Positions 1 through 45,038 of a DNA stretch of 45,038 nt are shown in pieces; positions within the stretch are counted from its first letter, which is position 1; every line of letters begins with the position of its first letter. The position numbers and the translations under genes are program-made. Source of the stretch: an uncultured Dehalococcoidaceae bacterium (GTDB lineage Bacteria; Chloroflexota; Dehalococcoidia; Dehalococcoidales; RBG-16-60-22); the NCBI GenBank assembly GCA_964589285.1, contig CAZPSP010000002.1, positions 1 through 45,038 on the forward strand, in the 5' to 3' direction. A model generated the notes under the pieces. It was not told the DNA's origin. It saw nothing but the letters and a program-made list of their open reading frames with translations, and searched no databases.

Positions 1-1784
1 GCGCTCAGCAAACCGAGATTACTCCGGATATCGATGTCCCGGCCGCTCCAGAAGGTGGCGAACGGCGCCATGTCATGGGTATTCAAGGCCGCCACCATGT
101 CAGCGGGAATTTTCCCCAGGGATTTACCGCTGCTGTCTGCAAGTTCATAGGTAATGATGAACATTCTCCGCAGGCCGTGCCGGGACATGGACTTACGGAC
201 ATAACCAGGCACATTGCCCAGATCTTCCCCAATTATCTCGCACTGAGCTCGGTTTGATTCGATACAGAGTACAGCGTACAACTCTTCCGGCCGGTAACGG
301 ACGTAAATACCTTGCGAAGCCTCCAACCCCTCCGGTATCCAGAAAAGCCGGTGCAGACCCATGACATGGTCGATGCGCAGCATGCCGGCATCAGCCATGT
401 TGTGGCGGAGGTAGTCCCGGACATACCGGTAGCCGTCTTCACGGATGCGCTCGGGGTGTAGCGGTGGAAAACCCCAGTCCTGTCCATTGGTGAAAATGGC
501 ATCCGGCGGCGCCCCGGATGAAGACCCGAGAGCGAACAGTTCCTGGTTACGCCAGACATCGTAACCGTTCCGGTGGACGCCGAGAGGGAGGTCAAAGTAG
601 AGAGTTACACCGTTCTGTTTCGCGCTGGCGGCCAGCTCGTCGATCTGGTCGCTGGCCAGCCACTGGGTATAGAGATAATAGCGGTACGCCGTTTCATCAT
701 AATCACCAACACGGATATCCCCATTCCGCAGACGTTCCGGCCAGGATTGCCACACCTGCCGGCGTGAGTCCATGACGGCGCGGAACCGGGCATATTGTTC
801 AATGTCCGGATTGTTCCGGATGAAATCATCGAAGGCGGTTGACCGTACCGGGTCCTCCGTAACCCCTTGGGCCATCCTGAGCATAAGCCTTTTCTTTATC
901 TCCATACCACCGCGATAGTCAACCAGGCGATCCCTGCGCAGAGCCACCAGGGCGGATTGCATGTCAGCGTTTTCGTAGAGCTGACGTATCTTCGGATTGG
1001 AGACGAACTCCGGAGCTTTTCGAGGATCGATGTAGAATTCGTTCCAGGCGAGTCTGGTGACCGGAGAATAGGGGCTGGGGTCGAAAGGTTCGTCCAAAAA
1101 AACCGGCAGCAGCGGCAATGTTCCAACCACGCTCCCGCCCCATCCTGCCACGACACCACCGAGCGAGCGGAGGTCCGAAAAATCACCGCTGCCAAAACTA
1201 TGATTTGTCTCCAGGGCATAGAGCGGGAGGAAGACACCCCATTCGCGGACGTTTTCCGGTTGAGCATAGGTTCTCATAGGGGCCGCGAAGATAGTAGCTT
1301 CGAGGCTGCGTCGCTCCAGTTCCAGTATAAAACGGTGGTAACCGAACGGAAGCGCATGAGGCAGAAAATACCGTAAGGTGAGGTAAGTTTCCCCGTCAAT
1401 TTCCGCCCGGCGCAGTACCGGTAACTCTGATAAGCGTACATCCAGGGTCCTTGTCTCACCGGACTCGGTGATGAGCGTCGCCCGGCATGTTCCACGCGTT
1501 GCTCTTTCCGGTACGGTTAACATTATTTCGGGAAGTCGTTCGTCCCAGGCAACTACCACCGGTTCCATGCCGCGTGCCGCCGGTTCACGTTCTTTTCGCC
1601 GCAGGGCTTCGCTCAAGCTCGCCGCGGAAGAACCGATGTTCTCTCCCAGCGCGACGAGCGCGGCGCGGAGGCTTTCTTCCGGGGCGTAGTTGAAACTTTT
1701 CCCCGCGCCGTCATAGGCGATCAGGACGCCATATAATTTCGCCAGTTGACGCAGTTTCCGGGTTTCTTCTCTGGGTGTTTTCAT
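1..1784 (-). CDS. malQ: 4-alpha-glucanotransferase (amylomaltase, GH77), C-terminus cut by window edge
   Basis: Absent from the ORF track because it has no stop inside the window. The reverse frame opens at ATG 1784..1782 (MKTPREETRKLRQLAKLYGVLIAYDGAGKSFNYAP...). It was hand-translated at both ends and around 361-480 without meeting a stop, and the track's omission fits an ORF that is open to base 1. Hand translation of 361-480 gives DWGFPPLHPERIREDGYRYVRDYLRHNMADAGMLRIDHVMGLHRLFWIPEG, typical of the GH77 catalytic region. Confidence 0.85.
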   Translation of the reverse strand, partial: MKTPREETRKLRQLAKLYGVLIAYDGAGKSFNYAPEESLRAALVALGENIGSSAASLSEALRRKEREPAARGMEPVVVAWDERLPEIMLTVPERATRGTCRATLITESGETRTLDVRLSELPVLRRAEIDGETYLTLRYFLPHALPFGYHRFILELERRSLEATIFAAPMRTYAQPENVREWGVFLPLYALETNHSFGSGDFSDLRSLGGVVAGWGGSVVGTLPLLPVFLDEPFDPSPYSPVTRLAWNEFYIDPRKAPEFVSNPKIRQLYENADMQSALVALRRDRLVDYRGGMEIKKRLMLRMAQGVTEDPVRSTAFDDFIRNNPDIEQYARFRAVMDSRRQVWQSWPERLRNGDIRVGDYDETAYRYYLYTQWLASDQIDELAASAKQNGVTLYFDLPLGVHRNGYDVWRNQELFALGSSSGAPPDAIFTNGQDWGFPPLHPERIREDGYRYVRDYLRHNMADAGMLRIDHVMGLHRLFWIPEGLEASQGIYVRYRPEELYAVLCIESNRAQCEIIGEDLGNVPGYVRKSMSRHGLRRMFIITYELADSSGKSLGKIPADMVAALNTHDMAPFATFWSGRDIDIRSNLGLLS

Positions 1785-2039
1785 ATTACTATTATTGTAA
1801 TATCTATCAGAGCGTGCGTCCATGTCCCCTCTAACGAGACATGAAGAACTGCGCATGTATCACCTGAGCTACGCCGGGTCAATAGACCGTTCCATTAAGC
1901 ACAGAACCGCACCCGTTTTGTCCCTTATAAGCCGTCTTTTTCACTACGTTAATGCTCGAATTCTTCCACCGCTTGTCTAGTAAATCAGTGGCGGCTGGTC
2001 TATAATCAATTCGAAGCATACGGAACGGAGAGACCGCCG

Positions 2040-3116
2040 ATGGAATTGACGCCGGAAGAACGCCAGAAGATCTACGAGGAAGAGAAGGCCCGCATCGAGG
2101 CCAGAGAACGGCTGGAGCGGGAACGTCAGGCGCCGGGTAAGGAATCCACGGTAGACCTTCAACCAAATGTCGCCGGTCTTCTTTGTTACGTGGGCTGGTG
2201 GATCAGCGGGCTCATATTCTTCATCATCGAGCAGAAGAACGAATGGATACGGTTCCACGCCGCTCAGGCCATTATCACCTTCGGGTCAATCGTGGTCGTT
2301 GGTAGTGTGATCAACCTTATCCCCTGGGTCGGACCACCACTGGCCGGTATTACGTGGTTCATCGGATTCGTGCTCTGGATAGTGCTGATGATCAAGGCGT
2401 ACAACGGCGAGAGGTTCAAGCTGGGCATCTTCGGGGACTTCGCCGAGAAATTGGTTGCGTCCTCCGGGACGCCTTCTTCTCCCACTTCCGATACCGAAAA
2501 ACCCGCAGGCCGCACCGACGAGGGTGTCCCCACTGCTCCCGCTTCCGTTGTTATCGAGGAACCGTACACGGTCGACAGCCCGGAGCACATCGAACAGCAC
2601 ATCGACCGTAAAGTGAAGGAATACTTCCGGAAAAAGCAGTCAGGCTATATCATCGGTTCAGCATTCGCCATCGCCTGGAGCATCATCCTGCTGGTGTTTC
2701 TGAACTTCTTCAATGAGTATTTTGCTTACTATAATCTGGAAACAATCAACGGGCGCGAGGTTTGGGTTCATAACAGTTTCTTCACCAGTGAGATAGGCCA
2801 GTGGCTCCCGATACTAACAACGACGCTGGTGCTGGCCATCGTCGGTCATATCATCATCATCGTACTCTACCGGCCGCTGTTGAGGAAGATCATCACCTTT
2901 GTGCTTGATATCTTCGGTCTGGCAACGGTGATCAGCCTGCTGGTCATTTATCCGTTCAACTTCGATGTCATCCCGAACGATGCAGCAGCCTCGATCATGG
3001 CCATCGCCGTCACGGTGGTCCTGATCGGCATATCAATCGGTATTGCCATCAGTCTCATCGTACGATTGATACAAGGGTTCATCGCCCTGACGAAGGGAAC
3101 GATCAACCAGGACTGA
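2040..3116 (+). CDS. membrane protein with N-terminal charged coiled coil, a DUF4870-like domain and a C-terminal multi-TM region
   Basis: 358-aa ORF with GGAGAG upstream of the ATG. It has EERQKIYEEEKARIEARERLERERQ, then LLCYVGWWISGLIFFIIEQKNEWIRFHAAQAI (DUF4870-like), an S/P/T-rich linker and further hydrophobic helices. It ends in TGA, so TGA works as a normal stop here. Confidence 0.7.
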   Translation: MELTPEERQKIYEEEKARIEARERLERERQAPGKESTVDLQPNVAGLLCYVGWWISGLIFFIIEQKNEWIRFHAAQAIITFGSIVVVGSVINLIPWVGPPLAGITWFIGFVLWIVLMIKAYNGERFKLGIFGDFAEKLVASSGTPSSPTSDTEKPAGRTDEGVPTAPASVVIEEPYTVDSPEHIEQHIDRKVKEYFRKKQSGYIIGSAFAIAWSIILLVFLNFFNEYFAYYNLETINGREVWVHNSFFTSEIGQWLPILTTTLVLAIVGHIIIIVLYRPLLRKIITFVLDIFGLATVISLLVIYPFNFDVIPNDAAASIMAIAVTVVLIGISIGIAISLIVRLIQGFIALTKGTINQD

Positions 3117-3123
3117 TGACCCT

Positions 3124-3903
3124 TTAGTCCGGCACCGGGCAGAGGGCGGCGGCGTTCTCCCCGGCAGCTTCGAGGACGCGAACAACGTCGGGCTGCGTCC
3201 AGCCGGCGGAAGTCAATTCCCGCACCAGGTTTTCGGCGGTAATATACCCCCCGGCGTAGCCGTTCAGCCGCGCAACCGCCGTTGAGGCAATGAAGTCCGC
3301 ATAGTTCGGGTACCGGGCGAGAAGTATGCTCCTGATATCCGGCTGTGTTGTCAGATAGTACTTCTGATGATAGTCTTCCGCCTGGTAAAAGGTACCGGCT
3401 TGGACCACCTGTGTCTTGACCCCTTTGCCGAGTCCGGCGGCAATAGCGTCTCGCGTTTCCTCGGCTGCGGCTTTCTGGGCTTCGTCATGATGGAAAACAA
3501 AAGCCTGGTACTGCCGGCTGGAGGAACGATACGTGGGACTATGGGACGCCCAGAAAACATCGAGCAGATCCTGGTAGGAGATGACCTCGGGATCGAAGGT
3601 TATCTCGATGGACTCGCTGTGATCGCCGAGAGAGTAGTAGGTGGGATTGACTTTTGTCCCACCGGTATAGCCGACACGCGTGCTGATAACACCTGGTAAA
3701 CTCCCGAACCGGGAGTCGGGTCCCCAGAATCAGCCGAGAGCGAAGGTGGCAAGTTCTGTTTTGGTACCAATATCATAGTTCATATCCTGGTTCACCCCTC
3801 CCCGGGAAACGGTATTATCCGCCCTGCAGCCGTTGATCGAGAGCGGGATGAAGGCAACTCCCAACAGCACGGCCATGAGAACAACGGACCATTTCCATTT
3901 CAT
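3124..3903 (-). CDS. msrA: peptide-methionine (S)-S-oxide reductase MsrA, exported; in-frame TGA (3732..3730) at the catalytic Cys position, a candidate selenocysteine
   Basis: One reverse frame runs from ATG 3903 to TAA 3126..3124 and is broken only by TGA. Translation: MKWKWSVVLMAVLLGVAFIPLSINGCRADNTVSRGGVNQDMNYDIGTKTELATFALG[TGA]FWGPDSRFGSLPGVISTRVGYTGGTKVNPTYYSLGDHSESIEITFDPEVISYQDLLDVFWASHSP...VVQAGTFYQAEDYHQKYYL... The TGA falls exactly on the C of the MsrA G-C-F-W-G motif. No ATG/GTG/TTG lies between the TGA and 3408, so a post-TGA restart would lose most of the domain. Confidence 0.8.
3700..3716 (-). promoter_or_regulatory. putative bacterial SECIS hairpin downstream of the msrA UGA
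   Basis: On the mRNA strand: UGA-uucuggggacccg-ACUCCCG-GUU-CGGGAGU. This is a perfect 7-bp stem (or 6 bp with a GGUUC loop) starting 13 nt after the UGA, with G/U in the apical loop as in known bSECIS elements. Confidence 0.5.
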
Positions 3904-3992
3904 TTCTCAACCCTTCTCAGCCGGAGAATTCCGGCATGCCTGCCATGAATATTTTTTTAATTCAAAAGCGCACGGCTTCAGCAACCGGAGCT

Positions 3993-4181
3993 TCAGGTGG
4001 GGCGGAAGCCGGTCCCGGAACCGGATTTGCTGCCGCTGCGTGAGGAAAACATAGAAAGATCGCGCCTGGGTCCGGGCGCGTCACATACCGGACAATGCAG
4101 TGTATCATCGTCATCATTAATGCCGCGGAATTTATCAAACTTCTCTCCGCACTGCTTGCAGGTATAGGCATAAATCGGCAT
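3993..4181 (-). CDS. FmdB-family zinc-ribbon protein (CxxC...CxxC, Ser/Gly-rich tail)
   Basis: MPIYAYTCKQCGEKFDKFRGINDDDDTLHCPVCDAPGPRRDLSMFSSRSGSKSGSGTGFRPT. The start was moved to ATG 4181, which is preceded by AAGAGG. The longer track ORF (to 4229) has no SD. Confidence 0.75.
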   Translation of the reverse strand: MPIYAYTCKQCGEKFDKFRGINDDDDTLHCPVCDAPGPRRDLSMFSSRSGSKSGSGTGFRPT

Positions 4182-4357
4182 GGTCAGTACCTCTTTGATT
4201 TGTACTTTCAACCTCATTTTACGTTCCATGGAACATCATTTGATGTGATAAATGTCTCGTTGACGTTGACAGTATCGTAATGTACAGAGTATCCTTTTTA
4301 AAGAGCGGCTCCCGTTTGCTTCCGTCTCATGAATCATCTTCAGGAGGGTACATTATT

Positions 4358-5746
4358 ATGGCTAATAACCCATCAAATCAAACATTTCTCGAACCAGCAC
4401 AGAATGTTGACATCATCCGCGAATGTGATGTCGTCGTCGTCGGCGGCGGCCCTGGCGGTCATGCTGCGGCAGTAGCGGCAGCCCGCAACGGCGCCGATAC
4501 AGTCCTCGTCGAACGATACGGCATTCTCGGCGGACAGGCCACCGGCGGTGTCGTGACCATAATTCCCAACCTGACCGGCCGGGACGGCAAACAGGAGATC
4601 ATCGGCCAGACCCAGGAATGGATCGACCGCTTGGATAAGCGCGAAGCCACCGCCTATGCGCCGAAAGAACTCTGGGGCAACACCGATAAAGCGCTCGTCA
4701 AGGAATGGTTCGACCGTTCTTTTTTCAACGTCCGTATCGACCGTATCATTTACAGCGCACTCTTCGATGCTGAAATTCTGAAATGCGCCCTCAACGATAT
4801 GGTCGAGGAAGCCGGCGTCAAGGTTTATCTTCACGCCTGGGGCGCCAAGACCATCATGGACGGACGGCGCGCCCGCGGCGTCATTATTGAAAGCAAGTCC
4901 GGGCGCCAGGCCATCATGGCCAAAGTAGTCATTGACGGCACGGCAGACGGCGACCTTTTCCCGTCGGCGGGGATCACCTATGATACGGACATCGACCCCA
5001 CCATCCGCATCGCCAATCTTTCCCTCTGCTACTGGATCAGCAATGTCGATATCAAGAAGAACATGGAATTCCGCAACAATAACCCGGACAAGTTCGGGGA
5101 ACTGATGCGGGAATTAATGCAGAAAGGCGGCCATCCCGGCTACATGCGGAGCTGCCTGAAGAACCAGGACGACATCGTCTGGGTACACCCGCGCTATGCC
5201 AATAAGAGCCAGATCGACATCGAAGAACTGACCCGTGTCGAATTCGAAGGCCGCAAGAGAATGCTGCTCAGCCATGATTTCTTCAAGGCCTACATGCCGG
5301 GCTTCGAGAAGAGTTTTATCTCCCTCTCCGCTCCGCAGATCGGCACCCGCAGCAGCCGGCGCGCCCACACAGATTATATTCTGAGGGAAGAAGACGCCCA
5401 GGCCGACCGCGTGTTCAGCGATACGATTGCTGTTTTCCCGGACGTTGATCGCGGTGAAGACTCGATGAACCATCCTTCCCTGCACGTCCCCTACCGCTGC
5501 CTTATTCCGAAGGGCGTGGAAAACATGCTCGTCTCCTGCCGCGCGTTCGGGTCCGACCAGGTCATCCAGAACTTCTTCAATCTCATCCCGCACTGCATCG
5601 CCTTCGGTGATGCCGCCGGCGCCGCAGCAGCCCTCGCGGTGAAGGAGACCGACGGCAAGGTACGCGATATCAACATGGACGAACTCAAGAGCCGGCTTGT
5701 CAAGGCCAACGTGCTGCTGCCGGAAGAGAGCAAGATCAACGCCTGA
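4358..5746 (+). CDS. FAD-dependent oxidoreductase (FAD_oxidored/PF12831-like)
   Basis: Dinucleotide-binding motif VVVVGGGPGGHAAAVAAARNGADTVLVERYGILGGQATGG. The start was set at ATG 4358, 8 nt after AGGAGGG; the track start at 4280 lacks an SD. Confidence 0.8.
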   Translation: MANNPSNQTFLEPAQNVDIIRECDVVVVGGGPGGHAAAVAAARNGADTVLVERYGILGGQATGGVVTIIPNLTGRDGKQEIIGQTQEWIDRLDKREATAYAPKELWGNTDKALVKEWFDRSFFNVRIDRIIYSALFDAEILKCALNDMVEEAGVKVYLHAWGAKTIMDGRRARGVIIESKSGRQAIMAKVVIDGTADGDLFPSAGITYDTDIDPTIRIANLSLCYWISNVDIKKNMEFRNNNPDKFGELMRELMQKGGHPGYMRSCLKNQDDIVWVHPRYANKSQIDIEELTRVEFEGRKRMLLSHDFFKAYMPGFEKSFISLSAPQIGTRSSRRAHTDYILREEDAQADRVFSDTIAVFPDVDRGEDSMNHPSLHVPYRCLIPKGVENMLVSCRAFGSDQVIQNFFNLIPHCIAFGDAAGAAAALAVKETDGKVRDINMDELKSRLVKANVLLPEESKINA

Positions 5747-5826
5747 CTTTTCAAAAAGCTCCAGAACCGTTACTATAAGGGGGTAGCCGGTAAGGTTGCC
5801 CCCTTTACTTTTTTCGGAGGTCGCAC

Positions 5827-7224
5827 ATGAACAAGGGATACCAAAGGACTGTCCGCGAACCGGCCCGTGATATCCGTGTCTGGAAAGAAGCCGACGTCGT
5901 TGTTATCGGCGGAGGACCGGGTGGGGTAGGCGCGGCAGTGGCCGCCGCCCGCAGCGGAGCGAAGACGGTGCTCGTCGAGCGGTACGGTCATCTCGGCGGG
6001 ATGGCGACCGGCGGCCTCGTTAACATTCTCCCCAACCTCAGCGACATGGCCGGGAAACAGCGTATTTACGGGATCACCCAGGAACTTATCGATCGCCTGG
6101 ACAAACGCGGCGGGACCTCATATCCTCCCAAAGAAAGATGGGGATCGACGGACGAGGACATCGTCAGCTATTACCTCGATGCCAACCTCGGCTGGTTCTA
6201 CGTGCGGGAAGACGCCGGTATCAGGAAAAAGCGCGTGCACTACACAGCGGTAGTCGACCCGGAAATCTTCAAAGACGAACTGAACACCATCGTCCTGGAG
6301 TCCGGAGCGGACCTCCTGCTGCATAGCTGGGGAACACAGGTCATGATGGAAGGCAATGCCGTGACCGGTGTATTCTTCGAGAGCAAATCCGGGAGGCAAG
6401 CCGTACTCGGGAAAGTCATTATAGACGCCACGGGGGACGGAGACATCTTCGTCGCCGCCGGGGCCGAGTATGACAATAATTGCGATAATTCCCGCCGGAC
6501 CGCCTGGCTGGCGCTCGTCTGGTGGATGGCCAACGTAGACCTGGATCGGTACGACCGGTTCAAGAAAGAACAGCCGGAAGAATTCAAAGGGCTGATGCAG
6601 GAACTGGTCAAACTGGGCGGCTACCCGGTGTTCTTCAAGGGCGTCCTGAAGAACCAGGAAGGCGTGGTCTGGTACCACTGCATGCAGCCGCAGCAGGAAC
6701 GTACCGACGCCATGGACGTCGAGCAGTTGACGCGCATCGATGTCCGTGCCCGGCAGCGTGCCGTTATTACCTATGAGTTTATGAAAAAGCACGTTCCCGG
6801 CTTTGAGAAATGCTTCATCATGCAGACAGCACCGCAACTCGGCACCCAGGGCGGGCGCAGGATCGTCGGAGAATACACCATCAGTGAAAAGGACCTCACG
6901 ACGGACGAGGTGTTCCCGGACACTATTGCCGTTTTGGCGAACAACGATTCAGGGGAAATATCGGCGAAGCATCCCGCTCTGTGTATACCCTACCGGACGC
7001 TGGTACCGAAGAGTGTGGACGGCCTGCTGGTGGCAGGTCGGCACTTCTCCTGTTCCGATACCATTAACGAATTCTTCAATATTATTCCACACTGCCTTTG
7101 CTACGGCCAGGCGGCCGGCACTGCGGCGGCAATGGCAGCCAAAGACGGAATACAACCGCGGCAGGTCGATTATAAAGAATTACAACGGAACCTGGTCAAA
7201 CAGGGCGTTAACATACCCGAGTAA
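5827..7224 (+). CDS. FAD-dependent oxidoreductase, tandem paralog of 4358..5746
   Basis: VVVIGGGPGGVGAAVAAARSGAKTVLVERYGHLGGMATGG. Blocks shared with the upstream gene include TQE(W/L)IDRLDKR, ESKSGRQA, DGDLF/DGDIF and NLIPHCI/NIIPHCL. GGAGG lies upstream of the ATG. Confidence 0.85.
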   Translation: MNKGYQRTVREPARDIRVWKEADVVVIGGGPGGVGAAVAAARSGAKTVLVERYGHLGGMATGGLVNILPNLSDMAGKQRIYGITQELIDRLDKRGGTSYPPKERWGSTDEDIVSYYLDANLGWFYVREDAGIRKKRVHYTAVVDPEIFKDELNTIVLESGADLLLHSWGTQVMMEGNAVTGVFFESKSGRQAVLGKVIIDATGDGDIFVAAGAEYDNNCDNSRRTAWLALVWWMANVDLDRYDRFKKEQPEEFKGLMQELVKLGGYPVFFKGVLKNQEGVVWYHCMQPQQERTDAMDVEQLTRIDVRARQRAVITYEFMKKHVPGFEKCFIMQTAPQLGTQGGRRIVGEYTISEKDLTTDEVFPDTIAVLANNDSGEISAKHPALCIPYRTLVPKSVDGLLVAGRHFSCSDTINEFFNIIPHCLCYGQAAGTAAAMAAKDGIQPRQVDYKELQRNLVKQGVNIPE

Positions 7225-7273
7225 CCCATGAACCTGAATAGCCCAAGGTCAGCAACCCAGACAGGAATGAACC

Positions 7274-7942
7274 ATGAACCAAGCCAAGGCGCGTATCGTC
7301 GTTTTCTCTTCACAGTCCCTTTTTTGCACAGGAATCACGCTTTCACTGATTAAGTATGACACCATCCGGGTAATGATGGCCTGTCCGTTTTCGTCCCAAA
7401 CCCTCGACAAGCTGGTCGGTCTTCTTCCCGATATTATTATCGTAGACATAGACGATGATGTGAACAGGGCGATCTCGGTGATCGAGGCCATCCAGGCACG
7501 GATCACCGGCCCCGGCATTATCGTCATGTCCAGCAATGAGACCGATGTATCCAAGATCACTCAATTTCCCGATATCATTCATCATCCGAAAAGCATTACC
7601 GCGGACGATCTCTACGTGGCAATCATGACAATCGTGGATCCGGAACTTCCCATCGAACCGTTGGAGAAAAGCCGGCCGGTGATGATTATTTCCGAAAAAG
7701 AAGGCATGCTCATCACTACCAACGACCGGGATTACAACGGAGGCCCCTTGACCGCCCGGGAACGTGAAGTCCTGAGCTACGTGGCGCTGGGGTATCTGAA
7801 CAAGCAGATCGCAGATACGCTTGGCATCAGCACGGAGACCATTAAAAACCATATCACGTCCTCTTTAAGGAAGCTGCACGCCAACAGCCGGACGGACGCG
7901 GTGGTACAGGCCATTAAACAGGGGCTTATCACCATAAGTTGA
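7274..7942 (+). CDS. LuxR/NarL-family transcription regulator with a degenerate (pseudo-)receiver domain
   Basis: C-terminal HTH LTAREREVLSYVALGYLNKQIADTLGISTETIKNHITSSLRKLHANSRTDAV. The N-terminal receiver-like fold has SS (IVVFSSQSL) where the acidic DD pair normally sits. Confidence 0.8.
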   Translation: MNQAKARIVVFSSQSLFCTGITLSLIKYDTIRVMMACPFSSQTLDKLVGLLPDIIIVDIDDDVNRAISVIEAIQARITGPGIIVMSSNETDVSKITQFPDIIHHPKSITADDLYVAIMTIVDPELPIEPLEKSRPVMIISEKEGMLITTNDRDYNGGPLTAREREVLSYVALGYLNKQIADTLGISTETIKNHITSSLRKLHANSRTDAVVQAIKQGLITIS

Positions 7943-7951
7943 CGCTAAAAA

Positions 7952-7985
7952 AGCCCGGCGGGAGCGAGTCCCGCCGGGCTTTTTC
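7952..7985. terminator. bidirectional intrinsic terminator between convergent genes
   Basis: AAAAA-AGCCCGGCGGGA-gcgag-TCCCGCCGGGCT-TTTTC. A 12-bp perfect GC-rich stem is flanked by an A-run and a T-run. It sits between the LuxR stop (7942) and the iorB stop (8001). Confidence 0.8.
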
Positions 7986-8000
7986 TTACCTTACCTGCTT

Positions 8001-8615
8001 TTACGCTGCGGCCGCCAGGGCTTTCTTGACGAACTCGTAGCCGAGATCGAACGCCTTGAAGTTGATCGCCGCGACCTTTTGATTGAAACGCGAAGCGATG
8101 GCGTCCTTGGCGTGCTGCTGATCGATTGGCATCAGCCCCGAACCGAACAACGCCCCGAGCATGACCACGTTGGCCGCCTGAAGAGAACCAGCTTCTTTCG
8201 CCAGACCGCTGGCATCGAGTGTGATGATGCGGTTCGTAACTTCCTTAAGCTTGGTCACTATCTGGTCGGGAGTGGGATAGCCGCTCTTGCCCAGGTACAC
8301 CGTGAATGGCATGACCGTGGTGGTGTTGAGAACAACGACGCTGTTTTTAGCCAGGTACTGGATATTCCGCAGCGCTTCAGAAGGTTCCACGGCGACAAGG
8401 ACGTCGCACTTGCCTTCCGGGGTCATCGGAGCGATGACGTCGCCGCCGAGCCGCAGGTTGCTGAACACGGAACCGCCGCGCTGGGCCATGCCGAGGACCT
8501 CGGATCCTTTCACGGCGACACCGCCGTTAACCGCCGCGTTACCGAGCAGTTCCGAGACCAGGACGACACCTTGACCGCCGGTACCGCAGATGATTATGTT
8601 AATCTCTCTCGTCAT
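8001..8615 (-). CDS. iorB: indolepyruvate/2-oxoacid:ferredoxin oxidoreductase subunit beta (gamma-domain type)
   Basis: MTREINIIICGTGGQGVVLVSELLG... The ATG lies 3 nt after the iorA stop and is preceded by AGGAGAG. Confidence 0.8.
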   Translation of the reverse strand: MTREINIIICGTGGQGVVLVSELLGNAAVNGGVAVKGSEVLGMAQRGGSVFSNLRLGGDVIAPMTPEGKCDVLVAVEPSEALRNIQYLAKNSVVVLNTTTVMPFTVYLGKSGYPTPDQIVTKLKEVTNRIITLDASGLAKEAGSLQAANVVMLGALFGSGLMPIDQQHAKDAIASRFNQKVAAINFKAFDLGYEFVKKALAAAA

Positions 8616-8618
8616 CGT

Positions 8619-11600
8619 TTACTCTCCTGCCTTGATCGCTTCGTGGGGACAAACCTGCGCGCACACGCCGCAGCCGGGGCACTGGGTTTCATCGACCGAC
8701 GCTTTACCGTCCTCGATAATGAGGGCCGGACAGCCGAGCAGATTGATGCATATCTTACAGTCGCAGCTCAGGCAGCGTTTCGCCTCAGCGATGGCCTGCT
8801 CCTTACTGAAGCCGAGATTGACTTCCTTGAAGTTTGTTTTCCGCTTGGCAACCGGAGCGGCCGGAGCGCTGGTCCGGGCTTCTTTGGCAAGCCCCCAGGT
8901 CTCGACGATGAGTTTCGACTCGAAGACGGCCTCACCTTCCCGTCCTACATCCATCGGTTCGCCTTTGAGGAAAAGATCAATCGATTTAGCGGCTTTGCGG
9001 CCCGCCGCCATGGCCTGGACAACGGTCGCGGCGCCGGTAACGGCGTCGCCGCCGGCAAACAGACCTTTAACCGGGGTAGCCAGTGTCACGGGGTCGGCGT
9101 TGATGCGGCCATCGGTGACAGCCTGGCCGTTGAGGAAATCGAGTTCCGGCTCCTCGCCTACGGCGGCGATGATGAGGTCGGCATCGATGGTGAATTCGGA
9201 ACCGGTCACGGGCACCGGCCGCCGCCGCCCGCTGGCATCAGGTTCGCCAAGTTGCATCTTGACACATTCGAGCCCGATGGCCTTACCGCTGGCGGTGATA
9301 ACCTTGTTCGGTCCAGAGAGAAGCGTCAGTTTCACGCCTTCTTCTTCCGCTTCGTGAATCTCCGTGGGAATAGCGGGCATCTCGTCGCGGGAACGCCGGT
9401 AGACTATCTGGACATCTTGAACGCCAAGCCTGACACAGGTACGGGCGCAGTCGATAGCCACATTGCCTCCACCGATGACGACGGCCCGGTTCGGAGATAC
9501 TATCCGTTCACCGGAATTGACCTTAAAGAGAAATTCGGTGCCGTCGATGACGCCGTGGGAGTTACTGTTGGGGATGCCGAGATCACGTCCTTTATGGGCG
9601 CCGACGGCCAGGAAAACGGCATCGTACTGTTTCTGGAGGTCGGCGAGTTGTACGTCCTTGCCTATCCGGGTATTAAGCTTGATATCCACACCAAGTCTGG
9701 CAACGAGGTCGGTCTCGCTCTGCAGGACTTCACGCGGCAAACGGAAGTCCGGGATACCCCAGGCCATCATACCACCGAGCGAGGAAAGGGCTTCATAGAT
9801 GGTCACTTTATAGCCGGCCTTACGGAGGTCCCAAGCAGCCATCATCCCCGCCGGACCGCCACCGACAACGGCGACTTTCTCAGTTTTCTCCGCCGGAATG
9901 TTCAAGTCATCGGTATATTTACCATATTCCACCGCGGCCCGTTTCAGGCCGTTGATGGAAATAGCTTCCTCAACGTTATTGCGTTCGCACTTGCCTTCGC
10001 AGGGAGCGGTACAAACACGGCCGATGATGGAGGGGAAGGGAAGGGTCTGCTTGATGAGCGCTAGGGCTTCATCGAACTTGCCTTCCTTGATGAATTTCAC
10101 ATAGCCGCGGATATCGATATGGAGCGGGCAGGTAGCCTGGCAGGCCGGGGGACTGCCGGCGACGCATTTCTCCGTGTCCACGACATAGGGGACGGTCTTG
10201 ACGCCTTCCTTCTTCTTTTGGCGAGCGTCCAGGATATTGCAGAGCCGGCGGGAAATGACCAGCGCCGGTCCATCAAACCGGATGGCGCGTTCCAGGCTGT
10301 CGATGAGCGAAGCCAGGTCGAAAGCATCGACGACCTCTACGAATTTAACACCTGCCGCCTGGGCGATATTTTCTATCTTTATGCCCAGGTCCACATTTTC
10401 CAGTGAGCCCGGGTGCGGCTGGAAGCCGGTCATGCCCGTGGTGGAATTGTCCATGACCACCATGGTCAGGTTAGCATTGTTATAGACCGCGTTTATCATG
10501 GGCGCGATACCGGAGTGGAAAAAGGTGGAATCGCCGAGGTGGCCGATGACCGGCCGGTCCAGAACGTGGGCGAACCCGTTCGCCATCCCGAAGCCGCCGC
10601 CCATACAGACCGCGGTATCATCGGTATTCAGCGGTTCGCCGGCGCCGAGGGCGTAGCAGCCGATGTCGCCGGTCTTGACGGCTTCTTTACCGGTCTCCTG
10701 CTGGTAACGCTTGGCCGCAATGTTGATAGCGTAGGCAGTAGCGCGATGAGGGCAGCCGGCGCACATGGTCGGCGGCCGCAGCGGCAGGAGCGATTCCGTT
10801 TCCTTACGGAGGGCATCGATCTCCTGGAAATCGACCGGAGGTTTAACACCGGTCAGCTTGTTGAGGGCCTCGGCCACGAGCCGTGTCGAAAGTTCCCCGG
10901 CCAGGGTCAGGAGGTCCTTACCGTGGACTTTGGTGGTAATATCGTTATCCTTGGCAACAACCTTGGTGGCCTCTTCGACGAAGGGTTCGAGTTCTTCGAC
11001 GACGAGGACCTTATCAACCGATTCGAGCATTTTCTTGATGAGTTTGACCGGCGCCGGGTACGGCGTACCGATCTTGAGGAACGAGACCTTGTCTTCCAGT
11101 CCCATCCACTTGATGGCTTCGATGGCATAGCCATTGGAAATGCCGTTGGCGATGACGCCGAGCTTAGCACCCGGTTTGAGGGTCAACTGGTTGTACGGCA
11201 AATCGTCGACGATGGCAGCGATCTTTTTCATCCGTTCGATGAGCAGCCGCCGCCGCGCGCGGAAATTGGCGGGTAAGCAGACCAGCCGCTGGTAGTCCTT
11301 GACGAATTCAGCTTTGCGGGCCGTCTTATCTATGTTCCCGAAGGTAACGTCTCCTCGCGCATGGCCGATACGGGTCACCGAACGAAGCATCCACATCTGC
11401 CCGTACTGCTCGGAAAGACGGAATGCATCCGCCATCATGTCCTTGGCTTCCTGGGCGGAAGCTGGTTCGAAAACAGGAATATAGGCCTGGCGGGCCAGCA
11501 AGCGATTGTCTTGTTCGTTCTGGGAGCTCCACTGACCGGGATCGTCAGCGGAAATAACGACGAGGCCGCCGAGCCCCATATAAGAGGCCGACATCAGGGG

Positions 11601-11903
11601 GTCGTGAGCGACGTTGACGCCGACATGCTTCATGATCGCCAGGGACCGCAGACCGGTGGTCGCGGCTGCCATGGCAATCTCGAGCGCCACTTTTTCATTA
11701 ATCGACCATTCCGCGTACATACCAGCGGCTTCAGCGTTCTCCACCAGGGTGGTCGTAATTTCGCTGGATGGAGTGCCGGGATACGAGGCTACCACCTGGA
11801 CGCCGGCTTCGATTGCCCCGCGGGCGATCGCTTCATTACCCAACATGAACAAACGGGCGCCGGGAGCATCGGACGTAATGGTCACTTGTGCTACCTTATT
11901 CAA
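8619..11903 (-). CDS. iorA: indolepyruvate:ferredoxin oxidoreductase alpha subunit fused with an internal GltD-like NAD(P)H-dependent FAD/Fe-S oxidoreductase module
   Basis: 1094 aa, TTG start after AGGAGGAG. Residues 1-570 form the IorA/TPP part (GNEAIARGAIEAGV, CAGCPHRATAY, GDSTFFHSG). Residues ~575-985 (nt ~8949..10181) are GltD-like (CPLHIDIRGYVKFIKEGKFDEALALIKQTLPFPSIIGRVCTAPCEGKC, KVAVVGGGPAGMMAAWDLRKAGYKVTIYE, VVIGGGNVAIDCA, LFAGGDAV). The C-terminus is the usual IorA ferredoxin domain (CLSCDCKIC...CPGCGVCAQVCP). Confidence 0.85.
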   Translation of the reverse strand: MNKVAQVTITSDAPGARLFMLGNEAIARGAIEAGVQVVASYPGTPSSEITTTLVENAEAAGMYAEWSINEKVALEIAMAAATTGLRSLAIMKHVGVNVAHDPLMSASYMGLGGLVVISADDPGQWSSQNEQDNRLLARQAYIPVFEPASAQEAKDMMADAFRLSEQYGQMWMLRSVTRIGHARGDVTFGNIDKTARKAEFVKDYQRLVCLPANFRARRRLLIERMKKIAAIVDDLPYNQLTLKPGAKLGVIANGISNGYAIEAIKWMGLEDKVSFLKIGTPYPAPVKLIKKMLESVDKVLVVEELEPFVEEATKVVAKDNDITTKVHGKDLLTLAGELSTRLVAEALNKLTGVKPPVDFQEIDALRKETESLLPLRPPTMCAGCPHRATAYAINIAAKRYQQETGKEAVKTGDIGCYALGAGEPLNTDDTAVCMGGGFGMANGFAHVLDRPVIGHLGDSTFFHSGIAPMINAVYNNANLTMVVMDNSTTGMTGFQPHPGSLENVDLGIKIENIAQAAGVKFVEVVDAFDLASLIDSLERAIRFDGPALVISRRLCNILDARQKKKEGVKTVPYVVDTEKCVAGSPPACQATCPLHIDIRGYVKFIKEGKFDEALALIKQTLPFPSIIGRVCTAPCEGKCERNNVEEAISINGLKRAAVEYGKYTDDLNIPAEKTEKVAVVGGGPAGMMAAWDLRKAGYKVTIYEALSSLGGMMAWGIPDFRLPREVLQSETDLVARLGVDIKLNTRIGKDVQLADLQKQYDAVFLAVGAHKGRDLGIPNSNSHGVIDGTEFLFKVNSGERIVSPNRAVVIGGGNVAIDCARTCVRLGVQDVQIVYRRSRDEMPAIPTEIHEAEEEGVKLTLLSGPNKVITASGKAIGLECVKMQLGEPDASGRRRPVPVTGSEFTIDADLIIAAVGEEPELDFLNGQAVTDGRINADPVTLATPVKGLFAGGDAVTGAATVVQAMAAGRKAAKSIDLFLKGEPMDVGREGEAVFESKLIVETWGLAKEARTSAPAAPVAKRKTNFKEVNLGFSKEQAIAEAKRCLSCDCKICINLLGCPALIIEDGKASVDETQCPGCGVCAQVCPHEAIKAGE

Positions 11904-12161
11904 CTATACTCCTCCTAACCTGAATACTGGCACACCCCCCGGGGAACGAATAGCCTGTGGACGCCGGGGAGCGGCGGTTTTACGCATTGGCGTGGTGAAA
12001 TGTATTACTTTATTGTGGGGGCGAAAGCGGAGTTTATTGGTTTGCGTACGGCAATGACCACTTTTCCCTATATTATTCTACACACTTGCGGACGGGCTGG
12101 CAACCGCGAGACGGATGGGGGGACCGCCGGAGAGGAGATAACAGCAGGAAAAGGTGAAATG

Positions 12162-12190
12162 TTGACAGTATGTGCTCGTTGAGCTAATAT
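12162..12190 (+). promoter_or_regulatory. sigma-70-like promoter of the cupin-ferredoxin-cupin cassette
   Basis: TTGACA (12162-12167), a 17-nt spacer and TAATAT (12185-12190), about 30 nt upstream of ATG 12222. Confidence 0.45.
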
Positions 12191-12221
12191 TGCGGCAAGC
12201 AACCGCGAGGAGGTTTAACGA

Positions 12222-12731
12222 ATGGCTGGCAAGTATGATCACTACATCATCGAGTACGACCCAAGTATGTTTCCCAATGAACGCCGCCCGGTCATGGCTT
12301 ACATGGATGATACTTTGGCCAAGGGCAGCCACTTCTACCTGATCCACTGGATCCTGCCCGGATTCGCGGATAATCTGGGCGATTTCCCCTACGCCGGGCA
12401 TCCGCCGCACATCCATAAAGATGCGGAACTGCTCTTCCATATCGGGACCGACCCCCAGAACCCGATGGACCTGGGTTCCGAGGTGGTGATGTATCTCGGG
12501 CCCGAACTGGAAGAACATCACATCACGCGTACCTGCTGTATCTGGATACCGCCTAACTTCATTCACTCTCCATGGAAACCGATACGGATCGACAGACCAT
12601 GGATATTCATGGAATTCAACCAGGGACCGGTGCACACGGAAAAGTCCTACCGGCAGATATTGCCGAAAGAAGCACGGGAGAAGATCAACTGGGACATGTG
12701 GCCGGACGACAAATACGAGATACCGGCGTAG
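12222..12731 (+). CDS. cupin-fold protein of unknown function
   Basis: GAGGAGG SD. His/Glu cupin-like motifs: GHPPHIHKDAELLFHIG and IWIPPNFIHSPW. No characterised family recognised. Confidence 0.7.
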   Translation: MAGKYDHYIIEYDPSMFPNERRPVMAYMDDTLAKGSHFYLIHWILPGFADNLGDFPYAGHPPHIHKDAELLFHIGTDPQNPMDLGSEVVMYLGPELEEHHITRTCCIWIPPNFIHSPWKPIRIDRPWIFMEFNQGPVHTEKSYRQILPKEAREKINWDMWPDDKYEIPA

Positions 12732-12769
12732 CCGAACCATTAACCAATACATTATTTTTGGAGGATATC

Positions 12770-12985
12770 GTGGTTTACAGTATCGACATGAAAAAGTGCC
12801 TGAAATGCGGTCTGTGCGTGACCCAGTGCCCGCATCACGCCTTCGTGGTAACAGACAAGGTAACCGAGCCCGACGGCCTGATACTCTACACGGTGAAGAT
12901 AGACCAGGACCTCTGCACGGAATGCGGCGAATGCATGGATACCCTGGAATGGTGGTGCCCGGCCAAAGCCATTGTACGGTCGTAG
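12770..12985 (+). CDS. small 2x[4Fe-4S]-type ferredoxin
   Basis: CLKCGLCVTQCP and CTECGECMDTLEWWCP motifs. GTG 12770 lies 4 nt after GGAGGA. The longer track ORF from 12572 overlaps the upstream gene and is rejected. Confidence 0.7.
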   Translation: MVYSIDMKKCLKCGLCVTQCPHHAFVVTDKVTEPDGLILYTVKIDQDLCTECGECMDTLEWWCPAKAIVRS

Positions 12986-13095
12986 CAGCCGTAACCAACC
13001 ATCGACGATATACCAACAATAGCCGGGAAACGGGATTTGCCGGTGTTCTGTTGCTGTCAGCCCGCTAAATGAACAGGGCTTGAAGGAGGACCATC

Positions 13096-13593
13096 ATGGC
13101 AGAGATGAAATACAGCCGGTACTTTCTTAACGAACTACCTGACGAACAGCGCTTCAAGGGATTCGCCAAGATGCCAAGTATGGTAGCTTATACGGATAAT
13201 GACATTATCCAGGACTCGAAGTATTTTTCCGTGATGATCATGGGAGAAGAAGCCACCAAGATGGCCGGACACGGTCCCCATATTCACAACGACCCGGAGT
13301 TGCTGGTGGCCCTCGGTACCGATATGTCAAACCCGCGCGACCTCGGTGCTAAAATGGAAATGTGTATGGGCCCGGAGATGGAAAGCCACATCATCACCGA
13401 ATCGACGATGATCTGGATACCCGCCAAGTTCATTCACGCGCCGTTCCGTATCCTGGAAGTGACCCGCCCCTTCATCTTCATCCAATGCCAGTATGCCCCC
13501 AAACTCACCGAGACCTCCCTCAAGAAGCTCGTCTCGGAAGACCTGTGGGACAAGATGGTCTTCATCGACGCGGACGGGACGCAGAAGGATTAA
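13096..13593 (+). CDS. cupin-fold protein of unknown function, paralog of 12222..12731
   Basis: AAGGAGGA SD. GHGPHIHNDPELLVALG and IWIPAKFIHAPF align with the first copy. Confidence 0.7.
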   Translation: MAEMKYSRYFLNELPDEQRFKGFAKMPSMVAYTDNDIIQDSKYFSVMIMGEEATKMAGHGPHIHNDPELLVALGTDMSNPRDLGAKMEMCMGPEMESHIITESTMIWIPAKFIHAPFRILEVTRPFIFIQCQYAPKLTETSLKKLVSEDLWDKMVFIDADGTQKD

Positions 13594-13678
13594 CTCAAAC
13601 GCCAAATCTCTAAGTCGAAACTAAGAGTAGAATCACGTATTTTGCTGCCTCCGAGCGCAGTAACCCGTAGACTGGCTT

Positions 13679-16600
13679 CTAGACCAACTGTAACTGGAGC
13701 TGGAATTCCAGCGTGTTACCCGGTTTCAGTTCCCGTATATCTTCGCCGAGGGCTACTTCAATGGGGCCGATCTCCTGCGGACGGCTGGCCACTTTTAATG
13801 TCTCCCCGGTGATACGCACCTCCAGCCAGTGGCCCCGGTACCTTATCTCGAATGCAACTGACTTGAGTCCTTTGGGCAGGGCGGGATCGAAACGAAGAAT
13901 ATTGCCTCTCGTTTCGATGCCGGTATAAGCCCTCTGTATTATGTCTACTGTCCCCGCCATGGCGCCGAGGTGGATGCCTTCATGGGTGGTGCCTCCCTGT
14001 ATGTCCAGTACATCGCTTTCCAGTGCGTCCTGGAACAAATGCCAGGATACCTCGCGGCGTGACCTTGCCAACACCCAGGAATGCACTACCCGGCTCAATG
14101 TGGAGCCGTGAGAAGTCCTTTCCAGGTAATACTCTATGTTGCGCGGGATGGTTTCATGCTCGAAAGGATAACCCAAGCGATCAAACAGCTCTTTCATCTC
14201 GTCGGCGGAAAAGAGGTAGAACAGCATCAGGACATCAGCCTGCTTGGAGACCTTGTAACGGTTCGGGGTGTCTCCTTCGGCTTCGAGGATGCGGTCCAGC
14301 CGGTGGATATCTCCGTACTTCTTCCTGTAGCCGTTCCAGTCGAACTCAAGGAGGTCCCCATACCCTTCGAACTGGCTGATAATATCGCCGTCATGGAACG
14401 GTATGATCATTTTATGGCTTATCTCATTCCAGCGGTCCAGTTCCTCTTTACGCAGCACCAGATTTTCCCAGATGTGATTGCGCCGGTAGATGGAAATCAT
14501 CTCCAGCGACTCCAGGGCCCGGCACATGAGCCATACCGTCATGACGTTGGTATAAGCGTTATTATTGATGCCGGGCTCTTCTGCTCCGGGGTAGCGATCA
14601 TGGAACTCATCCGGGCCCATGACCTTGTGAATCTCATAGCGGTCAAGGGAATGGTTGTACCGGCACTTGCTGGCCCAGAACCGCGCCAGTTCTATAAGGA
14701 TTTCCGTGCCGTAGTATGTCATGAAATCAATGTCCCCTGAAACCTGATAATGCTGCCAGACATTATAGGCTACGGCCAGGTTAATATGCCGTTCAAGCTG
14801 GGAATTATCGGGTATCCAGCGGCCGGATTTGGGGTTCAGATGCAGGGTCTGGGCTTCCTCGCGGCCGTTGCTGCCGCTCTGCCATGGGAACATCGCGCCA
14901 CTGTATCCTGCCGTGAGGGCTGCCCGCCTGGCGGCCGGCAACCGGCGGTAGCGGTAGCTGAGGAGCGACTTGGTAATGTCCGGTATCCGTAGATTAAGCA
15001 AGTGGAAGATGAACAATTCGTCCCACATGATGAGTCCGCGATAGGCCTCGCCATGAAGGCCGCGCGGCGGGATGCCGGCATCGAGGGAGATGGTATTAGG
15101 CGATACGGTCTGGAGCAAATGGAAAATGTGGAGATTAAGGATCTGCGCCATACGCACACTTTCAGTATCGACAGTGATATGCCAGATCTCCCAGAGATGC
15201 CCCCACCCGGTGATATGGCTTGCCAGGAGACCGGCAAAATCGGCTGCGAAACGGACTTCTTCCCTGGCGGCGAGCGAGCTCTCAGTAATACCGCGATCGC
15301 GTGAGTTGTACAGAGCGGCGATTTTCTCGACTCGCACCAGTTGCCCTTTTTTTATGGGGACCGTGAACTCCTGTGCAATGTAGCCTTCCTCCCGCAGAAC
15401 GCGGCGTTCCGGACGGTACCGCTCTTCACCGATAAAGACCCTGGTGCGGACAGCCTCGGCGATATGGATATGAGACTGGTTGGTCTCCGCCAGCAGCCAG
15501 ATGATATTGCTGCCATCTGAGCCGTTATCCACCTGGAGGAGATGATGGTTGTTTAACTGGCGGTACCGCTTGACGAGCGTATTATTCACGTTCCCGTCTA
15601 TGGCCGAACGGACCTGTATGCTTCCTTCCCAGTCTTCCGCAACCAGGGTCGTCTCCAAAGCGGCAACGTGCGCCATCTGGATATGAACGAAACGGCGTTC
15701 CGTCAAACGCGTATGGCGCCCGGCGACGTCGGCAAATCGCACCGACCGCGTCAGGACACCGCGCCCCGTATCGAGTTCCTGCCGGTAGTCCAGGATGTTC
15801 ACAGAAGCAAGATCTAACCAGTCCCCGTCTTCGATCCTGAACGTAAGGGGCAGCCAGTTGGGAACATTGACCAGGCTTTCATTCTCGATAGTTTGACCGG
15901 CTACCTCACTGGTCAGCCGGTTATAGATGCCGGCGATATAGGTACCGGGATAATGGTATTCACCGGCGGATGATTCCGGGGCAGCCGCACGTGTTACGAA
16001 GTAGCCGTTACCGGTAGCGCAGAGGACCTCCCGTAATTGTTCAGAAGCGGGATCATATTCTTCATACGAGAATGTGTGCGTATCTCTGGAAACGTCTTTC
16101 TCCGCATTTTTCGCCATTTCCTCCAGGAATAGGACCGCCTGCCGCACGTCCTGCAGGATGTAATCAGCCTCTGTGGGACGGTGCTCCGGGCCGATCAGAA
16201 CGCCGATACCGTAGCCTTCAATTGCCTTAAAAGCGTCTTCATCAGTGATATCATCGCCGATGAACAGGGGCACGAGCCGTGAACCGTCCACGTGGACCGT
16301 GCGGGCAAGGTGCAGCAGGGTTCTCCCTTTATCCCAGTCAAGGTCGGGACGAAATTCAGCTTTTTTGCCATCCCGAACCAATCTCAGTTCGGTTTCCGCC
16401 GCGGACAATTCGGAGAGGTATTGTTCGACTGCGGACACAGCGGAGGCATCAGCCTCATCATATTTGACCGTTATGGAATACGGCAGGCGCCGGATATGGA
16501 CGCCTGGCAGCGTGCCCAACCGGTCTTCCAGGTTCTTTTCCGTGTTGTTGATGGCGGGCAGAAAGTGTCTTCCCAGGCTGACCGCAAAGGGTTCTCCGGG

Positions 16601-17653
16601 GTCTCCGACCGCGAACCCATGGCTGCTGGCATACACAATTGTCTCCAGCCCGAGTCGCTCCCGCACGGAACTGACAGCTTCTTTACTCATGATGACAACC
16701 GGCCATCTCTCCGAGACCGTTCTCAGGGCGGTACGCAACCGCTGGAACAACTGGCTCTCTTGACCTTCCAAAAGGGGCTTAAGCGTGCCGTTATAGTCCA
16801 GGAAGAGAGCCGGAATTCCCCGTGATAGCTGCTGTAGTATCTTCTGGCTTTGCTGCAGGGCGGAAGGCAGGGAAGCCGCGTCATGTGTGTGTTCCTGAGG
16901 CAGTATTTTCAGCTCGGAAATGTCTCTGATGACAATGTCCGCGCCAAGTTTTTTCATTTCTTCCGTGTTATTGGCGCGGTCAACACCGATTACGATGGCG
17001 AAATCACCTGCGATACCGGCTTGCACTCCCGCGAGAGCATCCTCTACCATGGCGGAGCGTTGAGGAAATACGTTCAATTCACGCGCTGCTTGTAGAAATA
17101 TGTCCGGCTCCGGTTTACCTTTAAGACCAAGAGAGACAGATGCACGACCTTCAACGATGGCATCGAACAGGTCCGTGACACCAGCGGCATTCAGCACCTC
17201 CATGGCATTCTTGCTGGATGATATTACCGCTACTCGCTTGCCGCGGGATTTGAGTTCCTTGATAAAGTCAACGGTTGATTTGTAAGCGTCTGCGCCGTTT
17301 TCTTTCAGGTACTGTTGAAAATATCCGTTTTTCCTGTTGCCCAGGCCGCATACCGTTTCCGCCTCCGGAGGGTCGTCAGGGCTGCCGAAGGGAATTTTTA
17401 TATTCCGGGACTCCAAAAAGCTTTGAGCGCCTTCATACCTCGGTTTGCCGTCAACATAGAGACTGTAGTCGTTGACAATGTCGAATGGTACGTAATTTTC
17501 TTTATGCTCCCGGGCGCGTTCCTTGAGATAGTCATCGAACATTCGTTTCCAGGCCGCGGCATGCGCTCCTGCAGAGCGCGTGACCACACCATCCATATCG
17601 AGAATAACGGCGTCGATATTATCCAAATCCAGGACCGGTTGTTCATGCTGCAT
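13679..17653 (-). CDS. OtsB1-like tri-domain protein: beta-phosphoglucomutase-type HAD, a trehalose-6-phosphate-phosphatase-like HAD and a GH65 glycoside phosphorylase
   Basis: 1324 aa. The N-terminus has AVILDMDGVV (DxDG HAD motif I) and GKPEPDIF. The middle domain has ALFLDYNGTLKPL and GDDITDEDAF. The C-terminal ~800 aa are GH65-like (WHITVDTESVR, HGEAYRGLIMWDELF, THEGIHLGAMAGT). The architecture and length match mycobacterial OtsB1 (Rv2006, 1327 aa) as I recall it. Confidence 0.85.
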   Translation of the reverse strand: MQHEQPVLDLDNIDAVILDMDGVVTRSAGAHAAAWKRMFDDYLKERAREHKENYVPFDIVNDYSLYVDGKPRYEGAQSFLESRNIKIPFGSPDDPPEAETVCGLGNRKNGYFQQYLKENGADAYKSTVDFIKELKSRGKRVAVISSSKNAMEVLNAAGVTDLFDAIVEGRASVSLGLKGKPEPDIFLQAARELNVFPQRSAMVEDALAGVQAGIAGDFAIVIGVDRANNTEEMKKLGADIVIRDISELKILPQEHTHDAASLPSALQQSQKILQQLSRGIPALFLDYNGTLKPLLEGQESQLFQRLRTALRTVSERWPVVIMSKEAVSSVRERLGLETIVYASSHGFAVGDPGEPFAVSLGRHFLPAINNTEKNLEDRLGTLPGVHIRRLPYSITVKYDEADASAVSAVEQYLSELSAAETELRLVRDGKKAEFRPDLDWDKGRTLLHLARTVHVDGSRLVPLFIGDDITDEDAFKAIEGYGIGVLIGPEHRPTEADYILQDVRQAVLFLEEMAKNAEKDVSRDTHTFSYEEYDPASEQLREVLCATGNGYFVTRAAAPESSAGEYHYPGTYIAGIYNRLTSEVAGQTIENESLVNVPNWLPLTFRIEDGDWLDLASVNILDYRQELDTGRGVLTRSVRFADVAGRHTRLTERRFVHIQMAHVAALETTLVAEDWEGSIQVRSAIDGNVNNTLVKRYRQLNNHHLLQVDNGSDGSNIIWLLAETNQSHIHIAEAVRTRVFIGEERYRPERRVLREEGYIAQEFTVPIKKGQLVRVEKIAALYNSRDRGITESSLAAREEVRFAADFAGLLASHITGWGHLWEIWHITVDTESVRMAQILNLHIFHLLQTVSPNTISLDAGIPPRGLHGEAYRGLIMWDELFIFHLLNLRIPDITKSLLSYRYRRLPAARRAALTAGYSGAMFPWQSGSNGREEAQTLHLNPKSGRWIPDNSQLERHINLAVAYNVWQHYQVSGDIDFMTYYGTEILIELARFWASKCRYNHSLDRYEIHKVMGPDEFHDRYPGAEEPGINNNAYTNVMTVWLMCRALESLEMISIYRRNHIWENLVLRKEELDRWNEISHKMIIPFHDGDIISQFEGYGDLLEFDWNGYRKKYGDIHRLDRILEAEGDTPNRYKVSKQADVLMLFYLFSADEMKELFDRLGYPFEHETIPRNIEYYLERTSHGSTLSRVVHSWVLARSRREVSWHLFQDALESDVLDIQGGTTHEGIHLGAMAGTVDIIQRAYTGIETRGNILRFDPALPKGLKSVAFEIRYRGHWLEVRITGETLKVASRPQEIGPIEVALGEDIRELKPGNTLEFQLQLQLV

Positions 17654-18683
17654 GTTTCACCTCGACTTTTTCCTTACTACGCCCGACGATAACGTTCTGC
17701 TGTTGTCCATCCAAGAACGACACGATGTTATCGACACCCGTTTTCAGCAGACGCTGGACGGCTTCCGTGGTATTGAAAGCGATATGCGGCGTGACGATGA
17801 CGTTCGGCATGTCCGCGAGAAGCATATCCATGAGCAAACTGGGACAATCACCGTTCTTGGAGAAAACAGAACGAAGGAGTTCCGTCTCTTCACGGACCAT
17901 CGACTCACTGTTCAGAACGTCCAGCCCGGCTCCGGCAACCTTGCCCTCATGCAGCGCTTTCAGCAGGGCCTGGGCATTGACGATCATGCCCCGGGCGGTG
18001 TTGATGAGGATGACGCCCTGTTTCATGCGGTCGAACTGGGGAGCATCGATCATATTGCGTGTTTTTTCTATGCCCGGCACATGCAGCGTAATGATGTCCG
18101 AGGCAGCCAGGAGCATGTCCATGTCCAGGTAACGGAAGCCCATACGCGCGGCAGCGTCTTCGTCGGGATGAATATCGAAAGCGACGATATCCATGTCGTA
18201 TCCGCGGGCAATGCGGATCACGTTCATGCCGATGTCCCCGGTCCCGATGACGCCGATGGTTTTGCCTTGAAGGTCGAACCCGCGAAGCCCTTTCATGGAG
18301 AAGTCCCCACGGCGCGTCCTTTGCACGGCCTCCGGTATATGACGGCTGATAGTGTGAATAAGGGCAAAGACATGCTCGGCAACAGTCCCCGGCCCGTAGG
18401 AAGGATCGTTACTGACGGCGATGTTGTTACGGCGACAGTAGTCAAGATCGATGTGGTTAAACCCCGTCGATCTCGTTACGATGAATTTAAGATGAGAAAA
18501 CCTGGACAATACTTCCGCATCCAGGTCCGAATATATGAACACTGAGATGATATCCGCGTCTCGAAAACCGGCTGGAATATCCTCGCTCGCTGTTTTTTCC
18601 GTATACAGGACTTCGTTTCCGGCTTCCAGCGCCTCAAACGATTTCCTCTCCCACTCCTCTACTTCAAAAGCTACGATTTTCAT
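17643..18683 (-). CDS. D-isomer-specific 2-hydroxyacid dehydrogenase (D-lactate dehydrogenase-like)
   Basis: GKTIGVIGTGDIGMNVIRIA NAD-binding motif, plus VTRSTGFNHIDL and INTARG. Its stop overlaps the next gene's start by 11 nt (ATGCAGCATGA). Confidence 0.85.
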   Translation of the reverse strand: MKIVAFEVEEWERKSFEALEAGNEVLYTEKTASEDIPAGFRDADIISVFIYSDLDAEVLSRFSHLKFIVTRSTGFNHIDLDYCRRNNIAVSNDPSYGPGTVAEHVFALIHTISRHIPEAVQRTRRGDFSMKGLRGFDLQGKTIGVIGTGDIGMNVIRIARGYDMDIVAFDIHPDEDAAARMGFRYLDMDMLLAASDIITLHVPGIEKTRNMIDAPQFDRMKQGVILINTARGMIVNAQALLKALHEGKVAGAGLDVLNSESMVREETELLRSVFSKNGDCPSLLMDMLLADMPNVIVTPHIAFNTTEAVQRLLKTGVDNIVSFLDGQQQNVIVGRSKEKVEVKHAA

Positions 18684-19248
18684 CTTCCCAACCCCCCGAA
18701 TTCAGCTTTTTCGGCACAACAGGTGCACCCTATATACGGAGAAGATTACTACGGGAAAACCGTTCTCGCAAGGGTATGATGAAGCGCGGGAGGAACAAAA
18801 CGGAACGGCACACAGACCCTATCGTTTCTATTCTCCATTTCGTCATCCTGGCTATCTCTTGTCTTCTTCGCCCTCGTTCAACAGTGGTGTGGGAGTCAGC
18901 TTATCTGGATCACGGGGGAGCGCAAACGGAAACTCCGTCTTCCCGCTGGTCGGAGCCCTACTTCCGGAAAAAAGACGAGCGGCGGTAAAGCAGCCTTCAG
19001 GCGCCCGAACTACTAAAGTGTATGATGAGGGGGTATAATATGTGCTGGGATGCGGTTGTATGAGACCCGACGACGACCCCAACCGAAAACGCTGCAGAAA
19101 GCTGCTCTGACCGGCGGGCCGGACTCGATCCATCCGTTGATGGACGCCATGAATGAAATCTACAGGGGGGAAATTCAGGGAACGGACGCCGACACGCAGC
19201 ATATCGAACAAAAGCAGTTGACGATACTGAATCATACGGGGATGGAGC

Positions 19249-19533
19249 ATGGCAATAAGAAGGATCGTCATAGACGTACTGGTCCCTCATGAACCGGACA
19301 TTCTTGAATATGCTCAGCAATTGAGCGAAGTTGGAGGGACCAAGGGTGTCACCATCGATGTTCTTGAGAACGATGAACGGACGAGAACGATAGAGATAAC
19401 CATCGAAGGCGAATCTCTCGTGTTTGCGGAGATCAAGAGAATCGTCGAGGACATCGGCGGCTCGATACATTCCATCGATCAGGTTTCCGCCGGTGTCGAT
19501 ATCGTCGTGCCTTCAGAGCGTCACGGAGAGTAA
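19249..19533 (+). CDS. DUF211 (COG1888-like) small protein
   Basis: MAIRRIVIDVLVPHEPDILEYAQQLSEVGGTKGVTIDVLENDERTRTIEITIEGESL...IKRIVEDIGGSIHSIDQV matches the pattern I remember for archaeal-type DUF211 proteins. GGATGGAG SD. Confidence 0.7.
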   Translation: MAIRRIVIDVLVPHEPDILEYAQQLSEVGGTKGVTIDVLENDERTRTIEITIEGESLVFAEIKRIVEDIGGSIHSIDQVSAGVDIVVPSERHGE

Positions 19534-19535
19534 TC

Positions 19536-20054
19536 TTGCGGGGAAAGATTGTCCGCGGGTTCATTGACGGCGCTTTATCCACTCTCGGCATCGTCATCGG
19601 CGCGATGTCGGCAACTTCAAGTGTCATCCTGGCCGCGGCTATCGGCGGGGCGCTGGCGAACGGGATATCCAATCTTCTCAGTGCCTTGAGCGCAGCTACC
19701 ACCGAGCGATATACCGAACTCCGGGAAATAGAACGGGCCATGGTAGCCAAGGACCTGCGGGGAGGCATCGCCGACCGACGCGTCAGCAGGGAGGCATGGT
19801 TGGACGGGATCGCCGACGGGCTTTCCACCATCTTCGGCGGCGCTATTCCCATCATCCCCTACCTGTTCGCTCCTCCGGGAACAGCCGCGATCATTGCTGT
19901 GGTGGCGGTGGTTCTCGCCACGTTCGGGACAGGATTGTACCTGGGAAAGGTCTCACGGCGAAACCTGCTGCTTTCCGGTCTGAAGATGGCGTTATTTGCC
20001 GTTATTGTGGCAGTGGTGGTCTATTTTATCGAGAAACTTATCTCACCTGAATAG
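19536..20054 (+). CDS. VIT1/CCC1-related membrane protein (short TIGR00267-like form)
   Basis: TTG start 5 nt after GGAGAG and 2 nt after the DUF211 stop. VRGFIDGALSTLGIVIGA, an internal hydrophilic loop, and C-terminal TM helices. Confidence 0.6.
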   Translation: MRGKIVRGFIDGALSTLGIVIGAMSATSSVILAAAIGGALANGISNLLSALSAATTERYTELREIERAMVAKDLRGGIADRRVSREAWLDGIADGLSTIFGGAIPIIPYLFAPPGTAAIIAVVAVVLATFGTGLYLGKVSRRNLLLSGLKMALFAVIVAVVVYFIEKLISPE

Positions 20055-20076
20055 AACGTGCAGAGGTTTCATCTGG

Positions 20077-20976
20077 TTACTGGAGATAGTCCCGGAAACC
20101 GGCGACACCGCTCTTTTTCCTGAGGTCCATCAGCGCTTTTTGCTGTATCTGCCGGACCCGTTCACGCGTAATCCCGATATGCTGGCCGATCTCACCAAGC
20201 GTCCTCGTCTGGCCGTCTCTCAGCCCGAACCTCAGTTCGAGGATGGTCCTTTCTCGATCAGAAAGCGTTCCAAGGATATCTTCTATCTGGTCATGCAGCG
20301 ACGTCTCGCCGACCTGGTCTTCTGGAGAGGTCACGGCGTCGCTGGCGAGCAGGTCAGTGATGGTTCTCTGGTCTTCATCATCTCCAACGGGGGTTTCCAG
20401 AGAGACCGGCTGCCGGTGGTCGGCCATGAACAGTTCTTCCACCTTGTTCACCGTCATGCTCATTTCCACCGCCAGTTCCTCGGTGGTGGGCAGCCGTCCG
20501 TACTCCTGGGAAAACCGCTGGCTTTTCCGCCGCATCTTAGCCAGGTTTTCAACGGTATGGACGGGCAGGCGGATCGTCTGGGCCTGTTCAGATATTGCCC
20601 GGCCAATGCTCTGGCGTATCCACCAGGTAGCATACGTGCTGAACCGGTATCCCTTGGAATAATCGAATTTCTTGACAGCCCGCATCAGACCGATGTTCCC
20701 TTCCTGGATGAGGTCCATCAGGGCCACGCCGCGGCCCATGTGTTTTTTGGCGATGCTGACGACAAGCCGGAGATTATGCACGATCAATTCCTGTCTTGCT
20801 TTTCTGGCTTCTTCAGGACATCCATGAGCAAACCGCTCACCGAGTTCCCGTTCCTTTGCCGGTTCAAGCAGTGGCAGGCGCCCGATTTCCGCTAGGTATG
20901 TCTTGAGGTTGTCTTCACCCTGCCGCAGGCCGGCCCTTTCCCGCCGCCGGTAGGTCTCTCTGATGGAATGTGTCAC
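20077..20976 (-). CDS. RNA polymerase sigma-70 family factor (regions 1.2-4, no region 1.1)
   Basis: [56 protein letters not shown], then [27 protein letters not shown] start after AGGGGGA. Confidence 0.9.
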
Positions 20977-21079
20977 AACAAGAATCCCCCTGTTCTGTCA
21001 TCGGCATAGCCGTAAGACAAAGGTATCATCGTAAGGTGTTGTTCCACATCCCCCAATCAGCTATGTTTTTTTACTCAGA

Positions 21080-21091
21080 AGGATTAATCCT
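21080..21091. repeat. 12-bp perfect palindrome AGGATTAATCCT in the sigma/RR divergent intergenic region
   Basis: Read directly. It lies ~70 bp upstream of ATG 21161 and ~105 bp upstream of the sigma-factor GTG. Confidence 0.9.
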
Positions 21092-21160
21092 TACGGTGAA
21101 AAGCGGATTTATCCACTGCATATGTACAGCACCGTCAGCTTGGGTGTATACTAATCGCAA

Positions 21161-21826
21161 ATGGCATCCATATCTATCATCCTTGTTGACGATCACAGGA
21201 TCATGCGACAGGGACTGAAAGCTCTTCTGGAAGAGTCAGCCGATTTCCAGGTCATCGGGGAAGCTGATAACGGTCAGGACGGCGTGCATCTGGTAAAAGA
21301 ACTCAAGCCGGACGTCCTCGTGCTGGACATGGCGTTGCCGGACATCGACGGCGTGACCGTGGTCAGGGAAGCGGTGCGGTTGTCGCCTCTGACGGCGGTC
21401 ATCATCCTCTCCATGCATAATGTTGAAGGCTATGTAAGAAAAGCCTTGCAGGCCGGCGCCCTGGCCTATGTCTTGAAAGACTCGACATCTTCCGAACTCA
21501 TCGCGGCCATCCGCGAAGCCCTGGCCGGCCGGCGCTACCTCAGCCAGTCAGTAGCGCAGCGTGCTTTTGATTTCTTCGTAGAAGGAGGGATCCCTGCCCC
21601 GCTTGATCCCAACCTGGCCCTAAGTAAACGAGAACGGGAAGTGCTGCCCTATCTCGCTGGCGGCCAGACCGCCCGGCAGATCGGGGAGAGTCTGGGCATC
21701 AGTCCACGCACCATCGAGTTTCACCGGCGGAACATCATGCACAAACTGGGACTGAAGGGGCATAAGGAACTCGTCCGGTTCTGCATACGCACCGGCATTT
21801 TCCCGGAAGACCGTGCCGCCATCTAG
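21161..21826 (+). CDS. NarL/LuxR-family response regulator (canonical receiver plus HTH)
   Basis: IILVDDHRIMRQGL, DVLVLDMALPDIDG, ILSMH and AYVLKD, then LSKREREVLPYLAGGQTARQIGESLGISPRTIEFHRRNIMHKLG. Confidence 0.9.
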   Translation: MASISIILVDDHRIMRQGLKALLEESADFQVIGEADNGQDGVHLVKELKPDVLVLDMALPDIDGVTVVREAVRLSPLTAVIILSMHNVEGYVRKALQAGALAYVLKDSTSSELIAAIREALAGRRYLSQSVAQRAFDFFVEGGIPAPLDPNLALSKREREVLPYLAGGQTARQIGESLGISPRTIEFHRRNIMHKLGLKGHKELVRFCIRTGIFPEDRAAI

Positions 21827-21885
21827 TCCAGTTCCGGCCGATTACGTATTATTTCATCCTTGCTACGTAGTTCCTATTTTTACGA

Positions 21886-21903
21886 CCTCGTAGAACTACG
21901 AGG
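21886..21903. repeat. inverted repeat CCTCGTAG-AA-CTACGAGG
   Basis: Read directly. It is preceded by the palindromes TACGTA (21843-21848) and CTACGTAG (21863-21870). All lie between the RR stop (21826) and ATG 22021. Confidence 0.9.
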
Positions 21904-22020
21904 GAAAAACAATCAGTTCTGCCAGTTAACAGTCTTTCAACGTCTCCTGTACACTTCAAGAGGTTAAAACCGGGGGAGATCTCCCCGGCCTCACCGGAAA
22001 GAACAGGAGACCGACTTTTC

Positions 22021-23253
22021 ATGATTGCAGGCGCACTCGTACTTGCCGGCGGGCCGGCTGCCCAGATGGAAATACTCTGCAACGGCAGGAGCCGGCCGGG
22101 ACTGCCCTTCGGAGGGCGTCTGCGCATCATTGATTTCACACTGAGTAACTGTTTCTTTTCTGAAATACCGAGCATCGGCGTGGTGACTGACCGCGGCAGC
22201 CATGCTATGTGGCCGTACCTGCGCCAGTGGCACATGACCGGAGCGGGCAACAGAGATGTGCAGGTGCTGGAGCCGGAAGGAAATTGCCGGGGAACAGCGC
22301 ACGCCCTCTATAAGAACTTGCGGTACATCGAACGGCTGGGAGGCGATACTGTGCTGGTACTGTCTGCAGACAAGATATACCAGGCGGACTACCGGAACAT
22401 AATCCGGCAGCACGAAAACAGCGGCGCGGACGCAACCATGGCTGTTATCCACCTTCCGCTCGACGGATGGTACTCTGGAGTTTCTGTCAACACCGACGGC
22501 GATAACCGGATCACAGGCTTTGCCGAAACCCATGGAATGGGGTCCGGGTTCGTCAGCACGGGGTGTTACGTATTCAAGAAATCTGTCTTGCTACAGTCTC
22601 TTTCACGTGATGCCGCTATACCATATTCATTTCACTCCCTACGAGGTGACGTCATACCGGCCCTGGCAGAACACGGAGACGTAAGGGTTTATCCTTTCGA
22701 GGGATATTGGCAGGATATCAATCGCATTCACCACTATTACAATGCCAATATCGATTTTCTTAACGGCAGGGTGATACCCGCTCATGATCGGGCTTACCCG
22801 GTCCGCAATCCGTTTTCCCGGCAGCACTTGTTATCACTGACAAACTCCAGTCACGTCAAAAACAGCATTATCGGCAAAGGGTGTGTAATCGAGGGTTACG
22901 TTGAGAACTCCATCCTCTCTCCCGGTGTCAAAGTGGACCGGCAAGCGGAAGTATGGGATTCCATTGTCATGTCCGGCGTTCAAATCGGGAGCCACAGCAT
23001 CATCGATCACTGTATTATCGATGAGGACTGCGAAATAGGCAGCCAGTGCTACCTTGGACTCGGAGCTAATTTTGATCCGGACAGGACCAGCGTGACGGTA
23101 CTCGGTAAACACGTGAGCGTACCGGCTAATACGTCCATCGGCAGGAACTGCCGAATTTTTCCTTACGCGGGACCGGGAGACTTCCCCGTAAGGGTCGTGC
23201 CTGCGGGGGTGACCGTTAACCCTCATGTAAATAATCTGAACGCCGTTCTCTAG
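22021..23253 (+). CDS. glucose-1-phosphate adenylyltransferase family protein with degenerate catalytic motifs (GlgD-like)
   Basis: GlgC-like throughout (RIIDFTLSNC, YPFEGYWQDI, C-terminal left-handed beta-helix repeats). However, LAGGPAAQMEIL replaces LAGGxGxRL, GTAHAL replaces GTADAV, and LSADKIYQADY replaces LAGDHIYKMDY. Confidence 0.75.
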   Translation: MIAGALVLAGGPAAQMEILCNGRSRPGLPFGGRLRIIDFTLSNCFFSEIPSIGVVTDRGSHAMWPYLRQWHMTGAGNRDVQVLEPEGNCRGTAHALYKNLRYIERLGGDTVLVLSADKIYQADYRNIIRQHENSGADATMAVIHLPLDGWYSGVSVNTDGDNRITGFAETHGMGSGFVSTGCYVFKKSVLLQSLSRDAAIPYSFHSLRGDVIPALAEHGDVRVYPFEGYWQDINRIHHYYNANIDFLNGRVIPAHDRAYPVRNPFSRQHLLSLTNSSHVKNSIIGKGCVIEGYVENSILSPGVKVDRQAEVWDSIVMSGVQIGSHSIIDHCIIDEDCEIGSQCYLGLGANFDPDRTSVTVLGKHVSVPANTSIGRNCRIFPYAGPGDFPVRVVPAGVTVNPHVNNLNAVL

Positions 23254-23439
23254 ATAAGGTCGGAGGCTCTGCATGGAACTTCAGAAGAAAACGGAGCGTA
23301 AGAGCCGGGCGCTGGCCCGGGTGCTCAAACAGGGAGCGAACAAGAACGTCGTTAAACGCTGGGAACGAAAAGGCCATTGATCCCCGCCAGACAGGGTAAA
23401 TATGACACTGCATCCGGCGTAAGTCCAAAAAGGATTGCA

Positions 23440-24192
23440 ATGTCAGAAAGAAGCTCGGAACTTATGACGGAAAAGAAACAACCAACGGGTAAATCGGTGT
23501 TGATACTGCACCGCCACCCTCTCATTTGCGAAGGTCTGGCGCGGGTCATTCGGGAAGCCGGGTTTATCGTCATTCAGGAGATCATCGATGGCAAAGACCA
23601 TACTATCCCCGTGCTTGCCGATAAACCGGATATCATCATCATAGATTGTGATATTCCGGACTCGGAGAACACCATTTTACACGGCTTGAAGGAATGCGTA
23701 CCGGACGCTATTCTCATAATACTGACAACGCCGCAGCCCGGTCATAGTTTCATACCCGCTATCAACGCCGGGGCGCAGGGATACCTTTCAACGAACCTGT
23801 CCGCGGATACCTTCATCAGTCTGCTGCACTTGCTGGCCGGCGGCAACGTTGTCATAGCCCGGGAGAAACTGTATGATGACAGCCAGACACTCTCCGGAAA
23901 TCCCGCTGCTACATTCGATGATCTCAGTAACCGGGAGAAAGAAGTCCTTTGCCTGGTCGGGAAAGGGGCCACCAATCGGGAGATCGCGGGAGAGCTCTTC
24001 ATGTCCGAACACACCGTGAAAGTCCACCTGCGGGCCATATTGAACAAGCTGAACCTGAGGAACCGTCAACAGGCTGCCGCCTACGCGACACAGATGGGCC
24101 TGGTGGGGGATGTCACACGCCTGCACCCGGCATCGGGCAGTACTATCCCGATGCAACTCGGAAAGACTACTGGGGTGCATGCCCGTAATTGA
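23440..24192 (+). CDS. LuxR-family regulator with a pseudo-receiver domain
   Basis: Start set at ATG 23440, after AAAGGA. VLILHRHPL sits where DD is expected and GYLST where the conserved Lys is expected. HTH: LSNREKEVLCLVGKGATNREIAGELFMSEHTVKVHLRAILNKLNLRNRQQAA. Confidence 0.8.
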   Translation: MSERSSELMTEKKQPTGKSVLILHRHPLICEGLARVIREAGFIVIQEIIDGKDHTIPVLADKPDIIIIDCDIPDSENTILHGLKECVPDAILIILTTPQPGHSFIPAINAGAQGYLSTNLSADTFISLLHLLAGGNVVIAREKLYDDSQTLSGNPAATFDDLSNREKEVLCLVGKGATNREIAGELFMSEHTVKVHLRAILNKLNLRNRQQAAAYATQMGLVGDVTRLHPASGSTIPMQLGKTTGVHARN

Positions 24193-24224
24193 CACGGAGA
24201 AGTGACACGAATTCTAAGAATTGA

Positions 24225-24250
24225 AAGAGCCCGCTTAAGAGCAGGCTCTT
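24225..24250. terminator. possible terminator hairpin between convergent genes
   Basis: AAGAGCC-cgcttaagagca-GGCTCTT, a 7-bp stem with only a short T-run. It lies between the LuxR stop (24192) and the metF stop (24453). Confidence 0.35.
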
Positions 24251-24452
24251 TCCGTTTCGTGGTTGGTATCAGGACACTGTAATCTCTTTTCCGGCAGAAA
24301 CTACACCGCGATCCACCTATGTGGTGTTCGGTGGTATTGGAGCGATTTCCTTTCCCAGCGTGACCTTGATCCGAAAAAGGCTCATCTTTCCTGACCGAAT
24401 TAGGGCATTCTATGGCAATTAAAATAATACTTTTATTACGGCTTTATTGTGA

Positions 24453-25322
24453 CTAAACAGTCCTGCCCAACCCGAGGTTGTGAAGGATCTCGATGACGGC
24501 TTCTGATTTGTTCAGCGTATAGAAGTGAAGATATTTCGTTCCGGCGGACCACAGCTCCTCGCACTGGCGCGTGGCGTAATCTATGCCGATTTTCTTGACT
24601 TCTTCCAGCGATTCCGCCGCTTCCATCTTCTCAATGAGTGACAGCGGGAGTGTGGCGCCGCAAAGTTCCGCGAACCGCATGATTCTTGTCATGTCGGTGA
24701 TGGGCATAATGCCGGGGATCACCGGGATATCGATGCCGGCCTTTGCAGCCCGGTCCATAAAAGCAAAGAAATACCTGTTCTCAAAGAACATCTGCGTGAT
24801 GGCAAAGTCCGCACCCGCCTGTATCTTTTCTATCGTATATTTCATATCCGTTTCAAGGTCCGGTGCTTCGCAATGGCCTTCCGGGTAGACCGCCACGCCG
24901 ATTGAAAAATGGTTGAAAGACCGGCAGAGGATTACCAGTTCTTTTGCATAGCAGAAACGTTCTTGCGGCAATTTCAGGTTTTGATCTTCGGGCGGGTCTC
25001 CCCGGAGCGCCAGAACATTGAGAATCCCCTCGTCCCGATATTCTCCAAGTATTCTCCGCAATTCATCCTTGCTCTGGTCCATGCAGGTCAAGTGGGGCAT
25101 GGGGGTCAGCGACGTGGTGTCCTTGATACGCTTGATGAGCCGGTGGGTGTTTCTAGCAGTACTACCGCCGGCCCCGTAAGTCACCGACACGTAACCAGGG
25201 CGGAACGGTTCGAGACGAGCAATGACCTCAAACAGGTTGTCTTCCCCTTCTTCCGTTTTCGGCGGAAAAAACTCGAAAGATATGCAGGAACCTTCTCTGG
25301 CAATCAGTTCGTGAATCTTCAT
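24453..25322 (-). CDS. metF: 5,10-methylenetetrahydrofolate reductase
   Basis: SFEFFPPKTEEGEDNL and VSVTYGAGGSTARNTHRLIKRIKDTTSLTPMPHLTC. Start moved to ATG 25322, 8 nt after AAGGAGG; the track's GTG 25331 lies inside that SD. Confidence 0.85.
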   Translation of the reverse strand: MKIHELIAREGSCISFEFFPPKTEEGEDNLFEVIARLEPFRPGYVSVTYGAGGSTARNTHRLIKRIKDTTSLTPMPHLTCMDQSKDELRRILGEYRDEGILNVLALRGDPPEDQNLKLPQERFCYAKELVILCRSFNHFSIGVAVYPEGHCEAPDLETDMKYTIEKIQAGADFAITQMFFENRYFFAFMDRAAKAGIDIPVIPGIMPITDMTRIMRFAELCGATLPLSLIEKMEAAESLEEVKKIGIDYATRQCEELWSAGTKYLHFYTLNKSEAVIEILHNLGLGRTV

Positions 25323-25372
25323 CGGCTCCACCTCCTTTTCTTATATATGATATCGATCCGGCAAAAGGGTGT

Positions 25373-26917
25373 TTACGATGCCGGTTCGTCAGTTTCAGAG
25401 TCCGCTTGCCGGACCAGAGAGTAAGATACTATGGCTCCGAAAAAGGCGAGCATAGCGCAGATGGTCATGGTCCAGCGATACCCCAAAGCAAACGATTCAT
25501 CGATAGCCTGACGCGCCGCCTGGCGTTCAGTTCCGGAAAAAGTATCTGGAATGGAAATGCCCCCGAGTTTTTCAGACTGGCCGATGATCTCCTGCTGCTG
25601 GGGAGGAGTAATTCCGGATGTGGAAAGATCGCTCGTTAACCGGCCGGAAAAGACGGTGAGGATGATTACGCCCAGGACGGCGATGGCCAGAAGCCCGGCG
25701 ACCCTGGACATCACGTTGTTAATACCGGAAGCCGATCCGGAAAATCGTTTGTTGACGGAAAGCGCGCTTTTGGTCAGCGATGGGATAACGGCCGCCATCC
25801 CGATGCCGAACAAGGCCAGCCCGGGGAAAAATACAGTGAAGTACCCGGAACCTGTTCCGGCAGTGGACAGGACCGCAATCCCCGCAGCAACGATGAGAGG
25901 CCCGGCGATCATTTGCAGCCTGGGACCAATCCTGTCCGCCAGCACGCCGGACGGTCCGGTGAGGACGGCGATGAACAGGATGGGGGGCAGCATGGCAAGG
26001 CCGGCCCGCGACGGTGAATAACCAAGCACCTGCTGAAGGAACAGAACCGTGTAGAACATGACGCCGTTCAGACCGAAATAGAGAAACAGCGTGACGACGT
26101 TGGCTGCAAAGACCAGTTTTTTACGTAGTATCGAGAGATTCACCAGCGGGTGCCGCCGGTGGTTTTCATAGTACACGAACGCTGTAATAGCAGCGACCCC
26201 GATGACCAGGCTGACAATCACGATTATCGAACTCCAACCGCGGTCCGGGCCAGAAATCAGGCCGTAGGCCAGCCCGAACAGACCGATCAGAATTATGAGG
26301 CCTCCCGGCCAGTCGAGAGGATATTTCTCACCCGGCCGTATACCGGGCACGAACGCCACGGACAAACCCAGAGCGACGAGTCCCACCGGGACCATCATGA
26401 AGAAGACCCAGTGCCAGGAAAGCGTATCTACCAGCCACCCCGCCGCCAGGGGACCAAACGCGGCCAGTGCGCCGGATATGCCAGCCCACAGACCGATCGC
26501 CCGACCGCGTTCGGACTCGATGAAGCAGTCATTTATGATCGCCAGGCTCTGCGGGATCATCATCGCCGCGCCGATCCCCTGGATACCCTGCAGGGCGATG
26601 AGCATGCCAATAGACGTAGAAAAACCGGACGCCAGCGCTGCCAGAGTGAACACGGCCAGACCGCCGACGTAAATACGTTTGCGGCCGTACAGGTCTCCCA
26701 GTCCTCCGCCGATCAGTATGAGCGCGCTCAACGCCAGCAGATTGGCATTAACGATCCACTGTATACCGCTGAGCGCCGAACCAAATTCATCCTGGATACG
26801 CGGCAACGCTACCGGCACGGCGCTTCCCGCCAGGAAACCGGCACCGCTTGCCAGGATGGTTGAAAGCAGAATAAGCCGCCCGGAGGAGTTTTTAAGGGAG
26901 CAAGACTGATCGGCCAA
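25373..26917 (-). CDS. MFS transporter, DHA2 (EmrB/QacA-like, about 14 TMS)
   Basis: Hydrophobic throughout, with LGDLYGRKRIY and LQGIQGIGAAMMIPQSLAII motifs. Start proposed at TTG 26917, 5 nt after GAGGAGG; the track start at 26977 has no SD. Confidence 0.8.
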   Translation of the reverse strand: MADQSCSLKNSSGRLILLSTILASGAGFLAGSAVPVALPRIQDEFGSALSGIQWIVNANLLALSALILIGGGLGDLYGRKRIYVGGLAVFTLAALASGFSTSIGMLIALQGIQGIGAAMMIPQSLAIINDCFIESERGRAIGLWAGISGALAAFGPLAAGWLVDTLSWHWVFFMMVPVGLVALGLSVAFVPGIRPGEKYPLDWPGGLIILIGLFGLAYGLISGPDRGWSSIIVIVSLVIGVAAITAFVYYENHRRHPLVNLSILRKKLVFAANVVTLFLYFGLNGVMFYTVLFLQQVLGYSPSRAGLAMLPPILFIAVLTGPSGVLADRIGPRLQMIAGPLIVAAGIAVLSTAGTGSGYFTVFFPGLALFGIGMAAVIPSLTKSALSVNKRFSGSASGINNVMSRVAGLLAIAVLGVIILTVFSGRLTSDLSTSGITPPQQQEIIGQSEKLGGISIPDTFSGTERQAARQAIDESFALGYRWTMTICAMLAFFGAIVSYSLVRQADSETDEPAS

Positions 26918-27064
26918 CCGGACCTCCTCGGGACGCTTCCTTTGATAACTGATATCTACCGGGGCGGGTAAGGTCAATATGGGCCCGGCCTTACTTTTTA
27001 TGTATTGATTCCGGTGTCTCCCAGAAAGCCTGCCCCACCGGTCCGGTTGTGTGAGAATAAGCGG

Positions 27065-27460
27065 TTAGACGGTGGTTACTTTCTGTTTTTCCGGGGCTTT
27101 TTGCATATTGCGTAGTATCACCCAGGCCATTTCACTGTAGACATCCACTGGACTGAATTCTATAAATTCCGTACCGCTTTCAACAAAAACGGTATGGCCG
27201 GGAGGCAGGTAATAAGCATTACCTTCGGCTATCTTTTCCTGGGTGCCGTTATGGTAGGTTACCAGAATCTGCCCTTTGAGAACATATCCCCAGTGCGGAC
27301 TCTGGCAAAGATTATCGGGCAGGCCTTGAAGCATCGGCGTATAGTCGAACGGTCTCTGGTAGGTTTCGTAAGAAACGTGGATATCTCCCCAATCTGCTTC
27401 GTGAAAAGTGATCCCTTCCGCTACCGTGTTGCCCGGTAAATTTTTGATCGATCCCTGCAT
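27065..27460 (-). CDS. cupin-domain protein
   Basis: 131 aa, AAGGAG SD. PHWGYVLKGQILVTYHNGTQEKIAEGNAYYLPPGHTVFVE is a cupin_2-like pattern. Confidence 0.7.
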   Translation of the reverse strand: MQGSIKNLPGNTVAEGITFHEADWGDIHVSYETYQRPFDYTPMLQGLPDNLCQSPHWGYVLKGQILVTYHNGTQEKIAEGNAYYLPPGHTVFVESGTEFIEFSPVDVYSEMAWVILRNMQKAPEKQKVTTV

Positions 27461-27748
27461 TGTTATCTCCTTACGGCAGGAGTCTTTCTCAGCATAAAAC
27501 TCATTCTGTAAAGAAGTAATATAATCCTCATCGAAGTTATAACATAACTATGACATTTTTACTCGCAGGCGGCGAAAGCCCGCTTGAAACCCTTTTTTTC
27601 CGTTGGTAATAATTTAGGATTTTGTAATATTTCTGCCCAAAATTATATAACTATTCCATATTCCTTTCTCTATGATTAATTGAACACAGCAAGACTCTTG
27701 GTATGCCGGGCGAGATACCTGTGTATTGCATAAAAGTGAGGTGTCGAA

Positions 27749-27997
27749 ATGGCTGAAAATAATAGCGGGTCAGGGTTCGGAACCGGTCTCATGGTAGGAC
27801 TACTGGCGGGAGCGGCGGTCGCCCTGCTTTATGCACCTCAGTCCGGCCGTGAAACTCGAGCAATGCTGAAACAAAGGGCGGAAGAGACCAGAAATAAAGC
27901 AGAAGAGATAATTGAAGAAGCTCGCGAAAGAGCCAGGAAAATCGTCCAGGACGCCAAGAATGAAGCCCAGGAAATGAAGAGCGAGGTCAGTTCCTGA
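27749..27997 (+). CDS. YtxH-domain protein
   Basis: GFGTGLMVGLLAGAAVALLYAPQSGRETRAMLKQRAEE followed by a charged helix. Confidence 0.75.
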   Translation: MAENNSGSGFGTGLMVGLLAGAAVALLYAPQSGRETRAMLKQRAEETRNKAEEIIEEARERARKIVQDAKNEAQEMKSEVSS

Positions 27998-28043
27998 CTC
28001 TATGTACGAAAGATTACGGACGTGGAGGAAGGAGCCTCAGGGG

Positions 28044-28268
28044 ATGAACAGTCAGATGGCCCGTGGACTGGTAGCAGGGTTTTTAATCGGGGCGGCCATC
28101 GGGATAACGGTAGGGATGCTTTGGGCGCCGCATTCCGGACGAGTGACCCGCGGAATGATAGCCGAAAAAGCTTCGCAGGTAAGGCACGATGCGTCACGCA
28201 CTATTGATGATGCTCGTCATCGGGGACGACGAATGGTACGGGATGTAAGAGAACGCATCGGCAAGTAA
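28044..28268 (+). CDS. YtxH-domain protein (second copy)
   Basis: GFLIGAAIGITVGMLWAPHSGRVTRGMIAEKASQ. Start set at ATG 28044 after GGAGGAAGGAG. Confidence 0.7.
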   Translation: MNSQMARGLVAGFLIGAAIGITVGMLWAPHSGRVTRGMIAEKASQVRHDASRTIDDARHRGRRMVRDVRERIGK

Positions 28269-28343
28269 GTTAGTATGAGACAGTTTAAAAATCGCTGTTC
28301 GGGTAAGGAAACAAGAGAAACATTTTGACCGGATCAATCAGAC

Positions 28344-28402
28344 AAGCAGGTGATGGATCGGCGCCGGCGCTTCGTACCCGGTGTCGGGACCACCTGCTTT
28401 TT
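28344..28402 (+). terminator. possible branched terminator after the YtxH pair
   Basis: AAGCAGGTG...CACCTGCTT, a 9-bp closing stem around a structured insert (CCCG-gtgt-CGGG), followed by TTTTT. Confidence 0.4.
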
Positions 28403-28487
28403 CATGAAAAGACATGCGCTTTCACAATAATCACGAACGTTACAACCGATCTTCCCAAGGCAGAAACCGGGAGAAAGGCGCAGTGAA

Positions 28488-29660
28488 GTGAATTTAAGAA
28501 AGGCCGGCCCGTTCCGGCTGAGGGAAAATATTGTTCCCGGTATGACCCCAGAAAATACTCCTTACCCTCATAATAAGCCCGGGGAGGCCAACATTTCTTT
28601 GAACTCGCGTCTAGATTTTTCTCAAAGTCCATTTTCACCCGAAGCCAAGGCCGTCGAGAACACATGGAGATGGGTGGTAGACAATATCCAGGACATGGTA
28701 TATATCCTGGACCGCAAAGGACGTTTCATCTTGTGCAATAGGGCGGTAAGTGACGTGCTGGGACTATCGGAGCATGATATTATAGGAAAAAACATACGGG
28801 AACTGGGTTTCCCCCGTGATACCGTCAAGCAATGGAACAATCTAATACGCAGAACCCTGGAGGGAGAGAAGCTGACATCCGAGATCGGCCTTCCGATGCC
28901 GGAGGGCGGGCTCCGCATGTATTCAGTTACACTTCACCCGATACGGAATGATGACGGACAGATAGTAGGCTGCAACGGCGTAGGTCATGATATTACCGAG
29001 ATGCGGCAAACAAGGGAGGCCTTGCGCCAGGTATCGTTGCGTATTCTGGAGACGCGGGAAAAAGAACGACGGACCATCGGAGAAGTCCTCCATGATGAAC
29101 TGGGCGCCAGCCTCACCATGCTTAATCTTTCTCTCCATCATCTAAAAAAAACGATAAGCCCGGAGGCCGAGCCCGCGGTCAAGGAATTCGAGGACGCTGT
29201 GCGAGATCTCATCGAACAAGTTCGCACCCTTTCTCACTCGCTGCGTCCGAGCGTCCTCGGCCAGGTGCCTTTGCCGGAAGCCCTTCAACTCCACTTCCAG
29301 AGGTTTGAGGCAAGTACCGGGATGGCGGTCATGTTCAACTGTGAAGGGATAGAGAGCAATCTCCCTTCTGAAATCGAGATAGTAATATACCGAATAGTAC
29401 AAGAAGCCCTCACCAACGCCGCCAAATATTCTGGCGCTGAAACTGTGAGAGTGGTAATATGTAATGAAAGCAATGCTTATGCCGTCTGCATCGAAGACAA
29501 CGGTAAAGGGTTCGACCCCCGAAAGATGGATTCAGAAGGAAGCGGAATTATCGGCATGCAGGATTTGGCTGCCTTGATAGGCGGAGAACTATCCGTGGAT
29601 TCTTCTCCCGGATACGGTACGAGGATAACCTGCCGGATACCTCTCCCGGAACTATCCTGA
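28488..29660 (+). CDS. cytoplasmic sensor histidine kinase (PAS, HisKA_3, HATPase_c)
   Basis: PAS-like MVYILDRKGRFILCNRAVSDVLG. H-box EVLHDELGASLTML, N-box EALTNAAKYSGA, DNGKGF and GIIGMQDLAALIGGEL. No TM segment. GTG start uncertain. Confidence 0.85.
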   Translation: MNLRKAGPFRLRENIVPGMTPENTPYPHNKPGEANISLNSRLDFSQSPFSPEAKAVENTWRWVVDNIQDMVYILDRKGRFILCNRAVSDVLGLSEHDIIGKNIRELGFPRDTVKQWNNLIRRTLEGEKLTSEIGLPMPEGGLRMYSVTLHPIRNDDGQIVGCNGVGHDITEMRQTREALRQVSLRILETREKERRTIGEVLHDELGASLTMLNLSLHHLKKTISPEAEPAVKEFEDAVRDLIEQVRTLSHSLRPSVLGQVPLPEALQLHFQRFEASTGMAVMFNCEGIESNLPSEIEIVIYRIVQEALTNAAKYSGAETVRVVICNESNAYAVCIEDNGKGFDPRKMDSEGSGIIGMQDLAALIGGELSVDSSPGYGTRITCRIPLPELS

Positions 29661-29681
29661 CATGACGGTACGTATATTACA

Positions 29682-30161
29682 TTGACAGACCACAACGGAG
29701 ACCTCAACAAGGAATATATCGACATCGTTCTTGCCGATGATCACAACATGATCCGTCAGGGTATCCGGAGATTACTGGAGGATGATGGAGGCTTCAACAT
29801 TATCGGCGAAGCATCCAACGGCATCGAAGCTGTAGAACTTGTCAGCAAGCTGCACCCGGAAGTTTTAATCACGGATTTCAAAATGCCCGGTATGGACGGT
29901 ATGCAAGTTACGCGGCAAGTCCGGGAGAACTCGCCTGAGACAAAAGTCATCGTCCTGACCATGTACGGCCTGGAGACATATGTTTATTCAGCCCTTTCCG
30001 CCGGGGCAAGCGGTTACGTCCTGAAAAGTTCCGGAGTCCAGGACCTGGATATCGCCATTCATGAGGTCATGAAGGGACATATCTTCCTCAGCCCGCCGAT
30101 CACCAAAGAAGCCATAGAAGCATACAGGATCAAGACCAACAAACCGCCTATCGCCTTGTAG
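29682..30161 (+). CDS. stand-alone NarL-type receiver domain (no HTH output)
   Basis: IVLADDHNMIRQG, EVLITDFKMPGMDG, VLTMY and GYVLKS. It ends in the linker (PPITKEAIEAYRIKTNKPPIAL*). The TTG start at 29682 has no SD, so the start is uncertain. Confidence 0.7.
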   Translation: MTDHNGDLNKEYIDIVLADDHNMIRQGIRRLLEDDGGFNIIGEASNGIEAVELVSKLHPEVLITDFKMPGMDGMQVTRQVRENSPETKVIVLTMYGLETYVYSALSAGASGYVLKSSGVQDLDIAIHEVMKGHIFLSPPITKEAIEAYRIKTNKPPIAL

Positions 30162-30383
30162 GTATATTCATAGTTCTATCACCTGATTAACACTGATAGC
30201 AATTTTTCTATTGCGTAATTCTTTTCTCAGTTTTCGCCATATCCGGATTACGTATCTCTTACTTTTTCTATTTCCAGTGTGAATTTTTTGGAATAATACC
30301 TTTTCACGGCAAAATGTTGATGTATAATATGGGCAGTACATATCTTTTTCACTGAGTGTTTAGCTACTGGAACGAGATGGACA

Positions 30384-31580
30384 ATGCCTGACGAAAATCC
30401 AAACAGACCCATGCATGAAGCGGCCAACGACGATACCGGGGACGTCCGTACACCGCCGGAGGAGCGACTCCAGAACCTTCAGACACGGATAATCGAACTG
30501 GAAATCCAGAACACGGAACTGAGGGACCGGCAGGCTAAACTCGAAACAGCCTTCAACCTGACACGCCGGCTTATCAAAGACATGCCTGTTCCGTTTTTCC
30601 AGATCAACCGGGATAACGTTGCGGAAGAGGTCAATGAAGCCGCCTGTACTTTGATCGGTGCTCCCCGCGAAGAGTTCGTGAAAGAAAAGTTCACCTCATT
30701 CATCGCTCCGGAAGATACTGATCGTTATTATCTTCACCGGCGTGACGTTCTCCGTCATACCAGTTTCCGCACGATTGATATCCGGCTAATCAACCGTTCC
30801 AGTCAAGAAACGATACCGGTAACTTTATCCGGTCTTAATGCCGGTAATGGGCGTTTGCATATAATCGCCATGCCCATGGACCGTGACGTAAATTTCCGCA
30901 ATGCCGGTCTGCGAAAGCACGTGACAGAGAGCAAAAGGTCAGAAGAAAGGATCCGCAGTCTCTCAAAGCGTCTGCTGGAAGCCCAGGAGAAAGAGGCGCA
31001 GCGTATCGGGCATGACCTTCATGACATCGTGGGCAGTTCACTCACAGTACTGAAGCTGGCAATCCATGAAGCCCGTAAAAAATTGCCGGAAGAACAAAAA
31101 GGGATACTCGATCAAATCGACGAACTGACTATCAGCCTGGCCCAGGACGTCCGTTCTCTATCGCACTCGCTGCGGAGCGCCGAGGTAGAAAAAATAGGGC
31201 TGGAGGAAGCCCTGCTGGCATATATTGACAACCTTAGAAACCAGATCGGCATCGAGGTAGGCTTGCAGTACGATGAACTACCCGAGCAGATTCCCAATAC
31301 CACACGGATAACCGCTTTCCGCATTATCCAGGAAGCATTGAACAACGTGGTCAAGCATGCCGGCGCCCAACAGGCAACCGTCACGCTGAGACGTTCCTCG
31401 GAGAACCTGGTAGTGAGTGTGGAAGATACCGGAAGAGGGTTCGATACTACTCAACCACCACCGGATGCGGGCGGTCTCTCAGGCATGAGAGATCGGGCTG
31501 TTCTGGCTGGAGGTACCCTTGAGATAGAATCAGATCCGGGTAAAGGCACGCGCGTCAGCGCAATCCTCCCTCTCCATTAG
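30384..31580 (+). CDS. cytoplasmic sensor histidine kinase (coiled coil, PAS-like, HisKA_3, HATPase_c)
   Basis: RIGHDLHDIVGSSLTVL, EALNNVVKHAGA, DTGRGFD and GLSGMRDRAVLAGGTLEIESDPGKGTRV. No TM segment. Confidence 0.85.
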   Translation: MPDENPNRPMHEAANDDTGDVRTPPEERLQNLQTRIIELEIQNTELRDRQAKLETAFNLTRRLIKDMPVPFFQINRDNVAEEVNEAACTLIGAPREEFVKEKFTSFIAPEDTDRYYLHRRDVLRHTSFRTIDIRLINRSSQETIPVTLSGLNAGNGRLHIIAMPMDRDVNFRNAGLRKHVTESKRSEERIRSLSKRLLEAQEKEAQRIGHDLHDIVGSSLTVLKLAIHEARKKLPEEQKGILDQIDELTISLAQDVRSLSHSLRSAEVEKIGLEEALLAYIDNLRNQIGIEVGLQYDELPEQIPNTTRITAFRIIQEALNNVVKHAGAQQATVTLRRSSENLVVSVEDTGRGFDTTQPPPDAGGLSGMRDRAVLAGGTLEIESDPGKGTRVSAILPLH

Positions 31581-31604
31581 CAGTGATAGTTCGTGCCTGG
31601 TCTA

Positions 31605-31633
31605 TTGACAAGGTAGCTGGATGTACGTATCAT
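31605..31633 (+). promoter_or_regulatory. near-consensus sigma-70 promoter for the OmpR-type regulator
   Basis: TTGACA (31605-31610), a 17-nt spacer and TATCAT (31628-31633), 46 nt upstream of TTG 31680. Confidence 0.5.
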
Positions 31634-31679
31634 TTTATTTGATTTTGCAAGTATTTGAACCGGTTGCCAGGATGTATTC

Positions 31680-32381
31680 TTGAAAAAGCTCAGGATATTA
31701 GTAGTCGATGATGATAAGCGGATCCTGGGGTTTGTGAAAAGGCATCTCGAATCCCTGAATTATGCCGTTCAGACGTCATTTAACGGGACCGATGCAATCG
31801 AGAAAGTCCACTCACAGCCCATTGACCTCATCGTACTCGACGTCGTCATGCCGGTCAAGGACGGATTCGAGACACTCAAGGAACTGCGAACATTTTCTTC
31901 CGTACCTGTCATCATACTGAGCGCCAAAGAGGACGATAACGACCGTGTCCACGGCTTGCGCCTGGGCGCTGATGATTATCTGCTAAAACCGTTCAGCCCT
32001 GATGAACTGGTAGCCCGGATAGAAGCCGTTATGCGGCGCATGGCGCCGCCGGAACGTCGTAAAACGGCCCAACCCCTGAACTACCGGGACATCTCCATTG
32101 ATTTCACACGCCAGCTTGTCATCGTCAAGGACTCCGAAGTCTACCTGACCCGTATGGAATGGATGATCCTCAGCGAGCTTGCTCATAACATCGGGCGTAT
32201 CATGACCTATGAAGACCTCCTCACACGCATCTGGGGACCGGAATACCGGGCTGACGTCCAGCTTCTGCGGACCTGGGTATCGAGGCTGCGCCGCAAGATC
32301 GAACTGGATACGGATTCTCCCCGGCTCATCCGCACTATTGCCAAGACCGGATATATCATCGATATCCCTGTGTCAGACTGA
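31680..32381 (+). CDS. OmpR/PhoB-family response regulator (receiver plus winged helix)
   Basis: TTG start 8 nt after AGGA. RILVVDDDKRIL, DLIVLDVVMPVKDG, ILSAK and DDYLLKPF. C-terminal LTRMEWMILSELAHNIGRIMTYEDLLTRIWG...VSRLRRKIE. Confidence 0.9.
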   Translation: MKKLRILVVDDDKRILGFVKRHLESLNYAVQTSFNGTDAIEKVHSQPIDLIVLDVVMPVKDGFETLKELRTFSSVPVIILSAKEDDNDRVHGLRLGADDYLLKPFSPDELVARIEAVMRRMAPPERRKTAQPLNYRDISIDFTRQLVIVKDSEVYLTRMEWMILSELAHNIGRIMTYEDLLTRIWGPEYRADVQLLRTWVSRLRRKIELDTDSPRLIRTIAKTGYIIDIPVSD

Positions 32382-32554
32382 CCAGGCTCTGCCGGGTCCC
32401 GGCCAAAAGCAAACACCATCCTGCTTCTTTTTGTTATTACCTTACTTCCGCAGAGATGATACGTTTTTTCAACGATATACGTGGGCATTTTATAACTATT
32501 CGACAAACAACCCCCTAGAATAACTTTATCTAAAACAGCAAGGGGGGCTTCAAA

Positions 32555-32809
32555 ATGCCGACGAACACGGCAAGCGTACAATTTCAAGTCAGCCCATCTG
32601 TAAAGAAGAAAAGCAGGCCTGCAATCAAGGCCGATGAAGTTATTACCTTTTGCCCTGGCTGTAAAGCCTTCCAAACACTCTGGCTCAATCATGACAGGCT
32701 GGTGGTCACGCGGAAATTCACTCAACAAATGGACCAGATATATCATGACTGCGGGACAACCAAGCCATGCCGACTGTACAGGGCTACTCACGGCGGCGTG
32801 AAAGCATAG
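32555..32809 (+). CDS. hypothetical small protein with a CxxC pair
   Basis: 84 aa, AAGGGGGG SD. CPGC...HDCGTTKPC. No family recognised. Confidence 0.45.
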   Translation: MPTNTASVQFQVSPSVKKKSRPAIKADEVITFCPGCKAFQTLWLNHDRLVVTRKFTQQMDQIYHDCGTTKPCRLYRATHGGVKA

Positions 32810-32854
32810 GAGAAAGGGATCTCACCGGTTACCAGGTTCTCCCGCGGGTGGGGA

Positions 32855-33358
32855 GTGATGGGCGGTCGTTTTTATATCTTGTTCCAGTGCCGGCCGGATA
32901 TCGTATGGCCGATGCTCCGGATGTTCAGAGACAACACGGAAATGGCCATAGAGCATACAGATATCGGAGATGATGGTATCGTTACCATCATGGGCTGCTA
33001 TTCTGACCCGGCCGTGGATATCATCCGCAGCATCCTGAACAGGTACCGTCCCGGTATCAGGTTTTTCAAAATCGACCGTGCAATTCCCGGACCAGAGTAT
33101 GGAAATGAAGAACCGGGGAATGACCTGCCGTTCCGCAATGCCTCGGATTTCTCAGGAATCAAGAAAATGTTGCTCCAACTAGCGGCAGGCAGTAGTATTA
33201 TTTCTCTTTCCAGCCTGGCCCGGAAAGCCGGAACCAGCCGGTCTGTTATCTACGCTTGTATCAGAGCGATTGAACGCCAAGGACTAATCCGGATTGACAA
33301 AAACAGGGTCGTTCTTTGTTCAGAGTACGCGGTAAAGGCTGAGAGAGATTATGTATAA
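32855..33358 (+). CDS. hypothetical protein with a C-terminal winged-helix-like segment
   Basis: SLSSLARKAGTSRSVIYACIRAIERQGLIRIDKNRVVL resembles a MarR/wHTH recognition unit. The N-terminal ~90 aa show an alternating beta-alpha pattern. Start (GTG 32855 or ATG 32858) uncertain. Confidence 0.45.
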   Translation: MMGGRFYILFQCRPDIVWPMLRMFRDNTEMAIEHTDIGDDGIVTIMGCYSDPAVDIIRSILNRYRPGIRFFKIDRAIPGPEYGNEEPGNDLPFRNASDFSGIKKMLLQLAAGSSIISLSSLARKAGTSRSVIYACIRAIERQGLIRIDKNRVVLCSEYAVKAERDYV

Positions 33359-33467
33359 AGACGTTCCGGCTACCTTATGAGAAAAATCGGGGCAGGGTTC
33401 TGGTGTCGAAGCACCCTGCCCTGTAACAGGCATTTTGAAATAGAAGGGAAGAACGTTACATGCCCGG

Positions 33468-33983
33468 TTACTTGCCGCCGGACTCATGCTTTTCACTGCC
33501 TGCCATTTTTCTGGCGCTTACCGGTACTTTCTTCGTCTTGGATTCCGCCGTTTTGGGAATAGATACTTCCAGAACGCCGTTTTCATAGTTGGCTTCCACT
33601 TTTTCAGAATCGATGTTGGAAGGCATCGGGATAGAACGATAGAAACTCCCGTAGGTCCTCTCACACCGGTAGTAGTCTTCTTCCTTGATTTCGCTTTCCG
33701 TTTTCTTTTCGCCTTTGAGTATCAGGTTTCCTTCCGAGACAGACACGTCGATATCTTCTTCTTTCATGCCTGGTAATTCCGCCTTGATTTTCAACATGTC
33801 CCCTTGCTCGTAGATATCGACGACGGGCATCCATTCCTCTTCCTCTGCCTGCGGGGTCCGCCGCCAGACCGGCAGCCAGGATCTCCCCAAAATATCCTCG
33901 AACCTTCTTTCCATGTCCTCCATCATTTCGTAAGGGCGCCAGTTCCTCATTGCGTAACGCGGGTTCCATCTTTGCATTGTCAT
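33468..33983 (-). CDS. Hsp20/alpha-crystallin small heat-shock protein
   Basis: PVVDIYEQGDMLKIKAELPGMKEEDIDVSV, RCERTYGSFYRSIPMP and ANYENGVLEVSIPK. Start moved to ATG 33983, 7 nt after GAGGAGG. Confidence 0.9.
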   Translation of the reverse strand: MTMQRWNPRYAMRNWRPYEMMEDMERRFEDILGRSWLPVWRRTPQAEEEEWMPVVDIYEQGDMLKIKAELPGMKEEDIDVSVSEGNLILKGEKKTESEIKEEDYYRCERTYGSFYRSIPMPSNIDSEKVEANYENGVLEVSIPKTAESKTKKVPVSARKMAGSEKHESGGK

Positions 33984-34593
33984 AACCAATCCTCCTCACA
34001 TCTTGATCGAATCCTGCAGAATACTACTCACAGCATAGCCTGTGGAGCATGGAAAAGTAATAAAATACAAAAAAAATTCATAACATTGCTATTTCATTAC
34101 TATTTTAATGCATGTTTAATACATGACTCGGTGGCGGAAGACGCCGGCAGGCACTCTTATTCCTTTGATTGCACTTTTTTCGGATCCCTCCCGCCATATC
34201 AGCCAGCCGCTGTAAAACAGTTAAATGTCATAGTTTTGCAATTATTCAAAGCTGGATTTTATGACTATTACACCGGGGGTTTCTTACAATGAGACTGCCG
34301 GTAAGTAACAGCCCGTGCCGGTTTTACCTGTATCTTCTTTCCTTAATAGCTTACGCTCACCGGAGCAATAATCACGTTTGGAAATGAAGGGAAATGAACA
34401 AAGTACCTACCATCGACGATGAACCTTCCTTCTGGTACCGGAAGGCCCGGCAAAGGCTGGGTACAGAAATCCAACTGCGGGCGCTCACCATAATTTCCGT
34501 CCGGACAATTGAAACAATGATTCGGGACATTCAGACCGATCGGATGCGCCCGATTGATCGTATAAGCACCAAGGAGGAGGGGGAAAAGTCATT

Positions 34594-35838
34594 ATGAAAA
34601 TGGCTGCGGTAATCCTCGCCGGAGGGCGAGGAAAAAGAATGGACGTGCTTTGCCATGTCAGACCGAAACCTGCTATCGAGTTTGCCGGAGGTTTTAAAGT
34701 AATCGACTTCAGTCTCAGTAATTGTGTTCATTCCGGGATCGAGACCATCTTTGCTCTGACTGACTACCAGCGTGTACAGATGGCAAATTACCTGAACAGA
34801 TGGAAAGCCAATAATGCGTCGGACATCACCTTACGCATCCTCGAGCCCTCGAGAGGTCCCTACCTGGGTACCGCGGATGCCGTTTATCAAAATCTTCAGC
34901 AACTTGATCAACTCGACGCCGAAGCAATTCTCATCCTGGCCGGCGACCATATCTACAAAATGGACTACCGGAAAATGCTCCGGTTCCATGAAGAACAAAA
35001 GGCCGAAGCAACAGTGGGCATCGTACGCATACCGTTCGATCAAGCTTTCCGCTTCGGAACGGTAAAGATCGGACCGGACAAGAGAATACAGTACTTCATA
35101 GAGAAATCACCGTTTCCTGATGAAAACACCGCATCGATGGGTATCTATATCTTCAGCAAGTCTATACTCCGGGAATACCTGGTGAAGGATGCACAAAATC
35201 CTGAATCATCACATGACTTCGGATACTCGATCCTGCCGGAGATGGTCAAAAAGAACCGGGTGTATGCGTACGAATTCGAGAGTTACTGGCAGGATATCGG
35301 CACCAAGGATGCCTATTATGCCGCCAATATGGAACTTATCAGAGAAGAGCCTTCTTTTACCCTCAACAGTCACTGGCATGTTCTGACAGACGCTCGCGAG
35401 TGGCCGCCGGTAACCAAGGTCAGCCACGGGTCCGGGCATATCAGCAACAGCCTCATCGCGAAAGACTGCGTCATCAAGGGACGGGTGGAAAACTCGGTGC
35501 TGTCACCGGGAGTGTCCATCGATGAGAATGTGATCGTCCGGGATTCCATTATCATGTCGAACGTTACGGTCGGAGCGCACGGCATCGTCGATAGGTGCAT
35601 TATCGATGAGAACGCTAAAATCGGCGAGTATTGTTTTCTAGGCTTCGGTCCCAGTGTCGCACCTGCTGAATGGGACATCACTGTCATCGGTAAAGATTCG
35701 ATAATTCCTGCCCATACCGCTGTCGGGAGGAATTGCCAGATATTGCCGGGAGTCAAGCCTACCGATTTCACGTCCACTATCATTCACCCCGGCTCAGTCG
35801 TCACCCATTCGTCCCGGAAGTTGTCCGTTAGCGTTTGA
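34594..35838 (+). CDS. glgC: glucose-1-phosphate adenylyltransferase (catalytic motifs intact)
   Basis: AVILAGGRGKRMDVL, FKVIDFSLSNCVHSGIE, GTADAVYQNL, LILAGDHIYKMDY, FIEKS, ASMGIYIF, HDFGYSILPEMV and YWQDIGTKDAYYAANMEL. Confidence 0.85.
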   Translation: MKMAAVILAGGRGKRMDVLCHVRPKPAIEFAGGFKVIDFSLSNCVHSGIETIFALTDYQRVQMANYLNRWKANNASDITLRILEPSRGPYLGTADAVYQNLQQLDQLDAEAILILAGDHIYKMDYRKMLRFHEEQKAEATVGIVRIPFDQAFRFGTVKIGPDKRIQYFIEKSPFPDENTASMGIYIFSKSILREYLVKDAQNPESSHDFGYSILPEMVKKNRVYAYEFESYWQDIGTKDAYYAANMELIREEPSFTLNSHWHVLTDAREWPPVTKVSHGSGHISNSLIAKDCVIKGRVENSVLSPGVSIDENVIVRDSIIMSNVTVGAHGIVDRCIIDENAKIGEYCFLGFGPSVAPAEWDITVIGKDSIIPAHTAVGRNCQILPGVKPTDFTSTIIHPGSVVTHSSRKLSVSV

Positions 35839-35868
35839 TCTTTTCCGTTGGTACAGGAGAGAAGGAAC

Positions 35869-36141
35869 ATGTCTTTCCTCATCACGAGAGAGTGCATAAG
35901 CTGCGGCGCCTGTGCGGAGGAATGCCCGAACGGCGCTATAGAGGAGGATGAATACAGGTACTATATCGACCCGGACCGCTGTACGGAATGTTATTGCTCG
36001 TTCGAGTTCCCGAAATGCGCCGATATCTGCCCGGTGGACGCTTGTCAGCCCGACCCGGAAAATGAAGAGTCCGATAACATTCTATTCCAAAAATGGCATA
36101 CACTTCATCCGGCTGAAGAGCCGGTAGAAGGCACGTACTAA
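35869..36141 (+). CDS. 2x[4Fe-4S] ferredoxin (YfhL-like)
   Basis: MSFLITRECISCGACAEECPNGAI...DPDRCTECYCSFEFPKCADICPVDAC. ATG 35869 follows AGGAGAGAAGGA. Confidence 0.8.
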   Translation: MSFLITRECISCGACAEECPNGAIEEDEYRYYIDPDRCTECYCSFEFPKCADICPVDACQPDPENEESDNILFQKWHTLHPAEEPVEGTY

Positions 36142-36197
36142 GCGGCGGTTCTTCTAGAAAGATTGAAAAAGCAGCAAGTCTTACGGTTTCGCCTACC

Positions 36198-36479
36198 TTA
36201 CTTGCCGTTCGACTTCTGCTTTTTCTTTCGGGACTGATACGAATAGAACCCCGCGCCGATAACACTACCGATAGAACCGAGCACCAGCCCCAATTTTGTG
36301 CCGGACAGCCGGTATTCAGCGAAATCCTCGATCTTGCGTTCGAGCTTCTGAGCATTTGCCAGGACCTTGCGGGCCCGGAAATAGAGCGCCAGTGCAACGA
36401 TGATCAGAACGATCAGGGCCAGCACCACAAGCAATCCCACCACGGCAATAGACAGATCACGATACCATTCGATTTCCAT
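36198..36479 (-). CDS. small membrane protein with one TM helix, a coiled coil and a basic tail
   Basis: MEIEWYRDLSIAVVGLLVVLALIVLIIVALALYF... Start set at ATG 36479 after AAGGAGG. Confidence 0.55.
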   Translation of the reverse strand: MEIEWYRDLSIAVVGLLVVLALIVLIIVALALYFRARKVLANAQKLERKIEDFAEYRLSGTKLGLVLGSIGSVIGAGFYSYQSRKKKQKSNGK

Positions 36480-36520
36480 TACTGTATCCTCCTTTGTTTG
36501 TTTCCTCGGATGAAACTGCA

Positions 36521-37465
36521 TTACTTGGCAGTGATTTCCTGCCCGGTACGCATCTTGTACAGTTCAGCATTGAATTCCACACCGAGCAGAACAATAACCG
36601 CGGAGATCCAGATCCAGAATACCAGGATGATGAGAGAAGCCAGTGAACCGTATATTCTGCTATAGTCGGCGAAATTGGCAAGGTACCAGATAAAACCGAA
36701 CTTCGCCAGTTCAAATAATGCAGCGGATATCAATGCTCCCGGCCAAATCATTCCCCAGGCCGTCTTCAGGTTGGGTGTAAACCTGTAAATGAGAAGCAGC
36801 ACGAGGAAAATGAGCGCGAACCCGATGACGTAACCGCCGACGGTCAACAACCAGAAAATGACCACGCCATTGAAGGACTCGATAATGTTGAGGGTCGTGG
36901 TGATGCCCAATGATAGAAGCAGCAACAGGCCCGCCGCCAGGACCATGATGATATGAAGGGTTTTTTTTCGGATAAAAGGACGATCTTTTTTTATGCCCCA
37001 GGCGCGATTCACCGCGCGTCCCACTGCGGCAAACAGATTGCTGCCGCTCCACAGCAGCAATACGACACTGATCACGGCGCTAATCCCCCGGAACTCCACG
37101 ATATTGTTCAGATTGTTTTCAATGAGAGATGTGGAGGCGGGTAAAGCCCGTTCCAGGACCTCGGACACGGTCTCCTTGACAGTACCGGTAGGCAAAAAGA
37201 AACCGAGCAGGGATACAATGCCGAGCAGGAGCGGGAAAACGGATAGCACCGCATAATAGGCGACTGATGCAGCCCTATCCGTTACTTCGTCCCTGGAGAA
37301 TTCACCGAACGTTCTTTTTAGAAGACGATAGCCGAACCTTTTCTCAAGCCGTTGGTCCAGACGACTGGTGTCATCCTTTATCCTTGTGATCAGCTTCTGC
37401 AAGAAAGTCATATTGGCAAGGTCCGGATTATCAGCGGTATCAATTCGGGACAGGTGCAATAACAC
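36521..37465 (-). CDS. YihY/BrkB-family membrane protein
   Basis: RAASVAYYAVLSVFPLLLGIVSLLGFF, LLLWSGSNLFAAVGRAVNRAW and IYGSLASLIILVFWIWISAVIVLLGVEFNA. Start is ambiguous (GTG 37465 or ATG 37411; neither has a clear SD). Confidence 0.8.
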   Translation of the reverse strand: MLLHLSRIDTADNPDLANMTFLQKLITRIKDDTSRLDQRLEKRFGYRLLKRTFGEFSRDEVTDRAASVAYYAVLSVFPLLLGIVSLLGFFLPTGTVKETVSEVLERALPASTSLIENNLNNIVEFRGISAVISVVLLLWSGSNLFAAVGRAVNRAWGIKKDRPFIRKKTLHIIMVLAAGLLLLLSLGITTTLNIIESFNGVVIFWLLTVGGYVIGFALIFLVLLLIYRFTPNLKTAWGMIWPGALISAALFELAKFGFIWYLANFADYSRIYGSLASLIILVFWIWISAVIVLLGVEFNAELYKMRTGQEITAK

Positions 37466-37779
37466 GCGATACAGGAGTATATAGAAGTATATCTCTAAAA
37501 CGCAAACTTAGAAATACGTAATAGTACGCAATCACTTCATTAGAGGGTAAATAGTGAGTAGCCGGCATTCTCGTAAACGTTATTCCCACACTATGAGCCT
37601 TCTAATGACCTTCAAGGTAAACACTCTATACCGGTACCGTGCCTCCTCCAAAACAAGTAGGGGGCGATTCTTATTTTCACGGACTCTCGATCGGGTTATT
37701 ATGTACCATACCAATTAGAATATCACCGAGGTGGCGGAGGGGAGGAGGGTAAGCCGGCGACTATCACCCGGCTTACAAA

Positions 37780-37808
37780 AGAGGGAGGATGAGTTTCATC
37801 CTCCCTCT
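37780..37808 (-). terminator. intrinsic terminator of the epimerase/dehydratase gene
   Basis: On the minus strand: AGAGGGAGGATGA-aac-TCATCCTCCCTCT (13-bp stem) followed by TTTTG. A second 8-bp hairpin, TAAGCCGG...CCGGCTTA, lies at 37750-37775. Confidence 0.7.
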
Positions 37809-37847
37809 CATTGTTGCCTCTACCGCTATCTCACAGACAGCCGGTTT

Positions 37848-38903
37848 TCACACTACCAGCGTTCTTTGGTCTACATGAGAAGAAAAACCGGATGATACAT
37901 ATTGAGCCAGGCGAGGCCAGTTTTCATGGTACCACCGGATAGTCTCTTCAAGTCCTTCTTCCAGTGATATCTCCGGCTGCCAACCGAGTAACCGCCCGGC
38001 CTTGCAGCAATCGAGGCATTTACGTATCGGCACGGACTGGGGCCGGCCTCTGAAAACCGGTTCTCTCTCCTTTCCATCAAACAAACGGCTGATCAGCACC
38101 GTTAATTCGCGGATGGAAAGAGGATTGCCACCACTGAAATTGTATGCCTCACCTTTCACAGCGTCAATGTGTTCGGCAACAGCTAAATAGGCGCGGGCCA
38201 TATCACGCACGTGGAGGAATTCGAAGACGGTGGAGCCATCATCACGGTCTCCGAAATCGTAGGGCTCGTTTTCACACAACCTCCGGATCGCCCCGGGGAC
38301 TATGGTACTGAAATTGGTGCTTCCCGGTCCGTAAGTATTCATAAAACGGCAGACAGCGGCCCGGGTGCCGTAAGTCTGGGCGTAACAGCGCACCGCGAAG
38401 TCGGCCCCTATCTTGGATGCACCGTAGAGGTTAGCGGCTTTTCCGGCCGGCTGTTCTTCCGGGATCATCGCCTGTTGGCGGGTGGTCCCGTAATACGCTC
38501 CGCTGGAAGCAAATACCAGTGCGGGTCCCAGGGGTGATGTCCTCACAGCCTCCAGCACGGCGGCAGTCCCCATCATATTAACCGAGAGCGTCTCATACGG
38601 CATATAAACGCTCATGGGTACGATGGGCTGGGCGGCCAGGTGAAAGACAAACCCGATTTCGTAACGATAGAGAATGAACTTGATGAGTTCCAGGTCCCGA
38701 ACATCACCGGAAATGACGTGAACATTGTTTGCCAGACCACTGATATCGAGGTACGAATCCGGAGGATTCAATCTGTCCAAGACGAAGACCTTCGCGCCTC
38801 TTCGCAGTAGTTGTTCACATAGGTGAGAACCGCCGAACCCCATGCCTCCGGTCACCAGGCAACATTTATTATACCAGTTCGAATCCATGTACCTGTCCAT
38901 CAT
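37848..38903 (-). CDS. NAD-dependent sugar epimerase/dehydratase (extended SDR; resembles NDP-hexose 4,6-dehydratases)
   Basis: CLVTGGMGFGGSHLCEQLLRRGAKV (Rossmann), FASSGAYYG and YGASK (YxxxK). AGGAGGG SD. Confidence 0.8.
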   Translation of the reverse strand: MMDRYMDSNWYNKCCLVTGGMGFGGSHLCEQLLRRGAKVFVLDRLNPPDSYLDISGLANNVHVISGDVRDLELIKFILYRYEIGFVFHLAAQPIVPMSVYMPYETLSVNMMGTAAVLEAVRTSPLGPALVFASSGAYYGTTRQQAMIPEEQPAGKAANLYGASKIGADFAVRCYAQTYGTRAAVCRFMNTYGPGSTNFSTIVPGAIRRLCENEPYDFGDRDDGSTVFEFLHVRDMARAYLAVAEHIDAVKGEAYNFSGGNPLSIRELTVLISRLFDGKEREPVFRGRPQSVPIRKCLDCCKAGRLLGWQPEISLEEGLEETIRWYHENWPRLAQYVSSGFSSHVDQRTLVV

Positions 38904-39193
38904 AATGACCCTCCTGCCAGAACATAACGATTATTTATGAGTATTTTAGTCATATTTACCGGCGGATTTTATCGGTAAGGACATCTATTCATGCAATAGC
39001 AATTACATAATGGATAGAACGGGATTGTGATTATTACTGATAACGGGTTCTCAAACCGAGGCTGAAACGCCTGAAAGAGCATGAAAAATACGTAACTACA
39101 TATTTCATGCGCTAAGCGTGTACTTACATTGACACCCGTATCGCTCCCTATCCAAAATGAATGGTACCACCTTGACCCGAAAGGATTACGGCA

Positions 39194-39364
39194 ATGCAAA
39201 AAGACACTATTGAAGGCTATAAGGTCAAATGTGATTGTTGCGGCACCGAGACCATGGCTGAGATCAGAGAAGATAAGATAATCATCATCGATAAACGTCA
39301 CGGTCGGAGACATATCGCCGTCATCAGGCTATCTGATCTGCTAGCCATCATGAACCGGAGCTGA
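39194..39364 (+). CDS. unannotated 56-aa ORF with a CxxC motif (below the ORF-track cutoff)
   Basis: MQKDTIEGYKVKCDCCGTETMAEIREDKIIIIDKRHGRRHIAVIRLSDLLAIMNRS*. AAGGA lies 8 nt upstream. It sits in an otherwise gene-free gap, and the antisense 114-aa track ORF is unconvincing. Confidence 0.35.
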   Translation: MQKDTIEGYKVKCDCCGTETMAEIREDKIIIIDKRHGRRHIAVIRLSDLLAIMNRS

Positions 39365-39597
39365 TACCGCCGGCTGCTTACAAGCCCAGGCTTCACCATT
39401 CTTTTCGGTATCCCGTAGGAACCTCGGTAATGATACGGTGGTTCCGACTATACTTCATAGTACGTAAAACGCTAGATATACTAGCTGTCTGCTATTTCAT
39501 TAAGTCTCTACCGTAGGTTGATTTATGTGGTTGTGCGGATATAGGCATTCCGAGCAAACAGGTATGATGCATCTGTATATCGCTTCGGAGGTCTTTC

Positions 39598-41370
39598 ATG
39601 TGTGGAATCGTAGGCTATATCGGCCATCAACCTGCTCAAGCAGTACTATTTTCCTCGCTGGAACGGTTGGAGTACCGTGGGTATGATTCATCGGGCATAG
39701 CGGTACGGGGTAGCGGTATTACCGTCGAAAAGAATTCAATCCGCATCAGTGAACTTGAAAAGACCACTCGCCCGCACCCGGGTACGGTCGGAATCGGACA
39801 TACGCGCTGGGCGACACATGGAATTCCTTCCGCGCTCAACAGCCATCCGCACGTGGACTGCACCGGGAAAATTGCCGTCGTCCATAACGGGGTCATCACC
39901 AATCACCAGTCTCTTAGAAATCAGCTAAAAGCAGAAGAGCACCGGTTTTTATCGGAAACCGACACCGAGGTCATCCCTCATCTCATCGAAAAATATTACG
40001 TTTCCGGGCAGCTTGAATATGCCGTGGCGCGAGCGCTAAAAGAGGTCGAAGGTTCTTACGCTATCGCGGTCATTACAGAAGACGAGCGGAAACTCGTGGT
40101 CGCCCGGCAGGACTCTCCGCTCGTTATCGGCATAGGAGATCATGAATATTTCATCGCTTCCGATGTCCCGGCCCTGCTTGAGTATACGGACAGGGTCATA
40201 TTTCTTGAAAACGGGGACATCGGTGTTTTACAGGATTCCGGACTGCAGGTGATCAATAACGGCGAGACCGTTATACGCAGCGTGCAAAATGTTTGCTGGA
40301 AAAACGAGGACGCGCGGAAGAATGGTTTTGAACACTACATGATCAAAGAGATCTGCGAACAGCCGCGGGTAATCCGGGATACACTTGTTGCCAATGACTT
40401 TAACCAGCTCTGGCCGGGACGACCCCAGCCTTCCAGTCTGCTCATCGTCGCCTGCGGTACTTCTTACCATGCCGGTTGTGTCGGCGAACACGTCCTGGAA
40501 GAATTGACCGGCATTCCTGTTACAGTGAAGCTTGCCAGCGAGATCAACTACCGGCCCCACTATCCCGCCCCCCCGGAAGCCGTATTCATCACGCAATCCG
40601 GGGAAACCGCGGATATCCTGCAAGCTATGAAACGCCTCAAAGAAAAGGGCACGAGGTGCCTAGTGATTACTAATGTACCTAATAGTTCCGCGAGCCGCCT
40701 GGCCGATCAAGTCCTCCTTATCTGCGCCGGTCCGGAGATAAGCGTCGCGGCCACAAAAAGTTTCTTGGGCCAGTTAATGGTCCTTTATCAGTTGGCGTTG
40801 TACCTTTATGAACGCCGTCCGGAAAACGGCTGGGGCAGCCTGCATCGTGAAATGGCACAGCTTCCCGGCAAGGTCCAGTCCATACTGGATAACCGGCAGC
40901 CCATCATAGATTGCGCTGTCAGACTGGCAGGCTCTCAGCATGCCTTCTTTATCGGGAGAGGCAGTAATTACGCCATTGCCCAGGAAGGCGCCCTCAAATT
41001 GAAGGAAATCTCATACATCCACGCGGAGGCTTGTCCCGCGGGAGAACTGAAGCACGGCCCGCTCGCACTACTGGAGCATGATTCACCCGTTATCGCGGTG
41101 ACATCTCCCGGCTATGCTCTGACGGCCATGCTTACCAGCATTAAGGAGGTAAAAGCGCGTGATGCCTATGTCGTCGCGGTGGGAAACGAACATACCACGG
41201 AGCTCTGGCAGGAAGCGGATGACGTGCTTGCGGTGCCGGACACAAACCCGTTGTTGTCCCCGGTTCTGAACACCGTCATCCTGCAGCTTCTTGCCTACTA
41301 CACCGCCAAAATCAGGCATTGCCCGATAGACTTTCCAAGGAACCTGGCAAAAAGTGTAACAGTAGAATAA
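39598..41370 (+). CDS. glmS: glutamine--fructose-6-phosphate aminotransferase (isomerising)
   Basis: MCGIVGYIGHQPA (N-terminal nucleophile Cys), GIGHTRWATHG, two SIS domains and C-terminal LAKSVTVE. GGAGG SD. Confidence 0.95.
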   Translation: MCGIVGYIGHQPAQAVLFSSLERLEYRGYDSSGIAVRGSGITVEKNSIRISELEKTTRPHPGTVGIGHTRWATHGIPSALNSHPHVDCTGKIAVVHNGVITNHQSLRNQLKAEEHRFLSETDTEVIPHLIEKYYVSGQLEYAVARALKEVEGSYAIAVITEDERKLVVARQDSPLVIGIGDHEYFIASDVPALLEYTDRVIFLENGDIGVLQDSGLQVINNGETVIRSVQNVCWKNEDARKNGFEHYMIKEICEQPRVIRDTLVANDFNQLWPGRPQPSSLLIVACGTSYHAGCVGEHVLEELTGIPVTVKLASEINYRPHYPAPPEAVFITQSGETADILQAMKRLKEKGTRCLVITNVPNSSASRLADQVLLICAGPEISVAATKSFLGQLMVLYQLALYLYERRPENGWGSLHREMAQLPGKVQSILDNRQPIIDCAVRLAGSQHAFFIGRGSNYAIAQEGALKLKEISYIHAEACPAGELKHGPLALLEHDSPVIAVTSPGYALTAMLTSIKEVKARDAYVVAVGNEHTTELWQEADDVLAVPDTNPLLSPVLNTVILQLLAYYTAKIRHCPIDFPRNLAKSVTVE

Positions 41371-41411
41371 ACCCGGATCAGATATAGCTGCATCCGGGTT
41401 GTGGAGTGAGG

Positions 41412-42122
41412 ATGAACGTGGGCAAGATCAGGATATTACTCGCTGACGACCACGAAGTGGTGAGGAAGGGTTTACACCCGGTAATTGAAGCGGAAGACGA
41501 CCTGGAAATAGTTGCGGAAGCTTCTAATGGAGTAGAGGTAACCGAGCAGGTCTCCGAAAAGCGTCCAGACCTGGTGATACTTGATTTATTCATGCCGCAC
41601 GGCGGCAACAGTCTGATCAAGGAACTATCGACGAATTATCCGGAGTCCAGGATCATTGTCTTTTCCTTTTATGACAATGAAGCCTATGTGCTCGGCGCGC
41701 TGGAGAACGGCGCTCGCGGTTATGTTCTGAAAGAATCCAGCACCGATGAACTTCTCCGAGCGATACGGGAAGTGCACGCCGGCAGACGATATCTCGATAA
41801 CCGGCTTTCCCAGATCGCCATCGATGCTTTTGTTCAGAACGTACAACGCGAGCCGGACCTGTACAACCGTTTGACACCACGTGAAAAAGAGGTACTGCAA
41901 CTTGTTACCAACGGTCTTTCCAACGCTGAAATTGCTGAAAAGCTGTTCGTTAGCCGGAGGACAGTAGAAATCCACCGCGCTAACCTTAACCGGAAACTGG
42001 GACTGCAACCCCAATATGTACAATTGATGCGGTACGCACGTGAGCTTGGTCTGGTACGCCCTCAATCCGAAGAAGAGGAAAAGGGCCCGACCAACGATAA
42101 TCCGGTGGAGAAAAGCAGCTAG
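41412..42122 (+). CDS. NarL/LuxR-family response regulator
   Basis: IRILLADDHEVVRKGL, DLVILDLFMPHG, VFSFY and GYVLKE, then LTPREKEVLQLVTNGLSNAEIAEKLFVSRRTVEIHRANLNRKLG. ATG 41412 is preferred over GTG 41406. Confidence 0.9.
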   Translation: MNVGKIRILLADDHEVVRKGLHPVIEAEDDLEIVAEASNGVEVTEQVSEKRPDLVILDLFMPHGGNSLIKELSTNYPESRIIVFSFYDNEAYVLGALENGARGYVLKESSTDELLRAIREVHAGRRYLDNRLSQIAIDAFVQNVQREPDLYNRLTPREKEVLQLVTNGLSNAEIAEKLFVSRRTVEIHRANLNRKLGLQPQYVQLMRYARELGLVRPQSEEEEKGPTNDNPVEKSS

Positions 42123-42124
42123 TC

Positions 42125-42973
42125 ATGGTAACGCTGGTTATCTTTTACGGGAGTATAACCTTTTGTTTCTTTTTTACTATCCTCCGGATTACAAGGGCGT
42201 TGACGGCGCCGGTCAATCTCGCGTGGGACATACAGCGTAAAGACCCCGTATATGACCTGGTCAGATCTGAGACCGGGAAGCATATAGGCTACCATAAATG
42301 GGCCAACACGATGACTGACCTGGTATTTCTCAAGGGCTTCTTGCGGTACAGACCATGGTTCTGGCTGCCGCTTTTCCTGTTTCACGCGGGTATATATCTC
42401 CTGTTTACCTGGCATGTACTATTGGTAGTAGAGTCGCTGGCTGACTTCCAGGTGAGTGCTGGAACGGGCAGAGTACTGGGGCATCTCGGAGCGGCCCTGG
42501 CCTTCAGCGGAGGAACGGGCATACTGGCCGGACGGGTCTTCAGCCGGACAATGAGAAAATCCTATCCACCAATACACTACCTGAAGTGGGTGTTCATCCT
42601 GGCGATGATCGTCCAGGGTTATTTAGCGGTCCTGATGCACTTTGGTGACGACTACGGCTCTGTCGCTGCTTACGCAACAAGGCAATTCCAGTTCGACTGG
42701 CAATACAAGCTTCACGCGCCTCTGGCGCCGTCACTTCATGTGCTACTGGTTTCCGCCTGGCTTATATTTTTCCCCTTCAGTCACGTGCCGCGGCTCTTTT
42801 TCAGGTATTATCGTGAACTGCGCTGGGACCATGTGCGCAACCGCCAGGGCGGTCACCTGGAAAAAATCCTCTCGCGGAACCTGGGGCGTCCCGTTACCTG
42901 GGCGGCCCCTCACGTCGGCGGAGCAAACACCTGGTCATCATTGGTCAAGAACGTTTCACGGAAAGGATACTGA
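42125..42973 (+). CDS. NarI/DsrM/HdrE-like integral membrane (di-haem b type) protein
   Basis: Multi-TM. FWLPLFLFHAGIYLL, LAVLMHFG and LIFFPFSHVPRLF resemble His-bearing helices of the nitrate-reductase-gamma family. It starts 2 nt after the RR stop. Confidence 0.6.
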   Translation: MVTLVIFYGSITFCFFFTILRITRALTAPVNLAWDIQRKDPVYDLVRSETGKHIGYHKWANTMTDLVFLKGFLRYRPWFWLPLFLFHAGIYLLFTWHVLLVVESLADFQVSAGTGRVLGHLGAALAFSGGTGILAGRVFSRTMRKSYPPIHYLKWVFILAMIVQGYLAVLMHFGDDYGSVAAYATRQFQFDWQYKLHAPLAPSLHVLLVSAWLIFFPFSHVPRLFFRYYRELRWDHVRNRQGGHLEKILSRNLGRPVTWAAPHVGGANTWSSLVKNVSRKGY

Positions 42974-42975
42974 CG

Positions 42976-44562
42976 ATGGCACTCGCGCGCAACAGTCACT
43001 TGATACAGAATCTCGGCGCGGACCGGCCGCCTGTCGTGATCGAAGCCAGTAAACTACTCCCTTTACCCGGACCATCTCCTCAATTTCCTGAGAAGATCGT
43101 ACCCGATTTTCCAGAATCAGAGTACGATTGCTCGCTCGATGGTTTTTCCGCCTTACGCCTCCCCGTACATATTGCTCCAGAACAAAAAGCCGGTCTGACC
43201 GGAGCATTCCTTAGCGGCATGCGCAAACTGCTCTCCCGTGATGATAACTGGACGTTCTGGCAGCCATTGATCCTCTCCCTGGAGAATTGTGTCGGCTGTC
43301 AGACTTGCAGTGATGCCTGTCCTATCTTTCAGTCAAGCGGAAAAGAAGAGATATACCGTCCTTCATATCGTGGTGAAATATTGCGTTTCATCAAGCAGCG
43401 GTACCTGGAAGGCACGGATGATCCGACCGATACGGTCTTGACATGGACGTTGATCGCCAGGCTGGCCGAACTTGCCTACCGGTGCACACTTTGCCGGCGG
43501 TGTTCCCAGGTCTGTCCCATGGGCGTAGATAACGGCCTGATCGCCCGTGAATTACGCAAACTGTTTAGCCAGGAAATGGGCATCGCGCCTCCGGAGCTGC
43601 ATGAGCTGGGAACAGTGGCACTGATTGATACCCCTTCCGGTTGTCCGCCGGAGAAGATAGAGAACATGATCGAGACGGTGGAAGAAGGCATTTTGGAAAA
43701 GACGGGCAGGCACACCACTCTTCCCGTGGATAAAAAGGGCGCGGATTTTCTCTTTATCCAGACCTCCCTGGAGTCTCCCGCCTGGCTGACCTGTCCGGAA
43801 TGCTTTGCCATCGTCTTTGAGAAAGCCGGTCTTAACTGGACCCTTTCCAGCGAGATCGGCTTCGGAGGTTCCAACTTCGGCCTGTGGTATGATGATATAC
43901 AATTTGCCCGGATCGTGTACCAGCAGATAGAGATCGCCCGTGAACTCGGGGTAAAGAAGATCGTTCTCGGAGAATGCGGCCACGCGTACAAGGCCCTGGC
44001 GGGAGTCGCCGACCGTATTCTTGGGCCGGACATGTTGATCCCGAGGATCAGCTGGCTGGAGCTGCTGAAAGACATCGTGGAAAGCGGCGCCCTCGAACTG
44101 ATTCCAGAACGCAATGATTTTGCGGTAACCCTGCACGATCCATGCAATGTGACCCGGCAAATGGGCATGGTTAATTCCCAGCGGCGGATTCTGAGGAAGG
44201 TTTGCCGCCGATTCCGGGAAATGGAACCTCACGGCGTTCATAACTACTGCTGCGGCGGCGGCAGCGGTCTAATCCTCATCAACAATGGCAACTTCCGCCA
44301 GTGGAGGGCGGCGATCGCCGGGCGGTACAAGGTGAAACAGATACTGGAAACATTTCAAGACTGCCTCGATACCCGGACGCCCAAGTTCGTCTGCGCACCC
44401 TGCTTTACCTGTAAACTGGAACTCAACGATTTGTTCGATTTTTATGACGTCTGGGACCGTTACCATATCAAGTACGGGGGCTTGATCGAGCTTGTGGTCA
44501 ACGCGATGCCGGACGTTAAGAAACCGATCATCGATTGGGACTCCCCGGCTGATAACTATTAA
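42976..44562 (+). CDS. DsrK/HdrD-like Fe-S protein with CCG domains
   Basis: CVGCQTCSDACP and CTLCRRCSQVCP ferredoxin motifs. CCG domain: HDPCNVTRQ...HNYCCGGGSG. It starts 2 nt after the upstream stop. Confidence 0.8.
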   Translation: MALARNSHLIQNLGADRPPVVIEASKLLPLPGPSPQFPEKIVPDFPESEYDCSLDGFSALRLPVHIAPEQKAGLTGAFLSGMRKLLSRDDNWTFWQPLILSLENCVGCQTCSDACPIFQSSGKEEIYRPSYRGEILRFIKQRYLEGTDDPTDTVLTWTLIARLAELAYRCTLCRRCSQVCPMGVDNGLIARELRKLFSQEMGIAPPELHELGTVALIDTPSGCPPEKIENMIETVEEGILEKTGRHTTLPVDKKGADFLFIQTSLESPAWLTCPECFAIVFEKAGLNWTLSSEIGFGGSNFGLWYDDIQFARIVYQQIEIARELGVKKIVLGECGHAYKALAGVADRILGPDMLIPRISWLELLKDIVESGALELIPERNDFAVTLHDPCNVTRQMGMVNSQRRILRKVCRRFREMEPHGVHNYCCGGGSGLILINNGNFRQWRAAIAGRYKVKQILETFQDCLDTRTPKFVCAPCFTCKLELNDLFDFYDVWDRYHIKYGGLIELVVNAMPDVKKPIIDWDSPADNY

Positions 44563-44599
44563 TTATACTCTTCACCGAATGTAGTACTGGAGGTATTGT

Positions 44600-45038
44600 A
44601 TGAAAATACTGGTAACGGGTGGTGCCGGCTTTATCGGTTCTCACATAGCCGACGCGTTGCTGCGCGATAACCATGAAGTAGTAGTTGTGGACAATTTATC
44701 AACGGGTTGCCGTGCCAACGTGCCGGCGGGGACCGTGTTTTACCAGGCAAGCATCCTGGACCGGAGAATCCGGCATATATTCAAAATAGAAAAACCGGAA
44801 ATCGTCTTTCATGAAGCGGCGCAGACCGTGGTTACCCGTTCCGTACGGGAGCCCGTCTTCGATGCCCGCACCAATATCCTGGGCAGCCTCAACCTTCTCG
44901 ATGCCTGCGTACACTTCGGGGTGAGAAAAGTCATCTACGCCTCTTCCTGCGCCGCCTACGGCACGCCCCGGTATATCCCTCTCGATGAAGCCCACCCGCT
45001 CGATGCGATGTCTCCGTACGGTGTTTCCAAGCAAACCG
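44600..45038 (+). CDS. NAD-dependent epimerase (UDP-glucose 4-epimerase-like), N-terminal part only, cut by window edge
   Basis: Absent from the ORF track. GGAGG lies 7 nt upstream. MKILVTGGAGFIGSHIADALLRDNHEVVVVDNLSTG...VIYASSCAAYG...MSPYGVSKQT (GxxGxxG and YxxxK). Confidence 0.85.
   Translation, partial: MKILVTGGAGFIGSHIADALLRDNHEVVVVDNLSTGCRANVPAGTVFYQASILDRRIRHIFKIEKPEIVFHEAAQTVVTRSVREPVFDARTNILGSLNLLDACVHFGVRKVIYASSCAAYGTPRYIPLDEAHPLDAMSPYGVSKQT

Follow-up and report, generated by a model that had tools for sequence, protein, structure and literature searches.

Published reviews count MsrA as one of the bacterial selenoprotein families that have been confirmed by experiment, and give its active-site motif as GUFWG/H. 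The sole characterised bacterial MsrA with selenocysteine (Sec) is the cytoplasmic enzyme CoMsrA from Clostridium (Alkaliphilus) oremlandii OhILAs (PDB 4LWJ, 4LWK, 4LWL, 4LWM, 4U66, 7C13, 4W8C). It is composed of 209 residues, contains no Cys at all and has Sec as its only redox residue (1-Cys type). Replacing Sec by Cys lowers its activity 20-fold, its recycling depends on glutaredoxin and not on thioredoxin, and its helical domain is essential for active-site geometry and activity. Members of the same family with the same Sec position appear in bacterial selenoproteome surveys for Syntrophobacter fumaroxidans and for the delta symbionts of Olavius algarvensis. According to a review, a stem-loop located immediately 3' of the UGA codon binds SelB.

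In this work we analyzed a stretch of 45,038 nucleotides from an uncultured Dehalococcoidaceae bacterium (contig CAZPSP010000002.1; the whole stretch is called the window below) and found on its minus strand an msrA gene with an in-frame UGA. The complete reading frame occupies positions 3903..3124, starting with ATG at 3903 and ending with TAA at 3126..3124. Its 259 codons are interrupted by a single stop, the TGA at 3732..3730, which is preceded by TELATFALG and followed by FWGPDSRFGSLPGVISTRVGYTGG. Within the G-U-F-W-G motif the codon takes the place of the catalytic residue (Sec58), as follows both from the translation and from the homolog column, where TGA, TGT or TGC is found. In the list of open reading frames, where each ORF begins at the first ATG, GTG or TTG after a stop, this frame is cut into two pieces, 3730..3903 (57 aa) and 3124..3408 (94 aa, GTG start). 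It follows from this start rule that no such codon exists between the TGA and position 3408 in the msrA frame. Thus the preliminary description was correct in stating that the frame is open back to ATG 3903 save one TGA, that this TGA replaces the Cys of G-C-F-W-G, that MsrA is represented among the ORFs only by a C-terminal 94-aa piece, and that ATG, GTG and TTG are absent from the TGA to 3408. Taking together all the data presented below, we estimate the probability at roughly 0.93 that 3903..3124 is one functional MsrA gene with selenocysteine as the predicted catalytic residue.

The identity of the product was established with Cys placed at the UGA. The read-through translation clearly matched PF01625 (PMSR) over residues 52–186 (E = 5e-40; score 137.6 bits, cutoff 23.7) and TIGR00401 msrA of NCBIfam (score 123.4 bits, cutoff 108.1); the portion after the UGA alone still gave 121.9 bits. 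The active site, FALG-U-FWGPD, corresponds to residues 54–63 and lines up with GCFWG in CoMsrA and in the 10 loci of the Cys form. The top PDB match in a phmmer search was the C. oremlandii selenoprotein MsrA (E = 5e-59), aligned without gaps to query residues 44–236 and, in 4U66/4LWJ, as far as chain residue 193/194 of 209–217. The alignment therefore spans the catalytic domain and most of the unusual helical domain of CoMsrA. On these three matches (PF01625, TIGR00401 and PDB) we place the MsrA catalytic domain, residues 52–186, at 3346..3750 of the minus strand. The putative C-terminal helical domain, residues about 187–236, is placed at 3196..3345 of the same strand from the phmmer alignment to chain residues 145–193 of CoMsrA, which is likewise ungapped. 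Identity to CoMsrA in the helical domain is about 26% by alignment count, and the PF20939 (MsrA_helical) match is sub-threshold, reaching 14–16 bits where 23.7 are required and covering 14 residues. A PF20939 match is precomputed for many relatives of the window MsrA; the assignment to the two-domain subtype rests, therefore, on the pairwise alignment and on these relatives.

Comparison with CoMsrA revealed that the two proteins have in common the G-U-F-W-G motif, the predicted Sec nucleophile and, to judge from the alignment, probably the order of domains, catalytic and then C-terminal helical. However, 57 residues precede Sec in the window protein and only 15 in CoMsrA, which has no signal segment. 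Furthermore, the window protein does not correspond to the 1-Cys type, since it contains Cys26, Cys255 and a hydrophobic N-terminal segment, all of them lacking in CoMsrA. The predicted protein is composed of four parts: a signal- or lipoprotein-like segment, the catalytic MsrA domain, a putative helical domain of the CoMsrA type and a short tail that contains a single Cys. Its predicted activity is that of a methionine-S-sulfoxide reductase. The gene belongs to a known, structurally solved selenoprotein family and does not represent a new kind.

To find out what occupies the catalytic column in other bacteria, we turned from protein entries to the underlying DNA. Protein search yielded thousands of MsrA relatives. 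Among the closest of them some begin just past the active site (P0001, with 74% identity, P0002, P0015, P0023 and P0039), and others have Trp at the position of the nucleophile, 'GWFWG' (P0004, P0008, P0010, P0014, P0017, P0031 and P0032). In the DNA behind three loci (L001, L003 and L004) an in-frame TGA was located at exactly the catalytic column and was followed by the same hairpin as in the window (see below); an A-to-G change in L003 retains a U-G pair. A further 160 loci were obtained by scanning JGI metagenomes and contigs from a collection with one genome per species. In total 165 loci were fetched, six of which lacked a recognisable active-site motif. The remaining 159, which come from independent genomes and metagenomes, contained TGA at the catalytic column in 149 cases and TGT or TGC in 10.

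The TGA forms were found both in MAGs and in isolates and are labelled as Dehalococcoidales, Anaerolineae, Desulfobacterota, Nitrospirota, Firmicutes, Syntrophomonadaceae, Desulforamulus, Actinomycetota, Planctomycetota, Acidobacteriota and others. They include Sec users already catalogued in the literature as having Sec-MsrA, namely Syntrophobacter and the Olavius delta symbionts: the loci of Syntrophobacter sp. (L049) and of the Olavius Delta 4 symbiont (L071) have the TGA and the hairpin as in the window. The window MsrA belongs to a different lineage and is 42–57% identical to the Syntrophobacter and Olavius symbiont loci. The closest MsrA locus in the genome collection was that of a Dehalococcoidales MAG (52% identity). 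Among the loci recovered, Sec, as read from the codons, appears to be the common state of this MsrA subfamily, and the enzyme class proves widespread among anaerobes. Sec-containing MsrA had been regarded as rare in the preliminary description; this does not hold here, since within the subfamily Sec is the rule (149/159) and the family is both catalogued and structurally solved.

Directly downstream of the UGA we found a hairpin, ACUCCCG-GUU-CGGGAGU, at 3716..3700. Its perfect stem of 7 bp starts 13 nt past the UGA, exactly as first reported, and the GUU loop starts 20 nt past it. A G-U pair lengthens the hairpin to 3717..3699 of the minus strand (GACUCCCG-GUU-CGGGAGUU). Folding of a single 71-nt sequence showed no statistical excess by itself (z = -0.59 against shuffles). 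A perfect 7 bp stem closed by a 3-nt loop occurs six times in the window, with 2.8 expected from shuffles, and one closed by a loop of 3–8 nt occurs 22 times, with 16 expected. Since such stems arise by chance in the window, the significance of the hairpin comes from comparative evidence. It should be mentioned that an Rfam scan of the whole window matched no family and hence no curated SECIS model.

For the comparative analysis the 48 nt from the UGA onward were aligned in 73 distinct Sec forms, which needed no gaps. RNAalifold revealed a core of 6 bp, in which columns 18–23 pair with columns 27–32 around a G-U-U loop. Three pairs covary (CG/AU/UA, UA/GC and GC/AU). Counts of pairs, made on an 8 bp version of the stem, gave 53 doubly changed cells against 18.4 +/- 3.2 in shuffles, and a covariation score of 0.256 against 0.109, which none of 500 shuffles reached; as these counts are based on related sequences, the shuffle control should not be read as a probability. 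Two other comparisons are free of the relatedness weakness, the slid control and the codon-choice test. In the former, covariation was lower in all slid controls.

The codon-choice test was used because the stem lies within the conserved peptide P-D-S/A-R/Q-F-G-S, so that conservation of nucleotides could mirror conservation of the protein alone. In 147 distinct Sec forms nearly one codon per position is used throughout the stem: Ser is encoded by TCC (90/91), Ala by GCC (53/56), Arg by CGG (95/100) and Gly by GGG (138/147), and a GUU loop is found in 145 of the 147. The 10 Cys forms have the same peptide with scattered codons, i.e., the synonymous constraint is restricted to the Sec forms. 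Accordingly, the minimum free energy of the hairpin is -10.1 kcal/mol in Sec forms vs. -4.6 kcal/mol in Cys forms (Mann-Whitney p = 3e-4). One Cys form, L119, retains the full hairpin, as would be expected of a recent switch from Sec to Cys.

The hairpin has the geometry expected of a bacterial SECIS: its loop begins 20 nt after the UGA, and the first two loop nucleotides are G and U. Its placement as such in the preliminary description is thus strengthened by conservation in homologs, the three covarying pairs and the constrained codons. In E. coli fdhF and in work on Moorella SelB and its SECIS the loop G-U is a SelB contact, and the G-U of the present loop may play the same role. The likeness to the SECIS of the E. 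coli fdhF type consists in the location of the hairpin within the reading frame, immediately downstream of the UGA, and in the conserved G-U of the apical loop. However, unlike the fdhF element, the window hairpin has a short stem of 6–8 bp and a 3-nt GUU loop, and no bulged U is evident. Within the family, an A-C closing pair opens the loop to 5 nt.

Reading of the UGA without selenium has to be considered, either as Trp or Gly through a reassigned or suppressor tRNA, or as Cys inserted by the Sec machinery when selenium is scarce. The entries with W at the catalytic column (P0004, P0008, P0010 and others) seem to speak for it, and the Sec machinery of this genome is a prediction. These entries are, however, translations of TGA made by gene callers, and the DNA of L004 indeed has TGA. 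Besides, TGA is the stop codon of 11 out of 31 likely genes of the window, including 2040..3116, and several of these genes have full-length Pfam matches up to that stop. UGA is therefore not reassigned here, in agreement with the earlier observation that genes of the window end in TGA. A Trp or Gly nucleophile would inactivate MsrA, and yet the gene is under purifying selection; finally, the hairpin is conserved and has the G-U loop that one would expect for SelB binding. Altogether, decoding without selenium appears very improbable, and selenocysteine is the predicted residue at position 58.

The selection data come from the ortholog L001, which is 74% identical to the window msrA, equal in length and was aligned with it codon for codon. 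In the 57 codons before the UGA, differences at codon positions 1, 2 and 3 numbered 17, 16 and 41, with 20 synonymous codon changes; in the 201 codons after it they numbered 32, 26 and 98, with 73 synonymous changes. The excess at third positions on both sides means that both halves are kept as coding sequence in the same frame, and this excludes a recent nonsense mutation. These figures bear directly on the possibility that msrA is a pseudogene, with the TGC or TGT codon of the catalytic Cys converted to TGA by mutation and the function lost or decaying. A single-base change would be enough for such a conversion and gene callers give fragments only, but 149 homologous loci from many phyla share this TGA, it is accompanied by a covarying hairpin, the frame is intact with no further stops or frameshifts, and no decayed msrA copies were seen among close relatives. 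The pseudogene explanation is for these reasons given hardly any weight. An error of sequencing or assembly, with TGC or TGT as the true codon, would likewise take only one base, but it is extremely unlikely given that syntenic orthologs in independent ENA, NCBI and JGI assemblies have TGA at this column and that the downstream codons TCC, CGG and GGG are those of the Sec forms rather than of the Cys forms. We also considered a 57-residue product and a separate downstream product, which was ruled out because the second has no start codon.

The surroundings of the gene were compared as well. The gene order MalQ, DUF4870 membrane protein, msrA, FAD_oxidored is common to the window and to the loci L001, L002 and L003, all three of which have the TGA. 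The gene of the DUF4870 membrane protein is convergent on msrA, the FAD_oxidored genes are located on its other side, and the MalQ-like ORF of the window extends past the left end. Clustering of neighbourhoods at about 80 loci revealed no conserved redox partner (CcdA/DsbD or Trx-like) beside msrA; MsrB was adjacent in seven of them and a molybdopterin oxidoreductase in four. As a separate observation, the named proteins closest to GlmS (39598..41370) come from MAGs of Chloroflexota/Dehalococcoidales, with about 59% identity, and another relative reaches 96%. Together with the MsrA locus of the Dehalococcoidales MAG, this gives a hint, at the level of the phylum, that the window probably derives from an uncultured lineage of Chloroflexota.

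In the proposed mechanism the UGA at 3732..3730 would be decoded by Sec-tRNA(Sec) in the course of translation, and the host would carry selA, selB, selC and selD. None of selA, selB, selD and tRNA-Sec is located within the 45-kb window, and ARAGORN detected neither a tRNA nor a tRNA-Sec there. A scan of the window for other in-frame TGA codons that could be read through gave 40 mechanical candidates. All of them were situated inside genes in other frames or had low-complexity translations, save the one at 27995; this only intergenic candidate terminates a small ORF, behind which a separate one is located. No second selenoprotein candidate was thus found within the window, which accordingly holds no independent sign of Sec use by the organism.

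The part of the protein preceding the catalytic domain begins with a signal-like segment, MKWKWSVVLMAVLLGVAFIPLSINGC, encoded at 3826..3903 of the minus strand and recognized by a hydrophobicity heuristic. These first 26 residues consist of a basic N-end (MKWK), a hydrophobic core of 18 residues and a lipobox-like I-N-G-C, in which the Cys is Cys26; the best 12-residue Kyte-Doolittle mean is 3.03. The I-N-G-C sequence misses the strict lipobox pattern of the PROSITE PS51257 type, [LVI][ASTVI][GAS]C, because of Asn at position -2; the L001 ortholog has a Cys at the equivalent position within a canonical V-A-G-C. Among 138 Sec-form homologs with assessable N-termini, a strongly hydrophobic N-terminal segment was found in 104 (about 75%) and a PROSITE-type lipobox in 53. 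To judge from these heuristics, the window MsrA may be exported or lipid-anchored.

The opposite end of the protein is formed by a tail encoded at 3127..3195 of the minus strand, which ends in AAGENAAALCPVPD (the last residues are AALCPVPD) and contains Cys255 at 3141..3139. A Cys within the last 14 residues was found in 40 of the 138 Sec-form homologs, mostly as C-P-x. By analogy with other MsrAs, in which resolving cysteines are located at the C-terminus, Cys255 is a candidate resolving residue and may form a selenenylsulfide with Sec58; in the proposed mechanism it would resolve the selenenic acid intermediate. We also asked whether the C-terminal Cys is linked to export; this was rejected (Fisher p = 0.67).

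Known MsrA proteins that are similarly extracytoplasmic, behind a signal or lipoprotein sequence, are MsrAB2 of S. pneumoniae (Etrx1/2), PilB of Neisseria and MsrAB of Haemophilus. They differ from the window MsrA in being Cys-based and fused to MsrB (in Neisseria also to Trx), and their dedicated thioredoxin-like or CcdA partners are encoded nearby, whereas the Sec-MsrA loci have no conserved partner of this kind. In the literature searched, the coverage of which is incomplete, we found no description of a class of exported Sec-MsrA. It can tentatively be suggested, with rather less than even confidence, that there is a large class of extracytoplasmic Sec-MsrAs with signal-peptide and lipoprotein forms, which in the clade of the window are maybe recycled through a selenenylsulfide with Cys255.

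The finding has a meaning for annotation and another for biology, neither of which overturns present understanding. As to the former, most relatives of the window gene, like the gene itself, are stored in public databases in an N-terminally truncated form or with a spurious Trp in the active site. Because of such truncated or mis-translated entries, the MsrA repertoire and the selenoproteome of uncultured anaerobes are under-counted. The signature of these genes, a UGA followed after 20 nt by a GUU loop on a CCC/GGG stem, is simple enough for automatic rescue. As to the biology, the source organism, judging by its msrA gene, probably uses selenium. Moreover, the Sec-MsrAs of anaerobes have apparent export signals in most cases, which seems to have gone unremarked and poses the question of a reductant on the outside: if the Sec-MsrAs of strict anaerobes act outside the membrane, an extracytoplasmic reductant would be needed.

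The neighbourhood around msrA is conserved in its closest relatives, the homologous loci L001, L002, L003 and L005. In the window, it comprises a MalQ-like gene on the minus strand (1 to about 1860), which extends past the left window end, a plus-strand gene (2040..3116), convergent on msrA, for a DUF4870-containing membrane protein of 358 aa, and two paralogous plus-strand genes for PF12831 FAD-dependent oxidoreductases (4280..5746 and 5827..7224).

Two fusion proteins are encoded elsewhere on the minus strand. The first (8619..11903; 1094 aa in total) joins an indolepyruvate:ferredoxin oxidoreductase alpha subunit to a GltD-like NAD(P)-binding flavoprotein of roughly 500 residues, an unusual architecture, and is followed by the IorB gene (8001..8615, minus strand). 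In the second (13679..17653; 1324 aa), a HAD hydrolase and a trehalose-phosphatase domain are fused with a GH65 glycoside phosphorylase that is complete with its N, central and C domains. LuxR/GerE-type response regulators (LuxR-type genes at 7274..7942, 21161..21826, 23377..24192 and 41406..42122) and HisKA_3 PAS histidine kinases (28488..29660 and 30384..31580) are unusually dense for 45 kb. Two tandem small plus-strand ORFs (27749..27997 and 28002..28268; 82 and 88 aa) each encode one hydrophobic helix at the N-terminus and, after it, a helical region rich in charge; by eye, they resemble YtxH-type stress proteins. The GlpC/HdrD-like family, which has Sec-containing members in Deltaproteobacteria, is represented by an Fe-S protein with 4Fe-4S dicluster and CCG domains (42976..44562, plus strand); its ORF is uninterrupted, with no in-frame TGA.

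Examination of the MsrA relatives from the protein search revealed that the Sec-MsrA subfamily occurs in public protein collections in two faulty forms: (i) N-terminally truncated fragments (entries P0001, P0002, P0015, P0023 and P0039) and (ii) 'GWFWG' proteins with Trp at the catalytic position (P0004, P0008, P0010, P0014, P0017, P0031 and P0032). The DNA of locus L004 has TGA at the catalytic column (L004:590-592), and the Trp in the latter entries arose because the gene caller rendered TGA as W. One further entry, P0026, has Arg at this column ('GRFWG'), as read from the protein entry alone.

In an Anaerolineales MAG contig (CAZMOT010000174.1, about 3260-4560; L043), msrA is part of a single-frame MsrB-MsrA fusion of 431 aa when read through, with the TGA located in the MsrA half. 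Locus L119, from metagenome contig Ga0209345_10191399, is of the Cys form, with TGC at the catalytic column; in the next 45 nt inspected, it retains the complete set of SECIS-type hairpin codons (GAC TCC CGG TTC GGG AGT). Judged from its sequence, L119 looks like a recent Sec-to-Cys replacement.

What the first reader, a model, noticed from the sequence alone, without database searches (positions are those of the whole stretch)
8619..11903. IorA with an inserted GltD-like NAD(P)H:FAD/Fe-S module
Canonical IorA subunits are roughly 600 aa; this one is 1094 aa. The TPP/pyrimidine-binding part ends near residue 570. The sequence begins like the usual C-terminal ferredoxin domain (YVVDTEKC). It then continues for ~410 aa (nt ~8949..10181) with hallmark motifs of glutamate-synthase small-subunit-like proteins. 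These include an N-terminal Cys cluster (CPLHIDIRGYV...GRVCTAPCEGKC) and two Rossmann GxGxxG motifs (VVGGGPAGMMAAW and VIGGGNVAIDCA). The usual IorA 2x[4Fe-4S] tail follows (CLSCDCKIC...CPGCGVCAQVCP). A separate iorB follows 3 nt downstream. The architecture suggests electrons from arylpyruvate/2-oxoacid oxidation could pass directly to NAD(P)+, or be bifurcated with ferredoxin, within one polypeptide.
Basis: partly seen in the sequence, partly recalled or inferred. Interest (0 to 1): 0.6.

Follow-up and report, generated by a model that had tools for sequence, protein, structure and literature searches.

The report
Keto-acid oxidoreductase with built-in NADPH module
This is a real, intact gene for an anaerobic keto-acid-oxidising enzyme subunit (IorA) with a complete NADPH-binding iron-sulfur flavoprotein spliced into its electron-exit domain, so it probably hands electrons to NADP+ instead of free ferredoxin; the design is widespread in uncultured microbes, but I found no study of it.

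Summary
Window 8619-11903 (-) encodes a 1094-aa IorA. It scores above NCBI's IorA cut-off. It carries a roughly 467-residue Fer4_20 + FAD/NAD(P) cassette, and iorB starts 3 nt downstream.

It is not an assembly chimera:
- More than 110 independent full-length relatives keep every cluster cysteine.
- Contigs from another sample bridge both junctions.
- AlphaFold2 gives one compact fold (pLDDT 91, pTM 0.75).

- The cassette sits after the first cysteine of IorA's own ferredoxin domain. An unfused relative in the same family shows the uninterrupted motif.
- The cassette is collinear with the NADPH-input domain of StnC and of Bfu-type NfnA. In those enzymes that domain does not bifurcate.
- It shares their lysine cluster ligand (K654), where NfnB has glutamate.
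- It has the NADPH-type YRR motif.
- Fused forms are polyphyletic, in both the IorA and the module trees, so the fusion arose or was lost repeatedly.

Best reading (inferred, untested): a 2-oxoacid:NADP+ oxidoreductase with an internal five-cluster wire. Bifurcation is unlikely.

The architecture is common, and I found no paper describing it. This scan has already flagged it at least ten times on other DNA.

The parts
8619..11903 (-). iorA fusion gene, 1094 aa plus stop
   Evidence: TIGR03336 scores 718.5 bits (cut-off 650.9). There are full-length relatives at 55-91% identity.
11911..11916 (-). Shine-Dalgarno AGGAGG, 7 nt before the TTG start codon
   Evidence: Read directly from the sequence.
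10164..11903 (-). IorA core, residues 1-580. It holds the pyrimidine-binding domain, domain II, the TPP-binding domain with proximal-cluster Cys 381/384/416/555, and the first strand and first Cys (YVVDTEKC580) of the ferredoxin domain.
   Evidence: Pfam. It is 55% identical to the unfused IorA P0133 up to C580. The Cys are invariant in 113/113 clade members.
9909..10163 (-). Cassette part 1, residues 581-665: Fer4_20 two-cluster domain (C588, C592, C631, C635, C639, K654)
   Evidence: Pfam PF14691. Alignment to StnC 8oh5_C, NfnA 9bov_A and NfnB 4ylf_B. K654 aligns with StnC K170.
8949..9896 (-). Cassette part 2, residues 670-985: FAD and NADP(H) Rossmann domains (GGGPAG 681-686, GGGNVA 811-816, VYRRS 834-838)
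   Evidence: Pfam PF07992. The model superposes on P. furiosus NfnI-L at rmsd 1.8 A over 424 columns. The motifs are conserved.
8763..8948 (-). Cassette part 3, residues 986-1047: linker plus the 'NFKEV..EAKRC1044LSC1047' segment, which in NfnB/GltD is N-terminal (circular permutation)
   Evidence: phmmer second hit: residues 1017-1053 against T. maritima NfnB 13-48, 20.3 bits, i-E 0.0017. The region is collinear with StnC/NfnA up to about residue 569. The same arrangement is seen in the 14 related stand-alone modules inspected.
8622..8762 (-). Remainder of IorA's ferredoxin domain (domain V), residues 1048-1094: C1049, C1052, C1058, C1075, C1078, C1081, C1085
   Evidence: 52% identical to the tail of unfused P0133, E 3e-14. 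It has the IorA-specific C-x2-C-x5-CPA spacing. The unfused family member L109 has the same INLLGCPA..QCPGCG.CAQVCPH sequence.
8001..8615 (-). iorB, 204 aa, CoA-binding gamma-type domain. It starts 3 nt after the iorA stop.
   Evidence: Pfam POR 137 bits. TIGR03334 scores 195.9 bits, just under its cut-off of 205.8. It lies beside the fused gene in all 8 related loci.

Best explanation
iorA-iorB encode a TPP-dependent 2-oxoacid oxidoreductase, probably acting on arylpyruvates. Its electron acceptor is built in.

The reaction is the oxidative decarboxylation of the keto acid to acyl-CoA + CO2. Electrons would travel in this order:
1. TPP
2. the proximal [4Fe-4S] cluster (C381/C384/C416/C555)
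3. the two clusters of IorA's own ferredoxin domain
4. the two clusters of the inserted cassette
5. FAD
6. NADP+

The cassette is spliced in after the first Cys of the ferredoxin domain. Its terminal cysteines (C588/C592 and C1044/C1047) therefore lie only 7 residues and 1 residue from ferredoxin-domain cysteines (C580, C1049). This ties the two clusters side by side.

The flavin acts as a plain one-electron to two-electron converter, as in StnC and Bfu-type NfnA. It does not act as a bifurcating site.

Shown here: domain content, insertion point, homology, conservation and the fold prediction. Inferred: cluster assignments, the order of the wire, NADP+ as acceptor, and the substrate.
For: Family and operon:
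- IorA family score is above its cut-off, and iorB is adjacent.

Insertion point:
- It is defined by pairwise alignment to unfused IorA P0133.
- It is also defined by the unfused same-family gene L109. That gene reads EKC-DG-C-GV-C-INLLGCPA where the window has EKC[insert]C-KI-C-INLLGCPA.

Cassette identity:
- Residues 585-1050 are collinear with Csac NfnA 9bov_A 101-569 (431 bits), T. sibiricus NfnA 9n5u_A, and StnC 8oh5_C 101-570 (361 bits).
- Fold search agrees.
- In StnC this domain is an NADPH-oxidising, non-bifurcating input module that is itself inserted in a NuoG-like domain (PMC10482914).
- K654 aligns with StnC K170, the ligand of the FAD-proximal cluster. NfnB has Glu there.

Cofactor sites:
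- The VYRRS motif is shared with the NADPH-binding enzymes NfnB and StnC.
- 15 invariant Cys plus K654 give 16 ligands for four clusters, in addition to four Cys for the proximal cluster. All are invariant in 113/113 clade members.
- The module is as conserved as the IorA part, at 69-76% identity.

Other support:
- The AF2 model has pLDDT 91.4 and pTM 0.75.
- Some distant fused relatives carry xxE in place of YRR, as expected if nicotinamide binding matters and differs between clades.
- The genome also has a canonical IorA paralogue and at least 4 ADP-forming acyl-CoA synthetase genes.
Against: - Nothing here is biochemical.
- No coordinates were available, so cofactor distances were not measured.
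- Substrate specificity rests on family membership only.
- The neighbours give no pathway clue.
- Sending electrons at about -500 mV to NADP+ at -320 mV (established values) wastes energy. That is unexpected for an energy-limited anaerobe.
- The distal ferredoxin-domain cluster may still be exposed to free ferredoxin.
- The Lys-versus-Glu argument rests on a single residue.
Confidence: 0.6

Rival explanations
1. Dual-outlet enzyme. The ferredoxin-domain clusters still exchange electrons with free ferredoxin. The protein would then be both an IOR and a ferredoxin:NADP+ reductase, partitioning electrons between the Fd and NADPH pools according to demand.
For: - IorA's ferredoxin domain is fully retained, and all its Cys are invariant.
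- Stand-alone proteins of the same design, a ferredoxin split by the cassette (e.g. P0258, P0196), exist and must have external partners.
Against: - There is no evidence that a ferredoxin-binding face remains free once the cassette is attached at the first-motif cluster.
- The genome keeps a separate canonical IorA, which suggests a division of labour.
Confidence: 0.2
2. Flavin-based electron bifurcation or confurcation. The FAD would split NADPH electrons, NfnB-like. One electron goes up the Fe-S chain to drive reductive carboxylation of arylacetyl-CoA, or the reverse happens: 2-oxoacid oxidation reduces NADP+ together with a second carrier.
For: - The module is homologous to NfnB, whose FAD bifurcates.
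- IORs are thought to run in the biosynthetic direction in methanogens (PMC13285125).
Against: - The closest solved relatives (StnC, Bfu NfnA) use this domain without bifurcation.
- Lys, not the NfnB Glu, sits at the proximal cluster.
- No NfnA/PyrK-like [2Fe-2S]/FAD partner or other high-potential branch is present in the operon or its neighbours.
Confidence: 0.1
3. The flavin site reduces something other than NAD(P)+. For example, it might reduce polysulfide/sulfur or a disulfide, as reported for the relatives sulfide dehydrogenase and NsoC.
For: - NsoC (an NADPH-dependent sulfur oxidoreductase) is named as one of the closest StnC homologues (PMC10482914).
- SudA/NfnB-type proteins have been given such activities (PMC5736913).
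Against: - Both dinucleotide folds and the YRR motif are invariant.
- Those sulfur activities themselves use NADPH.
Confidence: 0.05
4. Artefact: a chimeric assembly or a read-through of two genes.
For: The source is a metagenome-assembled genome in 296 contigs.
Against: - The frame is uninterrupted.
- More than 110 full-length relatives from independent assemblies share the same order.
- A contig from another sample covers 9165-11112, and another covers 8602-9051. Both bridge the junctions with 0-3 differences.
- The AF2 fold is confident.
Confidence: 0.01

Closest known systems
Canonical indolepyruvate:ferredoxin oxidoreductase IorAB (Pyrococcus furiosus type; NCBIfam TIGR03336 / TIGR03334)
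   Same: - TPP core and proximal cluster
- C-terminal two-cluster ferredoxin domain with the C-x2-C-x5-CPA motif
- Separate iorB directly downstream
- 55-67% identity to unfused relatives in the same order
   Different: - A 467-residue flavoprotein cassette interrupts the ferredoxin domain after its first Cys.
- The predicted acceptor is NADP+ rather than free ferredoxin.
GltD-like NADPH-input domain of StnC (Sporomusa ovata StnABC, PDB 8OH5) and of NfnA in Bfu-type NfnABC (C. saccharolyticus 9BOV, T. sibiricus 9N5U)
   Same: - Collinear over about 465 residues at 33-40% identity
- The same permuted order, with the 'NF.EV..EA.RCL.C' segment after the FAD/NADPH domains
- Lys at the proximal-cluster ligand position
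- YRR NADPH motif
- In both cases the domain is an insertion into another Fe-S domain
   Different: - The host here is a TPP enzyme, not a NuoG-like subunit.
- No HydBC/Bfu bifurcating partners lie nearby.
- Electrons would flow towards NADP+, not from NADPH.
- The StnC C114 equivalent is Ile598.
NfnB (NfnSL large subunit; T. maritima 4YLF, P. furiosus 5JCA) and glutamate synthase small subunit GltD
   Same: Fold (TM 0.80-0.82 on the target, rmsd 1.8-3.9 A), two [4Fe-4S] clusters, FAD and the NADPH site.
   Different: - The N-terminal segment is moved to the C-terminal side.
- Lys replaces the NfnB Glu ligand.
- There is no NfnA or GltB partner.
- The module is not free-standing.
Pyruvate:NADP+ oxidoreductase of Euglena and Cryptosporidium (PFOR fused to an NADPH-cytochrome P450 reductase-like domain; Rotte et al. 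2001, listed in PMC13768988; details recalled from memory)
   Same: The same idea: a 2-oxoacid:ferredoxin oxidoreductase with a covalently attached flavoprotein that delivers the electrons to NADP+.
   Different: - The flavoprotein family is unrelated (FMN/FAD diflavin reductase).
- It is an end-to-end C-terminal fusion.
- It is eukaryotic and uses pyruvate as substrate.
- Not compared by sequence here.
Phenylglyoxylate:NAD+ oxidoreductase PadEFGHI of Azoarcus evansii (Hirsch et al. 1998, cited in PMC5109826)
   Same: An OFOR-type enzyme of aromatic metabolism that reduces a nicotinamide cofactor through an extra flavoprotein component.
   Different: - The flavoprotein PadH is a separate subunit of another family.
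- NF045765 matches the window's module at only 21.5 bits, over the Rossmann region.
- It is NAD+-linked.

Membership tests
IorA (TIGR03336, indolepyruvate ferredoxin oxidoreductase subunit alpha) | Whole-protein HMM score above the curated cut-off | tested here: met
   718.5 bits against 650.9
IorA (TIGR03336) | TPP-binding domain and four Cys for the proximal [4Fe-4S] cluster | tested here: met
   TPP_enzyme_C at 413-549 and GDSTFFHSG at 457. C381/C384/C416/C555 are invariant in 31 diverse fused proteins and in 113 clade members.
IorA (TIGR03336) | C-terminal 2x[4Fe-4S] domain contiguous with the TPP domain | tested here: not met
   The domain is present and IorA-like, but it is split by a 467-residue insert after its first Cys.
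IorA (TIGR03336) | Adjacent iorB partner | tested here: met
   iorB at 8001-8615, Pfam POR 137 bits. TIGR03334 scores 195.9 bits, slightly under its cut-off of 205.8. It is conserved in 8/8 related loci.
IorA (TIGR03336) | Arylpyruvate substrates and ferredoxin as acceptor | not testable with these tools
   Needs an enzyme assay.
StnC / Bfu-NfnA-type GltD cassette | Collinear Fer4_20 + FAD + NADPH domains with the 'EA.RCL.C' segment on the C-terminal side | tested here: met
   431 bits to 9bov_A 101-569 and 361 bits to 8oh5_C 101-570. Foldseek E values are 1e-47 to 1e-51.
StnC / Bfu-NfnA-type GltD cassette | Lys ligand of the FAD-proximal cluster (StnC K170) | tested here: met
   K654 aligns with K170 and is invariant in 113/113 clade members. 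It is Lys in 26 of 31 diverse fused proteins.
StnC / Bfu-NfnA-type GltD cassette | Part of a complex with HydBC/NuoEF-like bifurcating subunits | tested here: not met
   No such genes lie beside iorAB in the window or in 8 related loci. The rest of the genome was not searched for partners.
NfnB (bifurcating NfnSL large subunit) | Glu ligand at the proximal cluster, the N-terminal position of the first Cys segment, and an adjacent NfnA/PyrK-like small subunit | tested here: not met
   It has Lys654. The segment lies at 1017-1047. No nfnA-like neighbour is present.
NF009410 (PRK12771, 'NAD(P)-binding protein') | HMM score above the cut-off over the whole profile | tested here: met
   520.9 bits against 516, residues 578-1092 on profile positions 40-562 of 566. 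The family has no known function. Stand-alone relatives look like a ferredoxin split by the same cassette.

The most novel reading that the evidence does not exclude
The built-in flavoprotein makes this IOR an energy-coupling enzyme rather than a simple NADP+ reducer. For example, 2-oxoacid oxidation might reduce NADP+ and ferredoxin together. Alternatively, NADPH plus a second carrier might drive arylpyruvate synthesis. Either would be a new class of bifurcating or confurcating TPP enzyme. Independently of this, the same permuted cassette has been inserted at the same cysteine motif of IorA several times.
Probability: 0.12. Interest if true: 0.8.

Novelty: new variant of a known kind. Interest (0 to 1): 0.5.

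Why it matters
If the reading is right, many uncultured anaerobes convert amino-acid-derived keto acids directly into NADPH, bypassing the ferredoxin pool. These include Dehalococcoidales of digesters and sediments, and, by relatives, some Pseudomonadota and Gemmatimonadota.

That would change redox and energy budgets in metabolic models, because these genes are currently annotated simply as ferredoxin-dependent IorA.

It is also a clean example of modular evolution. A circularly permuted NADPH/FAD/Fe-S cassette, known from StnC and Bfu-type Nfn, has been plugged repeatedly into the same point of a ferredoxin domain.

Such a self-contained keto-acid:NADP+ enzyme could be useful for NADPH regeneration.

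Tried and rejected
1. Chimeric assembly: rejected.

2. End-to-end fusion of a tail-less IorA with a whole PRK12771-type protein, suggested by the NF009410 match running to residue 1092:
- Not favoured. The dicluster tail has the IorA-specific C-x2-C-x5-CPA spacing, whereas most stand-alone modules have the classic x3 spacing.
- The tail is 52% identical to unfused IorA tails.
- It cannot be excluded for the deeper ancestry of the cassette.
- My first tail HMM was built on the wrong motif and was discarded.

3. Relationship to PadH of phenylglyoxylate dehydrogenase: only a 21.5-bit Rossmann match.

4. Gene neighbourhood as a pathway clue: nothing useful. There are two convergent PF12831 flavoproteins, a LuxR regulator and unknowns.

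5. Literature: seven full-text searches and six papers read. None describes an IorA-GltD fusion. Demmer 2015 (PMC4571952) is not held.

Wider context came from the fetch from genomes instead.

7. The genome contigs pattern scan found only two further fused loci, because its patterns were query-specific.

8. Cofactor distances: the model's coordinates are not exposed, so they were not measured.

9. The 'joints' with short sides come from other organisms' conserved patches and were ignored.

10. RNA-library contigs identical to parts of the gene (run X6) are only a weak hint of expression.
Full report
**The observation**

Window 8619-11903 (- strand) is one open frame of 1094 codons. It starts at TTG 11903, 7 nt after an AGGAGG at 11911-11916. 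It ends 3 nt before the ATG of a 204-aa iorB at 8001-8615.

Pfam finds POR_N (29-206), TPP_enzyme_C (413-549), Fer4_20 (566-660), Pyr_redox_2 (676-968) and Fer4 (1069-1091). NCBIfam places the protein above the curated cut-off of the IorA equivalog TIGR03336 (718.5 against 650.9 bits). Residues 578-1092 score just above the cut-off of NF009410, a family of uncharacterised 'NAD(P)-binding' Fe-S flavoproteins.

**It is not an artefact**

- A word-indexed search returned more than 120 clusters of about 1097 aa with the same Pfam set at 55-77% identity. Where named, they come from Dehalococcoidales or Dehalococcoidia MAGs.
- In 301 genomes of the window's order, full-length matches (1-1094) occur in roughly 25-30 of the 47 genomes of its own family, and in a few genomes of three other families. 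Many other genomes carry an unfused IorA of about 640 aa at around 60% identity.
- A sample of 300 genomes spread across the whole phylum found no further fused copy.
- In 113 full-length clade members, every predicted cluster ligand, both glycine-rich dinucleotide motifs, the YRR motif and K654 are invariant or nearly so. The module is as conserved as the IorA part, at 69-76% identity.
- Logan contigs from a second sample of the source study cover 9165-11112 (3 differences) and 8602-9051 (0 differences). They bridge both junctions. Short identical contigs also occur in a sludge metatranscriptome library, which is only a weak hint of expression.
- AlphaFold2 with an 85-sequence alignment gives one compact fold with mean pLDDT 91.4 and pTM 0.75. 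The junctions are confident.

**Where exactly the insert sits**

The closest unfused representative is P0133 (636 aa). It aligns at 55% identity up to PYVVDTEKC580, and again at 52% identity (E 3e-14) from C1044 to K1091.

An unfused gene from a genome of the same family (L109) reads VPYHVDPEKC-DG-C-GV-C-INLLGCPAI...QCPGCGLCAQVCPH. The window reads VPYVVDTEKC[insert]C-KI-C-INLLGCPAL...QCPGCGVCAQVCPH. The cassette therefore interrupts IorA's own two-cluster ferredoxin domain (domain V of the PFOR nomenclature, PMC13768988) after the first Cys of its first motif.

The tail keeps the IorA-specific C-x2-C-x5-CPA spacing. That spacing is seen in essentially all unfused IorA tails. Most stand-alone GltD-like proteins with a dicluster tail have the classic x3 spacing.

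**What the cassette is**

phmmer against PDB sequences shows residues 585-1050 collinear with three solved proteins:
- residues 101-569 of NfnA of the C. saccharolyticus Bfu-type NfnABC (9BOV, 431 bits)
- T. sibiricus NfnA (9N5U)
- residues 101-570 of StnC of Sporomusa ovata (8OH5, 361 bits)

Foldseek on the model ranks the same three first. It superposes the module on P. furiosus NfnI-L at 1.8 A.

Against T. maritima NfnB there are two separate hits. Residues 587-982 match NfnB 46-462, and residues 1017-1053 match NfnB 13-48 (20.3 bits, i-E 0.0017). The second hit is the N-terminal 'R.NF.EV..EA.RCL.C' segment. Relative to NfnB and GltD, the cassette is therefore circularly permuted, with the break inside the first Cys motif. 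The same order is seen in the 14 related stand-alone modules that I inspected. The permutation is thus a property of this cassette type, not of the IorA fusion.

The StnC paper describes residues 102-565 as a GltD domain inserted into a NuoG-like domain. That domain oxidises NADPH at a non-bifurcating FAD and passes electrons down a cluster chain. Its FAD-proximal cluster is ligated by three Cys and K170, where bifurcating NfnB has Glu (PMC10482914). K654 of the window protein aligns with K170, and Csac and T. sibiricus NfnA also have Lys there. The VYRRS stretch matches the YRR of the NADPH-binding NfnB and StnC.

**Cofactor count and wire (inference)**

Invariant residues are:
- four Cys for the proximal cluster (381, 384, 416, 555)
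- six Cys in the Fer4_20 region (580, 588, 592, 631, 635, 639)
- nine Cys in the C-terminal region (1044, 1047, 1049, 1052, 1058, 1075, 1078, 1081, 1085)
- K654

Beyond the proximal cluster this gives 15 Cys + 1 Lys = 16 ligands for four further [4Fe-4S] clusters.

By homology, C588/C592/C1044/C1047 would bind the cassette's FAD-distal cluster, and C631/C635/C639/K654 the FAD-proximal one. C580/C1049/C1052/C1085 and C1058/C1075/C1078/C1081 would bind the two ferredoxin-domain clusters.

Only 7 residues separate C580 from C588, and only one separates C1047 from C1049. The first-motif ferredoxin cluster and the cassette's distal cluster must therefore be neighbours. From my memory of the D. africanus PFOR structure, the first-motif cluster is the distal, ferredoxin-facing one. 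I did not check this here. If it holds, the cassette occupies the place of the external ferredoxin.

The most likely chemistry is 2-oxoacid + CoA + NADP+ -> acyl-CoA + CO2 + NADPH. With textbook potentials (about -500 mV against -320 mV) this is strongly exergonic and effectively irreversible.

**Distribution and evolution**

An exhaustive search of 50%-identity representatives found about 30 further clusters of 1090-1260 aa at 36-45% identity with the same domain order. One of them (P0134, 1384 aa) also has IorB fused on. One cluster is labelled Arenicellales, a group of Gammaproteobacteria, and occurs in Tara data. ESM Atlas lists three clusters of 79-131 members, including Gemmatimonadota and Pseudomonadota.

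In a tree of the IorA part (31 fused, 55 unfused), the fused proteins need at least 7 changes on well-supported branches. An AU test rejects their monophyly (delta lnL 507, p 8e-6). In a tree of the module they fall in at least 6 places among other GltD-like modules. The window's protein groups with one fused and one unfused Dehalococcoidales representative. Its module groups with NuoF-domain-GltD fusion proteins.

The architecture has therefore been gained or lost repeatedly.

Eight of 31 diverse fused proteins carry xxE in place of YRR. That is the classic signature of NADH rather than NADPH preference, and it suggests clade-specific cofactor choice.

**Context**

iorAB is a two-gene unit. 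Downstream, and convergent, lie a LuxR-type regulator and two paralogous PF12831 flavoproteins. These are conserved in related loci, together with a 165-aa protein of no known family. No aminotransferase or ligase is adjacent.

The genome (2.77 Mb, 94% complete) also holds:
- a canonical 602-aa IorA paralogue at 44% identity
- about nine other GltD-like genes
- at least four ADP-forming acyl-CoA synthetase genes, which could harvest ATP from the acyl-CoA product

**Literature and earlier notes**

I found no paper describing an IorA-GltD/NfnB fusion. Recent reviews of PFOR diversity and of Nfn distribution do not mention it.

Functional analogues exist:
- phenylglyoxylate:NAD+ oxidoreductase, whose flavoprotein PadH is unrelated to this module (21.5 bits)
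- the eukaryotic pyruvate:NADP+ oxidoreductase (from memory)

This scan has already flagged the same architecture at least ten times on other DNA, including split three-gene forms and NAD-type forms. Those notes agree with my reading but are not independent evidence.

**Verdict**

The feature is real and conserved. It is a new variant of a known kind: an IOR whose ferredoxin domain carries a StnC-type NADPH/FAD/Fe-S cassette. It most likely makes the enzyme a 2-oxoacid:NADP+ oxidoreductase. Bifurcation is possible but disfavoured. The architecture is neither unique nor rare, so its interest is moderate and rests on the lack of any biochemical study.

Noticed in passing
window 13679-17653 (-): A 1324-aa single ORF fuses a beta-phosphoglucomutase-type HAD domain, a trehalose-phosphatase domain and a complete GH65 phosphorylase (N, catalytic and C domains). 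This looks like a three-enzyme trehalose/kojibiose-type pathway in one polypeptide. A MalQ 4-alpha-glucanotransferase lies at 3-1856 (-).
   Followed up: no
window 4280-5746 (+) and 5827-7224 (+): Two tandem paralogous PF12831 FAD-dependent oxidoreductases lie convergent to iorB. They are conserved next to the fused iorAB in 6 of 8 related loci. Their function is unknown.
   Followed up: partly
window 13096-13593 (+): A 165-aa protein with no Pfam or NCBIfam match is about 80% identical in four related loci near the fused iorA.
   Followed up: no
window 12078-13019 (-) versus 12222-12731 (+): The long 313-aa minus-strand ORF upstream of iorA has no family match. It overlaps a plus-strand 169-aa ORF, which also has no match. 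Which ORF is real was not settled.
   Followed up: no
L109 (G579:C193), same family: An unfused IorA, about 63% identical, has an intact EKC-DG-C-GV-C-INLLGCPA motif exactly where the window's gene carries the cassette. It is either the pre-insertion state or a clean loss.
   Followed up: partly
L111 (G487:C9:31500-36500): A fused iorA copy is broken into four frame segments, at 65-74% identity to the query. It is either a pseudogene or the result of indel errors in that assembly.
   Followed up: partly
P0134 (1384 aa, metagenomic): A relative in which IorA, the cassette, the ferredoxin tail and IorB are all fused into one polypeptide.
   Followed up: no
P0136, P0146, P0149, P0152, P0155, P0157, P0164, P0167: These fused relatives have an acidic residue (xxE) in place of the YRR motif, which suggests NADH-linked versions of the same enzyme design.
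   Followed up: partly
G000:C35:14258-15466: The window's genome encodes a protein matching the PadH (phenylglyoxylate dehydrogenase epsilon subunit) model at 306 bits, below its cut-off of 475.
   Followed up: no
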